This document shows, in pieces, positions 1 to 64,000 of a stretch of DNA of 64,000 bases; within the stretch, counting starts at the first letter, position 1; each line of letters starts with the position of its first letter. Source of the stretch: Ascidiella aspersa (taxonomy: Eukaryota); contig OZ004610.1 of NCBI GenBank assembly GCA_963924565.1, positions 8,246,001-8,310,000 of the forward strand, written 5' to 3'. The notes beneath the pieces are model-generated. The model had not been told where the DNA came from and did not search any database. It worked only from the letters and a program-made list of their open reading frames with translations. Position numbers and translations under genes: made by a program.

Positions 1-443
1 TATGGTCCATTTCTTTTCTCTGTTACTGTGAACATAACTTTGGGTAAAAAAATACCGGATAAATAGACAAAAGGCTGTAAAAATCGTGATTGTCTAGCTT
101 TAATTTTTTTTTCTAACCTATATTCTTTACTATATTTTTATACATTTCTCAACTAATTTCTTAGTGTATTCTTATTTTTAAATTCTTTACATTTTTTAAG
201 ACGCAGATATCTATTTCAGTAAAGCATTCTCAAAAAATAAATAAGGTCAACCTCCTAATTTTTTACGAAAAGACTTTTTACTTTCTTGATAGAACACTAA
301 ACACGATAAAAATACATAAATATTTTTTTTTTTGGTTTTGAGTAAAAATGTCAGTGCTTCTATTTCCAGTCAATTTAAATTACCAATTTTTAGCGGAATC
401 AGCATTTCGTTTGTCTTCCTAAAAAATGTCGTTTGATTGACAG

Positions 444-3400
444 GCGCGAGAGCTCGGGAATCCCCGGAATCGTGAAGAAGTGTGTGGCTGAGGTGGAGCG
501 AAGGGGGATGGACGAAGTGGGGATTTACCGGGTTTCAGGGGTCGCTTCTGAGGTCCAGGCGCTCAAGGCATCCTTCGACACAAGTAAGTAGTGGATATAT
601 GTGTTGTGAAGAACTGTATAATTCAGCGGTTCTCAATTTTTTCACCTTGCTTCCTTAAAATAATGGCGGACTAGTAAAATGTTTAAAACAGAGAGAATTG
701 AAAAAATTACGGTCAAAAAAGCACTTTATTATTAAGTTCGACATACTAACTATGCTGGAGACAAGCTGTTGAAAGTTTTATTATCATTAAAAATTATAAG
801 GAAAATATTCTACCGAGTAATGTAATCTATATGCGTACAAAATAGGTGGCATTGTGCGGGTCCCTTTGAACGATTGTTGTTGATTTTTATTTTAATGTAG
901 TGATCTCAAACCTTTTTTTCTTACGACTCCTTTCGAAAAGTTTAGCAAATTAATAAGGATTTAACTAAATTTTTGCACCAAACCAAATTTATTATTATTT
1001 TGTTTTGTAAAAATCAATTGTTGAAGTTTTTTGCAACAATAACTTCGAATGTGTGTTTCGGGGTTTAAAATTCGCTATTGGCATTTTATTATCGCAGTTG
1101 AGTTTAAATAACCAAATCTTAGCGCGACCCCCTTAAAAAATTAAAATGACGCACAGTTCGGGGACCTAAATGTAACGTAACAAAAATCTGCTAACATTTT
1201 TAAAAAACAGTGTTTTTGGAAAAAAAAAGAATATCCTATTCTCCGGACAAAGAGAAATCGTACTTTCTCAAAGAGTTTTTACGAACCCTTTACTTTATCT
1301 TTCTCACCAGGTCGTAAGGACGTGACGATGCTTCTCGGTGAAGTCGACATAAATGCTGTGGCCGGGGTACTCAAGTTGTACTTTAGAGAATTACCCGAAC
1401 CGCTTTTTACCGACGCCAGATACAAGTAAGTTTCGATGTTAAATGTGAAGCGGGAAGTTTGTGGTGCTTTGGCTAACTAATTATGATGTCGGTGTCCTAG
1501 CAAAATAAAATTGAACGTTGACACCTTTTAAACACCGCTGTACCTGTTCCAACAACTGAAGGCGCTAATTAATACTCTAACCGACTAGAAACTGAGAACG
1601 GCATCCCAATATTTTATAACGTGTTTAGAAACGTTTTAATTGAGACGATGTCGATCTATTCGAACTTTTTGGCTTTGAAATTCATTATATTATCAAGCTA
1701 CATTACAGATCCGTGCATAGTATACCCAAAATAAAATTATATCTTGTTTTTACGGCCGATATTAGTATTTTTGACTTTCAAAAGTTGTTTGGAATAAACA
1801 AAAATATACCTGATAAATTGTTTAGAGAAAAATATTTTGCGACAAATCTGAGTTTCGGATAAAAGCTCAATTCAATCAATAGACAAATAAAAGGTTTTAA
1901 TACAGATGTTGGTTGTTGTTTGAACTGTTGTGTTTAAGAAGCAGTTAAACCTTCCCAATGAAATTAAGTTCTCCTGACAGGTCCGTTTGTGTTATTTGAG
2001 TGTAGCAACTAGCAATACATTTCAGCAATAACCCTTTTTTTACTTGACACCCGAATTTAAGTTGGCGTTGTTTTCAGCGATTTTGTTGAGGCTTCCACCC
2101 TCAAGGATCCTGAGACGAAACTTCGCACGATGACCAGTCTCCTGACTTCCCTCCCTCAAACCAACTACGTCACGCTGCACTTTCTCAGAGAACATCTCAT
2201 CAGGTGAGGAAAAATAAAGCGATCGACAGTTGGTTAAAACTTTTGTGTTGTTTTATTTAGTGTTTGTAGAGCTATTGGATTGCTTGCTTGTGTGGACAAT
2301 AAGAACCCCCAAAAATGATTTTATTTTATTTGTGGGTTAAATTTTAAAGGATAAAAAACGCTGATTTTATTGATGGATGTAAGTTGTCCTTCCGTACCAA
2401 CTTCCACGACAGAAAAATGTGCACTTTTGTTAGTCAACAGTGACAGTTTTACTCTATAAATCTGAAATATATATATAATGTCTAAATATCACCTCTTTCT
2501 GAAATAAAAAAAAAAAAAGTAATTTTCGGGTGACCTAAGTTGGCCGTTTGCAAAATGTGCTCCCCCCCAAACAAAACACTAACTTTAATACCCCTTTCTG
2601 CTTTCAGAGTGTCGAACAACGAGCCGGTGAACAAGATGAACCTCCACAACCTTGCTACAGTGTTCGGCCCGACACTGCTCCGACCAGCTGAGCAAAAGAC
2701 ACAACTGATTGATCCACATTCCGGAATGCTGAACGCTTTCAGACTCGACGTACATTACCAGGTGAGACAAACTTCTTAAGGCAATTTTTTAAGTTATATA
2801 TCTTGCCTTCTGCAAGGCATTAGTTTGAATGACCAAATAGTACGGTTAAACTTTTTCTTTTAAACTACGAGGTCGATTGACAATAAAGGCCATTAACGTA
2901 AACTTATCCCGATAGTAAAACTACTCACATTAAACTTTTTTTTAAAGTTTTAGAATTTTTAACTCTTCGGTTGAAATTTATAATAATTTTTTATTATCGA
3001 ATTTCTAGAATTTTTCTTGGCGATCTGACTCAAACGATGAACGACAACTAATAGTATAGTTTTAGAGATGTTAAAATTTATTATTAGTGGCCTACGTTGG
3101 TAAGTTGTTTGCATTAGTACACAAAATCATATACAAGAGATCCGTCTTACTTTGAGCAACACTAGCGTTGTCATTTTTTCATCTATTCACAAGTCCTGAA
3201 ACACAAGGCATTTTTAAGCTTAAGCTTAGACATGTTACAGATGCCATTTAAGCACTTTCTCTTTTGATATGAACAAACGCTTTCCACAGATTTATCATTA
3301 TAAATAGAGACACAATAAGCTGCTGTACTTTTACTAAAGCGTTTCTATTAAATACACCTTGCGAAATATTTCAGCCGTGAGACCATTGGAATTTTGGTTC

Positions 3401-3923
3401 GCGCCTCATAGTATTTGTGGACCCCTGGTCTAAGTTACACTACACTAGTTGCGTTATATCTGATCTCCCTTAAACTTTTCGTTAAAAACATCCCTTAATC
3501 TTTTTACATTTTCCCCTGCAGATGGACGTCCTCCTCTACTGCCTGGAAACTGCTACTCTTCCCTCCCTGGAGCAGCTCAAAGAGCAGAAGCGATCTTCGA
3601 GCGAAGGACAAAAGCAACAAAGCGATCCCGAGAAGAAAAAGCAGGATGACAGTTCTTCAACATCCAGCAAGAGCTCCGACACAAGTCCCACCCATCTTCC
3701 GGAGAAAGACTCTAAATCGAGCGATCCGAAGATTTCGGGATCCACCGTAGTTCCGGCACCTGCCTCCCAGCCCCGTTACCATGCCTACGAGGAGATCACC
3801 CCTTTTAAAAGCCCCGCCAAGCCCCCTATGACGCGAAAGCCGAGCGCCGGCCCCAAGCCCAAACCTGCCCCCAGGAAATCGTCCCTGATGAAACACCCCC
3901 GGCCAGTGGTCACCGATTTGTGA
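444..3923 (+). CDS. BCR: BCR/ABR-family RhoGAP, 3' portion (5' end outside window). Exons 444-583, 1311-1425, 2078-2203, 2608-2761, 3522-3923
   Basis: GT-AG, phase-consistent exons translate [84 protein letters not shown]/...[35 protein letters not shown]...QMDVLLY. This closely follows the vertebrate BCR/ABR GAP domain (GIYRVSG arginine finger, [12 protein letters not shown], [19 protein letters not shown]). BCR vs ABR cannot be resolved. Confidence 0.92.
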
Positions 3924-5249
3924 ATCTCGAGAGAGTTTTCTTTGATTTGTCGCGCTGTTTCAACGAAGTGCGTTTTTATTGTGTTTTGTTTGAATTCTTC
4001 TTCTTACGGCTGCATTGTTTTTTCTTGGCTTCCATCAAAACTATTTAATTTGGAAATATCGAAGCCCCACAAAGTGACACGTTTCTCGTAAATCCTTACT
4101 TATTTTCGACCATAGATGTTAAAAATTATGAAATTGATTCGAAAAGTTCACCCAACGTCGCCTTCTAACTCCAGGCAATGCGCTCACAGTTTATGTGTTT
4201 CTTTGTTTAAAATATGCCGCCTGTCCGTTTCGGGTTTAGATTTAACGTTCGAATAATGTCAGTAAAATTTATTTGGTCTTAGATTTTTGTGCTGGATTTT
4301 ATCGTTTTTATTCCAAATTTTTTGTTGAGGTCTCTCATCTTTTTGAGTCAGTGCATCATATTATACAAAAAATTATAAATATTTCGATTAAATATCTTTG
4401 AAAAAAACATTTGAAGCCGATTTTAGTTTTTCTTTCAAGCATTTTCGATTACAAGAATGTATTTGCGACTGAAACTTATTTTATTTTGGTTGTTCAACTT
4501 CTAGTTGCCCTTTGAATCGTTGTATGAAACCATTGGTATTTATTCGTGCGACCCACCTACAACCCAAAAGGGCTTTGCACTTAAGTTTACTGACTTGTAG
4601 GTACGCCGTGGTACTGAGGTACTGATTGTTCTGGTAAATTTTAACACGCAAGCAAAGCCGTTAATTTTTTAACCAAATTGGTTTTATGTACAACACAAGG
4701 GAATAAAAATAATAGTATAAAAATAACCCTCAACTGTTTTTTTCTAGTTTCCAGTCTTATTTTAAGCTGCGCTGCGTTTTTTCTAAAAACCTTATATTTT
4801 ACTGGATTGGCGTAAGTCCGAACCCATTGTTGGTAATGTCTTAATTGTGTAGCAACTTTTGTTTCACATTCTTGAAAAAGCAGCTCTTTTTCGGCCTGAT
4901 ACACACTTTATTCTTTTAATTTCTCGCGATCAATTTCTCCGCTTTTTCTCACTGTCCGCGACTTTCGAATCCGCTGTAGCGAAATCACCGCCGCCGATTT
5001 TTTTTGCGTTTTTCGTTTCGTGCGATTTTTCTATGACGCTTCGATCAAGATTCGTTTTACATTGCGCTGTAGCAATTTTTGACACGGTCAATGTGGCGTT
5101 AACTCTGCTGAGATCTCAGCTCAGCAAAACCAGCTTATTTGTGCAATATAGGTTTGCAAAAACTGCCCTGATTCCGTTTGCCACAGAAAATATCGTTTTT
5201 GCGCTATAAGCTTAAAAACATGACCAAAGTAAATGGCACACTTCAACAG

Positions 5250-5585
5250 TAGGAATGTCCGAATACCGGATGGGAGACGATACCCGATGTCAAGTGGTAT
5301 TATCGGTACTCGTCCGATAACGTTACCGATCGGATACCAAATTAAATTGCAAATTTCACCCATGTTTCGCGAAACAACGTAGTTTTCTACTCTGAGATGC
5401 AAACTTTCGGAAGTAATATTCCATTAAAAGTCACCCGATCTTGAAAAGCCAATTTCCGCTAATACCCTGAAAATCAATACTATTGCAGTTTTCAACTTGA
5501 TGAATTTTGTTTATTAAACCATAATATGGCGTCAATTGTTATCGGACCGCGATACTTGAAAAATATTAGGTATCTGACATTCCTA
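5250..5585. mobile_element. Non-autonomous DNA transposon (hAT-like MITE), ~336 bp
   Basis: Terminal inverted repeats TAGGAATGTCCGAATACC (5250) and GGTATCTGACATTCCTA (ends 5585); flanks ttcaacag / tttaacat match 6/8 (degenerate 8-bp TSD). Confidence 0.6.
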
Positions 5586-6533
5586 TTTAACATTAATGCT
5601 AGGTTTCGTGTTATTTATGGTACTGGTACGAGAGTTCCACCCATTGGTAACATTTCGACAGCAAGGATTGTTTTGTGACTTTTTTTCTTTTTCGCGCTTA
5701 CGTCACACCTTCACGCTGGTAAAAAAATTCGTGCATCGTATTTTAAATATTATTTGCTGTAATAAATTAATCCTTTCTTGAACGAGGTTGAGATGAATTA
5801 GAGTAGATAAGAGTTACGCTTTAAAATATAGTGAAATACTTAAAAAGGTCATCTATGTTTAGTAAACCGGAATATTTAATACACCAGAAGAACATTCTTG
5901 TATTATGTAGCCAAATTAAATCAAAAGTTTGTACAGAAAAACAAATTTAAAAACCTAAAAAAAATATGGTTGGTTACTATTCTGTTCAATTATCAACTTC
6001 ATCGACTAACTTAAAACGCTAGCTTATTGGCTGTAGCAGAAAGACTTCGCATTCTCAGTATGAAGCATGTTAGTTTCATTCGTGCATTGCAACAAATAAG
6101 CGAAACAATCTGGTGACCCTACTTACAAGTTAACTGTCAAACAGTTTAGAGAACCCAGAGAAAGTGCATTTTTGCTTTTAACGTTTAATTATGAAAAGCT
6201 TCTAAAATGAAACAAGTCGTTTTACAAAAAAAAAACTATCCTCTGATTTTTTTTTGAATTTTTGCATATTCAATCACAGTCGAAATATAAAACAAAATAT
6301 GCCACACAATAAAAAGCAAGCAATGAATATAAGTGGCTTAACCGTAGAAATAAAAAAATATATATTTATCTTGGTTAGAAAGGTTAATCAATAAACATCA
6401 AATTATACCAACAAATCAAGATTGCACCAAATGGTTTAAAACAATTAACAAGGTGTTTAATCATGATAACATCTATAATAAAAAATATATAAAAACAAAA
6501 AAGGTCAAAAGTTATCAATGGAAAATTGCTTCA

Positions 6534-7877
6534 TTATTGCAATGAAATTAGCAATTTGCATTCACAGATAACCCAGCTATCTTCTAATTGTAACTTTTTT
6601 AACTGGAATTCCTGACCAAAAACTGCTTTTGGCACAGATGGCTGTCCTTCATCAAGGCGGCGAACAATGCCGCTTGTATTCACACCAACAGTTTCGCCTG
6701 TGTTTACGACAGGGGTCACCGAATCACAAGAAAATATAAAATGATTGACGCGCACAAGGTCTGATAGCTTTCGCTCTGCGATATCAGCCCCTTGGTAGTT
6801 CTCCAATGTTATCTCAGAGGTTTCAGGTTGGGTTACTTGAATGCTCAGTTCACAATCTTGGCTGAAATATGCCATGGCTAAAGCTTGCTGTGGTTGTAGG
6901 ATGATGTTGTTCAGCTTTTCGTAAAACATTTCCACAAATTCTTTGGCCAATCTTGAAACATCGTCAAAAGACATATTTTGACTGCTTGTGGAAGGATCAA
7001 GATGACTTTTATCTTCTGAAAATGGCTGCTGGCATATGTATATTATTAGTATTAGATGGCATGCTCAATAATTGTTACATAAATGTGAAACAAGTATAAA
7101 AAGTTAAAAAACTTGCAGTTGACTTGACCAGTTAACATAGAACATTTTTCAAGATTGACATATACTGATAAGTTTACCTGGTATAGCGATACCATATTGC
7201 AACTTGGAAAACAAACATTTACCGAGTCTGCTTGAGAAGATGTGTTTGTTGGTATTGGTGAATCCATTCCATAAAGAACTTGCCAATAATTTATAATAGT
7301 CCTAATTAGCACATCTTTATCGCTTGATGGCAAGACAGACACTCCCTTCAGAAAAACAAAACTGTTTAGTTAGAAAAACAGTGTTTTTAAAAATCAAACA
7401 AATAGATTGGAGGTTACTTGTAGATGCAAATATTTGAAAAGGTAATCACGTTTCATCTTTTTTCTTTGCAGCAATTCCTTTCCTGATTGAGAAAACTGCA
7501 ATATAGCAGTAATTGTCTCTGCAGAATACAAAAGGTTTAGATTTGAAATTTATATAGAACATTTTACACACCAGTGTTCTTAATTTATGTTTTTCATTAA
7601 CACTGTTAATTTGTAGGTGAGTTATACTGCTTTATGTCATGAAATTCAACATACAAATCAGAAAAAGGTTTGACTATACCAAATAGACCCAAAAAATCAA
7701 GAATAGCAATTTGCAAACTCTTTACAAGAGTTGCCATGTGCAAGGTGCTTTACCTTCCACACTTTCTGTAACAATCAAATTTTTCGTTATTGTGTCTTTT
7801 AGAGAAAGCAGGTCAGAATATGGCTGGACAAGTCGGACTATCTTTTCACATTCATTATGTTCTATTCCAACCAACAT
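6534..7877 (-). CDS. C3orf38: C3orf38-like (DUF4518) protein. Exons 7877-7754, 7518-7418, 7345-7223 (alternative donor at 7178), 7028-6534
   Basis: Spliced product MLVGIEHNECEKIVRLVQPYSDLLSLKDTITKNLIV...AILQFSQSGKELLQRKKMKRDYLFKYLHLQGVSVLPSSDKDVLIRTIINYWQ...RLAKEFVEMFYEKLN...YQGADIAERKLSDLV...FGQEFQL...DSWVI matches recalled human C3orf38 blocks ([68 protein letters not shown]...NTWKI). All junctions are GT-AG and in phase. Confidence 0.85.
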
Positions 7878-8039
7878 ACTGGTAAAATTTGAAATGCATT
7901 CGCTTAATTTTTTCGGCTGCGTTCTTGTGCCGATTGAAGTTCACTGCTTTTTAAGAGTTTAAGTAATAAAATTTGCAAAGGCGTGATATGCTGCGTTACT
8001 ATGGATATAGAATTAAAACGGTCATTTTGCGAAAAACAA

Positions 8040-8270
8040 AGTTTACATTATATTTCCGGACTTTCCCTAACAATACTTCTCATGACGTAAAGAATCGTAA
8101 AATTTGGTATGGTTGGTTAAAACTAAAGATTATTTTTGTTATTATATTTATACTAATAGTTTAAAAATAAAAACCTTGCGATATTCAATAAGTTCAATGA
8201 TTAATTACTTATCAAGACTTTTTTTACCAATAAACAATAAAATTTAATGTTAGAAAATGGCGTTCGTTTT
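8040..8270. promoter_or_regulatory. Candidate bidirectional promoter between C3orf38-like (-) and TTC4/MNAT1 (+)
   Basis: Head-to-head genes; ETS-like TTTCCGG (8053), CRE-like TGACGTAA (8083) and YY1-type AAAATGGCG (8254) are clustered. TSS not determinable. Confidence 0.4.
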
Positions 8271-8533
8271 TATTTTCTTGTGAACCAATAAGTTACATAC
8301 GTTTTCTCACAATTTCATGGGGGAACCGTGCACTGCACATTGTGCGCTGTGCACGTTTTGGTTTTAAGATTTGTGTATCATAGCTGCGCATTTTGCGTAA
8401 AATCGCCGCAATTACCTCAGCCGCGAAAAGTCGTCAACCGCGCAACTTTAGTGGGGCTTACGGTCTTTAGTAAAGTACTTGGCGCTGGTCTAGATTCTTA
8501 CAAATTCTAGAAAAAGGTTATTGTGCTAGATTA

Positions 8534-9066
8534 CTGACTCAGGTGTGCATAAAACCTAAATAGCACACCTAAACATCGGGCGATAGACACCCAAGATATC
8601 GGCATGAAGTGCCATGAAATTGAAATGCAGACTGATCTGTATGGGAATCTTGGCAAGTGCGACACCGAAGTATTTTCAACAGACCAAATTCATACCCCAT
8701 ACTATTAAACATATACCCCGATTTTCCTATACTTAACACTAGCAAAGTGCATTTTTCATCTTTACTACACTAAGTTTATGCTTTTTCGGCTCTGATCTAG
8801 AATCCTACCGCAGTTATTAAATCAATGCGTAATAGGAGTGATAGTTAGCGTTTGAGTGTGGTTGGAATAAAATTGCATAACCCACCCCAACTCAAGTAAT
8901 GTGCGGTGTGGTAGGATTCTAAACCAGCACCGATTTTTCCGCCATGCTCTCAGTTAACTCTCATCAAGATCTGTCATACTTTCCAGACTGGATTGTAGCT
9001 AGTCTGCATTCTGAAACATTTTCCACTCAAGATTTTCAAAATGATTTATGTGCACACCTTAGTTGG
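8534..9066. mobile_element. Tc1/mariner-like MITE (TA TSD) containing a nested fold-back element
   Basis: ta|CTGACTCAGGTGTGCA ... TGCACACCTTAGTTGG|ta. The ends are inverted copies; two differences are explicable by CpG decay of CCGACT/AGTCGG. Confidence 0.5.
8788..8931. mobile_element. Fold-back MITE family A, copy 1 (TIR GGYGCTGGTCTAGAATCCTACC); a solo TIR fragment also lies at 8481-8498
   Basis: GGCTCTGATCTAGAATCCTACC ... GGTAGGATTCTAAACCAGCACC; flanks gctttttc / gatttttc (7/8); same family as copies at 49215 and 49478. Confidence 0.75.
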
Positions 9067-9686
9067 TAAGCTCAAGTTTTGCATTAAGCATAAATTATTT
9101 GTTGGTTTAGTGTCCTGATTTCAAGGATCCCAAAACCAAACAGTGTCATCATTTGCCATGAAATATCACCTGCCTTGTGAATTAGCAAGCATTAATTGGC
9201 ATTTTACATATATATTGCCACATTTGAACAGGATTTTTATTTTGGTTGAATCTTTGGCTGCAACAAATTAGGGAATGCAGTCAGGGTCGAAAAAAAAATC
9301 TGTGGGTCACACAAAAACATTGAAATAAGGTTGGGTTGAAATTAAAACACTTGGAAAGCCCTGATCTTTCAAGCCCATCGGGAAAGTATGGTAGACCTTG
9401 ACGAGATCTCACAGGTGACCAGGTGCAAATAAGGTCAAAAGTGCACCCCGCCAATATAACATATTAGAAAACCAGGTGAATATTCATTTTCTAGGGGTGC
9501 AGGTCTAGTCTCTTATAAAAAAATTGTGGGTGAACTTGCCCCACTTTCCATAGTGACTTTCAGGGAAGAAATTATTAAAATATTACAATTTAGCCTTTTT
9601 CTATTACAAGGATTCCACTAATAATGTTTAGTACCAGGCATTGAAAGTGTATTTTTTGTCAATAATTTAGTAATTAAGTCTTGATC

Positions 9687-10898
9687 ATGGCGGAAAAAAA
9701 AGCAAAAATGACTGATGAAGAGCGGAGGGTTCTTATTGATGAAATGAACAAAGAGACCGATGAGTATATTAAGGATTCACTTGAAAGGAGCAAAAATAAA
9801 GGCTATAAGTACGATGAAGGGTTTACGTCGGAGAACATTGATGATATCTTGGCCACACATCCGGCTTTTATGACTAAGGACCCAACCCCGGAACAAATTG
9901 AAAAAAGTCCGCTGTTGCAAGGATTACAATCTTTGCAGTATGAGGATCCAGATGATACACCTGAAGAAAAAGCTATTGCATACAAAAAGGATGGCAACTT
10001 CCAATTCAAATGCAAAAAATACAAGATGGCTTGTTTAGCTTACTCAGAAGCCCTGCGAAAAAAGTTTGATAATAATGAATTGCGGGCAGTTTTATTCACC
10101 AACAGGTCAGCTGCCAATTTTTACCTTCAAAACTTTAGGTCATCACTTCTGGATGCAAATCAAGCCGTTAAGCATAAACCAAATCACATTAAAGCTTTGG
10201 TGAAGTGTTGCCAATGTTGTCATGCTCTGAAGAGGTATGACCAAGCAATAACATGGTCTACAATTCTTTTGGATTTGGATGAAAAGCATGAACTTGCCTC
10301 CGAAATTCTTAGCGCAAGCAAAAATCTTTTACAAATTGAAAAGCGAGACCAAAGAAAGGCAAAGCTTCTGATGAAAAAGCGAATCGAAAACGAGGACAAG
10401 CTTCTAAAGGCCATCAGATCCCGAGGAATTTACCTTGTACTAAAAGAAAGAAAAGCAAATGACGACGATGATATAACCATGGACCGATTAACTTTGGATA
10501 GTCTTGAAAATCAGAGCAGTTCAAAGGCGAGTGTTTATTTGGACGAGGAAGGAAACCTGATATGGCCAGTGATGTTTTTGTACCCTGAATACAAAACCAC
10601 CGATTTTGTTGAAAAGTGCAACGAAAATTGTTTGCTTCAAGAACTTTTGTCAGTTATGTTTGAAAATCAAGCGGATTGGGATAGAGATCATGACTACAAA
10701 ATGGAAACAATTGAAGTTTACTTTGAAGGAGCAAGCGATATTCTTTATCATGTTGATATAAATAGTACTCTGTTGACAATTATTTCTAACAAAGATTTTC
10801 GAGTAAAAGCGGGAACACCAAATCTTTTCATACTATCCAATGCGTCCTCCTTTCACAAGCATTTTGTATCAAATTATGACAAAGTTGTTGATTTGTAA
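9687..10898 (+). CDS. TTC4: Tetratricopeptide repeat protein 4 (TTC4/Cns1 family Hsp70/Hsp90 co-chaperone), intronless CDS, 403 aa
   Basis: HPAFMTK...LQGLQSLQY...PEEKAIAYKKDGNFQFKCKKY...YSEAL...LFTNRSAANFYLQNFRSSLLDA (TPRs) and C-terminal LDEEGNLIWPVMFLYPEYKTTDFV...GTPNLFIL are TTC4 hallmarks. ATG at 9687 (the track's 9681 is TTG); splice-acceptor-like tttag ends 9670. Confidence 0.93.
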   Translation: MAEKKAKMTDEERRVLIDEMNKETDEYIKDSLERSKNKGYKYDEGFTSENIDDILATHPAFMTKDPTPEQIEKSPLLQGLQSLQYEDPDDTPEEKAIAYKKDGNFQFKCKKYKMACLAYSEALRKKFDNNELRAVLFTNRSAANFYLQNFRSSLLDANQAVKHKPNHIKALVKCCQCCHALKRYDQAITWSTILLDLDEKHELASEILSASKNLLQIEKRDQRKAKLLMKKRIENEDKLLKAIRSRGIYLVLKERKANDDDDITMDRLTLDSLENQSSSKASVYLDEEGNLIWPVMFLYPEYKTTDFVEKCNENCLLQELLSVMFENQADWDRDHDYKMETIEVYFEGASDILYHVDINSTLLTIISNKDFRVKAGTPNLFILSNASSFHKHFVSNYDKVVDL

Positions 10899-11265
10899 AA
10901 GCTACATCAAGGTGTAACCTGTGTTAAACAATGTTGCATTAATTTTTAAATGGTGCTATGTATAATGTATCCATAGGAAAAATTTAAAACTTTAGGTATT
11001 TTGGACTTTTTTGGACTTTTTTTTAGGATTTTTTTATCTTAATTTAATCTTACAATTTTATTTAAAGCCCAACACATGGATTTCTACTTTTTTAGGGAGA
11101 GACAAGACACACTTGTTGAGCAGCTTAATCTGTCTAATTTTTTACAAGTTTTATCATGTGTAATTTTGTAGACCATTTTGGTTCCAAATGCATAAAATTA
11201 ATATGACTTTAATTAATCTTTGTAAAACTTGCAGACACAGGGATAGTTAAATTGTCAAAGCCACT

Positions 11266-12934
11266 ATGGAGGAATTGTCCTGTCCAAGATGTCGAATGAC
11301 GAAATACAGAAACCCGGCCCTACAGTTGATGATAAATGCTTGTGGACACCCTCTTTGCAAATCCTGTGTCGACGTTATTTTTGTGAGAGAGTCTGCCCCG
11401 TGTCCTGAATGTGGCCGCTCACTACGCCGAGGCGGCTTCAGAACTCAGCTGTTTGAAGACACAAGTAAGGAATTCCAATATTAAAAGCGGTAATATTGTG
11501 CGATTTGGACTTTTGTATTGTTATTATATTAAGTGCCCTATATGGATGATCTGCAAATAAGCTAACTTTTGAAATTTTAATCAGCCTAGCTTTGTAAAAC
11601 GTTTTAAACATGTTTTTATTTTTAGCTTGTATTGTAATTTCTATAGCAAGTTAAAAAGTATGCTGTTAAACAACCTAATTTTTTCTTATATATATTTATT
11701 TTAAACTCCACTCTGGACCAATTGTTAAACTTCTATAAACTTGTTTTAATTAGACTTCAGTATTCAATATTCCAATATCCATGTACATCCAAGCAAAAAA
11801 CATAACTACCTGCTACCATTTTATTGAACAGGAGTTGACAAGGAAGTAGACATAAGGAAGATGGTTATGAAAATCTACAACAAACTTGAATCTGATTTCG
11901 GTACTCTGCGAGAATACAATGACTACCTGGAGGAGGTTGAAGAAATTATTTGGGACTTAGAAATGGGGAGGAACGAAAAAGAAACAAAAGAAAAAATGGC
12001 TGAATATAAGTGCGTTGTTCTGTGGGTCGCGATTAATTCAACAATCCTCAAAATTCACCATAATCAAAAAACAAAAAAATATTTAATAGTGTTTTGGCTT
12101 TATTTAGGTGTAGTCTACTTTGATAGCTTTTTTCTTGTCATTTTCTTGTCACAACCACAAACCGATATATATGACTATTTATAAGTATGCATGTCATTTA
12201 CCATGGAACGTGCGATAAAATAGCTTGTTTAATTTCTCAAACCTTCGATCCTGTAAACATCAATACAAATCCCATGAACTGTTTGCTTGAAAAAAAGCCG
12301 ATTTAATGATCGCCTATATATCGCTCATCAGATTGTTTTAATTCAATGTGTGTCATTTTCCAGGCAAAACAATGAGGCAGTCATCCGTCGCAACCAAGTT
12401 CGCTTCAACCAGGAGCGAGCGTTCTTTCGGGACTCCATGGCCCGCGAGGCCAAAGAGAAGCAAGTTCGCGCCCAAATGCAAACCAAGCTGGACAAAGAGG
12501 CGGCCGAGGCTCGTCGCAAAGTCGAAGAAGAATTCCTCCGCGATCTCAAGTCGAATTCGCACCTCACAGCAGAAGAACTACTGGAAAGAAGGCGCCAATT
12601 CGAAGCGGAACAGGACAGCAAGCTGCTGGAAGTAAAAACAGCCGATATCGACGCCTACGTACATTCCGACCCTATGGACTCGGAATCTACCGGTAGTGCT
12701 GTACAGCAGCCTACGCAGTTCGTTTACGAGGCTGCTACTGTCGATATTTCGGGCCCAGAACTTCCCGATTCCAGAGAGATTCGCGACAACGGTTACATGC
12801 GTAATATAAGGGAGGCCACGCTGCGCGACGTCGGCGGCGGCTACACCAGCCTTATGACGTGTCAAAGGGCCCTTTGTGACGCGTTCGGCGGCCTGTTCGC
12901 GACCCCGGAAAGCGCGGCAAACGGCGTTGTTTGA
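11266..12934 (+). CDS. MNAT1: CDK-activating kinase assembly factor MAT1 (TFIIH). Exons 11266-11464, 11832-12009, 12364-12934
   Basis: N-terminal [16 protein letters not shown]...[10 protein letters not shown]...CPEC, then [15 protein letters not shown]...IYNKLESDF...[15 protein letters not shown] and C-terminal GYMRNIR...[21 protein letters not shown]. Junctions are GT-AG and in phase. Confidence 0.95.
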
Positions 12935-15900
12935 TTTTTTGCGATTTGTTTTATATTGATTCTATAGTATTTATGAGATTAGACAGAAGATCGACTGGTA
13001 GCCCGATTGCATTCCAGTGCCTTCCCGCCCAAAATCTTTAGCGTGTGAAGTGCTTTTCCATAACCACGACAGTGGCGTCATTTTATGGAATGCAGTTAAG
13101 ACTAACAATACGAACTTTTAACGATAATCTCATCACTTTAAGCAAATAAAAGTCGATTTCTAATACCTAGGCAAGTGGTTTTTCGTAAAGTTGGCCAGGG
13201 TTTTTTCAGCTTAAACTTCGCGGCACACTTTCAATAAAAACATACAACTAACATACCGGTACCTTTTATTAAAACAATGATCCGATCTACATGCCAAGAC
13301 ATTAGTTAATACCATGATATGATAAGCTATATAATAATGCTGTGCATACAAACCTCACCTGCTTGCTAACATGTAAAATAAATAGGTAAGTTATTTAACA
13401 ATAAAAGAAATCCCGACAAATTTGAGTTGTGCGTTGCACTTCGTTTTTAAAAAACAGCAGGCACTTTTAGGTGTCATTCGATTAAATGTATATTAAAATT
13501 ACAACTTTTTTTTCAGTTCTGGGTTTGTAACCACACAAAAAAATAAAACCTGGAATGCACCTTATTACACGGGAATAAGGTTTTGGTTTTGCATTTTGTA
13601 TAACTGGAAAGTGTTACAGAAGTAGGCTACGGAATTTATAGGAAAACCCGCTTTATAAATCAAATAAAAAGTTTATGGTTTTATTCCACAAATAATCTAT
13701 ACAATACGGTCATGCATACTATAATAGGCCAAAGACTGATTTCGGGTCCATAAATTAACTGAAATCCGCCATTTGTGGTTTTCATTTCACGAAATACTGA
13801 GTTCCACTTATTTTTCAGTCGTAGAACAAAAGGTAGTACAATTGCCATTGTTGGTGTTTACTATTTATGTTGTAATACTTGATCAGTTGATCTGTGGTTT
13901 GTTGTTATTCTGTTTCAGTAAATCAGTAGGCCTATGTAACTTTACATTATTTTGGTAGTCCTATTTTTAAGCAGCCTCAGATAAGCAAGTAAATATTTCG
14001 CGGGTAATTACTAAGCGCCTAACATTGTTGCAGATTTAATTTTTTTGAGACAATTGTGTTTTTGTTCGACGTAATGCATCAGAAACAGTCTGTATGTCTA
14101 AAAAAACATTATTTCTGTTTAACCCAGTGAGCCATAGGCCTACATATATTTTGCGTGACAAAGCTAGTCGCGTTAAAAGAAAGACGGCTCTCTTGCATAT
14201 ATTTCAGTGTACCGTACTAACGTAAACAATTAAAAACTCACCAAATCTAGGCCGCTATTAAAATATATTAAGGCTTTCGCAACCCAAACTGAATGGTCCC
14301 GCGACCCAAGTTTGGGTTAAAGTTATGGTTTGAGTTTGAGTGTCCATTTATTTTTATTAGACATTGTTTGACTGAAGCTACACTTGATTCATAAATTGAA
14401 AAGTGTAATGGTGGCGTCATAAACACGACTGGTTCACTGCAGCAAAATCTGCGGTTGCTCTTGCTCCTTCTATACTGCTCAACTTATAGTTCATATTGCT
14501 TATTTCTTATGAAGCTTTTCTTTATCTCTACATTGTGATCCCCCAGACAACCCCTTTGGACCCCCATAGGGGTTACGTCCCCCAGGTTGGTGTCACAAAT
14601 TTAATTACTGCAGCCCTTTCGTGCTAAAATAATGCGTTTGGCCGCGGGAATCGCCGTGTGTATGGGCTACCCGCCGACTTGGTTCCCTTTGGAATAGAAC
14701 TTTCTGTGATTTTCGCAACCACAGTTTTTTAGCGCTGCGTGATTTCTACTGCGGTCGATTTCGTTTTTTATTGGGAGTGTTGGATCGCTATTCGTCGGGT
14801 GGATACTGAGAGAATCGGACACATTTTGAGAACGGTTTGCAATCTCGTGGTTAGAGACAAGCCTTATGCGAGCACTTGGTGTGCATTGGTGTTTGCCCTA
14901 TTGTCCTATAATACCGTCCAATAAACGTCTTGCTCAAGAACTGAAGTTCAATCCTTATCCTTAGCTGCTACTTTGGGGATTGTTTCCCGATCTAGTCTGC
15001 GACAGTTAGAAACCACTACTTTAGATGTTACTTTATGACGTAATCTCTGAAAAAAATTAACAGCCATCCCTGAACAAAAATTCTGGCTCCGCGGGGGAAA
15101 GAAATGGAGACTAAGCTAAAATTAGTGTTCAACGAAAGCTTGCGGAATACCATAGGGTTCGACAGGTTGGCAAAGGCTGAAAATCACTGGTCATTAAGGA
15201 AGCAGTATTAAAGGAAGCAACTGGTAGAAAGCCTAATCTTGTTTAAAATGCCACGATTTTTATTCTTGCCACGAAATAAAAGTGGTCTGTTGTTATGATG
15301 GGTTGGCGTCGCGATGTTAATATTATGGTTTTATAAGAGGTATTTTAACGTTATTTGATATTGAAGAAAGTTGAACAATCCAGTAATACAAAATACTTTA
15401 AATGCTTTTTTTGGCTATTTATTGCGCGTTGAAAGACTTAGTATTATCTACCATTCTTAAATTATTACAAAAGTTACTTAAGCGTCCGTGTAAAAGAACA
15501 ACTATTTAAAAAAAATATAGATGTAAAATTCACCTTTATTAGCGATGTAAGGCTAAAAATGCCAATACTAAAGCAAGCTACAATTGTAAGGCAGTAATAT
15601 TAGTTGTTAGTAGGCCAGGTCATGACACTCAAACAGTCGGGACAGTCCGCTCAGTTTTAAAAACTCTTTCGCTTTGGAATTTATTTAGCCAGCATCATTC
15701 CTAACTCCACTAATATTGTAATTTTAACAGGATGTTGATGGTATGTTTAACCAACTTGCTTTTATTATTATGTGCTGAAGTTATTATTGCAGGTAGCATA
15801 AATAATAATCGGCCCAGTAAGTATCGTCATATCCAATAGTTCATTAATGGTAGGTAAAGGGTGTCATTTTACAGCGTATGTTTAGAGAAGATATATATTT

Positions 15901-18900
15901 TTTTCAGCTGTATGTGTACCACATTTTATAATGCAATTTGGCTCAAAAACACAAATTTCTTGCTCTCCAAATATAAAATTCTCATTTCAGACATAAATTT
16001 AATTCGGTACAAATAAACTCTATGTATACAGTTGTGAATTTAATTGCACATTCCCTTTGAGATTTGCCGACTGGCAACAATACTATGAAATAGAGTTTTT
16101 TAACTTCATTGAATACCTATTTAAATAATCCTAGATTCGCTAACTATTTGAAACTATCCTAGTTAAAATTGAAAAGAATATGATATGTCTATTGTTAGGT
16201 AAAACACAAAAAAATGAAGGTCTTAATACAAGCATATCTTTCGTAAGCAACAGGAAACAAAATGAGACTGGCTTGAAAGGACAAAAGTTTCCAGAGCGCT
16301 AAGATAATAACCAAGGAAATTGGCAATGTTGCGCTCCAAATAGGCCTATTGTCTTGTATTGGCATTGTATTGAGTAAAAACGAACGCGACGTTTACTTTA
16401 CCCTAAATAACTGTTTAAGTGTCATGATTAGAAACAACAGTGGATGTTACTACACAGTTTTAAAGATCACTCTGTTTAGATTGTTATGTCTTGCAAAGTA
16501 AATTAAAAAATGTGAATTAAGGTTTTTTCTGTTAATCGAAGTACGATGAAATTGTGAAAATGTCACCAAGTTAAAGATGAGAGTTTACTATGCATGATAA
16601 TAACGTGTTGCTATCTTTTGCAATTCGAACAAGTTGTTTTTGTGTTCCCGACAGGGAAGTAAAAATGTAGCGGTTTGTATGCCGGGTCAATATTGACTTT
16701 TACCCACGTAAAGGCTGGTGAATGTTTAAGCTGCTCCCCGACTTGTTTACGCAAAGTTATATTGCCACATGTACAACAGTGGTGAGCTGTTAAAAAATGT
16801 CGTTTGCTTGGTGCGCGCGATAAGGGAAGTTGCGCAACTAAGCTAGCTTTGCTTTAGGAATCGATTTTGATCTGATATTATCGGACATCAGTCAGCTTTT
16901 GTGCAGCAAATACCAGTTTATCGAAAACTTATTAGTGTTTTGTCCGGCCGAATTTACGGTGAGTGGCAAAACGTTTTTATAAGGACACGTGGCGAGTCGC
17001 TCACAGAAACTGAACTTGCAATTCGACATGCTCAAACCACTGCTTAAACTTTAAATTGATTTAAATTGTTGTTAACTGCTTTATATCATATATTTAAAAA
17101 ACATGTGAAAGTGCGTGTATTCTAATCACTTTGCTGAAATGACTGCTTGACTCTATATCTACAAAAAATAAGAGCAATTGAACGCAATGTGTTCTGTGTG
17201 TGTCTAAATGTGGAACAATAGCTCTTAGTTTCGTAAAGATATGCGTTGTTAATATACGCCTCTGTTATAATAACTAATCCGATAGATTGTCCGAATTTTC
17301 GCTATCACGAACGAAATGCCCACAGTAAGGATTGTTAGCAGCCCATACCGCTTTAAAGCTATTGGCATCCTGTGTCCTTTGGCAGAGTGTTGGATTACAA
17401 ACTCCCCCGCCTTCCTTTCTCGAATGTTTAGGCTATTCCACAATACAGTTCCTTCTCAGATACATGGTTTCGTCTTCCTTTTGTTTCTGTAGTGTATGTG
17501 GTATGCTTAATTTATTTGTCCACACGCAGTGCTTGAACGCCTAGCTTAGAAAGTAACATAAGTAGAAGAGCCGTTTTTGTGTTTTTATACGGTCTAATGT
17601 TGCTCGTGTCTTTGTTAAAAATTAGGTTAAAATCGTTAATTTTTTTAATAGGTTTGTGTATAGTATGTGAGTTAGGCCACATTTTTTGCCGAGTAGAGCC
17701 TAGCTTAGGTAAAAAAGAACAAGTAGTCCGTGACGAATCGCAGATAAATGCTGATCTACCCGTGAAGGGTCTAGCCAACTTGTTAAATGAATCTGTAGAA
17801 ATGACTTGTATTGTCCGTTTTTTGACAGGTAGTATGATTTGCGCGGCTCCGGTTTTCGTCTTTCTTTAACGTTGCTTATAACAATAAGATTAAAACTAAT
17901 GAGATTTCTGGGAAATTTTATTTGTTGGCTTAAAATTATTTAACTGTTAGTGGGTGCCACTCAGCACTTTGTATTCGACCAGTTTATGTTGAGTATCAAT
18001 CATACCTGCTTGGTTCAAGATAACATCCTTCCTTCTTCCATTTGTCTTAAGCGTTGGTAAAAACGTTCCGGTAAAGCAGTGGCTCTCAACCTGTGACGCC
18101 TTTTTAGGTTAGCCTTTCAGGTGTATGGCGATGAGCTTACAGGCCAAAAGCTGAAGGAAATATACGGCAGTTGTAATATTGTTGAGGTTTTTTTAACTTA
18201 GTCTCTCTTTACCACAATAAATCGTCCATAACAATTAATCGTAAATCTGCGGTGAGCGCTGGGAGTGAAGTCTCATATTTTTTAAGGACTTCTATCAGTC
18301 ATTAGTAAATTTCATCGAAAGGATTTCTTTTGGTTTGGTAAAGTTAGGTTTAATTTAGGTTTTAATTTGGGAAAAACATAATTTTGCATTGCAACACGCA
18401 CAAGACCAAAACAATATTTTTTCGTAGCGCGAATTGTACAATTCCAAAGTACCAAGTTTAAATCATTTACGAAACATGGCGAAGAGTAGAAACACATTCG
18501 CACTTGTTTAACCTAGTTTTTGCCTGTGTGTTGCGCATGATTAAACACAGCTCCTTTACGCCAGCATGCCCTCTCAAGCCATTCAAGTCTAAGTTTTCAA
18601 TTATAAATGCCTTAAACAGGAGACTTTTGTTAAAGCTAGAACTTTCAGCTAAACGACCTTTGGTTCGACGTTCAACCCACCTGCTGTTTTTGGCGTGAGA
18701 AGACGCATTTTGTTTAGGCCCGCTTAAGGAAGAGGCTAAGCTAACATTGCTCTGGTAAATGTATAACTCTGATGGCGCGCCATCCTATTGTTCGACTTGC
18801 ACGCGGAACGCATAATTCAGTTCAGTCAAGACGCGGCGACAGAATACAAGAAAAATACTTAACCGTGACCGCTGCAAATCTAGTCAGCGAACTCTTTGGC

Positions 18901-19030
18901 TGGTAGAAATGTGAGCGGGCGTTCGAGTATTGAACAAAATAAAGCCAGGGAGGTATGTTGTGTGTAAGGTTTTTGCGTTTTGCGAAAGTGTCTTGCATTT
19001 TTTTTGCTTTAATAAATATAGCAAAACGGG

Positions 19031-22000
19031 ATGTTTAAAAACCAGCTGGTACGCAGGGTAAGTAAAAAGTCACTATAGTTGTTACACGGCCAGAAAAAGT
19101 TAAAAGCCCGGTTTTAGAATTGCAACTAAATAAAAGCTACAGTCCGCTGCTCGTTTTAAATCATTTTAACATTTCCAAGCGTTTATTTCGACTATTTTAA
19201 GCGGAGAGCTTCGTTGTGTTGCGATAGCACTCTAAACGGCTTGGAGTTTCCTTAATTAGGCCTGAATTTCCTGCCAGAAAATAAGTATAAATGCTGTGGC
19301 GACTGGGAAATTTAACTGTGTATTAGCTCTGTTGGGAAGTTAACTAGCGTAAAAACTGAATTTTACTGTTTTCTGTTTTGAGTTGGGTTACCATGCAAAC
19401 TTCACGTTGGATTTAAAAGTAAGATCAATGTTTTCTGCGTTGTTAGCTGTAACCTCTTCGGCAGATATATTTGCGGACCGGTTCTCTTTAATAGAACGTA
19501 GCACATATACCTTGTTACGTAGCTGCTATTGAATGATTAATAAATACATTACGAAATACCAGTAATGATTTATTATGCACGTTGACAACGGAAAGGCATA
19601 TCGTCTTACATGCAAGCCCTATTGTAAAATACTGCAATTTTTCCTCTTTGTGTCAGGGCTTTGTCTTTGCTTAAATAACTTTCGCCGAAGTTTAAATAAA
19701 GTGCTGCTTTTTACCATTAGGATGAGGCAAACATTGTGCATTGTGCGTGGGCGCAAGCGGAACTTTTCCGGGTATTCCTGCTAGGGTATTTCCCAAAGGG
19801 ACTGTGCTGAAAGATAAGTAAACAGCTTCGTCCGGTTAGGTTTGATAAATGTTGGTTTACCTGCGTTGCAAATTGCCATACGAGTTAGTCGGAAATAAGT
19901 TCGATTGGAAGTTTGGTGAATTTAATATGATTGCCAATCTTAACTTTTACTGCCTTAGCGTGTAAACGGCAGATGTTCCTGTTTAAAACTGTGCCATGCA
20001 GCTGAAGAATAGGCGCAACATATTTGAGGCATTTCCTAGAAATTCGTTTAACATTTCAACGTATGTTTTTATTAGAAAGGTCATCTATCACGATTGTGTT
20101 TTGGTACAATGCTAAAGTCAGTAGTGCTTCCAGTAGTGCTTACACCGAAAACGCTAAAACTGGCATAATGGAGAGGTAGTACAGACTACTGTGAGGAATT
20201 GCGACTTTTCCGAGATATACGTTTTATTGAACAGTACCCATTTTTACAGCCAGCAGAACATTGCTTAAATTATTACTTTATAAACTTTGTCGCTGGCGTG
20301 CATATACTTAAACTAAAAGTAAATAGGCACACACCAAGCCAGGGGCAACCTTTTTCTAGTCGCGGGCCAAAACCAAACTCAGAAAGGTCTCCGCGGGCCG
20401 CACAAAATGATAACTAAGAATTGTGTTATTTTCATGTTAGAACAACTGTGAATCAGCCGGGCCTCGCGGATCGTTTTTGCCCTTAAAATGTATTTAATTA
20501 CGTTTACGGAGGTCGTCATCCATACTTCTAATAAAAGTGTAATAAAATAATTTTAGGAAACGCGATAACAAGTTAATCTAGGTCGGTGTTTGTTAGTTTT
20601 GAAGTCAAGACCCACCTGGCGAGCGAAGCGAGTGCGATTTTTGTAGGGTATTCTGGCATTTCTTGCAAGTTTTTATTACATTGCCGAAAATAAAAAAGAA
20701 TGTTAACAAATATATCTCCAACATTTTAAATACGTTTTCCGTGACGCACTTAGCGGCCTTCCACGGCGCAACGGTAAAAAAGCGTTGATCTTGGTGAAAA
20801 CACAGCAGCAAAACGTAAACAAACAGGACGTAGAGAGGTGGTTCGCGCGAAGCGCGAAAATTTTTTGCACTTACGTAGTTAAAATAGTGAATAAGTATGT
20901 GAAATCGACTCGTGTGTTGTATGTTGCATGTAGAAAATCACAAGCAATTGTATATTTCTAAAAACGGACATTTTTCGACAACTCTGATTTAGTTTTTTTC
21001 GAAAAAATGGTAAAAATATCGGTGGGATTGCGATTGCTACACAAAACTGTGTCCGCAGGCTGGCGATCAAAATAAGATATCATTGCTTCTGTTTTTCCAA
21101 AAGACGCAAACAAAACAATGTTAGCAGTTCCACGCAAACATGTTTCCAAAGAGTGAGGCGTTACTTGGCTTTTTTGATTCCTTTGTTAGGAGCCTTGCTC
21201 CTAAGTAACGTGACACACTCCATTATACTAACGTTCTTTGTCCGCGTATCAGGTTCTCCACGCTCCTGAATTGCTATCGCCGTTGGTAAGAGCAAACTGC
21301 AACAAGATATATCCCGAAAATAAATTTTCGGCCCATATAAATAGCAGTGTTGCACTGACTTAAGTCAACGACTTGACTTAAGGACTTGATTTAAGTGCTT
21401 AAGTCATTGTTTTCAAATGGAAAGCCTTGGACTTAAGTCTTTGAGTCATTAAGGTTTTTATTTACAATTTTATCATAAAATTGAGCTATTTGCGTATGTT
21501 TTGCACATAAAACGATTAGAATGCAGGATTTTGTTTTTTTTGTAATTTTGTTGTTGAATTTTTGCTTATAATCGGACGAGTTTACCTATTTAAAGGTTTA
21601 TCGCTTTATTTTTATATTAGTGGTCATAACATAGCCCTTTTAAGAAATTTTAAGGAATATTATCAATTAACCGTTGTGTGAATTATGAGAATTGTCAATC
21701 TGTAAGCTTTATTCGTCAACAATGACATTTGATTGGAAATGTGTTTGTGCTGTTAAACCAAAAGTGGCCTCAAGGTGTCAACTAGTTTAGTAAATGCTTA
21801 AGTGGTCATGTTTTACCTTATATTTCTATGTATTTATTTGTATACTAAAGGTAATTCATAGTGTTTGTGGGTTAGGCAAGGTCGCAGTTACGGTGTATCC
21901 CAGTTATAAGGTCCTTTGTTTTAATCAAGGTTTATCTTGAAACTTAAATTAGCCTATAAAGTGGTTCACAACCATTAAAATGTGACCAACAGATTTTTCT

Positions 22001-25000
22001 CTTTTTGAAGCAATTGCAAAACGCAAGCCATTATTTGGCAACTATAGCCTAACTTACCGTCCATATAACGAATATTTTAGTTGATATCAGCAAATTTGTT
22101 GTACTATCTATAATACTATGGTGCTGTGATAGCACCGCTAGTGTCGCAAGTGTGGGATTTTACTACTACCGTACAATGATTAATTACAAGAACATGAATG
22201 TTTAAAGCTTGAGTTTTATTACGCTTACATGCACACGGCAGGTTATGCGTGCAACGAATCAGGCACGATACGATACGTTGGTAGATATGTGGTTTTCATC
22301 GGAACTGGAAGGGCCTACCTAGTTTGCATACTTACGCTTAATTTAAAGATTTCTCCAATGTGGAAATATAACTGATATTCAAATGTTAAAACGAAAATTA
22401 AGGAACGCGACAGTTATGGTGTTGCGATTTACGATAATGCCTTTGTTAACACAGCGATTATCCTTGGTGTGGTAGACATAGAGCACAAATTGCGAAATCT
22501 TTTTTAGCATTTACGTCATTGCAACTACCCACTCTATTTGTGTTACCAATATTATTTTTACAAAAACACAAATATACACCGAAGCCTGTTTTGCGCCAAC
22601 GTTTCCCCGAACTGACTGGTCCAGCCTCTTAGCTTTTCCTCACTGTACTGTACGCACAAACGCGGAAGTGTGATGTAACAAACGGTAATTGTTTTATACA
22701 GGTCGCTCGTGTTGTAAGGCTGACAAAAGCTGAATTGTTTGTGTGTGCATGTGTGACCAATGCAAGGATAACGTGTGGAGAAAGAGTAAAAACAGCTGGA
22801 GCAATGAAGGAAGACTACGTGGCCCTAGCATTCTCAAAATGCATTGGCCGGGCGCTACCCTGTTATAGCAGGAAAGGCAATGTTTTGATGGTCCCCATCC
22901 GATTTATACAAAATGTGAGTACTATTGCTAATTGTGTATATTTACTTTTGTTTTTGTTTCGCAATTCTTACCGTGGCCTAATTTACTTTAAAATACGTTT
23001 GTCCAATAGGAATATTTGTGCTTTATCCAAATGTTAATTATTTGTTTTTAAAACAATTTAAGTCTGCACTGGTTTACAAGATAAGTGACAATTTTGTAGT
23101 AAAGTATATTTTTATTTTGTGTTGGACATGTAGTTCAGTTGTATTTGTATTTTGGCAGTTACGGTAATTTAACGGAGGCGAAACTTATAATAATTGTCCT
23201 ATACACTCGGTAACTTGAAAAGCATGTACAAAAGTACCAATGGTAATGTTCATATTACGTCGATAATAAATACCTAGCTGTAAAACTCTGTAAAAATTAG
23301 ATTAATATTAATAACTTTATCCGCATGCAACAAAAATAACTCCTTTGTTTAGAAACTTTAGCACGAAACTGTTGCTATTGTTGCCCATCGTGCATTCCAA
23401 ATCAAGCAGTTTCGTTTACTTGGTTAACTATCCGCTTACCAAACTTGGCGAAAACAGTACGTTTAAAGTTGTCAGCCACAGTCCTCAGTTAAACTTACAG
23501 CTATAAGGTAACTTTACAGCTAGGCTTCACAAGTGTAAGCTAAACTGTAGCTGTATGAATACTAGTAGAGCAACAGCGTTCCGCCTAACGTAACCGTTTT
23601 TATAAAGATAGCTTTCAACTGAAGTCGTGCGGAACTATGCTCTCACCAACAACGCACATACACACGCGCGCGTTTGTGCACGCTTGACTACACGCACTCG
23701 CGCTTAGCGTATGCCGTTTACACTGGCATCGATAGGCCTTCCACACACACCGAACAACTATAGGATTTCGGGTTCTTTTTAGTTCGTGTGATTACAGTAT
23801 GCACAGGTAGAGAGGAGGCACCAAACCAGTCTTGGTACAATACAGTGGGTGGTATGACGCGTTTGCAAAACGTTGAATGGTCGACTGGTTTTGCGAAGGT
23901 TCTGGTTACATGTTGAAAAAAAGCAGTTTAAGATTCGACGAGCGCCACTCGAACGCTTAAGGCACAAGTCTTTGATCGTGCAGTGTTTGCCGTTGTAACG
24001 TAGTATGTCCTGTTAAGCGACTGGACTAAGAAATAACAAAACTACAGATTGACAAAATTGGGATCATAGCATGTTTTGTTATTTTACAAGAGCAATAACC
24101 GGTAGACTACTGTCGGAGATAAAGTGAATTGTTTAATGAAAACTTACACAAATTGGTTTAAGAACGCATACACGTTTATATTTAGCTGTTATTGCTTATG
24201 GCGTCTAAATTTCCTAATCGTTCTAATGAATCCGCTTGGAAACATTAACCTTTACATTTGAGCTTAAATGTGTTGCCGCAGGGCATTTGTAGACAAGAGA
24301 CCCATTATAATGGCTGTGGCATGACGCACAAAGCGATTGGCAAGACAGGCATTATGACGTAATACAATGCAACGCGATAACGCCAGCTTGAAGATCATGT
24401 GATCACTGATCGCGACCAAGCGAAACCTCGTCTCCCGCGTATTTGCACTCGTTCGACTGAGTACATCCGTGTATTGTTAATGGCTTACTAGTGCTGGCCG
24501 ACTCGCTTGCTTAACAATAGAAGGAGGAAATTGCTCATGCCGTTTAGCGCCAAAATATTGTAAAGCGCGGTTAGATAAGACAGCTGTGCTGCTGCGTTGT
24601 TTGGCAACAACATGTTGATCGATATTGACCAAAGTGCCAATCGAACAGCTTCTAATTTAATGTTTACCCAGACTCTGTTATTGCAAGTAACATTGGAATT
24701 AACAACATTTTGAAGTATACATTACTAGAATTTTGATGCAATAGTTTTAGCTTCATATAGCAGTTAAGGAATTCTGTTGGAAGTCGTTATGATTTGGTAA
24801 TCGTAAATTCGTAATATTTCCACCAAGCAGTCGACACTTCGGGATGTAGTGATGGAGTTTAATGGTGCTTTTCGTTTAAATGTACACGTACTTACTAAAG
24901 CTTTTAAAAAAATTTATTGTACAAATTGTAGTTCTTATTTGTTTAAAGTTTGCACACTATTAGACAAACCACATTTCAATCTAAGTTATGCGTTAATAAA

Positions 25001-28000
25001 TAAATCACCTACGTTGTTATTTTATAGTTGAGTTTTAAAATCAGTGTTTTCTGCAAAATGTTTGCCAAACACAGCAAGTATGTCTCGAAAAGGGACGTAT
25101 TCAAAATCACGACATTGTTAAAGAATTATATTTAAAGTAAAGTCAGATTCTGCACAATTGTTGACTTGAAGTGTTGGGTTAAAGCAGTGCTTTCCGACCA
25201 GTGGGTCGCGACCTATTGGTGAGCCGCGAAGCTACTTTAGGTGGGTCGCGAAGTATCTCTCACTGTTACAGTTTTCTATTATATCGGGAAATTACTGCAT
25301 TACCATTATGTAACATTTATGCATCAATATCACAAAAACGTAACAATTATATGTGTTATGTCGCATTACCTATTTCACTATGTACGCCAATAGTAAAGAT
25401 GCAGGTTTTATGTAACTTTTTACCTCCTTGTGGTTCGCACAATAAACCTTGCATTAAAACTGGGTCGCGAATTGAAAAGATTGGAAAGCACTGTGTTAAA
25501 GGATATAGATCATACTTTACTGAGAAGTCATTTGAACACGTTATTTGTTATAATCCGCGTAGTTTATAAACATAACTTATTTTAAATGACAAGCAAGAAA
25601 TGCCTGTTTGTTTGTTTGTTTGTTTGTTTGTTTGTTTGTTTGTTTGTTTGTTTATGCCGTTTTGATTTGTAATATTGTCGCAAAATGTTTCTGTTTCGCG
25701 TAGTAAGAATATCAACGCCCATGTGGAATTAATATTTATTCACTTTAACATAGAGATAAAAAATGCTACCTACTTCCAGATGGGCTTTAATCTTTTTACT
25801 ACGTCTAACTACAACCCTTCAACAATTATGCAAGTTTCTACTCCTGTTTATCGTATCAATCAATTTTGATCAATTCAAGTATTTTCCGTTTGACATGACA
25901 AAAGTTTTGCCCCTTATAAAAATGTTTGACTTAGTTTATGATTGTACGAACTTTACAGTTAAGTTTAGTTACGCTTGGTCTGTTTGGTTTAACGTATAAA
26001 ACCACTTGCAGCAAAACGTATCACTAATTGTTATAAGCTAAAAGGTAGCCCAAAAACATGAAACATAAATACGTAAACCGACTTTTGATTTTATATAAAA
26101 CCTTGGTTTTCATGTTAGCAGTTCAATGTTAAATTTTCTCGATGAATTTTCAACACGTTGAACAATTGAAATGGAATTAACATAGCGGTATTCGATTAAA
26201 CAACTGTCTGTGATTTTGATCGTCTTGTTCGGGATACATTTTACCACTTTTGTTACCTTTCTAGGTAATTTTTCCCCATTGGGAACTAAACTCTCTTGAA
26301 ACCACCTTGTCGGAGCGTATGGAAACGCATACATTGATGTCCAAAGAAGTAAGGAGTCTTAATTATTGGTTAAAGTCGTATAGTTATGATGGAATACACG
26401 ACCAAAGCGACAACGTAATCAATGGTAGGACTCAACGTAAATATCCAGTTTTGCAAGACGGAGACAAAGGATGCCCTATTGAAGAAGCAAAGGTTTGACC
26501 ATTGCTAAATGCCAAGATTAAAAATGCAGTACTTGCTTTTTATTTATATGAAACTTCACAAGAGAAGTCGCTGAGACAATTTAATTAGATTATTTGTAGG
26601 TGACTGCAAGTTGGTAACGAGATTTAAATCAAAATCGGTTTGTGTTAAATATTACACCTTGCATTATTGCATATTAAATCTAGGCTAAATCAAGATGCCT
26701 TTTTCAACCAAATCAACGGTTTTAGTATTTTTTGTTATACTTTTTAATTTCATGAAAAGTTCTTGGAATATTTTATCTAGTACAGGTACAGCACAGTATT
26801 GTAATCTTACTACTATAACATAATCGAATTGCTTATTTTTCTGCTCATTCCACGGTATAAAGCTTAGTGCCTTTTTGCTTTGGGCTAGGATAATGTAAAA
26901 TTTGATCTCTTCTACTTTTGTGAATGTCTATTCAATTAAGTCCATTCTTGTAAACTGCATGTTATCTGTATGAAAGTTTTATTAGTATACTTATAAATTA
27001 GTTTGTTCAAGTTTTGCAAATATTTATGAAATTACTTCTATGTTGACAAACTTGACAAATTAAAATCACAACTATAGATAGTTAAGGTAATGTATTAATA
27101 CCTTATTTGGTAATGTATTATTTCTTTATAAAAGTATGTACTTAACTAATGGAATGTGCTGTGAAGCAACAGAAAACACTTCACATACATATAGTCAAGC
27201 GTTTATTTGTAGTAACCACTTTTAATTAATACTATCAAAACAGATGAAAGAGCAAAGGTTTTTTATCTATGATTTATGTGCACCTTTTAATACCTAACAT
27301 TTTACTATATTCTTGATAAAAATTATTTTTTTTATCAAACAAACTTGCGAACCGTTAAAAACATAGTTTGCTAAAATATTATTTTACCTTACTGCGTGAT
27401 ACAAATTGTTGCTTTTTATTTACTTAATAAAAATAGTTTCATTCTTTTCCAGGAGTTTTTCGAAAATTGTTTATCGATTGTTGACAAAAAAGTGAACGTC
27501 GCCTCGACAATTAAAACCACGAAAGAGCAATCATCATTACCACAGAAGGAACCCCCAAGACTAGAGGATCGAGTCAAGTTTAAAAACACCTTTAGCGAGG
27601 GGGTTGCTGATTCGACAAAGCGAGATTCAAACTTGACCAAATCTTCAAGGTGGGATCAGAAACCCGATGATCTATTGACGTCAGAAAAGGAAAACTCCGT
27701 GACGTCAATCGACAAGTTGATTGCCAAGCAACGGCGGATCGCCAGCGAAAACCAGCCACAGGAAGTTTTGGAAGACTACTCTAGTTCGGACGCTGAGCAT
27801 CAAAAGAGCTGCGTGAATCGAACTACTCGGAGTAACGCGGACCCCGTCGCATCCTCACCGACTAACGAGACATTGAGTAGTTCTTCGAGTTCGGAGTCGT
27901 CCGCTAAGCGTGGGCCGCGGTCAAGAATTCGCTTCTCACGACGCGAGTCTGAAAGTTCCTCAAGTTCATCGTCGAACGCTTCAGATCCTGATTCCGTCTC

Positions 28001-31000
28001 AAACAAGAAGTTCAGGAGAAAACGGAAGCAAAAAAGACGCTCACTGCGAAGCAAACTTAGTGGGCTAAACAACCTTGAAAGCAACCGCTCAAGTTCGAGC
28101 TCAGACGCATCTGTCAATCCAACTCAAAACAGTCCAAGGTTTGCTAGACAGAGAACAGTCACGCTTCTCAAACCTGTGAGACGTTCGCACAGCTACAGTT
28201 CGACTTCGTTCGACTCTAACACGGATACAAACAGCGACATTTCTGAGCCGGCTGTAGCGGGCAACGGAGCATTTTCTAAACGAACGCATTCTGCGCAGAT
28301 TCCACATAGTCCGCCACGTCAATCAACCCCTACTTCGGACAAGCCTAAAAGCCCACGTTTTCCTGGAGTCCAGCAACGCGTTGTTCGTAGACTGATAGGT
28401 TTGAATATGGGCACTAGCAGTGATGAATCGCAGTCGGAAGCTGACACATCTCGTTCAACTGAGTTTGACACAACCTCTAGCGTAAAAAACTCTGCACCTG
28501 ACAACTCATTCAACCCTCAACAGACCCCAAATACCTCGTCCCTGCAGCCTGATATGATTTCGTCTACCTCGGGTGGTGCATTGACGGCAGCAAACTACGG
28601 TCAATCCAACACGTATCCGTTCAACATGATGAAGGTTCCGGTTCTGCTGACTCCGTGGCCGCTCATATACAGTGGAATGAACCAGCAGCCGCCATACGCC
28701 CTGCCTCAATGTCAAGTCGTGCCCAGCAAACAGTCACTCCCATCTGCCATGCCCATGTTATGCACTCAATCGCTGCCAGACAACAGCTTGAGCACGGTAC
28801 CGTCCATTAGCCAACCAGCAGTACTTGCTGCACCGAAAGCAGAAGCAATTCAGCAGCGTCAGCAAAAGCTAATTGGCAATAACGCTGGCTCAAAGAGAAA
28901 CAGCTCTGAGTTAGACAACCCTGACGCTGACTGGACACAGTCGAATGACGAAAATACACGCGGGCTGCTGAAAGTTAATGCCAACAACAACAACACATCC
29001 GCCCGTTTAGCAGCGCAAGTAACAATGTTCAAGTCACAGCAGTTCGTTATCAGCGATGACGCACTATTGTGCAAAAAGCCTGAAAGCAAAGTTCCTAAGC
29101 GCAACGCAGCGAACAAGCAACAGGAGGCTGCTGAATTGGGCGCATATTGCATAGAGAGCAATTCATTAACTGCACACAATGGCGGCGGCGCACTGACAGC
29201 GCCAGAGGCTATATTAAGCGCGTCGCTAGGTTCATCGATCGCACAATACTCTCGTTCAGTTTGCACTGACGCCAACCACAAACAGGAAAAGGCAAGCCAC
29301 CGTCGTTCCTCGCTCGACAGTGCTGCCTATTCTCATAGCAATGCTAGCGCCGATGACATGTTAACAGCTGGAGACGACGCCCAGGCTGCCGACTGTCAGA
29401 AAGCGAGAAACAGGATCAGCGAAAGCTTTATATTGCAGAGCCTGGCCAAGCCAAAAAGCTCGCGACAAAGGTTGGTTGAAATAGTCGACAAGTTAGCGCA
29501 GGAATCGGCCGAGTTCAATGAGGTGCTTTCCGACTGGAATATACCGGATTACTTTAACAGGGAACTGTCAGTTAAAGCAACGAGCCGCTCTGATGAATCA
29601 CGCACGCTGCGAATGACGGAATTTGATCGCAGTTACAAGCACCGTCATTTCAGCTCGCAAAGAAACACCGAGTACGAAAGGAATAGTCGCCCATACAACG
29701 GGTACCGCTCGTCTTCGAGCCAGGAAAGGTCGAGCAAAGGTTCGAGTGTTGAAAAACGACAAGTTCGCGTTGCAGAGAAGGCTTCCAGCCCGGTCGAAAG
29801 AAAGCTGGCGACTTTTGTCAAGTCTTCCAACCTTTCGGAGCTCATTATTTCTATTCGACAGTCGGTACAGGTTAAGGAGATGTCCAGCGATTCGTCGTCG
29901 GAACACTGGAATTCCGACGTGGAAGACATCAGCGACACTTCGCTTTCGTGCAGTGACTGGGAGACTTCGCCTTTGCGGAATACGACCTTGGACTGTATAA
30001 ATGCCGATTTGATTGGGGGTAATGCTGAAACCTGTTCGTGGCCTTTTGAGGACGAGTCCGCATCCTGGGACTTTGATGTCTTCGGCATTTTGCTGGAAAT
30101 TGACCAGAAGTCAACAAAGAAAGCAGATGTTTTTAAAGTAGCGCAACCTATGGAAGTGAACAGCCAGTCCAGCACTTCAGTCAAGCAAAAACTAATCGAT
30201 GTCCCAGTAAGCAACAGCCTTACTCATACGACTAGTCCGACTCCTGTCGTTTCCAGAGATGCTTCATTTGCTAATCCAATACCAAAGAAGCCTTCCACAG
30301 TTAAACAGACACTGCTTACCCCTTCTGCCCACATTGCACCGAAACTTTCCAAAATTACTGGATTCGAAAGTGCTTTGCAAAATAAATTGAACACTCCAGC
30401 CGCAAAACCTCAAGGTTCTTCTGTTAGCCCTAAGTCAGCACAGAGAGCAAAGGTGTCCCGTGTGTCTTTGCCTAAAGGCCACATCTCTAAAACAGTAACG
30501 AATGCCGGCAAAGCCTCGTCAGTTGCAATAATCAGTAAGGAAAACCTTAACCAACCAGCATCAGGTGTAATTTCTAACCCAAAGCCTGTTTTACAAGCTG
30601 AGAATTCGAATCTTGCCAAAAAGACTGCTGTGCCGAAGACTGGTGGTAATACATCTTTGGCAAAACTTTCAAGTACTATTTCCAATAATACAACACAACT
30701 AAAAGGCCCAATTACGTGTGCAGTAAAACAGTCAACGACTTCTGTGACTAGGGCTATGGATTTAGGACACAAATCGGGTACAACCGTAAAGGCACCGGCA
30801 TCCTCAACAGCAGATGCTGGTACAACGTCACCATCGAAAAAAAGGCCTCAACACGTTTCTATCAAACAACCGACCGCAATAGCTTCTTTGACGCAAGGTA
30901 GCATCCCATTTTTACAAGCTACAAGTTCTCACACTTGCAACGCAGATGTCACAGTTACACAATTTAATATTGAGTTGTCTGACAAGGTTGAAAGAAGTTC

Positions 31001-34000
31001 GGCGGGCGAGGTAAGCGCAATTTCAGATTCTGTTGAGAAAGTTCAAGTTTATACAAGCACAGAGTCGCCAAATCTCGGGCAACTTAGTTCGGTGCTCAAA
31101 ACAACCCTAGTTTCTGCGAGCACAGCTTTAAAAAAGCGTGAGCAACCTAGTTCGTTTTCCGAGAAAGTTCCTATTTCAATTTCGAATAAGGTTGACAAAC
31201 GTTTATCCATGTCCGACAAAGCTATAGTTACAACAAGTACAGTTTCGAAACTGCCAACTTCAGAGTGCGACATCCATTCAATCCAAGTCAACATCGAGGA
31301 TGTCAAGTCGGCGATTTGCACAGCGGTACAGAAAAGAATGAAAAGCGCCGATTTGGGGACCGACGAAAGGTTCAAGACACGCAAATCAACTGTTGATGTT
31401 CTGACATGCCCGAAGACTGCAGAAGCTTTGCCAACGGTGAAACCTAAAAGTACAAAGGTTGATAACAAAGTTAAACTAGCCAAGAGTTTTGCTGCAGTCG
31501 AGGAAGTAAGTTCGAGTTGCACGGAAAACACCATTGACACCATCGAAAAACTTTTAGTACCCTCGTTTAACGATACAAGGAAGCCGAAGCAAGGGTTGGA
31601 CGAAAATGAAAATGAAAGTAAGGAAGTTGAGTCAGAAAAATTGAGTAGCGGAGCCAAATCAATTCTACCCAACGTTACATCAACAGACAACACAACTACA
31701 CTTCCAACGTCTGATGTCACGGAGCAAACGAGCACAAATACGCCAATGGATTATTTGGGTAACAAAAAAGTCGAAAATTCTCCAGCACGAAGAGAAACAG
31801 ATCAGACTAAAATAAGTGACATGAACGGCAAGGAAGAAGAATGCTCGTTGAAATTAGACAATTTCTCGATGGAAACTGTAAAGGGTTCTACCGAAACTAA
31901 AACCGAACCTTTGGTAAAGATATGTCCAGCAGATTCGACCAAGGTAATACACGACCCTGAACTAGAGCAGGCCAAAGATACCATTAATAAAGGACCTTGT
32001 AACACTACAGATGCTGTTTATATTCAAGACGAACCCAACTTGTTGAAGAAAGGAAACAAAGAACAATCCGTTGATCTCGAAGTTAACCTCAGCGACGCAA
32101 ACAATAGATTTTGTGCATTTGACAAGACGCTATCTAATCTAAAAGCGGGTAACCAGATTCCAATTTCGAATGCAAACTGCGACCTTAGCGAAATGCAAAC
32201 CGCGATTCCTAAAGTTGTGACCAAACAATCGTGGAAAAAGAAACTGCTCGAGAAGGCCATTGTACAAAGCAGCGACTTGGTGGCTGTGGAAGAAATTAAT
32301 CGAATAAGGTTACAGCTTTTGCTCAATAAACCTAAACAACAAAGTGAAAACAATGACACCAACCTTAGTAAGGAACAAGGACCAGTTGATTCACCTAAGA
32401 CAGTGTTATCAAATGACGCATTTGTTGAAGAAGTCCACGATTTTTCGTTTGACTCTGAGGTGAAAACAGTCGAAGTTCAAACCAGTCCAGTAGAATCTGA
32501 AGAACTGCCAGAGAAGCAACAAAGCAACGAAACAAGTTGCACCATGCCAGTAGATTTCACACAACACTGTAGAACGTCGATTGACGAAGACGAAAACCTA
32601 AATATTTGTATTTCTGACGCCACTGTGGAAGTCGCCAACTCCCTTGAAATTGAGTCGGACATCGCCTGTTGTCTTGAAGTTCAATCAGAATGTTTGAATA
32701 CCGTTGAAACAGGATCGGTTGTCAAAGAAGCTTCGGCGAAACCACCACCTTTTAAACCCCAGCCTGTACTTCACAACAAGATTAACTCTGTAAGCAATAG
32801 ATTTCAAAATACCAACAAAACTGGCAAAGAAAAGTCAAAAGGCGTAAAGCGAAAGTCCACCGTAATCAAGAAATCCACAAAAGGCCAGAGACCTGGCCCG
32901 GTAGTTTCAACTGGATCCGCCAAACGTGCAAAGCTCCCCAAACTATCGTCTGCTTCCAATCCACCATCTAAAGCCGACTGCGAGGCATCGTCCGACGTCA
33001 ACGTTAGTTTTCCACGCTTGGTATTAACTCGCTCCAACATGGAAAAGCTTAACAAAGCCCCGAAACCTGCTAAAACGATTCCAACTAAGCCGCTGAGAAA
33101 CCAGACAAAACAGAATCCCCAGGTTTCAAAAACCAAATCTAGCCTTGTCCAGATCGCTGCTAGTAAGTCCTCTACCAGCACGTCAACGCCCGGCAATCTT
33201 GTGACTCACTCCAGTTCAACAACATCAAGAAATCAGCGCCCAAAGGTGATTGTACCCACTCCGAAATCTCCGCTGTCGTTCTCTAAAAAAGACCCACAAA
33301 TATCAGCAACTTCAGCGAATATTGCCGCACCGTCGAGCCATCGAAAAAACCAACAGGTTTCCAGACCTCAAGAAGTGGAAAGTTCAACAAAAGATGAAAA
33401 ATACCCCAATTTACCACAAGATTCTGCAAAAACCGTGACACCATCTTCTAAAGAAAAGCGGCAGAAAGTTCAAAAGTCAAATAAAGCGGACTTTACCACC
33501 AAGGCTTTTGTGGATGATGCAACCTCAACTAAGATCACTTTGCCTTCGAACAAACGTCCTGACATCGTTTCGTCGTACCCGGACATTGTTGTTTCTACGA
33601 CAAATCAAAACATTCAGCCAAAGCAGCCAGCCGTAAAGTCGAACTTGATCGAAACTAAGCAGCTTTCAATTGTGCTTTCCGATCTCAAGACGGCGCGCAA
33701 TTGCAAGCATGAGAAGATGTACCGAGCCGCAACGAAACGCAAGCCTCTGCCTTCTATTTCTTCTGAGGACGAGGAAGATACACCGGCGACTGATTGTTTG
33801 CTGGATCAAGCTTCTCTGATCGCCCCGACGATCGAAGAAGACGAAGATGATGAGGTTGTGTTCGTGTCCGTTCTGTCCAATAAGAATTGGAAGGAAACTG
33901 TTCTCGGAGTCGAACGGACAACTTCGGACGAGAACCAGGTAAGTCTTGTATGTCCTAACCTGATTTGGTCTGTTTCCTAACATCGATTTTTGATATTTCA

Positions 34001-37000
34001 ATACGATGTTATACGTTAGTTTTCAGTGCGTTTACGAACGTACTGTAACTGAACAAAAGCGCTGAAGCATTGCATTACTTTTTTGTCTGACAAGTTTATG
34101 CAATCACCAGCACGTAGGGTACGGACGTACTGATATCCTTTATGATCACAATGTATTTTAAGTACCAATCGACCATAACGTAGAAAGGCATAATGATCAG
34201 TTTTCTTACCCGGTGTACGGTGTCACTATAACCATGTGTGATGTATTTATTTAGTACATGCTTACGACCAAAAGCAATAAACCTGAGATGAAAATATCTA
34301 CGCTAAGTGTACACGTCATATGGATGTATGCCACAAAAATCTGCAATAAAGATTTTAAACATTTGAAGTAGTGTTTGATATTATTACACGGGAAATATAA
34401 AGACGTATAATTTATACATTCTAAATACCTGTGTCTCATGTAGCATTTCAACATACATATAGCATGTACGCTATTACTTCATGATAAATGATTGTTGCAT
34501 AATGCAATAGTGTGCAGTAACAGTAAACACGATCCGTAACGTTACCTATAAATATTTAAGACCTTTCTATTGCATAATTGTATTTAAGTCAAACTGTTTG
34601 TATTAAACAAGGAAATGAGTTATGAACCATGACAAAGAGTTAACTGTTAAATTGTTTGTTGAACTGTTACGTTTATCTATTTTGCTAGGATGCAAAAAAG
34701 GGGGTTGAAGACAAAACGACTATTTGCGACAAACTTTACAAGTCTGAAGACGTTAAACCTGATATTGAAGTTAAGCAACCTTTTCAAGTTGTCGAGAAAG
34801 CGAAGACAAAAACAACGGACGAAGATTTACCAAAAAAATCGAACAAGGATGAGGTAGTATTTGATTTACTCAAACTCTTTTCAAAGTCCTTTAATACTTC
34901 TTTTAATAAGGTCAAAGAGGTGAATATCGTTCCAGCTGAGTTGAATAAGGCATCAACCGATGTTGAGATGCCTTTGCCTGAACCAAAAACTTCATGTATT
35001 GAAGCAACATTTCAAAGTCGGATAAATGACGATTCTTCGAAAAACAATGGTTTGTTATACGTTTAGAAAACGCCGTAAAACGTTTAAAAAAGTTTTAAAA
35101 CTGATTTATATAGTGCATTAGGATGTGAAACAAAATTTGATCATAATTTTATATAATTTTAATTTTGCTACACAAGTTTATATTTTGCTTCGCGTCTTTT
35201 TAATATCGAAGCCCATACGATTTTCGTCTTACTCAACTGTAACAAGGGTTCATACATATCTTAATGCGATTACTATTGACAAAGCAAGGATATTCATGTG
35301 AATTGATCAACCTTCTTTTAAAACATCAACCTATTTCCGTATTTTTAAACATCAATGTCTTACCAGGGCCATCTAAACAACCGCTATCAACAAGTACAGC
35401 TGAACTTCCAAAGGTGTCAGCTGCAAACGAAGAACAAAAAGAAGCTTCAGAAGGCTGCAAATCAACTTTACAGCTCAGTGACAGTTCAAAAAACAAACAC
35501 GACTTGTCGGTCGCAGAGTCAGTACCTTCTCTATCCTCTACCAAAACGGCAAGCAAAACCGTTTCGCCCAACGACAGTTCTATTGAAAAACAGGACTTGT
35601 CAGTGACCACGTCAAAATGTGATCCGACCGCTACAGAAACGCCAAGCACTAGTAGTCAAAGTAGTTTACCAAGTGCAGAGAAAGCCTTGAACCAGGCGAA
35701 ACCTTCAGTTAAACCTAGCACAGCATCAGCTGACCCACGATTTCAGTCGTTAAACCCTCACAGCAATTGTTACCACGGCATCGTCGAAGTGGAATTACAC
35801 GCGCCGCGAAAGTTCCTCAAAGGCGGAAAGTGGACTCACACCAAGAAAAAAATGTTCAGGAAACGAAGAATCGCCTATTCCCAAGTGAAGCTGCAACGGA
35901 ACCCCGAAAATTGCAACAACTGCGCCAGCAATTCGTCCAACCTACCGCGCCATCTTGACGTCTCATTGTTGCGTATTCGTGACGTCGCCTTTCTGCTGGC
36001 CTGTGACGTCAAGGCCTTTGTGGCGTATCTGATTTCGCAAAAGATACGCATGTTTCGACCAGACCCGTTTACGCGCCAAGCGTATGAGAATATCTACGAT
36101 CCTGTGGCCCAAACGAACTCGCATATCAAGTCAAAGATGGGATTCAACGAGGAAAAACCGGATCCTGATGCAACGGAGAATCAAATGATTTACATGGAGG
36201 ACCTTTTGAGGTTGATCCTTCCGGTAAGTAGCTGATATGAAACGTTGGTAAACACTTACTTGGAAACTGTTAAGTTATTGCCTAACTTGAGTTCTGATAA
36301 ATTTCTACAAAGTAATATAGTGATGGCACGCGAACAATTGTTTTTTTTTTCATTTGACCATTGTAAAACAATACACAAACTTGGGCTTGGGTAGGGTTTA
36401 AATTTGGTAGTTTATCTGCATATTTTTTAACAAAAAGTAAATGTTGACATCCATGATCCGTAACATAGAACGGAATTTTGGAGATAAGAGTTGGTTGCTT
36501 GACAATAATAAACGAAAGTAAAATGATAGCATATGCTAATATGCACAACTTTGTTATATCCCTGTATTTTATTAACATATACGTTAACTAATTGTAATCT
36601 TACCTTGCCTGACCTTGTGCTGCCTATTGGAATGTAGGATTACGCTATGATATTTTTGCCTATGTGTACGTTACGCATACGTTGTTCATAATTATAATAA
36701 TTGTCGATTAAATCTGTTGACAATCGTTATATATACGTTACGCAACTGCACGTTGTCTATCGGAACGTTACACGATTATGCGTTGTCATCAATACGATAA
36801 GTTTTGTATTGACCACCGTTATATGATACATCACTTAACCATACATTAACAGTCGGTACCCTACCTAATTATACGTTGTTCATAAAAACATTAAGTTTCG
36901 GCTACATGTGTTAATATACGTTATGTAAACGTTACGCGACCATACGTGGTCTGTCGGTATGTTACGCAACCGTACGATGTTCATTCTACTCGGTATGTTA

Positions 37001-40000
37001 CGCAAGATGACGTAAATTACGGTATGTTATCGTTCCTTGCTGAATAATACGTTACGATGCTCAACCATGCATTTGCCCTACAATAGGTGCGCAAGTACCT
37101 ACTGCTTAAATTACCCATCTATAAGTTGCATAATAACTACAAGTTGGCCATCAATTTATGTGACGATACGTTTTCCATCAATACGTTGCGTTATGCGACC
37201 AAACCATGCCTATTGATACGATACCTACATACACTACCAACCCATACGTTTCGGAATCGTAGCATGTTTATTGTTTCGATTTAAACATAAATTGACAATA
37301 TAAGTAAATTTTAAAATGCTGTACATAAGATGCATTCGGAAAAGCTGGCCGATATCTGTCTGTCGATCAGCATTATATTATATGCAAGGTCATGCTAGGA
37401 AAACAACTTATCCGAAGGCATTTTGTGTACTATAATGTTCCGTTATCGTTGACCAGAACGACTCCAGAAGGTCTTGATCACAAAATAAACATTGCGTATG
37501 TGTACGTTTCAGTTTTTGAAAAAATTAATTATTATTTTCTAATAAATTATTTTCAGCATGTTAAATATAACGTCTGTTTCGCGATTTGTTTCAGCAATAC
37601 TTCAAAACACATTTCAACATTGAATCGAAACAGCTTCCGCAATTCGTCAGCGTCAAAACTTACCAGCCGATCAACTATCTCAATCAGGATGTAATAAAGG
37701 TGATTGGTTTGAATTCCTTAATGTTTGTACAATTGATTTAGCAGTAATATGTTAAATATATAGTGTAGGATTTTGAAAGATTTATAAAAAAAACTCGGCG
37801 TTTTAAACTGGGATACTTTAAAAAATAATAATCTAACAAAAACAGATGACATCTTGAAATTACTGTGACTAGTAGTAATAAGCTAACACAATGGCATTCT
37901 CCAAAACGTTGCCCACAATCATTGCACTAAACAAATACAGTGGACTAAACTGCTGTAGAGCGGCACCTCGTCTTTTCCATTGTAAGAGCACAGAGATGAT
38001 GCAACTTCCGTTGTGGCTGTGTTTCTTGCTGCTTGGTATACGAATAAATGAAATGCCCGCTTAGGCTTTTTTATATCCTGATGTACGTCTACAGAACGAA
38101 TATAGAATCGCTTAAAATACTCGTGACGAGGATTTCTGTTTCATTTTTCACATAATGTATTCCACAATGTTGCAAACACTGCATAGAATAGTATTTGTTG
38201 TTGTACTGAATGTGAGGTACTGGTTCCTAATGACCGTTTTTAAATAAGTCCCTTTTATTCTGTAATAGTATTCAGATATTTACTTGTCTGATAGACTTAG
38301 ATATTTACTTATCTAGATCAGTGTTCTTCAAAGTTGTTTTGACGAACTATGCACCCTGTTTACTTAAAAGGTAAACTGAGGTATAAAAAAACAATATAAA
38401 AATCGTTATGCATAGCATATCAATATCATCATGTCAATTAAACCGGGCTGAGATGCCGAAGTGTTACACACTTTTCAGTGAAAGTTTTTTCACTGCAGGC
38501 TGCTTGCAAGTACTATTGCATGTCAGAAAACAGCATTCAAACAAACTTAAAATAGCAAAGAGACTGTTTAATGACTTTTTGTCTACGAATTTGTCAAATA
38601 TTAATGGTTCATTAAAAGTTTGTGATGCACCCTTGTATATTTTTTGTTCTGGTGTTGCCCATGCATGATTTGGTGCAATTCAAATAAGACCGTTAAACTC
38701 TCAACTAAAATTATAATATTAAAGTTACGCAAGAGGCAGTTCGCAGCACATTAAACTTCATTCAGATAACCTATACAAGTTGGCTAAACTTATTTGTTGA
38801 TGACGGACTTGGACAACTATAGATAATTCTATTTTTGTATTTCAATAAACTAAAGAAAAATCCAGCTAATTTTGTAACTCTATAATCTAATTTGTGAATT
38901 GCTTGTGTGCTCTATAGTTCTAATCTAATTCGGATTTTACCAAACTGCAATTTAATCTATCAGTTAAAAAAGAATTTGTTAAAAAAATGTACAACTCTTT
39001 TATCAGGAGGACTTGTAGGTAATTTTTACAGCCTATATAAAGTATAGCCTATGCAAAAAAAAAATGAAAAAAAAAATGAAATGCTCTAATATTAATCCTA
39101 ATCTAATTACAAAAAAGCTTAAATAAATTTAGTTGACCAAGTCGGATTGATGGTCTAAGGTACGGCGCCTTTAGTCTGAAAACGCCAAGATTGGAAGCAT
39201 GCGAAGCGCTAATTTTTTATATTTACGTAGTTAAAGTAAACCAAACTATGGGAAACGGCCCAGTTTGTACATGAGGTTGCGGGCCGACCCCTGGTATATA
39301 TATATAGGATATATTAAATGTTCTTCGGATGTATTCAACTGATTTCTTTTTTTGTCGCAGATGTTCGCCGAATCGTTCGCGTTCAACCAGTTTCTATTCA
39401 ACCAAGACGTTGACTTAAAGACTGAGCCACCCAAGCAGAAGCGAAAGCGGAAAAGCAAAGACCCCACATCTGTTGGTACCGATGTTAAGCAAGCCAAGGT
39501 GGCCAAGGTCGCTCAAGGGCCAAAGCCACCGAGCAGTATAAATCAAGTTGCAAGATCTCCTGTTAAAAATCCACATATTGAAGCTGGGGATATTCCATCC
39601 TCAAGCTCACAGCCAGGCGTTCCAATTGCGGATACCGAAAATATGGTTTTAAATGCAGAAGTTCAACAAGATTTGTCCAGAAAGCAAAATCCAGTAGGGG
39701 CAAGCTTACCTATCGCACCCACCCAATCAGGGAGCTTAAATCAATCCTTGAGCCCACAAACAACCGTCCCAATCCCGAATACCGCCGTTGCGAATCAAGC
39801 AGGACCCAGCCCGTCTCAACTGTTGCTAACGTATTTGGCAGGTTCGACTGCTAATTCAAACCTGCAGGGTGCCAACTTTTCCGCGACGCCACGGTACCAA
39901 GCGGCCGCACTGAACCAGTTCGCCCCGAAACCCTTCGTAACGCTCAAATCTCAACAAGGGGACGGTTCACAACCGCAGCTGGCAGGATTTCCGCCGTACA

Positions 40001-43000
40001 ATGTCCAACACCCCTACTCACCTCAACCCTTTCAGTCGGCTGAAATGCACACCCCTCCTTTGCCCTACGCGCCTTACCAAAATCCTCTGCAGTTCGCCGC
40101 TAACGCGCATCTAATAGGTGGTCAAACGACTGAACAGCACCAGAGCGCCCACCAGTATGGCTATGAGGCTGATCAGGAGCAATTCAGGCTGGCAACGATG
40201 GGAGTTCATCCTTCTCCGGCGCTGCAGCATCTTCGCCAGCAATCTGACAGTCCGTTTTCGGCGGGCAGTCGTCGCAGTTCCACCGAGAGCCTTTCCCTTG
40301 GTGCTAAGTTCGTTCACGGCAACGCGCCCACCCCTCCAACACAGACCAACAACGAACACGATGTCGAAATGCGAATGAAAGCGCTGCTGTTCACCATTCA
40401 GCAGGATGAGCAGTTACAGAATGTAGAAGCGGCCCTTGTAGGACAGCAACAACCGCAGCTTGTACAGCCTCTTGGTCTAGCAAACCACAATCTGGTGCCA
40501 ATTCAACCCAAGCAGTCGCATCTTTTTCGGCCGCACGAGCACCAGTTTAACGGCAACCCGATCCACATGAACCTGAACGGCAACAACAACACAATACTTG
40601 GTCCGAACCCACTCCCAGTCGGGGGATTTCCCCGACCCGCCTCCGATCCCGCCCTTATCGTTTTGTCACGTGACCCCGTGACGTCAGACGGAGCGGTTTC
40701 GAAGGCGGACAGTCCCCGTGGTTTTACTTCGAGTTCTGATGCTACTACGGCTCCTGAAAATGGGGTTCTGGCCATTTCTTCGGTGTACAGCCTCAACGAA
40801 AGCGAATCTGGCTTGAAAACGACATCTGAGTTTCTAACGAAAACGGCCGAGGAAAACGCTGAAGATGATTTGGACCAAAACGAAGAGCAAGGTAAGGAAG
40901 TTTTGCGACAAAAAATAATGGCAAGCGTGTGTCTGCGTGTGAAAATAGCTAGAAACATTTCTGTAAAGATTTGGTTCGATTGAACATTGGTTTTGTCGTG
41001 CAAATAGTTTAGTTTATTTTAAAGTTAATGTTGGTTGCGGTTGATTGTAGTGAAAGTAAAATTTATTGGAAAAATAATAATTTGGGTGTTTGCGTTAGAT
41101 TTAAAATATTGTTCTAGACACTTTACATTTGTTTACTGTTTCTAGACAATTTTACATTTGTTTAAGTATTAAAGCTACCACTTTTTTCAGAAAATTTGGG
41201 TTTTACTTATATTATTTGAGAATTTACGTTGGTTTTTCGTTTGGTGTTTTTAAAATAGTAAATAATACAGTTTGGTTTAAGTGTTGTAAAGTGAACTGTT
41301 AACGTTTTCGATTTCTTTAGGGCGTCGCCGTCAATTGCAAACGTATGTAACCTGGTATTGGGCTTTCGTATGTAATCTGGTGTCGGTTTGAAATTATTTC
41401 ATGGCTCTGCTGTAATTTGGCCCGACTGCTGTTATAAAAAGTGTTGTACAGAAAAAAATGCTTGAAGAAGCCCTGCTCTACGTAATTATTCAACCCGCGT
41501 TACAAAATGTTCTGTCGTTTCGGTAATTTTATGCTCAGGGCTAAACATTTTTCGTTTCCCTTATATACCAAAAATTTTTATCCAACTGTTGAACACCGCA
41601 TCTGATAGTCATACCAAGTTAAGTCCAAATCAAGTCATTTGCCATATAAATGTAACTACTCCTGAACTCGTCCAAAGATTAAAGACATTCTGTTCAATAA
41701 AATTTGTGTGCAATAGTTTTTCTACGTGGAAATCGTGAAGAAAAAATAATCAAACTTTACCAAAATTTATTTAAGCACACTTTATATCTAAGTCAAGTGT
41801 TTTGCCGCGATAACTTCGGTCCAAGTAAAGTTACTTGTACCAAAGATTTAATTTAAGTTAATCCATTTGCAAATAGTAACTTAAGTCATTACAATGCTGC
41901 TTGTTTCCTATGACAACAGCAACTTTACGGCTTCTCCCAGCGCTTAACATGTTTTCGATAATGGCAATTTCTACACCCCTTGTAAAAGGACGTATTTGAT
42001 TTATAACCCGTAGTTTGATATATTGGGAAGTTGTACTATTGGTGATTATGATTTGACGAACAGAAATGTGTAACTGACTGAAACCTAAACGTGTAGTTTA
42101 TCTTGTAGGCTGGGGAAGTTAATTGCGCAAAGAATATCACTTTTTTAAAATATTATAATTTCCCTGGCACAGAGTGCCAAAAAAAAAACACGCTACAATC
42201 AAGTTGTTTTATGAGAGTTAGACATTTACACCGGCCCTGCTGTCCCAAGTTCCCAGACCATTTAATTGGCGGCAATTAATTGTGTTTTCCTGTGTGTAGA
42301 TTCCAACAGCGTGAGCGCTAAAATAGAGGGCCTCGTTCGCCTGTTGCGACCCGACGGTGATTTAGGTACGTGCTAGTAGCGATTGAGGGTTGACTGGCAT
42401 TTTGTCTTCCACACCTTATTAATGTTTGTTCTGCGTGTTGGGCGAAACTGCCAGATTTGTTTTTGCTACCGCGGTCGTCTCTTCTAAACGTACCAGTATA
42501 CCCTCACTTGCTAGTAGTAAAAGTATATTTCTATAGTCATAGAGTAATTTGCATGCGCCTGTAAGTTTATTTGCATGTGAACGAAAATGGAAAGCTGCTT
42601 GCACACTAAATCGGTTATTTTCGATCTTAATTTGCTATTTTTTTAGCTGAAGCTTTTATTTAGCGGCTTGGTTACTTCCTAACTTTGATTTGCATGCGGC
42701 ATTTTTGATACTTGTGCAGACTTTAGCTGCGCATTAACGTTTTTCCCACAGAGAACATTTAACAATATGTTTTTTTTTCGAAATAGAAAGAGACAAAAAA
42801 TGATCTATTAAAATGTTCTTCATATTTTTACCTCGGCTGAGTATGATTAAAATAAACGAAAATTTTCATTGTGATCATATAAACCATCATAGTTTAGCGA
42901 AAAATACAAAAGCACGATTTAAAAAAAATCAATGGTATTTATGTTTTGTTATTTTGTCATCATTCCGACCGCCTTCAAATTGTAAACTGCACATGAATTG

Positions 43001-45050
43001 TAAAAAAAATACAGCCTTTACTTCCCATTAAGAACGAAAAACATAATTCACAGGGTAAAGGAGGATTCTGAATAGCTATAAAATAATAACGAGCTGTATT
43101 TTAGGTGTCAGGGCTGCATTTTATAGTCAAAACGTTTTACTCCTGCATGGGTTTCACGTTAACAGGCGTGATGCGCTCTGTTGTGTAATACATCATACCC
43201 ATTTTTTCAGCCTTGATTAAGCAAGAGCCGTTCTAGCTTCCTTATGTTGGCGCCTCGACTCACACACTCGTTTCCTTCCGCCGTTTGTTTGTGCACGCGG
43301 TGAGGTGGAATTTGCTCGTCCTCTCAGCCAATTATTGTCATTGTTTGCGTTTGGCTATCACTGGCTTAACAATCCAGCTGTGATGGCTGTTGTTAGTTGA
43401 AAACGTGCATGACGTTTAGAATACAATACACGCTTTTTCGCAGCAATTTTAGTGAATATATAAACAATAATGTTTTACTAAATTGACCCATTTAATTATC
43501 AGTATAAAACAGGCTTCCCAAACCACAGCCCGCTGGCCAGATATAGCCCCAGAATTAAGTCTCATGACAGCGGAATTGACCTATTCAAGATAAAATCTAA
43601 AATTTGTCTTATTAAATAGATATTTATATTTCGGTAGTTCGTCACAAAATGCTAGATCGTCAGGCCCAGTGCTTTTCAACCCGTGGGATGGTACGCACTT
43701 GTGCGGATGAAAAAAAATTTAGTGCGGATGACAAACGTCGTGCGGTTGAAAATGGTGCATTTTATTATTTTGATCATGTGTAATACAGTAATCAAATAAG
43801 CTGGTGTGCCCACTTATGCGTTACAGGTACAGTAATATAGTCTCTCAGTGGTTCATTGAAGCTTAAGCCATCTATTTTATATTGGTTAAGATCACGGTTT
43901 TATTACACAAACCCTTTCATTGTTATTTCACAAACAAAACTAAAGGTTGCAAACTTACTGAGCTTGTTTCGTGAGGATGGAAATTTTCCGAAATAAAAAA
44001 GTTCGGATGGAAATTTTCCGAAATAAAAAAGTGCGGATGAAAATTTTAAAGGTTGAAAAGCACTGGTCAGGCCCTCAGGTATCCCGCCCGTTATAAAAAT
44101 ATTTGGTGACCTTAGTATACAGCAAAGTGGACGTATACCGATCAAATTACATTATACTCATTTAAAACTAGGCGTTACTGCTTTTTTTATATTGGTATGC
44201 AATTGCATAGGTTTTACATTTATGTTTTTACTCAGATTATTATTTTGGAAGTTGGCCCTGAATCGTTTATATACGATAAATATGTCGATTTTATCGAACG
44301 CTTCGGCTTTCATACTATTTATTTAAAGTGCATGATATATTTTGCCAAGAATGCGCGCGCTTTTAGTTTTTATTCTTTATTTTCGGTTTAACCTATTTTT
44401 TCAATAAATATTATATTTCGAACATTTTTTTATCGACATTGCAATTGTACTGACCGGCCTTTGTTGAACCCGTTTAGTGTCGGAGATGGAATCGACTGCG
44501 GACCTAATAAAAAGAAAAGGTGGCAAAAGACGCCGTCGGACCAGTAAGTTGGTGTATTTTAAGTGGAATACCACAAATTGCGCTTTTGAGTTTTAATGAA
44601 AATATTTCCCGCTATTTGCTTAAATTCGGTCGCTACGAAGGGATGGTAGCCACGTTGTTTAACCTCCCATAATTGCGTGGTAAATGTATTTCATCGCAAG
44701 AGTATTATAAGTGTATATGTGAAAAAATATATGTGCGAAGTAACCACAGATCTCTAGCGTCACTGGTGTGTAAATGATGAATTTTGTTCAATGCTTTTAA
44801 GTTCCGCTTTTACTAATATAAAAAACACTAATTTTTAAAAAATAAACCTACTGTTAATTTTTGACGACAAGCGGATATTTTTAAAACGCTATTTTATCAT
44901 CGTTATGCGCAAGGTTCCGAAAGATCTCTAGCGACACTGGTGTTTAAATAGCGTTATTTTTTTTGTGAATTTTTAGAAAAACAGAAAAACGAATTGAGTA
45001 CAGTTGTTCAGAGATTGGCGGGCCGCGTTAAAGGCGTGAAGACGTACTGA
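19031..45050 (+). CDS. Uncharacterised giant (~3,337 aa), mostly low-complexity nuclear protein. Proposed exons 19031-19057, 22702-22914, 26265-26492, 27453-33938, 34689-35049, 35367-36223, 37595-37699, 39361-40891, 42300-42365, 44478-44543, 44977-45050
   Basis: Every proposed junction is GT-AG and phase-compatible; total 10,014 nt with a single stop at 45048-45050. Includes the ORF-track frames at 27396, 35264 and 39352. Basic NLS-like runs (KKFRRKRKQKRR, KQKRKRKSK, KRKGGKRRRRTKKQK). The first exon (MFKNQLVRR) is least certain; ATG 22804 is an alternative start. Confidence 0.75.
21345..21450. mobile_element. End of a hAT-like element with subterminal GACTT/AAGTC repeats (family B)
   Basis: CAGTGTTGCA terminus followed by dense GACTT/AAGTC pentamers; related segments at ~41615-41899 and 55405-55858. 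Confidence 0.5.
25185..25493. mobile_element. hAT (Charlie/Buster-type) MITE, 309 bp
   Basis: TIR CAGTGCTTTCC ... GGAAAGCACTG, internal GGGTCGCG motifs; flanks ggttaaag / tgttaaag (7/8 TSD). Confidence 0.8.
25606..25653. repeat. (GTTT)12 microsatellite
   Basis: Perfect tetranucleotide run, directly visible. Confidence 0.95.
27453..33938 (+). CDS. Giant internal coding exon (6,486 nt, 2,162 codons) of the uncharacterised gene; Ser/Thr/Lys/Pro-rich
   Basis: Acceptor attcttttccag ends 27452; donor CAG|gtaagt at 33939; uninterrupted frame in the ORF track. Confidence 0.88.
36640..37260. repeat. Degenerate ~30-bp minisatellite-like region in an intron
   Basis: Recurring units resembling ACGTTACGCAACCATACGTTGTCTATCGGT (e.g. 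near 36736, 36929, 36959); highly diverged. Confidence 0.55.
41615..41899. mobile_element. hAT-like family B fragment (AAGTC repeats)
   Basis: Multiple AAGTC/AAGTT motifs ending in TTACAATGCTG, the reverse complement of a CAGTGTTGTAA-like TIR. Confidence 0.4.
43211..43236 (+). CDS. Candidate alternative terminal coding exon (ALIKQEPF*) of the giant gene
   Basis: Strong acceptor attttttcag ends 43210; a phase-1 join to exon 42300-42365 gives ...DGDL-ALIKQEPF-stop, containing the SUMO consensus IKQE. Confidence 0.45.
43510..44114. mobile_element. Older hAT MITE hosting a nested insertion
   Basis: CAGGCTTCCCAAAC ... TTTGGTGACCTTA ends; flanks gtataaaa / gtatacag (6/8). Confidence 0.5.
43667..44065. 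mobile_element. Young hAT MITE, 399 bp, nested in the older element
   Basis: Perfect 15-bp TIR CAGTGCTTTTCAACC/GGTTGAAAAGCACTG; perfect TSD GTCAGGCC (43659-43666, 44066-44073); subterminal GTGCGGATG motifs and a 30-bp internal tandem duplication. Confidence 0.9.
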
Positions 45051-47867
45051 ATAGATGTTCGGAATCCGAGGGTTTCTAGTTGAAATTCCTCTCTCGATGA
45101 TTCTTGCTTTCAATAATTACAATGGTTTATTGGAAAGCAACAATTGAAAAGCAAATGTGATAATCGTAAATTTTGATATGCCGAGGAAACTTCGCCTTTC
45201 CGACAAATGAATGAAAGAAGACAACAACCAAAGGAGCAGCCGCCAATCTAAGGAAACCTTTTTCAAGGGACGAGTTCTGTTGCAGCCGTAAAATGCATCA
45301 CAGAGGGTTAAATAAGCTCACAAAAAGTATTTTGTTAGTCTAATAGGCTCACAATTAAAAAAAAGTATTAACTTATTTTTATTTTCGCTGGATTATCACA
45401 TTTAAAACGATAATGTCTAGCGAATTGCCCATTATGGTGATCTAAAAAACAAATATAAAAAAATTGCCAGTGTGTAAACTTTGTTAAATGACCAAGTGTC
45501 CGTGTTGTCTTAATTTAGCCAAAATACTCTGTAACCCACAAAATAAAGAATGCATTTATGATAAAAATTTAACCAAACGTTCCAGCTTAAACTAGAACGA
45601 TCATGTTTGTGTTATTTACTAACGTTTAAATGGTAATTCAACAGGATTTTTTTCCTTTTATATCGCCCTTAACGAGTTATTTGGAGTTTTTGCCCTTTCG
45701 CATTCCGCTGTTATCTGCTATTTCGTGCTTTGTAACTTTTATAATATATTTATTGCGGTTCCATCAGCACACTGCATGCTTGCCCTCCCAAACACCATAT
45801 GACTTCAATACGTTACAGAAATTTATTTTCTTTTTGGTGCCTAAGGTACTCATTTGTCACCATTGCCAGCGACGAATGTGTAAATTAAGTGCCCAGATAA
45901 GTTGACAGTTTCCCATTACCTTATTCGATTGGAAGTTTATGTTGAGTAATGGGGGCCTATTGTAACGAAGCATTTTATGAAAACCCCTGTCCCCATTGAC
46001 CAAATTAGGTAAAAATTATTGTATTCGCCACTACTATATTTCATCTTATAGATGAACTTTTCATTCAGTTCGTACATTTGTGATTTAAGCGAAACCAATA
46101 GGTTTAGTTCTATGGTTCATCTAACCCCCCGGAAATATTTTCCATTTTTTATCATTAAAAAAATTGATTACCGGTAGTTAGTTATCTGTGACTTTTTTAT
46201 CATGCCAACATCCTTGTTCGTATTTGTGCCAACACTTTTGAAGCTTTTTCTTTGCAGACTTGTTTGAAATCGTTGCGATCGCATCTTTTAAGATTTCGTT
46301 TTGACTTGCATTGCCAATTGGTTTCTTTTAATCCTTGCTTAAAGATCGGAATCCACTTTTTTATTTATTTTTTTACTAATGTAAACATTTTTGGCCGTTG
46401 ACGAATCGCGAGAGTAAGTCAAACGAACACGAATTTTATTTTTGACCGCTCTCCACTGATTTTTGTTCTGTATATTTATCCCAACCTTTTGTACATTGTA
46501 GAATTTTTGCCACGTGTGCTCTTGCTCTTAAGGGAAAGTAATTCTATCTTGATTGTGCTGTGACTTGAGTGTACGACGTGTTACTGTAAATATTTTAATT
46601 GCCCGAATCCACTTGAGTTTCCATACAGTTCCAATATTACCCTGTGTTTTTTTAATTTTTAATAGTGTTTTTTCGTTATTATGCATTTCTTTCTTCCTGT
46701 ATATCCAAATCGCCGGTTCTTCTTCATACTTTTCCTGGCTCTGGAATTTACATAAAACATTTGTTTTGGCTGGCTGTCTCTGTTAACTTTTTTCTACAGT
46801 ACAAACTCAAATCAACAGTTCAATTAACGTTTAAAGTAGCCTAGGGAACTAGCCAGGGTTTGGAAATCACCATAGAATAGTAAAATAGAGAACCGTGTAG
46901 ATGTAACTTTAGCAAAGGAGACGTTTACCGACCCTAAAACAACTATTTTCCAGTGCTTTCTACGTAATAAAAATAACTAAAAAGTTGGAAAAAAAATCTT
47001 ATGCTCAGAGTTTTGCAACTGACTTGACGTTTTAAATATTTTTTACAACACTGGAAATAATTATTAAACTTCACTTTTCAGTGGTTAGCTGCGTTTTTAA
47101 AGCCGAGGTGGACAAATTTGACACTTGTGGGATCTATAAACACTAGCAAGCCATAAAACCAGTTATATCAATACCTATATTGCGATAGGTAAATACTAAA
47201 CCTATTATCCGAAATGCTTTAAACTTTATAACAGTGAACCATAGTAAAATCATGTTTATTGATTGATGTCTTTAATAACTACTTTTATCATGCGAACAAG
47301 ATTTGTTACAAATTCACTTTTGTAAAAGTAAACAACAATATTGTTTAACCCCAGATTATGTGCGTTATACACAAGTCAGGTTATACAGTTTGGCACAACG
47401 GCAATGTTTGCTATAAAATGCATAACATAACAGTACAAATAAAAACAAATTCCAAAAACTTTAAGTGTTGTTTAGTGAATCGGTAGTTATCTACACATGT
47501 TTTGATGTTACTCTCATATATAACAATGCTAACAAGTTCAGGCAAATTCGGTATTAAATACCCCAAAAGTTTTTGTACAACAAATCATTATTTATATTTT
47601 AAATTGCATGTATTGATTGCACCACTCGATAGCTGTACAAAAAGTATTCACATTTTACATTGGCCAAATTTGTACTATTTATAACATCAACACCCATTGC
47701 AAATTGGACAACAGAAAAACCATTTTTTATATACAACATGCACGCTTCTCTTTAAACAGACAACAGAATGCACCGTAAAATATTTTTTAAAAGCAACAAA
47801 ATTATTTGTGGTCCACACCAAAAATAACCTAAAAAAGAGTTTCAAGCGCAAGTCCGTCCGACATAAA

Positions 47868-48498
47868 TTATTTTGCTTGCTTTTCTAATGTTTCATTTTT
47901 TCTCTTAGTTTCAGCATTAGCAATAGTTGAAGTTGCTTTTCGGCTGACATCTTTTACGTGATGTTGTGCAGACTCTTTCTTTGTTCTTCCTGCAAAAAAT
48001 ACCAACAAAAAGTTATCACACTAATTAAATTACAAATGTTAACAATCAGCTAGAATTTATTTTATTTACTGATGGGCATAGATATGTATTTTTCCTTCTT
48101 TACAAACTATTAATAGTGGTTATACAACATGACATAATAGTCACAGAATAATTTTTACCACATGACACTTAGTGTATATATTGCGAAAGTAGTTATCATA
48201 AAATATATATATAACACTTAATGCATTATCCAACAAATTCTGAATAGGTAATTAAAAAGATCAACAAGAAAAAACAATGTCAATATTTGTTTGAAGCACA
48301 TTTATAAAAATAATTTAAAGCATACAAAATAATCCTTGTATTAAACTAAAGCCAAGGCATTTTAATGGCAAGCGATTTGTTTTAAATAACAAGTAACATA
48401 AAAGTACCTTTTCCGCCGTGTCCAGTAAGCTTATCCTGCTCATAGTTGTAATGTTCATATTCGTCTTCAACTGGTTGGCTTGCTTGCGATGATGACAT
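47868..48498 (-). CDS. NUPR1: Nuclear protein 1 (NUPR1/p8) homologue, 70 aa. Exons 48498-48408, 47989-47868
   Basis: Spliced product MSSSQASQPVEDEYEHYNYEQDKLTGHGGKGRTKKESAQHHVKDVSRKATSTIANAETKRKNETLEKQAK. The DEYEHYN, GKGRTKKE and RK...NAE..K blocks are typical of the p8/NUPR family; phase-1 GT-AG intron. Confidence 0.85.
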
Positions 48499-49214
48499 TG
48501 TCACGAATTCGAGCACAGTTCTATTTGTAAGTAGTATAATATATAGGCTGCAAAGTCTAAAACGCAAAACAACAACAAATCAATAAAATTAAAACTGCTA
48601 AGCAGCTAACATGACGGTGAACGTTTTTTTCCTAATCGTCCTTCTGATTATCAATACGCCATTTTCTCGTTTGGCAACATTTCATTAACGGTTCGACAAC
48701 AGTCATCTGCTCAATCGTACGCGTTACAGCTGCCTTTCAGGCAATAAAAACGTTTAGCACGTAAACATTTGTGTTTCAGGTTTAACTGGCAATCTCTGTA
48801 CAACGAAGTGCCCCGTGGCTATGACGCAATAACAGACCGTGACGAGAAATTATTAGTAAAAATATACAAAAATTATGACATTAGGCGGTTTATTTATGAT
48901 TTAATAACAAATTCGGCTCTAAAAATAATTAGGGGGTGTTTAATAATTTTGAAAAGATGTTGAAGCCTAAATATTACATAATAAAAAAGTGAAAATTTTA
49001 AATTGTTTTTACATGCTTCACTGTTTAACATGTGGGAAAATATGACAATGTTGTTGTTAACAAATCTTAACATTTGTTTGCTTTTGTTGTAGTTTTAAGT
49101 TCGTTTTTTGCATTCAGTTAAACACAAATAATAAATAATCTTATGCGGATGGTCGAGACAGTCAAACAGTTTTTAGGTGTTTGCCTTTCAGACGTTAACT
49201 TTAGGAAAAACTTT

Positions 49215-49421
49215 GGCGCTGGCGTAGAATCCTACCACATTTTTGTCCGGGGGTTTATATTGCTAACAATATTTGGGTTAAGGTGCGAGTGTTGGTTCGG
49301 GTGAGTCAAGTATTATTATTACATTTATTCCTTAGTATTTATGTCTTTCCTTGTAATTTCAACTTTGACAACTTGTTTCGTTACTGTCAAAATAAATGGG
49401 GTAGGATTCCAGACCAGTGCC
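49215..49421. mobile_element. Fold-back MITE family A, copy 2
   Basis: GGCGCTGGCGTAGAATCCTACC ... GGTAGGATTCCAGACCAGTGCC; internal GGGTTAAGGTGCG and GTCAAGTATTATTAT shared with copy 3; no clear TSD. Confidence 0.75.
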
Positions 49422-49477
49422 GTTTTTGTAAAATTAAATAACTCTATCTATTATCTTAAACATGTTTTGTTATTACC

Positions 49478-49680
49478 GGTGCTGGTCTAGAATCCTACCA
49501 CAGTTCTAAAATTAACGCACAAAATTTGAGTTAGGGTGCGGGTTAGCGTTCGAGTGTGGGTGGGTCAAGTATTATTATATTCTTTGTTTAATAATAATAC
49601 TTGACCCACCTTAACCCAAACGCTAACCCGCACCCTAACCCAAATGGTGTTTCGTTGTGGTAGGATTCTAGACCAGCGCC
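49478..49680. mobile_element. Fold-back MITE family A, copy 3 (most intact)
   Basis: TIR GGTGCTGGTCTAGAATCCTACCACA / TGTGGTAGGATTCTAGACCAGCGCC; internal inverted arms TTAGGGTGCGGGTTAGCGTT...GGTGGGTCAAGTATTATTAT and ATAATAATACTTGACCCACC...AACGCTAACCCGCACCCTAA; perfect flanking duplication TTATTACC (49470-49477, 49681-49688). Confidence 0.9.
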
Positions 49681-50060
49681 TTATTACCTTGCACATATCG
49701 TTATTAGAATCTTTTTAAAAGCTGAGAAAACTAGCAAATAAAAAGGGATGAATCATTCATGATATTCATCATCATTCATGACATTTTTTAAGCTATTTTC
49801 TCACCTGGAATATTATAGTGCCTACACAATCTAAAAAATAAATGTACTTAGTTTGTGCCAGTGATTAAATAATAGAATTCCAAACCTCAGGTCTGCATTG
49901 AAGCTTGATTACACAACTAAAAACTTGGCAACGCACACTAATATCTTGTCCCTGATCCCAAAGTGGTTTGTTTTTTTGCCCTGCAAATAATAACACATCA
50001 ATATTGTTATCTTTGGCTTATTTAGAAATATTAAACAGCTTAGATATATTCTGAAAGACA

Positions 50061-53000
50061 ATGTCAAGAGGTGGTAGAGGACGTGGCAGAGGTCGCGGAA
50101 ATGTGACCTTTAATATGGAGTCTATCGGTTTTGGAAGGGGCGATGCTTTGCCACCACCAACTCTTCAACCTCCGCCAAAATATCCCGTAAATTGCATACT
50201 TTTTATATATATTTATTCACTGTCTTTATGTTTGTACCATAGTCAGAACTTTTGATGTTTTCTGGGGATATATCTATGCAGCTTAAAAACCGAAAGCAAA
50301 CATTTGTGTGGCTGTAATAACATTTTTGTAAAATTTCCTCTGCTCTTAATAATTTATATAACAACCAAAAAGAACAAACGCCTCTAGAGTTTGACACTTT
50401 TGATTTACAAATTTTCACAGCTGAATGCATTTCATGAGGATTTTCAACAGTTGAAACATTAATGTCCTATTAAAAATCTCTAGGCATCACAATTCAAGTT
50501 TACTATCTTTATTTATTTTTTATGAAAACAAACGTTGAAACTCTTTTTCTTTTATTTCACATCCTGGAAAACTATGATTGATTGATTGACTGAGGGAGGC
50601 CCTGTCTGTTAATTGTAGTCCATATAAAAGTAATGTTCCGATAGTTATCTTTGGATGTTATTTTTACAGTATATATATAAATAATGGAGATAATATTTTG
50701 GCAAACTTAGATGCAAAGTGAATATTTGATCAATATCAAGTTAATTTAGCAATAATACATGTATTTTCCAATTGAAGTTAATACTTAAGTAGCTTTTAAC
50801 ACCAGGTAATCCGTATTTTGTTTCTAACCACCTGGTTTTGTTTTCTAACCACCTGGACTTTTGACTGCGTAAAATATTTGTATCATTGGCAATTTCGACT
50901 TCCAGAAGTGCTGATCACAGAATACACATTATGCATATGGACATTTCAGTTGTTCATAACCATTGTTTCTTTCTGGAACAGACTAGTGTTGTTTTTTCAG
51001 GCCCTTCGTCAGCCCCCTCTGCCACTGCTTGGTGGAGATGATGTGAATTACATGTTAGCTTTGCACAAGCAGTTTCTTCAGACTAGAAAGTCCTCACCAT
51101 ACTTCATTCAAGCTGAAGAAACAAAAAGTGGCAAGTAGAACACAAATACTCATACTTTCCTGGCATAATATCATGATCAGATATTTTTTGTAAATATTAA
51201 TCACCTATAATGGCGTTATGGATCTATTAATTTAAAATAATCAGTAAAAACAATAGATTCCAAAATCAATAAAAACAATACATTCCAAGTTTATTTACTA
51301 ATTGCAAAGCGCTGCTGAAAAAAAGTTTACAATGTGCTGCTGAAAAAAGTTCTGTGTTTTCACGAATGAGGAACTTAATACTGAGGAACAATAATCAATC
51401 CACTGTTGATCTTTAGTTTGAATTTGTACAATTATCTGGAAAAAAAAAAAAACAAGTTCACCAAAATGCTGGCATGCACTCTGCGAATTCACATCCAAAC
51501 AAATTGTTTTTTATATAATTTAACCTACCTTTCAATTTTGTGGTTTATGCATACATAGTTCTTGAATTGCTGGCCTTAATGGTATACCAGACTAGAATAT
51601 AAATTGGACATTTTACCAATTTTTAATGGATAAGCCTGTATGATTAGCAATTTATGCAAAAATTAATCTGCATTCAGTTTGTGGCGTTTACCAGAATTTG
51701 TTGCAAATTTAGCAGTAGGTCTGATAGCAACTACCCAGTATTACTTTAGGCACCAGCTGGTTGGGTGAATAGGTATCAATTGACACACACCAGAAATGAA
51801 TTACACTCACATTGGCGAGCTTTTTTGCAACTCCTTACACTAATTGTGTTGATGTAACATTATCACATCATTTTTATAGATGTTGAGCGTTACTCTGATA
51901 AATATCGCGCCACTAGAAACACGGACAACACTATTGCGTGGAAGCCAGATTGGAGCAGATTACCAAGAGAGCTCAAAATTGCTGTCAGGTGAGTAAAATC
52001 GATTTAGGCCATAAATTTCAGTAGATTTCATAAATATTTTTTTTATTTTTTTTTTATTTCTTGCAGAAAAAAACGAAAGGCTAGTGCTGCAACTGTAGCA
52101 CCAAACCTTGCTAAGGCCAGAATGAAAAACACAGGTTTGAATAGTAGTTTATATTGTTTTTGCTTCAAAAAAGACATGAAAATAGAACAATATTGATATA
52201 CATATATATATACAGAAAATTCTATTAATATACATATATTCAGCAAATTATGTATGGATTTATTATACGTACCATGTATTTTTTTCTATTTTTTTTTTAA
52301 GGTGCAATAGTGTTATAAATTAAATACTTGTGTTGTTTATTAACCATCCAAGTTTAAAGGCAATAATTTAGGTGAACCCAGATCCTTCTTTTATTACAGA
52401 TGACAGTGAAATTAAAAAGAAGTTGGAAGTTTTGGAAAAGCAAGATGGCAAGGAAGAGGAAGCCAAGAGTGACAAGGTTTCGACTTTTTTTTAATTGTTA
52501 AACTTTTAGTCCTTAAGTTTTGTTCTCTGTCAGTTAAATGCCTGTAAAGGAGATTATTCTATATCTTGCAGTTGCACCAAGGCTGCAGACTTAGTTAAAA
52601 ATAACCTGAGGTCGACCCCTGCCCAATGTGTGATTTTGTCTAGTCTTGAGTCCAAGTCTGACTTTTCATCCAGGATTTCCCGCTTTTACGTAACTAAATT
52701 AAGTTGGATATTTAGCATTTCATTCATAGGGTTGCCATATATTTTGTCCACCCAAAATACATGGTTTAAAAATATACCAACATATGCTATTCGACCTTTA
52801 CAGTATAGCATTATCAGTTTCGAAAATCGGTACTATGCATGCACACGGTGGACTCGCGACTCTGGTAGTCTCAATTATTAATTTCAAATAATTCTAGCGG
52901 ATCCCTTAAGACTTGACACCTTCCACCGTTTTCTCACACCATTGTAAGCTATCCAGAAGTTAGTTTCCTTTAGTTACTCACTTAACGTTTTCTTTTCCTA

Positions 53001-54031
53001 TTATGGTAGAAATCTATGCGTTTTATAGCTAATAATGGCTGAAGTGCATATATCAATTTATTGAATTGAAAAAAAAATGCAAAAGGTTGCGGTCCAACAT
53101 TTTCTCTCGCATTCAAATCAGTATGAAACCACCAACTTAACACCACTCAAATGATTATGTTCTTCGGGTAATATAGTTTCTTAACATAAATTATTGCGTG
53201 AGAAACAAAATCTGTCTTGGAGGCCTATAAGCATACACTGTGATTCATTAAAAAAGGGTAAATAGCTTTGTTTTGACAAGCTGGTGAGAATAAGTAATAG
53301 TGAGGCTGCTTTACATGTGTAATATGTTCAATAAAGTGTTCTATTTAATCTACAATATAATTAAAGCCTTTCTTTTGCTAAAAAATATTTTATGGAGATA
53401 AATCACGGGCCGGATAATATTGCTTAGCGGTTCGGACCTGGTCTGGTCTTAATGCATTCACGGAGATTCCGATAAAACGTTTACAACAGTGTTTCCCAAA
53501 CTGTGTGCAGCGGCACACTAGTGTGCCTCAAGAGATTGTCTACTATGGCACGAAACTTTTTGTAATTTTTGAAAATAAGTTATTTGTATTACCAATAGAC
53601 ATACACGCAAGCATTCTAGACTTAAATACGCACTTACAAATTAATCATATTGAGACATTTACCGTTCATATAGTTTGCCTTGTGTTAAGGGCGATTGTAA
53701 GACAACTCAATTGTTGTTGTATTAAAAGTGTGCCGCGAAAATATTAAAGATATCTTCAGTGTGCCGCGAGCCAAAAAAACACTGGTTTACAAGAAAATAT
53801 TTTTTTTTAAGAAATTATATATTTTTTAAATTACAGTTGGCTATCTTAAAATTTTTCTTCATGATTCAGGAAGGTGAAGACTCGGACGCAGGAGAGGAAG
53901 TGGTGGTGGAAGAAGACGAAGAAGAAAACGAGGAGGAGAACGACTACCTTTCCTCCTACTTCGACAACGGCGAGACGTACTTGGACGAAGAAGAAGACAA
54001 TTTGGACGACAAAGACGGCGGGATTTACTGA
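50061..54031 (+). CDS. POLR3G: RNA polymerase III subunit RPC7 (POLR3G/POLR3GL family). Exons 50061-50186, 51001-51130, 51880-51988, 52067-52134, 52400-52476, 53870-54031
   Basis: MSRGGRGRGRG...TFNMESIGFGRGDALPPPTLQPPPKYP, SPYFI...DVERYSDKY...DWSRLPRELK and acidic tail ENDYLSSYFDNGETYLD...GGIY are RPC7/C31 signatures. All junctions are in phase (intron 2 probably GC-AG). Confidence 0.93.
53487..53784. mobile_element. hAT (Charlie/Buster-type) MITE, 298 bp, in POLR3G intron 5
   Basis: CAGTGTTTCCCAAACTGTGTG ... GTGTGCCGCG ... AAACACTG; perfect TSD GTTTACAA (53479-53486, 53785-53792). Confidence 0.88.
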
Positions 54032-55404
54032 CAAGAGATTACTCGGATACAAGGCAGGTTTAAGTTGAAGAGAGAGTTTTTGTTCTTTGGTTAGGAGGGA
54101 GAGTTTAACTGTTGATTCCGAGTTTATCGTAAACTGGATAAGTGTAGAGAAAGCGTGAATAACGTGCATGTACGCTGGGTACATCATGTAACTTTGCTTG
54201 ACCGTGTGCATACAACGAGGAACAGGTGGCGATTTATGTTCATTTGACATAAACTTGTGTGGTCTAACAAAGAGAATGCAATGAATACGAACTACAATGT
54301 TCTTATGACAGATGCAAGCGAACTGTGGCCTTACAATAAATGCCAACTACTATGAACCTACATAACGCACCACTGTGGCTTAACAAAGTTACGAACTAAC
54401 ATGACTCGACAAAGAACGAACCTACCGTGGCCTTAAATGTGTATATGCTAATGTTCTGCAGTGTTCAGAACTCAACCATAACCATAACATTAACAAAATA
54501 TACTTGTCTTGGTTGCATTTTACGCTAACTACTTGAAATGACACTTAAAACACGACTTTAAACTGTACATTTTAAGTGAAAAATGAAAGACTCTATGTTA
54601 AAAATTATCACCCTAAAAACTCTTCATAATATAAAACAATTGATTTCCTAGTGTCTTTGCAATTTGTATGATAGCTGATTATCCAGAAAACATAACCAGA
54701 ACAAACCTTGTGCTTTCAGTCAATGTTGGCTTTTGTTTATGCAATATATAAAAATATACTTTCAATTGCATTGACTATTTGTTTTTAAGTTTACACTTTA
54801 TTAGCGGACATGAAGCTTGGCAGTTAACGAAGTGTTACAAGTTTGGTTAATTAAAATACCAATTGAGTGAAAAAAACACGCCATCAAATACGCGTCAAAA
54901 CGCGCATCGTCATAAGTGTATCGTAATGCGGATCAGGGAAGAAGGAAAAGTACTAAAAGAGTTTAGATTACATCTTCATTTGCTTTCAACAGACTAATTA
55001 TATGTACAGATGTTAAATTTTCGTTTTACAAAATTGGCAATTGTAGGTAACGTACATTTCAAACAAGCAAGAAGGAGATGCATTGTTAGCGCGAGAGTAC
55101 CGAGCAATATTGTTGGTGCACTTAAAATATGAAGTTCAGACACAGTGAAGTTGATCGCTTTTAGCGCCGTCGGTCGTTTTACGACGTCATAGACGCCGCT
55201 ATCTTGTTCGCGCCTCGTCCCTCACGGTGAATGACGTCATGGGCGCGTTGTGTGTCGTCATAACTCCTGGGAACGAATGAAAAGGTTGGAAGGTTTTGAG
55301 TTTTGCGTGAAGAAATCTCGCCAATCATTTTGATGGAATACAAATCTACGTTTCAGGAAAGTTTGGCTATTGCTTATTGTAAGACAGTAGGAGTGCTGGA
55401 TTGC

Positions 55405-55858
55405 TGGTGTTGCAAAAGTCATTTTAAAATGACTTAATTTCTCGGATAATTTATTAAAAATATAAAAGTTCAAGTCAAGTTATATGCGTAAAAAAAAGAA
55501 AAAAAAGTAAAAATCCTGGTCCAAGTCGTCAACTACCCTAGCCAAGTCATTGACTTGAAAATAAAACGTTAAAATATTAAAATTGGTAAACTAGTCAGTG
55601 TATTAGCAATATCTTTAATAATAGATAAGAAAAAACGAAACATATACTAATCAAATTGTTATATGTACAAAAATTGAGATAAATAACTAATTTAATCAAA
55701 AACTATTTAATGAAAATAATTAATTTTAGTTATTTGACACAGTGACTTAAGTCCAAGTCAAGTCCTTCGTCCAAACAACTTAAGTCAAGTCAATTGATTT
55801 TGCCAAAAAAATAAGTCAAGTCGTTTGACAACTGTGACTTAGCGCAATTACAGCACTG
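55405..55858. mobile_element. hAT-like family B element with AAGTC subterminal arrays
   Basis: TGGTGTTGCAA ... TTACAGCACTG ends; many AAGTC repeats at 55470-55555 and 55745-55825; no clear TSD. Confidence 0.55.
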
Positions 55859-56023
55859 GAGAATTCTGAATATAACATTGCTATTTAACCGTGAACATTG
55901 CTATTTAACCGTGAATTGTGAATTTGATACCGTTTGACGAAACTATTTCTCACAAAATATTGCGTTTCCGGCTCAAAAATATGTTTGGACTTTCGATCGC
56001 CATTTTGGAATTTGTCTTTAAGT

Positions 56024-56333
56024 CAGGGGTTCCTAAACTTTTTTTACCGCGGACCTCTAATAAAATTTTTTTGGGCTTCGCGTGAACCACGATAGGCAAA
56101 CAAAATAAAAAAATACGTCATAAATTGACGTTACAATACAACTAAACTTCATAAATCTGTTGATTTCGGTCTAAAAAAGTAGAATGAAATGGAGTCTAAA
56201 CACAGTCAGTGCAAAACCGTTTTGTTTTTAATTAAACTGCATGCTTTCTCTAAAAAAGGATTACTTTTGACGTATACACTAATATTTTAATTAGGCCTTC
56301 ATGGACCCCTAAAACTACCTATTGAAGACACCG
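56024..56333. mobile_element. Degenerate hAT-like MITE
   Basis: CAGGGGTTCCTAAACTTTTTT...CGCGGACC start and CATGGACCCCT...TGAAGACACC end, typical of Charlie-type MITEs; TSD not found. Confidence 0.4.
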
Positions 56334-57134
56334 GTGGAACACAAAACCTTACATGGGACGTTGTAGCCTAACTAAACAGACTTTTCACATACTACAACAC
56401 AAACGTTCAACGGGCCAAAAAGTAATACCACAAATCACCGTTAGTGTTGTCCGAAACTACATTTGTCCCGCTAAAGCAGGCATGCAAGCAAAGCGAAGTC
56501 GAATCAGCAGCAGCAAAACGACGAACCTATGTTTGAACCGTTCAGCCCTGTTTCACCTAACGTTAACAAGCCATGCACATGCTGTTCCCGTGTCAATCGT
56601 TTGTATGGTGCTGAACGTACTGGCGGTCTGTTGTAAAATAGGATGAACACAAATTGTATAACAGAGAGTTAGCGTGGCGAACAACGCGCTTGCAAAGAGT
56701 TCTAAAATGAACCGTTACTAGATAAATTTTGCTGTTACAACATGCATTTACGAGGTATCAGTAAAGTGATAAGAGCTAGGTAAGGAAAGTACTGTTTCGC
56801 TATAAACATAAGTAATGATGTTATGTATCGCGAAAAGTCTTAAGTAACGTAAGCGGTTATTAAACTGGCACTTTATTCGTCATGTGGAACGCATATATTT
56901 GTAATATATGTGTTTCTGAAAACAATGATTGTTTAGTACAGTAGCATCTGTTTTGCCGAACAACTTGCAGCCAAATCTTGCAGTGACAAGATATCGGCAA
57001 ACTAAATGCAGTTGAAAACTGTTTCAAATAATAATTGTTTATATATTCAAGTGCTGCACTTGCTTTCGGCAACCAAGCGAGTTATTTTGCCCCATTTGTT
57101 AGCAATACCTTGCGCACAGCGCCGGGCGCGAAAG

Positions 57135-60100
57135 CTACTTTGCCGTCTTTGGAAGCACTGAGATGTGGAACTGTTGATTCGGTTTGCTCGATATCGACGA
57201 TCTGTGGTGGTAATACCGAGACCCTCCTTCTTTCTTTCGCTCGTATTCGACAACCACGCGCTGGTCCAAAGCCCGTTGCGGCATCGCGTAGAGAACGGGG
57301 TGGTCAAGCGTCGTGACGCCATTTCGTGACGTCATCGATTTTGATGACGTCAAAACGTTGCTTGACGAATCGGATAAAAGATGCTTCGGTTTCGGAGGAA
57401 CTGCTGGTTTTGGTTTGTTTTTAAGTGACGCTGCTTGGTTGGCTGCCGAATTTGAGTTTTGTATTGATGACGTCACTGATTTTTTGCGCTGTGATGACGT
57501 CACTATTGATTTCTGTATTGACGTAGCCTGGGTTTTGTTTGCAGATGAAGTCGTGTTGTTGGAATACGCCACATTTCCGTTTGCTGAAGCCGACCATTTT
57601 CTTGTAGGTATTAAATCCTGCGTGAAATTGTGATTTATTGACGTCACCGAACCTTTACGCAATGATGACGTTGCACCTGCGGAGTTGACAGACGCCCCGG
57701 GAGCTTTGCGATTTGACGCTGTCACCAAAGGATTATTTGATGCTTGCACGTTTGAACTTTTTGAAAAGGAATTTCGGTCAGTCCTGCTGTGAGATGTTGC
57801 GCTGTTTGTTGGAGAAATACAAACTTTGGTCGTGTCTGACCTGTGGTCATGTTGTAATATCGACACATTAATATCAGTTTTATTCTGTGTCGTGATAGAT
57901 TTTCGACGTTCCGATGTTGAGTTTGTCGACTCTTTCAAAGTCTGATTGGGTGGCGCGATGATCGAATTTTTTGTTAAAAATTGCGGCACAGCAGGACTGT
58001 TGTGGCTTGCCGAGAAACCTGCCTTTTTAGCTGCAATTGGTACAGGCCGAACTTTGCTGGTTTTTGAAATGTTAAAGGTTGGTGATGATGGACTTGTACT
58101 TTGGTGTTCCAATTTGTTGCTTTGAGGTGGATCAATATTTTGGGAAGACGGATTTTGGTTTGGCATTGGCGAATTTTCATTTTGCATTGACGGACTTACA
58201 ATTTGTGTTGACGTCGGTATTTTGGTGTTTTGGGACGTAGCAGAATTGAGTAACGATAGGTTTTGAACTGGAAAAAATGTTTTTTCATTTTGCAGAGTTT
58301 GATTATAACTTTGTGAAGATATACTTGAGTTATTCAATGGCGTATTTTGATTATCTGAAGAACGATTTTGATTTATCACTGAGGATTTTCCATTTTGGAA
58401 TGGTGCATCAGGATTTTGCGAGAACTTATTGAAATCACGATACGATTTACTGTTGTCGTCGCCCGAGGTGGTCGCAGAACTATCATTTCCATGAGATAAA
58501 GGACCCTTTCCAGTGGCATTATTAGTGCCATCTGTCACTGCGGTCTGTTTTATGCGATAGGATGACAGCGTTCGGTTTCTTTTGCTGAAGTTTCGTTTGG
58601 GTGGAACGGGCCGGCTTGCTCGCATGGCTCGTTCCTGGGAAACAAGAGGAGCCATGCTCTCAATGGCTGCTTCCGTGTCTTTGCCTTTGAAATGGTTGCT
58701 GTGCTCATCATCCATATGCTTAGCAGCCTTGACGGAGTCTTTAATGGTTGTATTCTCTTTCACTCCAGCAGTGTCGTTGGATGTATCTGCGCGTTCAAGA
58801 GTATTGATGTGTTGTTTTTGTACCCTAATCCTGTCTTTTACATCGTATATGGAGTTTCTTGGTTGGTTTTGTATAGGAAAGCTGTCTTTCACATCGTGTA
58901 GTGAATTTCTTGGTTGGTTTTGTATATCAAAGCTGCTTTTCTCATCGTATAGTGAATTTCCATGTTGGTCTGGTATATTGGTACTGTCTTTCTCATCGTA
59001 TAGTGAATTTCTTGGTTGGTTTTGTATATCAAAGCTGCCTTTCCCATCGTATAGTGAATTTTTATGTTGGTCTGGTATATTGGTACTGTCTTTCTCATCG
59101 TATAGTGAATTGCTTGGTTGGTTTTGTATATTAAAGCTGTTTTTCACGTCGTATAGTGAATTTCCAAGTTGGTTCTGTATATTGTTACTGTCTTTGACAT
59201 CGTTTAGTAAATTTATTGATTGGTTTTGTATATTACTGTCGTTCACATCGTATACGGAGTTTCTTGTTTGGTCTGGTGTATTGGTACTGTCTTTCACATC
59301 GTTTAGTGAATTTATTGATTGGTTTTGTAGATTAAAGCTGTCTTTCCCATCGTATAGTGAATTTCTTGATTGGTTTTGTATATCGGAACTGTCTTTCCCA
59401 TCGTATAGTGAATTTCTTGATTGGTTTTGTATATCGGATCTGTCTTTCGCGTCGTATACGGAGTTTCTTGTTTGGTTTTGTATACCGGAACTGTCTTTCC
59501 CATCGTGTAGTGAATTTCTTGATTGGTTTTGTATATTACTGTCGTTCATATCGTATACGGAGTTTCTTGTTTGGTCTGGTATATTGGTACTGTCTTTCAC
59601 ATCGTTTAGTGAATTTATTGATTGGTTTTGTAGATTAAAGCTGTCTTTCCCATCGTATAGTGAATTTCTTGATTGGTTTTGTATATCGGAACTGTGTTTC
59701 CCATCGTATAGTGAATTTCTTGTTTGGTTTTGTATATCGGAACTGTCTTTCGCGTCGTATACGGAGTTTCTTGTTTGGATTTGTATATCGGAACTGTCTT
59801 GCTCATCGTATAGTGAATTTCTTGATTGGTTTTGTATATTACTGTCGTTCATATCGTATACGGAGTTTCTTGTTTGGATTTGTATATCGGAACTGTCTTT
59901 CCCATCGTATAGTGAATTTCTTGATTGGTTTTGTATATCGGAACTGTCTTTCCCATCGTATAGTGAATTTCTTGATTGGTTTTGTATATCGGATCTGTCT
60001 TTCGCGTCGTATACGGAGTTTCTTGTTTGGTTTTGTATACCGGAACTGTCTTTCCCATCGTGTAGTGAATTTCTTGATTGGTTTTGTATATTACTGTCGT

Positions 60101-63100
60101 TCATATCGTATACGGAGTTTCTTGTTTGGTCTGGTATATTGGTACTGTCTTTCACATCGTTTAGTGAATTTATTGATTGGTTTTGTAGATTAAAGCTGTC
60201 TTTCCCATCGTATAGTGAATTTCTTGATTGGTTTTGTATATCGGAACTGTGTTTCCCATCGTATAGTGAATTTCTTGTTTGGTTTTGTATATCGGAACTG
60301 TCTTTCGCGTCGTATACGGAGTTTCTTGTTTGGTTTTGTATACCGGAACTGTCTTTCCCATCGTGTAGTGAATTTCTTGATTGGTTTTGTATATTACTGT
60401 CGTTCATATCGTATACGGAGTTTCTTGTTTGGTCTGGTATATTGGTACTGTCTTTCACATCGTTTAGTGAATTTATTGATTGGTTTTGTAGATTAAAGCT
60501 GTCTTTCCCATCGTATAGTGAATTTCTTGATTGGTTTTGTATATCCGAACTGTGTTTCCCATCGTATAGTGAATTTCTTGTTTGGTTTTGTATATCGGAA
60601 CTGTCTTTCGCGTCGTATACGGAGTTTCTTGTTTGGATTTGTATATCGGAACTGTCTTGCTCATCGTATAGTGAATTTCCTGATTGGTTTTGTATATTAA
60701 AGATATCTTTCCCATCGTGTAGTGAATTGCTTGGTTGGTTTTGTATATCAAAGCTGTCTTTCACATCGTATAGTGAATTTCCAAGCTGGTTCTGTATATT
60801 AGTACTGTCTTTCACATCGTTTAGTGGGTTTCTCGATTGGTTTTGTATATCAGAACTGTCTTTCACATCGTCTTTGTTATTACCAACATTCCACATTTTG
60901 GGCGAACTTGTAGTCGTTGAATTCGCATATGTTTCAGCAGTAATTTGACTGGAAGTAGTAAAGTTTTCCCCTTGGTTTTGTGTTGGCGCAGAAACGTTGT
61001 TAAAAGTTGCATTGCCCACTTCGTTGTCAAGGTTTGATGTGAAGTTGTTAGCTTGGTCAAAAATGGCTTTGTTTTGTGTAGATGCAGAGTTGTTTTTAAA
61101 AGTTTTATTGACTAATTTATTATTTTGGCTTGATGTGATGTTGTAGCTTGAAATGATAAAGTTTTGATTCTGCACCTGTGGTGAATGGACATTCCCTGCT
61201 GTGCCACTTGCATTGATATGACCGATATCTTGCGCAAATCCACTTTTAAGCCCTGCTGATTTTTGTTCAGCAAAATTCGCATCCACGCTTCGTGTTAAAG
61301 TTGCGCCATTTCCCGCGGTTGACATTGCGCTGTTCGCAAGTATGCTTGCCGTGGTTTGCGATATCGGCAATTTTCCTTCTCTGTGTAACGCATTTGATGC
61401 ACGACGATTGGAGACAAAAGATAGATGCGATACGCTGCCCGGACCGAAACTATGTGCAGATTGGCCATTAAAGGCAAGTGCTGTTGCTGTGTCACCAGCT
61501 TTGGACACATTGCCATAACTTAAGCTCTCAGTGCCATGGTTTAAGACGCCAGGACCCACCAGAGATGAATGAAGCTTCTCGCTGCGATGTTTACCCGCAG
61601 CAACTTTGACAACCGGCAAGCTCGTGCGTCTATAGTCGGCACTTTTATTCTCGGCAGGTTCTCCACGTGACGATAAACCAGAACCGTTTAGCAGAATTCT
61701 CTTGGATGTGGCCGCTTTTCCGTCGTATCCGTCGTCAAGAATAATTGTAGCCTTTCCGGGCGTTTTGGATGCATTGGCTGCCGCGCTGACAAAGAGTGGT
61801 GCTTGTTGCGATGCCAACGGCCTTACGCTGTTTGTGACTGTTTCTGTGTGTTCCATATCGATTATGTCGAGAAGATTGCCATTCGCTGTTGATTAAAAAG
61901 TAAAAGGGATGCAAGCTTTCAAGAATCGCATCACAATTTTTAGTTGGTTTAAGTGGTGATCTTTTTAGCATAAAATAATCGCTTCAATCAATATTTTTTC
62001 GATAATCATGGTTAATTTTAAACAAAAACTAAATAAAAAATCATAATTGGCAAGTCCAGTCAATCATAAATCCACACCACATAATTTTTGTTAAAATAAA
62101 CTATTCAGAAATCAAATATAAGAAACTCTGAGTTTATTAGTTACTAAGAATTTGGCAATTTCTAATAAACAAAGAAATCATTTATCAGGAATTTAAAATC
62201 AAAGATCACTGGAGTCCAATCAATGACTACAGGATTAAAACAATACTTTTTTGCAAAAAGATTACAATCAGCGTGTTTGAACACAAGGGCTGCCGGCGCA
62301 AGCAATGGAAGCGCAAGCACTTGCTGAGTGGTCAGCTTATTTTGACGCACTACTAACCTGCAAATTCCGAACCTCATTGCTATTCTATTTCGCTTTTGGG
62401 CACCGGATCCTTTCTAAGTTAAACAAATAACAATTTTTTAGTCTTTTTAACGTTAGATAATTGGATTAGAGCAACGCCCATGTAGCGCCGGCAGCCCCAA
62501 TTGTTCTCATTACCGGTTTCTTATTTTAAAACGCTTTCCTACCTCCTCCCAAATCCACCCGCGACCTCTCGATTTCTACGGGCAAGGAGTAACCTTTGGA
62601 GCTGCGGGAACGCAAATAAGCCCTTCTCCGCCTTAAAAAGTGCAAATCGTGTCATTGCATATACAAGTTTCAGTTCAAAATGTAGATAGCCATTCGTTTA
62701 AAAAGTGTTTTTTGCCAAGATTCGAACTTGCGCCCGTGGGAATACGCGACCGCTGTGTTACCGACTAAGTTATCAAGCTTGCGCTTTGAGATCCAGAAAT
62801 GAATCATATCTACCTTCACGTCTGTTGTTTCATAAAACGAATAACTTTATGTTTTATTCACGCTGCGCTTGTTATATTACTCGTCTATCCAACGTTAGTG
62901 AATGGTGTTTAAATAAATTTATTTCGTGTCCACTTCTCTACGAATGTATAGAATAGTTTCATTTACTGCCTTGTATATGAAATTTGTTTTGACTGTATAA
63001 AAAACCAAAAAAAAAGTATGACTGGCAATACTTCGCTACTGTTCAAACCAGTGATTCTTCCTGTAAGCATAAACTTTGAGGATTTTACAGTGGTAATTAT

Positions 63101-63432
63101 GAAAATGCCTAGGAAACTTTTGCTAACACTATTCTTTCAATTGTCCAAAATTGTATTATTTAAATAAATGTAAATTTGTTTGTCATTTTAGTGTTGTTTA
63201 GTCATAAACTGTCTGCATGTCATTTAATTATACTCCTTGCAAATCTTTTCAATAAAAAGAACCACTGGTCAAGACTTTTTTGACCGTGTTTCATCTATGA
63301 ATCGTCAGACAAAATCTAGCTTATAGCACACTTACCTGCAGCACATGTAAATGAGGATCGCGATCGCGATAATAAGCAGGATGAGCAGAATTACGAATCC
63401 AATCATGAACCCGCTGTTCGGTTCATCACAAC
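57135..63432 (-). CDS. Single-pass type I membrane protein, 3' portion (ectodomain outside window). Exons 63432-63336 (TM), 62631-62543, 61885-57135 (4.75-kb terminal exon)
   Basis: Exon 63432-63336 gives CDEPNSGFMIGFVILLILLIIAIAILIYMCCR (hydrophobic helix plus juxtamembrane CC). The next exon gives RRRAYLRSRSSKGYSLPVEIERSRVDLGG (stop-transfer). A phase-1 join (ANGNLLDIIDMEHTET...) leads into the 1573-aa ORF. All junctions are GT-AG. Confidence 0.82.
58830..60870 (-). repeat. Coding tandem repeat: 40 units of 51 bp (some 48 bp), consensus QNQSRNSLYDGKDSSDI, with 303-bp and 252-bp higher-order blocks
   Basis: Units counted in the translated ORF; offsets of repeated off-frame ORFs (59312, 59615, 60170, 60473) show 303- and 555-bp periodicity. 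Confidence 0.95.
62714..62782 (-). mobile_element. tRNA-derived SINE head or tRNA pseudogene
   Basis: Minus strand has A-box-like TAACTTAGTCGG and B-box-like AGTTCGAATC at tRNA spacing, but no convincing cloverleaf. Confidence 0.5.
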
Positions 63433-63584
63433 CTGTATTACACACATTTTGTTACACGTGTGCCTAATGTTAAGAGGTAAATTAAGTTATGCAATGGCTT
63501 TTGATTGACACTTTTTCACAACAACAAACCCATTTTTTGATATGACAATCAAAGCTAAACATTATACGACCGTGATATTAAACA

Positions 63585-64000
63585 CAAACCTTGCACTTTA
63601 AATAATCTTTGCTTCCAACTATTTGTCTAATTTGGAAGCCATACGCCAATTGGCGATTCGCAGACAACTTTTTATTTATGTATATAGTACATTACAGCGA
63701 AAGTAATATAACTCGTTTATTAGTGTAACTTTACACCTCACACTTTTCATTTTTAAATTTTGTCGTTTCATCGGGCATTAGTAGTTAGTTTTACAACTAT
63801 TTCATCTAAGTAATAACTGCTAATTCAAAGCTGAACGACCGTTATATTTAGCACATACCTTGCGCTTAAAATATAATGTTTGTTTGCAACTGTATTTGTC
63901 TAGTTTGGAAGCCATACGCCAATTGGCAATTTGCAGACAAACTTGTATCTATGTCTCATATATTACAGCGAAAGTAAAATAACTAATTATACACCTCACA
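63585..64000. repeat. ~270-bp tandem duplication (63585-63742 vs 63855-64000)
   Basis: Shared blocks TATTTGTCTA(A/G)TTTGGAAGCCATACGCCAATTGGC, GCAGACAA, ATTACAGCGAAAGTAA and TACACCTCACA. Confidence 0.85.

Follow-up and report, generated by a model that had tools for sequence, protein, structure and literature searches.

What is encoded by a gene whose protein appears ordered at two places some 2,400 residues apart, and does it belong to any known family? The gene lies in a window of 64,000 nucleotides from Ascidiella aspersa (contig OZ004610.1, positions 8,246,001 to 8,310,000 of the forward strand), and a preliminary description, made from the letters alone, had proposed a giant orphan protein with two SKI/DAC-like domains. 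In our opinion it is fairly probable that this transcribed gene, with an orthologue in Ciona, encodes two ordered domains and a long linker which together act as a nuclear co-regulator scaffold. We favour a gene-regulating scaffold, unrecognised until now, because the fold predicted for the rear domain resembles the chromatin-binding domain found in the regulators Dachshund and Ski.

A transcribed gene of seven exons

Seven exons on the + strand, joined by a script, give 3,290 codons with a single terminal stop; from the ATG at 22804 to 40983 the protein is one open frame of 3,256 aa. The exons are:

22702..22914, + strand: exon 1, ag/gt ends; holds the ATG (22804) and the opening 37 aa of domain A
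26265..26492, + strand: exon 2, ag/gt ends; middle 76 aa of domain A; one match in its own genome
27453..33938, + strand: exon 3, a giant exon of 6,486 nt with a 2,201-aa open frame
34689..35049, + strand: exon 4, ag/gt ends; linker; phase fits exon 5
35367..36223, + strand: exon 5; core of domain B at 35768-36223; one match in its own genome
37595..37699, + strand: exon 6; 35 aa with the end of helix 4 and the C-terminal extension of domain B
39361..40983, + strand: exon 7; end of domain B, KRKRK cluster, Q/P-rich tail and stop

The segments quoted in the preliminary description are indeed found here, with canonical ag/gt splice ends and compatible phase at all borders of the model. Domain A comprises aa 1-123 and domain B aa 2530-2722, followed by a 534-aa tail. 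The gap of 2,407 aa agrees with the distance first proposed, and order-promoting residues (WCFIYVLM) are enriched in A (0.39) and B (0.37) compared with the linker (0.23) and the tail (0.24). It is also correct that domain A is split over three exons, exon 3 supplying its last 10 aa (to 27482) before the low-complexity linker, but so is domain B, which had been described without its continuation into 39361.

The support for the individual joints differs. Against the Ciona N-terminus, exon 1 scores z 3.9 and exon 2 z 7.4, while joined at 22914/26265 they score z 14.6, which none of 2000 shuffles reached; among 40 AG-started open segments of phase 0 in 22915-27453, the one at 26265 ranks first (gain 59; runner-up 20). 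Judged by this comparison, the junction is more than chance. The ATG at 22804 is where the start of the Ciona protein aligns, so that 22702-22803 is probably 5' UTR. The sole basis for junction 26492/27453 is splice signals and frame, the Ciona score going from 94 to 94 when exon 3 is added. At the other end, junctions 36223/37595 and 37699/39361 are supported by Ciona (exon 6 at 51% identity and z 17.4, the exon 7 start at z 10.3, both together at z 29.8), and both intron positions are identical in two more species (L009; L010/L011). The same 105-nt exon occurs in L009, L010 and L011, and the giant exon is common to L009 and L011. Exon 4 has no homology support.

In 383 reads of RNA run X4 (about 6% of the run), all exon-containing bins are covered on the gene strand at a depth of 0.14-4.2 (exon 1 bin 0.45, exon 3 0.3-4.2, exon 4 merely 0.14, exon 7 1.0-1.5). 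No exon joint reached the listing threshold of 3 reads in this part of X4. Two intronic bins (23792-25119) also have a depth of 0.36-0.45. The locus, the single copy found in its own genome, is a real, transcribed gene, and its protein is mostly low-complexity and floppy.

Perhaps the model is partly wrong, so that domain A sits in a separate transcript or is not independently DHD-like. The absence of a listed RNA joint, the lack of homology gain at 26492/27453 and the fact that domain A sequences come from two lineages only would speak for this. Against it, A, the linker motifs and B stand in a single chain in two Ciona models, the exons are in phase, and the giant exon has its first Met only about 210 codons in. 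We consider such an error quite improbable.

Orthologues and family range

The term orphan does not hold. A search with domain B returned 8 clusters (E 8.5e-17 to 5.8e-9), including Ciona intestinalis LOC100175079 (XP_018667905.1, XP_026695416.1), which is named only 'uncharacterized'. Both domains occur there in the same order, and the linker and tail motifs are shared, but the Ciona protein has 1,952-1,965 aa compared with 3,256 aa in A. aspersa, and its linker about 1,170 aa compared with 2,407 aa. The two genes are orthologous.

The other part of the proposal, that the family is undescribed, can be maintained: it matches no Pfam family, and a search with the Ciona identifiers given above found no publication naming the gene, which gene tables of Ciona may carry under a KH/KY identifier. 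For the 7 exon pieces and 9 homologues no Pfam family came near its cut-off; PF02437 matched neither the exons nor the 9 homologues at E<=1, and domain B had no match to it even at E<=10; and among PDB sequences nothing better than E 0.18 came up for domain B, A3 or A2. Literature searches, including one that combined tunicate orphan genes with the winged helix, turned up nothing on this family. Nor did a link to tandem-domain proteins of other invertebrates, as suggested in the preliminary description, come to light here. Word-based searches returned nothing for the A. aspersa domain B among proteins of 271-2000 aa, two Ciona proteins alone for the Ciona domain B (1073-3416 aa), and P0001 and P0002 alone for profile A1; these are weak evidence on range, because they missed the known hits P0003-P0007. 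A named member is known so far from Ciona alone.

The fold of the two domains and what they may bind

The model of domain B was built on the Ciona orthologue (31% identity in alignment A2) and not on the A. aspersa sequence, whose single-sequence fold (pLDDT 37) was set aside. In the AF2 prediction the core has a pLDDT of 85-95 at residues 81-140 and 151-190, with a pTM of 0.68; one of five models reached a mean pLDDT of 70, the remaining four 54-59. The model runs through a hairpin, two helices, a strand, a wing helix, a strand and a helix. Its closest structures are Dachshund 1l8r (Z 8.0, rmsd 2.7, 94 of 99 residues aligned), SnoN 3eq5 (Z 7.6-8.4) and Ski 1sbx (Z 7.5), values near 8 lying in the range that the structural-comparison tool calls common. 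DHD domains are the two best of 48,161 chains, and SnoN and Ski also head a second structural comparison. Below them come SMARCB1 (Z 4.5-5.2), Mbp1, Bqt4, MerR and PUFD (Z 2.6-2.9); DNTTIP1 is absent among the matches listed. Foldseek against PDB and BFVD found nothing at E<=0.001. Taken together, the model makes it very likely that domain B has a winged-helix fold of the SKI/SNO/DAC type.

The likeness covers 94-96 residues at rmsd 2.7-3.5, the extra helix of the wing included. As to differences, identity is 6-10%, the loops of domain B carry long insertions, and its C-terminus is extended by about 35 aa; it sits some 2,500 aa into a protein whose N-terminus bears a second domain. There is no PF02437 match and no CLPQ, the motif named as a feature of the strand 2/helix 1 junction in SKI/SNO/DAC (PMC4344507); where it would be expected, all 9 sequences have RxRD. 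Domain B is not a member of Pfam Ski_Sno. The genome has SKI and DACH genes of its own elsewhere, and a genome search with PF02437 led to two other loci only.

A feature search of ESM Atlas pointed elsewhere, to a degenerate nucleotidyltransferase (a TENT/poly(A) polymerase palm), as the Ciona domain retrieved TENT-like clusters at 0.90-0.93, the ten best from one clan. Only 127-143 of 256 features are common, under the 170 typical of true members; the invariant columns hold neither a GS motif nor a DxD pair; no such enzyme is among the 50 structural matches listed; and the model is a small DHD-like domain. With features below the typical number, no hG[GS]...DxD and no third catalytic Asp among the invariant columns, we rejected this assignment as hardly credible.

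For domain A the case is different. Compared with the SKI and DACH of the same genome it reaches a local z of 1.6-2.6; 6-41 of 500 shuffles attain its score, which is above 90 of 90 decoys. The hhalign probability is 0.1% against own SKI and DACH and 1% for A against B, but these profiles miss even domain B: hhalign and hmmsearch with own SKI, DACH and SMARCB1 profiles are insensitive, because neither A nor B was detected. CLPQ is absent from domain A, and ESM Atlas gave no usable match for it. Thus, of the earlier suggestion that both domains are SKI/DAC-like, the part on domain B is supported, whereas the sequence likeness of domain A is weak. We still think that domain A rather probably shares the fold of domain B.

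Does such a domain read DNA? DNA binding by the DHD-like fold has long been disputed, according to PMC13538051, where DACH1, DACH2 and SKIDA1 gave SELEX motifs and one out of five further SKI/SNO/DAC proteins from human that were tested yielded a motif. A sequence-specific transcription factor, with one or both DHD-like domains reading a DNA motif and the linker as effector, would agree with Dachshund as the best structural match, with those three SELEX motifs and with four arginines of domain B (R38, R39, R82, R84) invariant in 9 of 9 sequences. But the yield of one in five speaks against it, and these invariant basic residues belong to strand 1 and the start of helix 1, away from the putative recognition helix. 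On helix 2, the element that in Mbp1 goes into the major groove and in SMARCB1 bears conserved R/K, no column has K/R in at least 6 of 9 sequences, and the net charge of domain B is +10 in A. aspersa and -1 in Ciona. This weakens the case for DNA binding by domain B, and we find a sequence-specific factor unlikely.

The opposite view is that the domains bind proteins only, perhaps in a diverged orthologue of BCOR, SKIDA1/SKOR, C15orf39 or RESF1, or in a wider bilaterian family. PUFD and Bqt4 are among the structural matches, and judging by the entry titles PUFD sits on PCGF1 and Bqt4 on Rap1; RESF1/KIAA1551, moreover, binds the ATF7IP FNIII domain. Elsewhere in the genome no locus came up for PUFD, DUF5525 or DUF4617, and PF02437 led to the two loci only; DUF5525 (the C15orf39 profile) and DUF4617 (that of RESF1) matched neither protein nor genome, although their profiles may not reach tunicates. 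These blanks do not amount to absence, because PUFD and DUF4617 match no control genome; DUF5525 matched one, below its cut-off. On the other hand, the Z of PUFD compares poorly with 7.5-8.4 for DHD, and Pfam scans gave neither ankyrin nor any other family for the exons and the Ciona protein. BCOR/BCORL1, which have ankyrin repeats and then a PUFD at the C-terminus, differ further, since here there is no PUFD match and domain B precedes the 534-aa tail. We regard this view as doubtful, if somewhat less so than the transcription factor.

For the scaffold that we prefer, close parallels are SMARCB1/PHF10, DNTTIP1 and the BCOR PUFD, which share the predicted fold class of domain B without sequence similarity; their domains are modules that dock on chromatin or on a partner. 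Members of the DHD-like fold occur in a short list of metazoan chromatin proteins (PMC4509781), and the DNTTIP1 domain, which lacks CLPQ, binds both DNA and nucleosomes, with no SELEX motif (PMC4344507). As the DNTTIP1 and SMARCB1 domains do, the folded domains may anchor our protein to chromatin independently of sequence, or to a chromatin complex. Unlike in these proteins, Pfam scans of ours gave neither SNF5 nor PHD, nor a dimerisation or ankyrin family, and SMARCB1 and DNTTIP1 are present at separate loci in the same genome.

Short motifs and a possible route to silencing

The disordered parts contain short conserved motifs, which may recruit partners:

30036..30047, + strand: (S/L)WPF motif, in the same order in A. 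aspersa, Ciona P0008 and L011
32232..32258, + strand: WKKxxLEKA linear motif, in A. aspersa, Ciona and L011
33735..33761, + strand: RKPLPSIS followed by acidic residues, in A. aspersa, Ciona and L011
39439-39453, + strand: KRKRK basic cluster after domain B, also in Ciona; putatively NLS-like
40774..40794, + strand: IxxVYSL motif, shaped like an ATF7IP FNIII-binding FAM

In A. aspersa and L011 an acidic motif, W-x-SD-x-E-x-ISD, stands directly upstream of (S/L)WPF.

The lead is IxxVYSL, which aligns between the A. aspersa and Ciona tails. It is the sole match to [IV]xx[VI]xSL in each of three full-length proteins (A. aspersa, P0008, P0017), which represent two lineages; the pattern was drawn from the printed MGA and MBD1 motifs, that of MGA as printed in PMC12303078, and was set after the motif had been seen. 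Shuffling the tails 2000 times produces a motif of this shape in 3.5% and 5.9% of cases, and whole-protein shuffles have one somewhere in 30%. The FAM partners MGA, ZMYM2, ZMYM4, ZNF518A and MBD1 are large nuclear proteins with a short motif of this type, of which one conserved copy is present here, but our protein has none of their zinc finger, T-box, bHLH or MBD families in Pfam. The genome does encode an ATF7IP-type FNIII domain (fn3_4, 62.7 bits, cut-off 27.1), at G000:C2 near 37,437,000. It is conceivable, as a tentative candidate, that IxxVYSL binds ATF7IP FNIII, which would bring SETDB1 and H3K9me3 silencing.

The most far-reaching version, which we offer as speculation with the odds clearly against it, is that two SKI/DAC-like domains at the ends of a disordered tether of 1,200-2,400 residues bridge chromatin sites and the C-terminal FAM recruits ATF7IP-SETDB1, in an unrecognised family. 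If this is true, tunicates would have a KRAB-independent route to H3K9me3 silencing. The fold itself is known already; what is new is a family outside the reach of sequence tools, with a function that is here predicted. Such a family, with basic residues moved off the recognition helix, is a new test case on DNA binding by DHD-like domains. A further suggestion is that proteins of this kind are absent from the lists of transcription regulators in Ciona, a main gene-network model. Tagging and knockout are feasible for the Ciona orthologue, and one precise candidate partner follows from the FAM-like motif.

Structure, expression and surroundings of the gene

All segments of the preliminary description are present in the window and are flanked by canonical splice sites. 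With the acceptor at 35367 in use, seven forward-strand exons (22702-22914, 26265-26492, 27453-33938, 34689-35049, 35367-36223, 37595-37699 and 39361-40983) share one frame with a single stop at its end, encoding 3,256 aa counted from the ATG at 22804. The two ordered domains proposed to lie about 2,400 aa apart are indeed there: 2,407 aa separate domain A (aa 1-123) from domain B (aa 2530-2722), and the order-promoting residue fraction is 0.23-0.24 in linker and tail versus 0.37-0.39 in the domains. In the species' own 308.6-Mb genome (the window is on contig C4), domain B and exon 2 have a single match each. Because exon 1 begins at a splice acceptor, a promoter or non-coding first exon upstream is possible, and a CpG-rich stretch at ~20600-20950, 1.8 kb upstream of exon 1, may represent either.

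In a sample of ~6% of the reads of one stranded RNA run under the same species label, every exon-containing bin is covered on the gene strand (depth 0.14-4.2); three exon-less bins are empty, two intronic bins stand at 0.36-0.45, and repeat-rich intronic bins are higher. However, no exon joint with at least three reads was found in this sample, the sole joint listed falling inside an intronic repeat, so that the proposed junctions are supported by homology and not by reads. The N-terminal region of the uncharacterised Ciona intestinalis orthologue LOC100175079 matches exons 1 and 2 across their joint (z 14.6, 0/2000 shuffles), with the exon 2 segment the best among 40 candidates, which backs junction 22914/26265; the Ciona match also extends past domain B through exon 6 and into the seventh exon (z 29.8). 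With exon 3 included the match gains nothing, and junction 26492/27453 is therefore the least supported. Intronic stretches at ~25180-25500 and 38320-38670, which attract divergent RNA reads on both strands, are probably short dispersed repeats.

Other genes and gene-like frames in the window (Pfam E values)
3486-3920, +, weak CCDC53-like frame, E 0.011, below cut-off
6537-7064, -, DUF4518 exon, E 6.4e-10
9678-10895, +, TTC4/Cns1, TPR plus Wheel domain, E 2e-21
~11800-12934, +, MNAT1/MAT1 exons, CAK anchor E 1.9e-18

The TTC4/Cns1 gene is apparently intronless, since its 406 codons are unbroken. On the reverse strand, an N/S/Q-rich open frame of 1,585 codons (57138-61892) probably represents a single giant exon belonging to a further disordered protein. 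At 58831-60871 a 51-nt (17-aa) unit recurs about 40 times in it, with a 303-nt higher-order period, and the Pfam UPF0147 match of the frame is probably summed repeat noise.

Relatives of the gene

The protein had been called an orphan, a claim with which we disagree. A phmmer search with domain B among 1.84 billion representative sequences returned eight matches (32-39% identity), one being the Ciona protein and seven unnamed exon-sized fragments in which the match ends at one common exon end. Five of 96 pattern matches were confirmed as metagenome loci from two further species; a giant exon lies upstream (three long frames seen), and introns flank the 105-nt exon at the same positions in the three loci checked. 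The order of three short motifs is the same in the window, Ciona and the metagenome locus L011. Judged from these sequence comparisons (the Ciona match, the same introns and the ordered motifs), the gene is a member of a conserved family, whose range is poorly gauged by word-based homologue searches, as these are insensitive. An acidic linker motif, W-x-SD-x-E-x-ISD, is shared by the window (29907-29945 region, aa 932-944) and the L011 giant exon (aa 976-988), and was not found in Ciona by pattern search. It may resemble SPOC-binding phospho-motifs.

Folds of the two domains

The suggestion of a SKI/DAC-like fold is supported for domain B by an AlphaFold2 prediction from the orthologue (Ciona residues 1274-1503, 12-row alignment). 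The best model has a mean pLDDT of 70 (core 85-95) and pTM 0.68; the other four have pLDDT 54-59. Among 48,161 chains its top matches are Dachshund (Z 8.0, rmsd 2.7, 94/99 residues) and SnoN (Z 7.6, rmsd 3.5, 96/102 residues), although the search tool itself cautions that top Z scores of 7-8 are often obtained. Two unrelated-looking chains follow (Z 5.7 and 5.5), and lower are SMARCB1 (5.2), Mbp1 (4.5), Bqt4, many MerR-type domains and BCOR PUFD (2.7). In a repeat comparison SnoN reached Z 8.4 over 95 aligned residues (rmsd 3.1), and Ski Z 7.5 over 96 (rmsd 2.9); Foldseek with the model returned nothing significant. Our trust in the match comes from its extent, which is almost that of the entire target domain, and from a list filled by one fold class. 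Thus at least one domain of the giant protein is predicted to be a winged helix resembling the Dachshund-homology domain (DHD).

Domain B is not a PF02437 member, having neither a profile match nor CLPQ, and an Atlas lead to a nucleotidyltransferase fails on catalytic motifs and fold. SKI, DACH, SMARCB1 and DNTTIP1 each have a separate locus; for SKOR/SKIDA1 and BCOR PUFD no match was seen in the own genome, which is no proof of absence.

Loci in the own genome assembly (G000)
G000:C4:20783456-20793792, SKI
G000:C3:25912344-25919604, DACH
G000:C1:25494624-25499580, SMARCB1
G000:C7:8152827-8156537, DNTTIP1
G000:C2:37435566-37439367, ATF7IP-type FNIII domain

That domain A shares this fold, as also suggested, is somewhat more probable than not: strand and helix spacing agrees by eye with the DHD pattern, but pairwise comparison with own-genome SKI and DACH goes no higher than z 1.6-2.6 in local and 0.9-3.3 in global alignment. 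Profile methods fail to detect domain A, and fail on domain B too. Uncharacterised proteins with two DHD-like domains may also occur in insects and molluscs.

The fold class is already known (described in PMC4509781); neither Pfam nor the main articles searched showed the family or its architecture, which to that extent are undescribed.

Possible roles in the nucleus

Domain B might read DNA sequence-specifically, as motifs are reported for DACH1/2 and SKIDA1 in PMC13538051. In SMARCB1, however, helix 2 carries conserved R/K, and the equivalent helix of Mbp1 enters the major groove (PMC4509781), whereas across nine sequences helix 2 of domain B has no invariant basic residue; such reading is therefore doubtful. 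In these sequences the invariant basic residues fall elsewhere: R38 and R39 lie on strand 1, R82 and R84 where helix 1 begins. In our opinion non-specific docking on chromatin, for which PMC4344507 gives DNTTIP1 as precedent, or docking on protein would suit domain B better.

Both full-length lineages have a basic cluster after domain B, and IxxVYSL is aligned between their tails. This motif is shaped like the MGA FAM, a short motif that recruits ATF7IP-SETDB1 (PMC12303078, PMC7706265), and an fn3_4 domain is encoded in the own genome. Each protein matches [IV]xx[VI]xSL at IxxVYSL and nowhere else; this pattern, defined after the motif was noticed and based on two lineages, occurs in 3.5% and 5.9% of tail shuffles and in 30% and 16% of whole-protein shuffles. 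For that reason we regard binding of the tail to the ATF7IP FNIII domain, which would recruit ATF7IP-SETDB1, as a tentative lead, rather less likely than not to hold. Taken as a whole, the gene is real and encodes a giant protein, disordered over most of its length, whose most likely role would be that of a nuclear co-regulator scaffold.

What the first reader, a model, noticed from the sequence alone, without database searches (positions are those of the whole stretch)
57135..63432. Membrane protein with a ~1,600-aa cytoplasmic tail carrying a 40-unit array with 29 tyrosine motifs
Seen: two small upstream exons missed by the ORF track supply a TM helix, a CC pair and an RRRR stop-transfer, which places the whole 1573-aa ORF in the cytoplasm. 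The tail has 40 repeats; 29 carry N-S-[LVI]-Y-D and 11 have H or N in place of Y. It also has Pro-rich motifs (RPVPPKR, KPKPAVPPKPK), YxxP sites (GYSLP, LYAMP) and an ITIM-like LSYGNV. Known: multivalent pTyr tails (nephrin-Nck, LAT, p130Cas substrate domain) cluster SH2/PTB adaptors; NxxY is a PTB-ligand core. Inference: a lineage-specific receptor or adhesion protein with an unusually high-valency phosphotyrosine platform tunable by repeat number. I recognise no catalytic domain in the tail.
Basis: partly seen in the sequence, partly recalled or inferred. Interest (0 to 1): 0.8.

Follow-up and report, generated by a model that had tools for sequence, protein, structure and literature searches.

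The report
Sea-squirt membrane protein, long repeat tail
A single-copy sea-squirt gene probably encodes a surface protein whose roughly 1,600-residue floppy inner tail carries a young 40-copy repeat; the repeat is real, but nothing yet shows that its tyrosines form a signalling platform.

Summary
There is a 1,573-codon minus-strand ORF and a 51-bp x 40 coding array. 29 units carry NS[LVI]YD and 11 have H or N at the Tyr position. Two small upstream exons (a TM helix ending in CC, then RRRR) fit the ORF in phase.

Beyond the window I chained 16 more phase-compatible exons, including a WSC domain. That gives a ~2,430-aa type I membrane protein with a ~1,610-aa cytoplasmic tail. A second DNA sample has far fewer differences in these exons than in the introns (P 0.008).

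The join to the big exon is not proven. The one RNA run gave 13 scattered reads and no joints.

The tail has no relatives, no paralogue, no Pfam domain, and is predicted disordered.

The array is young: a 303-bp higher-order unit and only 24 distinct units. Variation between units is neutral-like (8 synonymous to 31 non-synonymous variant codons, against 30 to 113 possible). Tyr is less conserved than N1, D5 and Q15. The motifs do not fit NPxY, YDxV or YxxP, and the other short motifs occur at chance level.

Verdict: an orphan disordered tail with a coding minisatellite. The phosphotyrosine platform stays speculative.

The parts
63336..63432 (-). Exon 17 of my model (97 nt): the last ectodomain residues (CDEPNS) plus the transmembrane helix, ending in CC
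   Evidence: Acceptor ...taatacag| and donor CAG|gtaagt. It starts with 2 nt that complete a codon from upstream exon 16 and has no stop. No DNA differences fall in it in run X1.
63344..63412 (-). Transmembrane helix GFMIGFVILLILLIIAIAILIYM
   Evidence: Kyte-Doolittle mean over 19 residues is 3.53. It is followed by CC and four Arg, which fits the positive-inside rule.
62543..62631 (-). Exon 18 (89 nt): juxtamembrane (R)RRRAYLRSRSSKGYSLPVEIERSRVDLGG
   Evidence: Acceptor ctttttaag| and donor GAG|gtaggaaa. The phase fits exon 17 and exon 19.
57135..61885 (-). Exon 19, the terminal exon (4751 nt including the TAG stop): 1582 residues of disordered tail
   Evidence: Acceptor tttttaatcaacag|. It is open from the acceptor to the stop. 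No Pfam domain, no relatives, no paralogue. AF2 mean pLDDT is 35-40 for both non-repeat flanks.
61854..61856 (-). First in-frame ATG of the big exon, 29 nt after the acceptor, with G at -3 and +4
   Evidence: This is the basis of the rival in which the ORF is a separate cistron.
58806..60881 (-). Coding minisatellite: one degenerate unit plus 40 units of 17 (16) aa, consensus NSLYDGKDSSDIQNQSR. The higher-order unit is 6 units (303 bp).
   Evidence: Net charge is -35.
58593..58613 (-). RPVPPKR (fits PxxPx[KR])
   Evidence: two such motifs against 0.27 expected in shuffles, P 0.04.
57384..57416 (-). KPKPAVPPKPK (fits PxxPxK and KxxPxxP)
56872..56877 (-). AATAAA about 260 nt after the stop: the likely polyadenylation signal
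   Evidence: Read from the sequence.
62133..62138 (-). AATAAA inside intron 18. Together with read-through of the exon 18 donor (stop after ...DLGGGRKAF) it could give a short-tail isoform.
   Evidence: Read from the sequence. About 0.7 such hexamers are expected by chance in this AT-rich intron (my estimate). Three RNA reads lie at 62100-62500.

Best explanation
The 4.75-kb ORF is the last exon of a single-copy gene of about 19 exons and about 2,430 codons, in an ascidian-like genome. The gene encodes a type I membrane protein. Its parts, in order, are: a weak N-terminal signal-like start; Cys-rich PAN-like exons; one WSC (carbohydrate-binding type) domain; further unassigned ectodomain exons; a Pro-rich stalk; one TM helix; CC-RRRR; and a cytoplasmic tail of about 1,610 aa.

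The tail is an orphan, intrinsically disordered sequence rich in N, S, Q, D and T. A slightly basic head (+6) and a basic C-terminal part (+34) flank an acidic array (-35). The array is a young coding minisatellite that grew by unequal crossing-over of a 6-unit (303-bp) block. Its amino-acid variation looks unconstrained.

Inferred mechanism: the ectodomain binds a glycan or matrix ligand. The tail acts as a long flexible multisite arm. Each unit carries a Ser two residues before the Tyr in an S-x-x-D context (a CK2-type site, 38 of 40 units), an acidic DSSD patch, one Tyr and usually one Arg. The array therefore offers generic multivalent, probably phospho-regulated, low-affinity contacts whose number drifts with repeat number. 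It does not look like a dedicated SH2/PTB docking platform.

Shown here: the anatomy, single-copy status, lack of relatives, predicted disorder, and the youth and neutral-like variation of the repeats. Inferred: the exon 18 to 19 junction, the topology, and all function.
For: All 18 junctions of the exon chain have AG/GT borders, fit in phase and contain no stops. The WSC HMM hits two adjacent exons: 31.8 bits (cut-off 27.8) and 18.7 bits covering the rest of the model. The genome scan also finds it at 29.6 bits, over the cut-off. TM hydropathy is 3.53, against 0.66 at most in the tail. Run X1 DNA shows 35 differences over 6 kb, of which only 2 fall in the 1,350 nt of predicted exons (binomial P 0.008), and none in exon 17, exon 18 or the first 386 nt of exon 19. 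The tail has no paralogue in the 308-Mb genome, and neither do three ectodomain exons. Relatives: two word searches found none. A phmmer search of 1.84 billion representatives gave only 4 weak hits. The three I read (P0001-P0003) are repeat-on-repeat hits to unrelated proteins. The fourth (P0004) matched the non-repeat C-tail in 13 low-identity stretches and was not read. Pfam gives only a spurious repeat-driven hit. AF2 mean pLDDT is 39.6 and 35.4 with almost no secondary structure. The tail has one Cys and two Trp in 1,573 aa. Repeats: 24 distinct DNA units; higher-order copies differ by about one base; synonymous to non-synonymous variant codons are 8:31 against 30:113 possible; N1, D5 and Q15 are invariant, while Y4 is Y29/N6/H5. 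No decayed units lie in the flanks. No AATAAA lies within 135 nt upstream of the acceptor at 61885. Ciona operons place the upstream polyA site directly at the trans-splice acceptor (PMC1488885), so a Ciona-style operon is a poor fit here.
Against: No RNA joint was seen. Only 13 reads of run X4 (about 6% of the run was read) lie on 6 kb. They are spread over introns and exons, with none on exons 17 or 18. All have the first mate on '-', which for the commonest stranded libraries would mean + strand RNA. The first ATG of the big exon sits 29 nt after the acceptor in a good context, as expected if the ORF starts a separate, possibly SL-trans-spliced, mRNA. The phase match between exons 18 and 19 has a one-in-three chance. 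The signal peptide at exon 1 (MRFLSFCKKLILLSTSL...) is atypical and was not tested with a predictor. The exon chain was built by eye, with some freedom in choosing sites. AF2 on a single sequence cannot tell an orphan fold from disorder.
Confidence: 0.45

Rival explanations
1. The big ORF is a separate cistron. The WSC/TM gene ends soon after exon 18, either by read-through to ...DLGGGRKAF-stop with polyadenylation in 'intron 18' or at an unseen terminal exon. The 1,573-aa protein starting at ATG 61856 is then a soluble, disordered cytosolic or nuclear protein. Its mRNA would come from its own promoter or from SL trans-splicing at the acceptor at 61885.
For: The ATG lies 29 nt after the acceptor, with G at -3 and +4. 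About half of Ciona genes are SL-trans-spliced, and about 20% lie in operons (PMC1488885; PMC2760879 abstract). An AATAAA sits at 62133-62138 in intron 18, and three RNA reads lie at 62100-62500. No RNA joint links 62543 to 61885.
Against: The phase fits and the frame is open from the acceptor. The ORF has no signal or other N-terminal feature of its own. Ciona operons lack intercistronic DNA and have the polyA signal just upstream of the acceptor. Here the nearest AATAAA is about 250 nt away, and one such hexamer is expected by chance. The intron size of 657 nt is typical for this gene.
Confidence: 0.22
2. The array is a selected, very high-valency phosphotyrosine platform with 29 NxxY/YD sites. 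After phosphorylation by a Src- or Syk-type kinase it clusters SH2 or PTB adaptors, and its valency can be tuned by repeat number.
For: Each Tyr has a hydrophobic residue at -1 and Asp at +1 in a disordered acidic context, which many tyrosine kinases accept (my knowledge, not tested). Two PxxPx[KR] motifs stand against 0.27 expected, P 0.04. The subfamilies NSVYD (AAC TCC GTA TAC GAC) and NSLYD (AAT TCA CTA TAC GAT) differ by three synonymous changes in N, S and D, which hints at constraint on the pentapeptide. Multivalent pTyr tails do cluster adaptors; nephrin has three YDxV motifs (PMC4238058, PMC11247170).
Against: Tyr is the least conserved of the core positions: it is lost in 11 of 40 units and in 7 of 24 distinct units, and units without Tyr are propagated in every higher-order copy. 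Overall variation between units is neutral-like. There is no NPxY. Position -5 from Tyr is S, T, P, L or H and hydrophobic (Leu) in only 2 of 40 units. Position +3 is K, N or Q, so no unit fits the YDxV, YxxP, YxN or YxxM classes. The other cited motifs occur at chance level. No relatives exist to show conservation. Expression and topology are unproven.
Confidence: 0.12
3. Sticker-and-spacer condensate tail. Evenly spaced Tyr (29) and Arg (27 at unit position 17) in a polar N/Q/S/D spacer make the array a prion-like, self-associating segment. It would cluster the receptor under the membrane without needing phosphorylation.
For: Composition and regular 17-residue spacing, and predicted disorder of the flanking tail segments. 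The Tyr/Arg sticker logic of FUS-like domains is from my own knowledge.
Against: The net charge of -35 and about 14% Asp oppose self-association. The array has no Gly-rich or aromatic-rich context. The reading is untested and unsupported by any comparison here.
Confidence: 0.07
4. The locus is silent or decaying. The open frame and the array would then be a recent accident with no function.
For: Almost no RNA in the one run available, and possibly from the wrong strand. Variation between repeat units is neutral-like.
Against: There are about 2,430 codons without a stop across 19 exons, and about 890 open non-repeat codons in the last exon alone. The predicted exons hold fewer DNA differences than the introns.
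Confidence: 0.05

Closest known systems
Fungal Wsc1/Slg1-type cell-surface sensors (my knowledge)
   Same: Signal sequence, WSC domain, an extended low-complexity region, one TM helix and a cytoplasmic tail. The WSC HMM match was tested here.
   Different: In the fungal proteins the Ser/Thr-rich segment lies outside the cell and the tail is short. Here the long low-complexity part lies after the TM helix, the ectodomain has extra PAN-like and unassigned exons, and no sequence relationship exists outside the WSC domain.
Kremen1/2, animal WSC-containing type I receptors (my knowledge)
   Same: An animal type I membrane protein with a single WSC domain in the ectodomain.
   Different: No kringle or CUB match turned up in any exon scanned, and Kremen tails are short.
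Nephrin cytoplasmic tail (three YDxV motifs that bind Nck; PMC4238058, PMC11247170)
   Same: A disordered tail of an adhesion-type receptor with Tyr-Asp motifs. This is the model for multivalent pTyr clustering.
   Different: Nephrin needs Val at +3. Here +3 is K (33 units), N (5) or Q (2). Here there are 29 sites from a young repeat, against 3 conserved sites in nephrin. Phosphorylation here is unknown.
p130Cas/BCAR1 substrate domain (15 YxxP) and LAT (my knowledge)
   Same: Many Tyr in a disordered segment that serves as an adaptor platform.
   Different: The array has no YxxP. Those proteins are conserved across animals, whereas this tail has no relatives.
Tandem Tyr-motif repeats of bacterial effectors (Chlamydia Tarp, Helicobacter CagA EPIYA segments; my knowledge)
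   Same: Tyrosine motifs multiplied by tandem DNA repeats, with copy number varying between strains.
   Different: Those are secreted bacterial proteins with proven phosphorylation. There is no sequence similarity, and this is an animal gene.
Coding minisatellites in disordered regions (for example mucin VNTRs and involucrin; my knowledge)
   Same: A period that is a multiple of 3, higher-order units, near-identical copies, relaxed amino-acid constraint and sharp array borders.
   Different: Here the array lies in a predicted cytoplasmic tail and not in a secreted or glycosylated domain.

Membership tests
WSC-domain proteins (Pfam PF01822) | HMM match over the curated cut-off | tested here: met
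   Exon 3 (L002 8088-8215) scores 31.8 bits against a cut-off of 27.8 and covers model positions 1-50. Exon 4 (L002 7448-7577) scores 18.7 bits and covers positions 42-82. The genome scan finds it at 29.6 bits, over the cut-off.
WSC-domain proteins (Pfam PF01822) | Eight conserved cysteines | tested here: met
   There are 3 Cys in exon 3 and 5 in exon 4. That the family has eight Cys is my knowledge.
Type I single-pass membrane protein | One hydrophobic helix followed by a basic cluster on the C-terminal side | tested here: met
   Kyte-Doolittle 19-residue mean of 3.53, then CC-RRRR.
Type I single-pass membrane protein | Cleavable N-terminal signal peptide | tested here: inconclusive
   Exon 1 starts MRFLSFCKKLILLSTSLNS. 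The hydrophobic core is short and interrupted by KK. No signal-peptide predictor was available.
Type I single-pass membrane protein | The TM exon and the tail exon lie on one mRNA | tested here: inconclusive
   The phase fits. No RNA joint was seen, with only 13 reads.
PTB-domain ligands (NPxY) | An Asn-Pro-x-Tyr core, with a hydrophobic residue at -5 for Shc/IRS-type PTB domains | tested here: not met
   There are 0 NPxY in the whole ORF. The units read N-S-[LVI]-Y. Position -5 is S, T, P, L or H, and hydrophobic (Leu) in only 2 of 40 units.
Nck-type SH2 ligands (nephrin YDxV) | pTyr-Asp-x-Val/Pro | tested here: not met
   Y-D is present, but +3 is K, N or Q in 40 of 40 units. The motif definition comes from PMC11247170.
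Cas-type substrate domains (YxxP arrays) | Repeated YxxP | tested here: not met
   The array has none. There is one YxxP in the big exon outside the array (LYAMP), against 0.70 expected, and one more in exon 18 (GYSLP).
ITIM-bearing receptors | [ILVS]xYxx[ILV] beyond chance, usually near the C-terminus | tested here: inconclusive
   There is one match (LSYGNV), against 0.56 expected, P 0.43.
SH3-ligand-bearing tails | PxxPx[KR] or [KR]xxPxxP | tested here: met
   2 PxxPx[KR] against 0.27 expected, P 0.04. 1 [KR]xxPxxP against 0.27 expected, P 0.24. This is a consensus match only.
Phosphotyrosine scaffolds in general | The tyrosines are phosphorylated in vivo and conserved in relatives | not testable with these tools
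   No proteomics is available. No relatives were found.
Coding minisatellite / VNTR | Tandem period divisible by 3, near-identical copies, higher-order structure | tested here: met
   51 bp x 40.3, a 303-bp higher-order period, and 24 distinct units.
Intrinsically disordered region | Low hydropathy, few order-promoting residues, no confident fold | tested here: met
   The order-promoting residue fraction is 0.19-0.22, with 1 Cys and 2 Trp. AF2 pLDDT is 39.6 and 35.4. These were single-sequence models, which is a caveat.

The most novel reading that the evidence does not exclude
The joined model is right and the array is a working docking device. It would be a receptor whose cytoplasmic tail offers about 30 phosphorylatable Tyr (and about 38 CK2-type Ser) in identical 17-residue units, giving the highest valency known for a membrane-anchored phospho-scaffold. 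Unequal crossing-over would change signalling or clustering strength between individuals.
Probability: 0.1. Interest if true: 0.7.

Novelty: new member of a known kind. Interest (0 to 1): 0.3.

Why it matters
If the tail is only a drifting low-complexity arm, this is one more fast-evolving orphan membrane protein of a tunicate, useful mainly for annotation: a 19-exon model that is absent from the protein databases searched. If the array proves to be phosphorylated and bound by adaptors, it would be a natural experiment in valency. It would be a receptor whose number of docking sites changes by repeat slippage, which bears on how multivalent tails drive membrane clustering. The WSC plus PAN-like ectodomain also hints at glycan sensing in an animal that builds a cellulose tunic.

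Tried and rejected
- RNA support: the one RNA run of the species (X4) gave 13 reads and no joints.
- Relatives of the tail: word searches with residues 1030-1573 and 1-340 found nothing. A phmmer search with residues 880-1573 gave four weak hits. The three I read are repeat-on-repeat artefacts, and the fourth was not read.
- Paralogues: none for the tail or for three ectodomain exons.
- Pfam on the tail: the UPF0147 and DUF668 hits have no stretch that passes on its own, so I rejected them as repeat-driven.
- Pfam on 20 exon-like pieces: only the WSC match. Two pieces of the neighbouring locus gave weak, sub-threshold Vps62 hits.
- Literature: two searches for ascidian WSC transmembrane proteins or repeat tails found nothing.
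I stopped that step and redid the exon table from coordinates alone.
- The ectodomain as a whole, and orthologues found through it, therefore remain unsearched.
- Extracellular mucin-like reading (62 N-x-S/T sequons): rejected. The composition alone predicts about 43 (my estimate), the segment follows the TM helix and RRRR, and the ORF has no signal sequence of its own.
- The 788-aa ORF on the + strand: rejected as a gene because it is confined to the array.
Full report
**Where it lies.** The window is G000:C4:8246001-8310000 of a 308.6-Mb, 75-contig animal assembly. Earlier notes of this scan call the animal a sea squirt. A GH6-type exon in the genome is in keeping with that label, because tunicate cellulose synthase carries such a domain (my knowledge). 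The finding lies at the right edge of the window on the minus strand, so I fetched the next 20 kb (L002 = window scale 64001-74000; L005 = 74001-84000).

**Observation.**
- The 1,573-aa ORF at 57135-61856(-) is real.
- Tandem Repeats Finder reports a 51-bp period with 40.3 copies at 58831-60871, and a 303-bp higher-order period.
- A PSSM built from the units finds one more degenerate unit at residues 326-342 and no decayed units elsewhere, so the array has sharp borders.
- The 788-aa ORF on the + strand is confined to the array plus short edges. It is the usual by-product of a stop-free repeat.

**Gene model.**
They encode CDEPNSGFMIGFVILLILLIIAIAILIYMCC and (R)RRRAYLRSRSSKGYSLPVEIERSRVDLGG.
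- Reading on upstream, I could chain 16 more exons in L002 (E1 8999-9160 down to E16 554-709). All 18 junctions in the chain have AG/GT borders and compatible phases.
- E3 and E4 together make one WSC domain. Pfam PF01822 scores 31.8 bits (above the 27.8 cut-off) and 18.7 bits on them, the two pieces cover model positions 1-50 and 42-82, and they hold eight Cys. The genome scan picks up the same place.
- E1-E2 and E6 are Cys-rich and look PAN-like, but have no Pfam hit. E16 is a Pro-rich stalk.
- The model is about 2,430 codons long: an ectodomain of about 785 aa, one TM helix (Kyte-Doolittle 3.53), CC-RRRR, and a tail of about 1,610 aa with no hydrophobic segment (maximum 0.66).
- An AATAAA lies about 260 nt after the stop.
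- Independent support comes from a DNA run of the species (X1). It differs from the assembly at 35 places in the 6 kb I laid, and only 2 of them fall in the 1,350 nt of predicted exons (P 0.008). None falls in exon 17, exon 18 or the start of exon 19.

**What is not shown.**
- The only RNA run of the species (X4, about 6% read) put 13 reads on the 6 kb. They are scattered over introns and exons, none lies on exons 17 or 18, and no joint was seen.
- All 13 have the first mate on '-'. By the tool's own hint this would mean + strand RNA in most stranded libraries. I could not calibrate the library.
- Expression and the 62543-61885 junction are therefore unproven.
- A real rival is that the big ORF is its own cistron. 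Its first ATG lies 29 nt after the acceptor in a good context, and about half of Ciona genes are SL-trans-spliced (PMC1488885).
- Against a Ciona-style operon: the polyA site of the upstream gene should abut the acceptor. Here no AATAAA lies within 135 nt, and the nearest is about 250 nt away.
- Read-through of the exon 18 donor would stop after five codons, so a short-tail isoform is also possible.

**The tail.**
- Pfam finds no domain.
- Two word searches and a full phmmer search of 1.84 billion representatives find no relatives. The three best of the four weak hits are unrelated proteins with repeats of their own. The fourth was not read.
- The genome has no paralogue of the tail or of three ectodomain exons.
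- The tail has 1 Cys, 2 Trp and about 20% order-promoting residues. Net charge is +6 for the head, -35 for the array and +34 for the C-terminal part.
- AF2 gives a mean pLDDT of 39.6 and 35.4 for the two non-repeat parts. The only repeated element of structure is a weak hairpin near the C-terminus. These are single-sequence models, so they are consistent with disorder but do not prove it.

**The repeats.**
- Only 24 distinct DNA units (23 distinct peptides) exist, and six-unit blocks recur almost base for base. The 29 tyrosines are therefore copies, not independent sites.
- Tyr is always coded TAC. It is replaced by single first-base changes (to CAC or AAC) in 11 of 40 units, and those units are carried in every higher-order copy.
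- The invariant positions are N1, D5 and Q15, not Y4.
- Single-step variant codons among the units are 8 synonymous to 31 non-synonymous, against 30 to 113 possible. This is what unconstrained mutation gives.
- One hint of constraint exists. The NSVYD and NSLYD subfamilies differ by synonymous changes in N, S and D.

**Motifs.**
- There is no NPxY.
- Position +3 after Tyr is K, N or Q in every unit, so the units fit neither nephrin-type YDxV (PMC11247170) nor YxxP.
- Outside the array, the YxxP, ITIM-like and NxxY motifs occur at chance frequency.
- PxxPx[KR] is mildly enriched: 2 observed against 0.27 expected, P 0.04.
- A CK2-type S-x-x-D site (S2) occurs in 38 of 40 units. Ser phosphorylation is therefore at least as plausible as Tyr phosphorylation. 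This is an inference from the consensus, not a test.

**Verdict.** The most likely reading is a lineage-specific WSC-domain type I membrane protein. Its long cytoplasmic tail would be an orphan disordered sequence containing a young, drifting coding minisatellite (confidence 0.45). A separate soluble protein is the main rival (0.22). The dedicated phosphotyrosine platform is possible but unsupported (0.12). This is a new member of a known kind, and I score its interest as modest.

Noticed in passing
L005 1902-2192 and 4919-5242 (minus strand; window scale about 75900-79250); also G000:C4:8353160-8353267(-): Exon-like ORFs upstream of this gene carry 'CPxGYKxLGD' motifs, with weak, sub-threshold Pfam Vps62 (PF06101) hits (E 0.034 and 0.24). 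Exon 10 of the present gene (L002 4304-4426, CPPNYRSLGD) looks alike but has no hit. A further WSC match lies 35 kb upstream. This may be a distant tandem paralogue.
   Followed up: partly
window 63530-64000 (intron 16 of the model), continuing into L002 1-90: There are two or three tandem copies of a roughly 230-bp element (each starts tgtgaggtgta... and includes ...gccaattggcgtatggcttccaaa...). It is probably a small dispersed or tandem repeat. One DNA contig of run X1 shows a 4.5-kb 'skip' joint with a 22-nt side that may stem from such repeats.
   Followed up: no
window 61794, 61822, 61825: All four RNA reads on the 5' end of the big exon differ from the assembly at these three places (G>A, C>T, A>G on the + strand), whereas DNA run X1 does not. 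By my codon arithmetic two of them are second-codon-position changes (V11A and R12K). They look like allelic differences between individuals.
   Followed up: partly
Its strong + strand A-over-T skew at 28-34 kb mirrors the minus-strand skew of the present tail. This region may be rich in big orphan exons.
   Followed up: no
G000, genome-wide: The WSC HMM finds only 11 exon-level matches in the 308-Mb genome, three of them clustered at C4:5.31-5.33 Mb. The family is therefore small here and this gene is not part of that cluster.
   Followed up: partly
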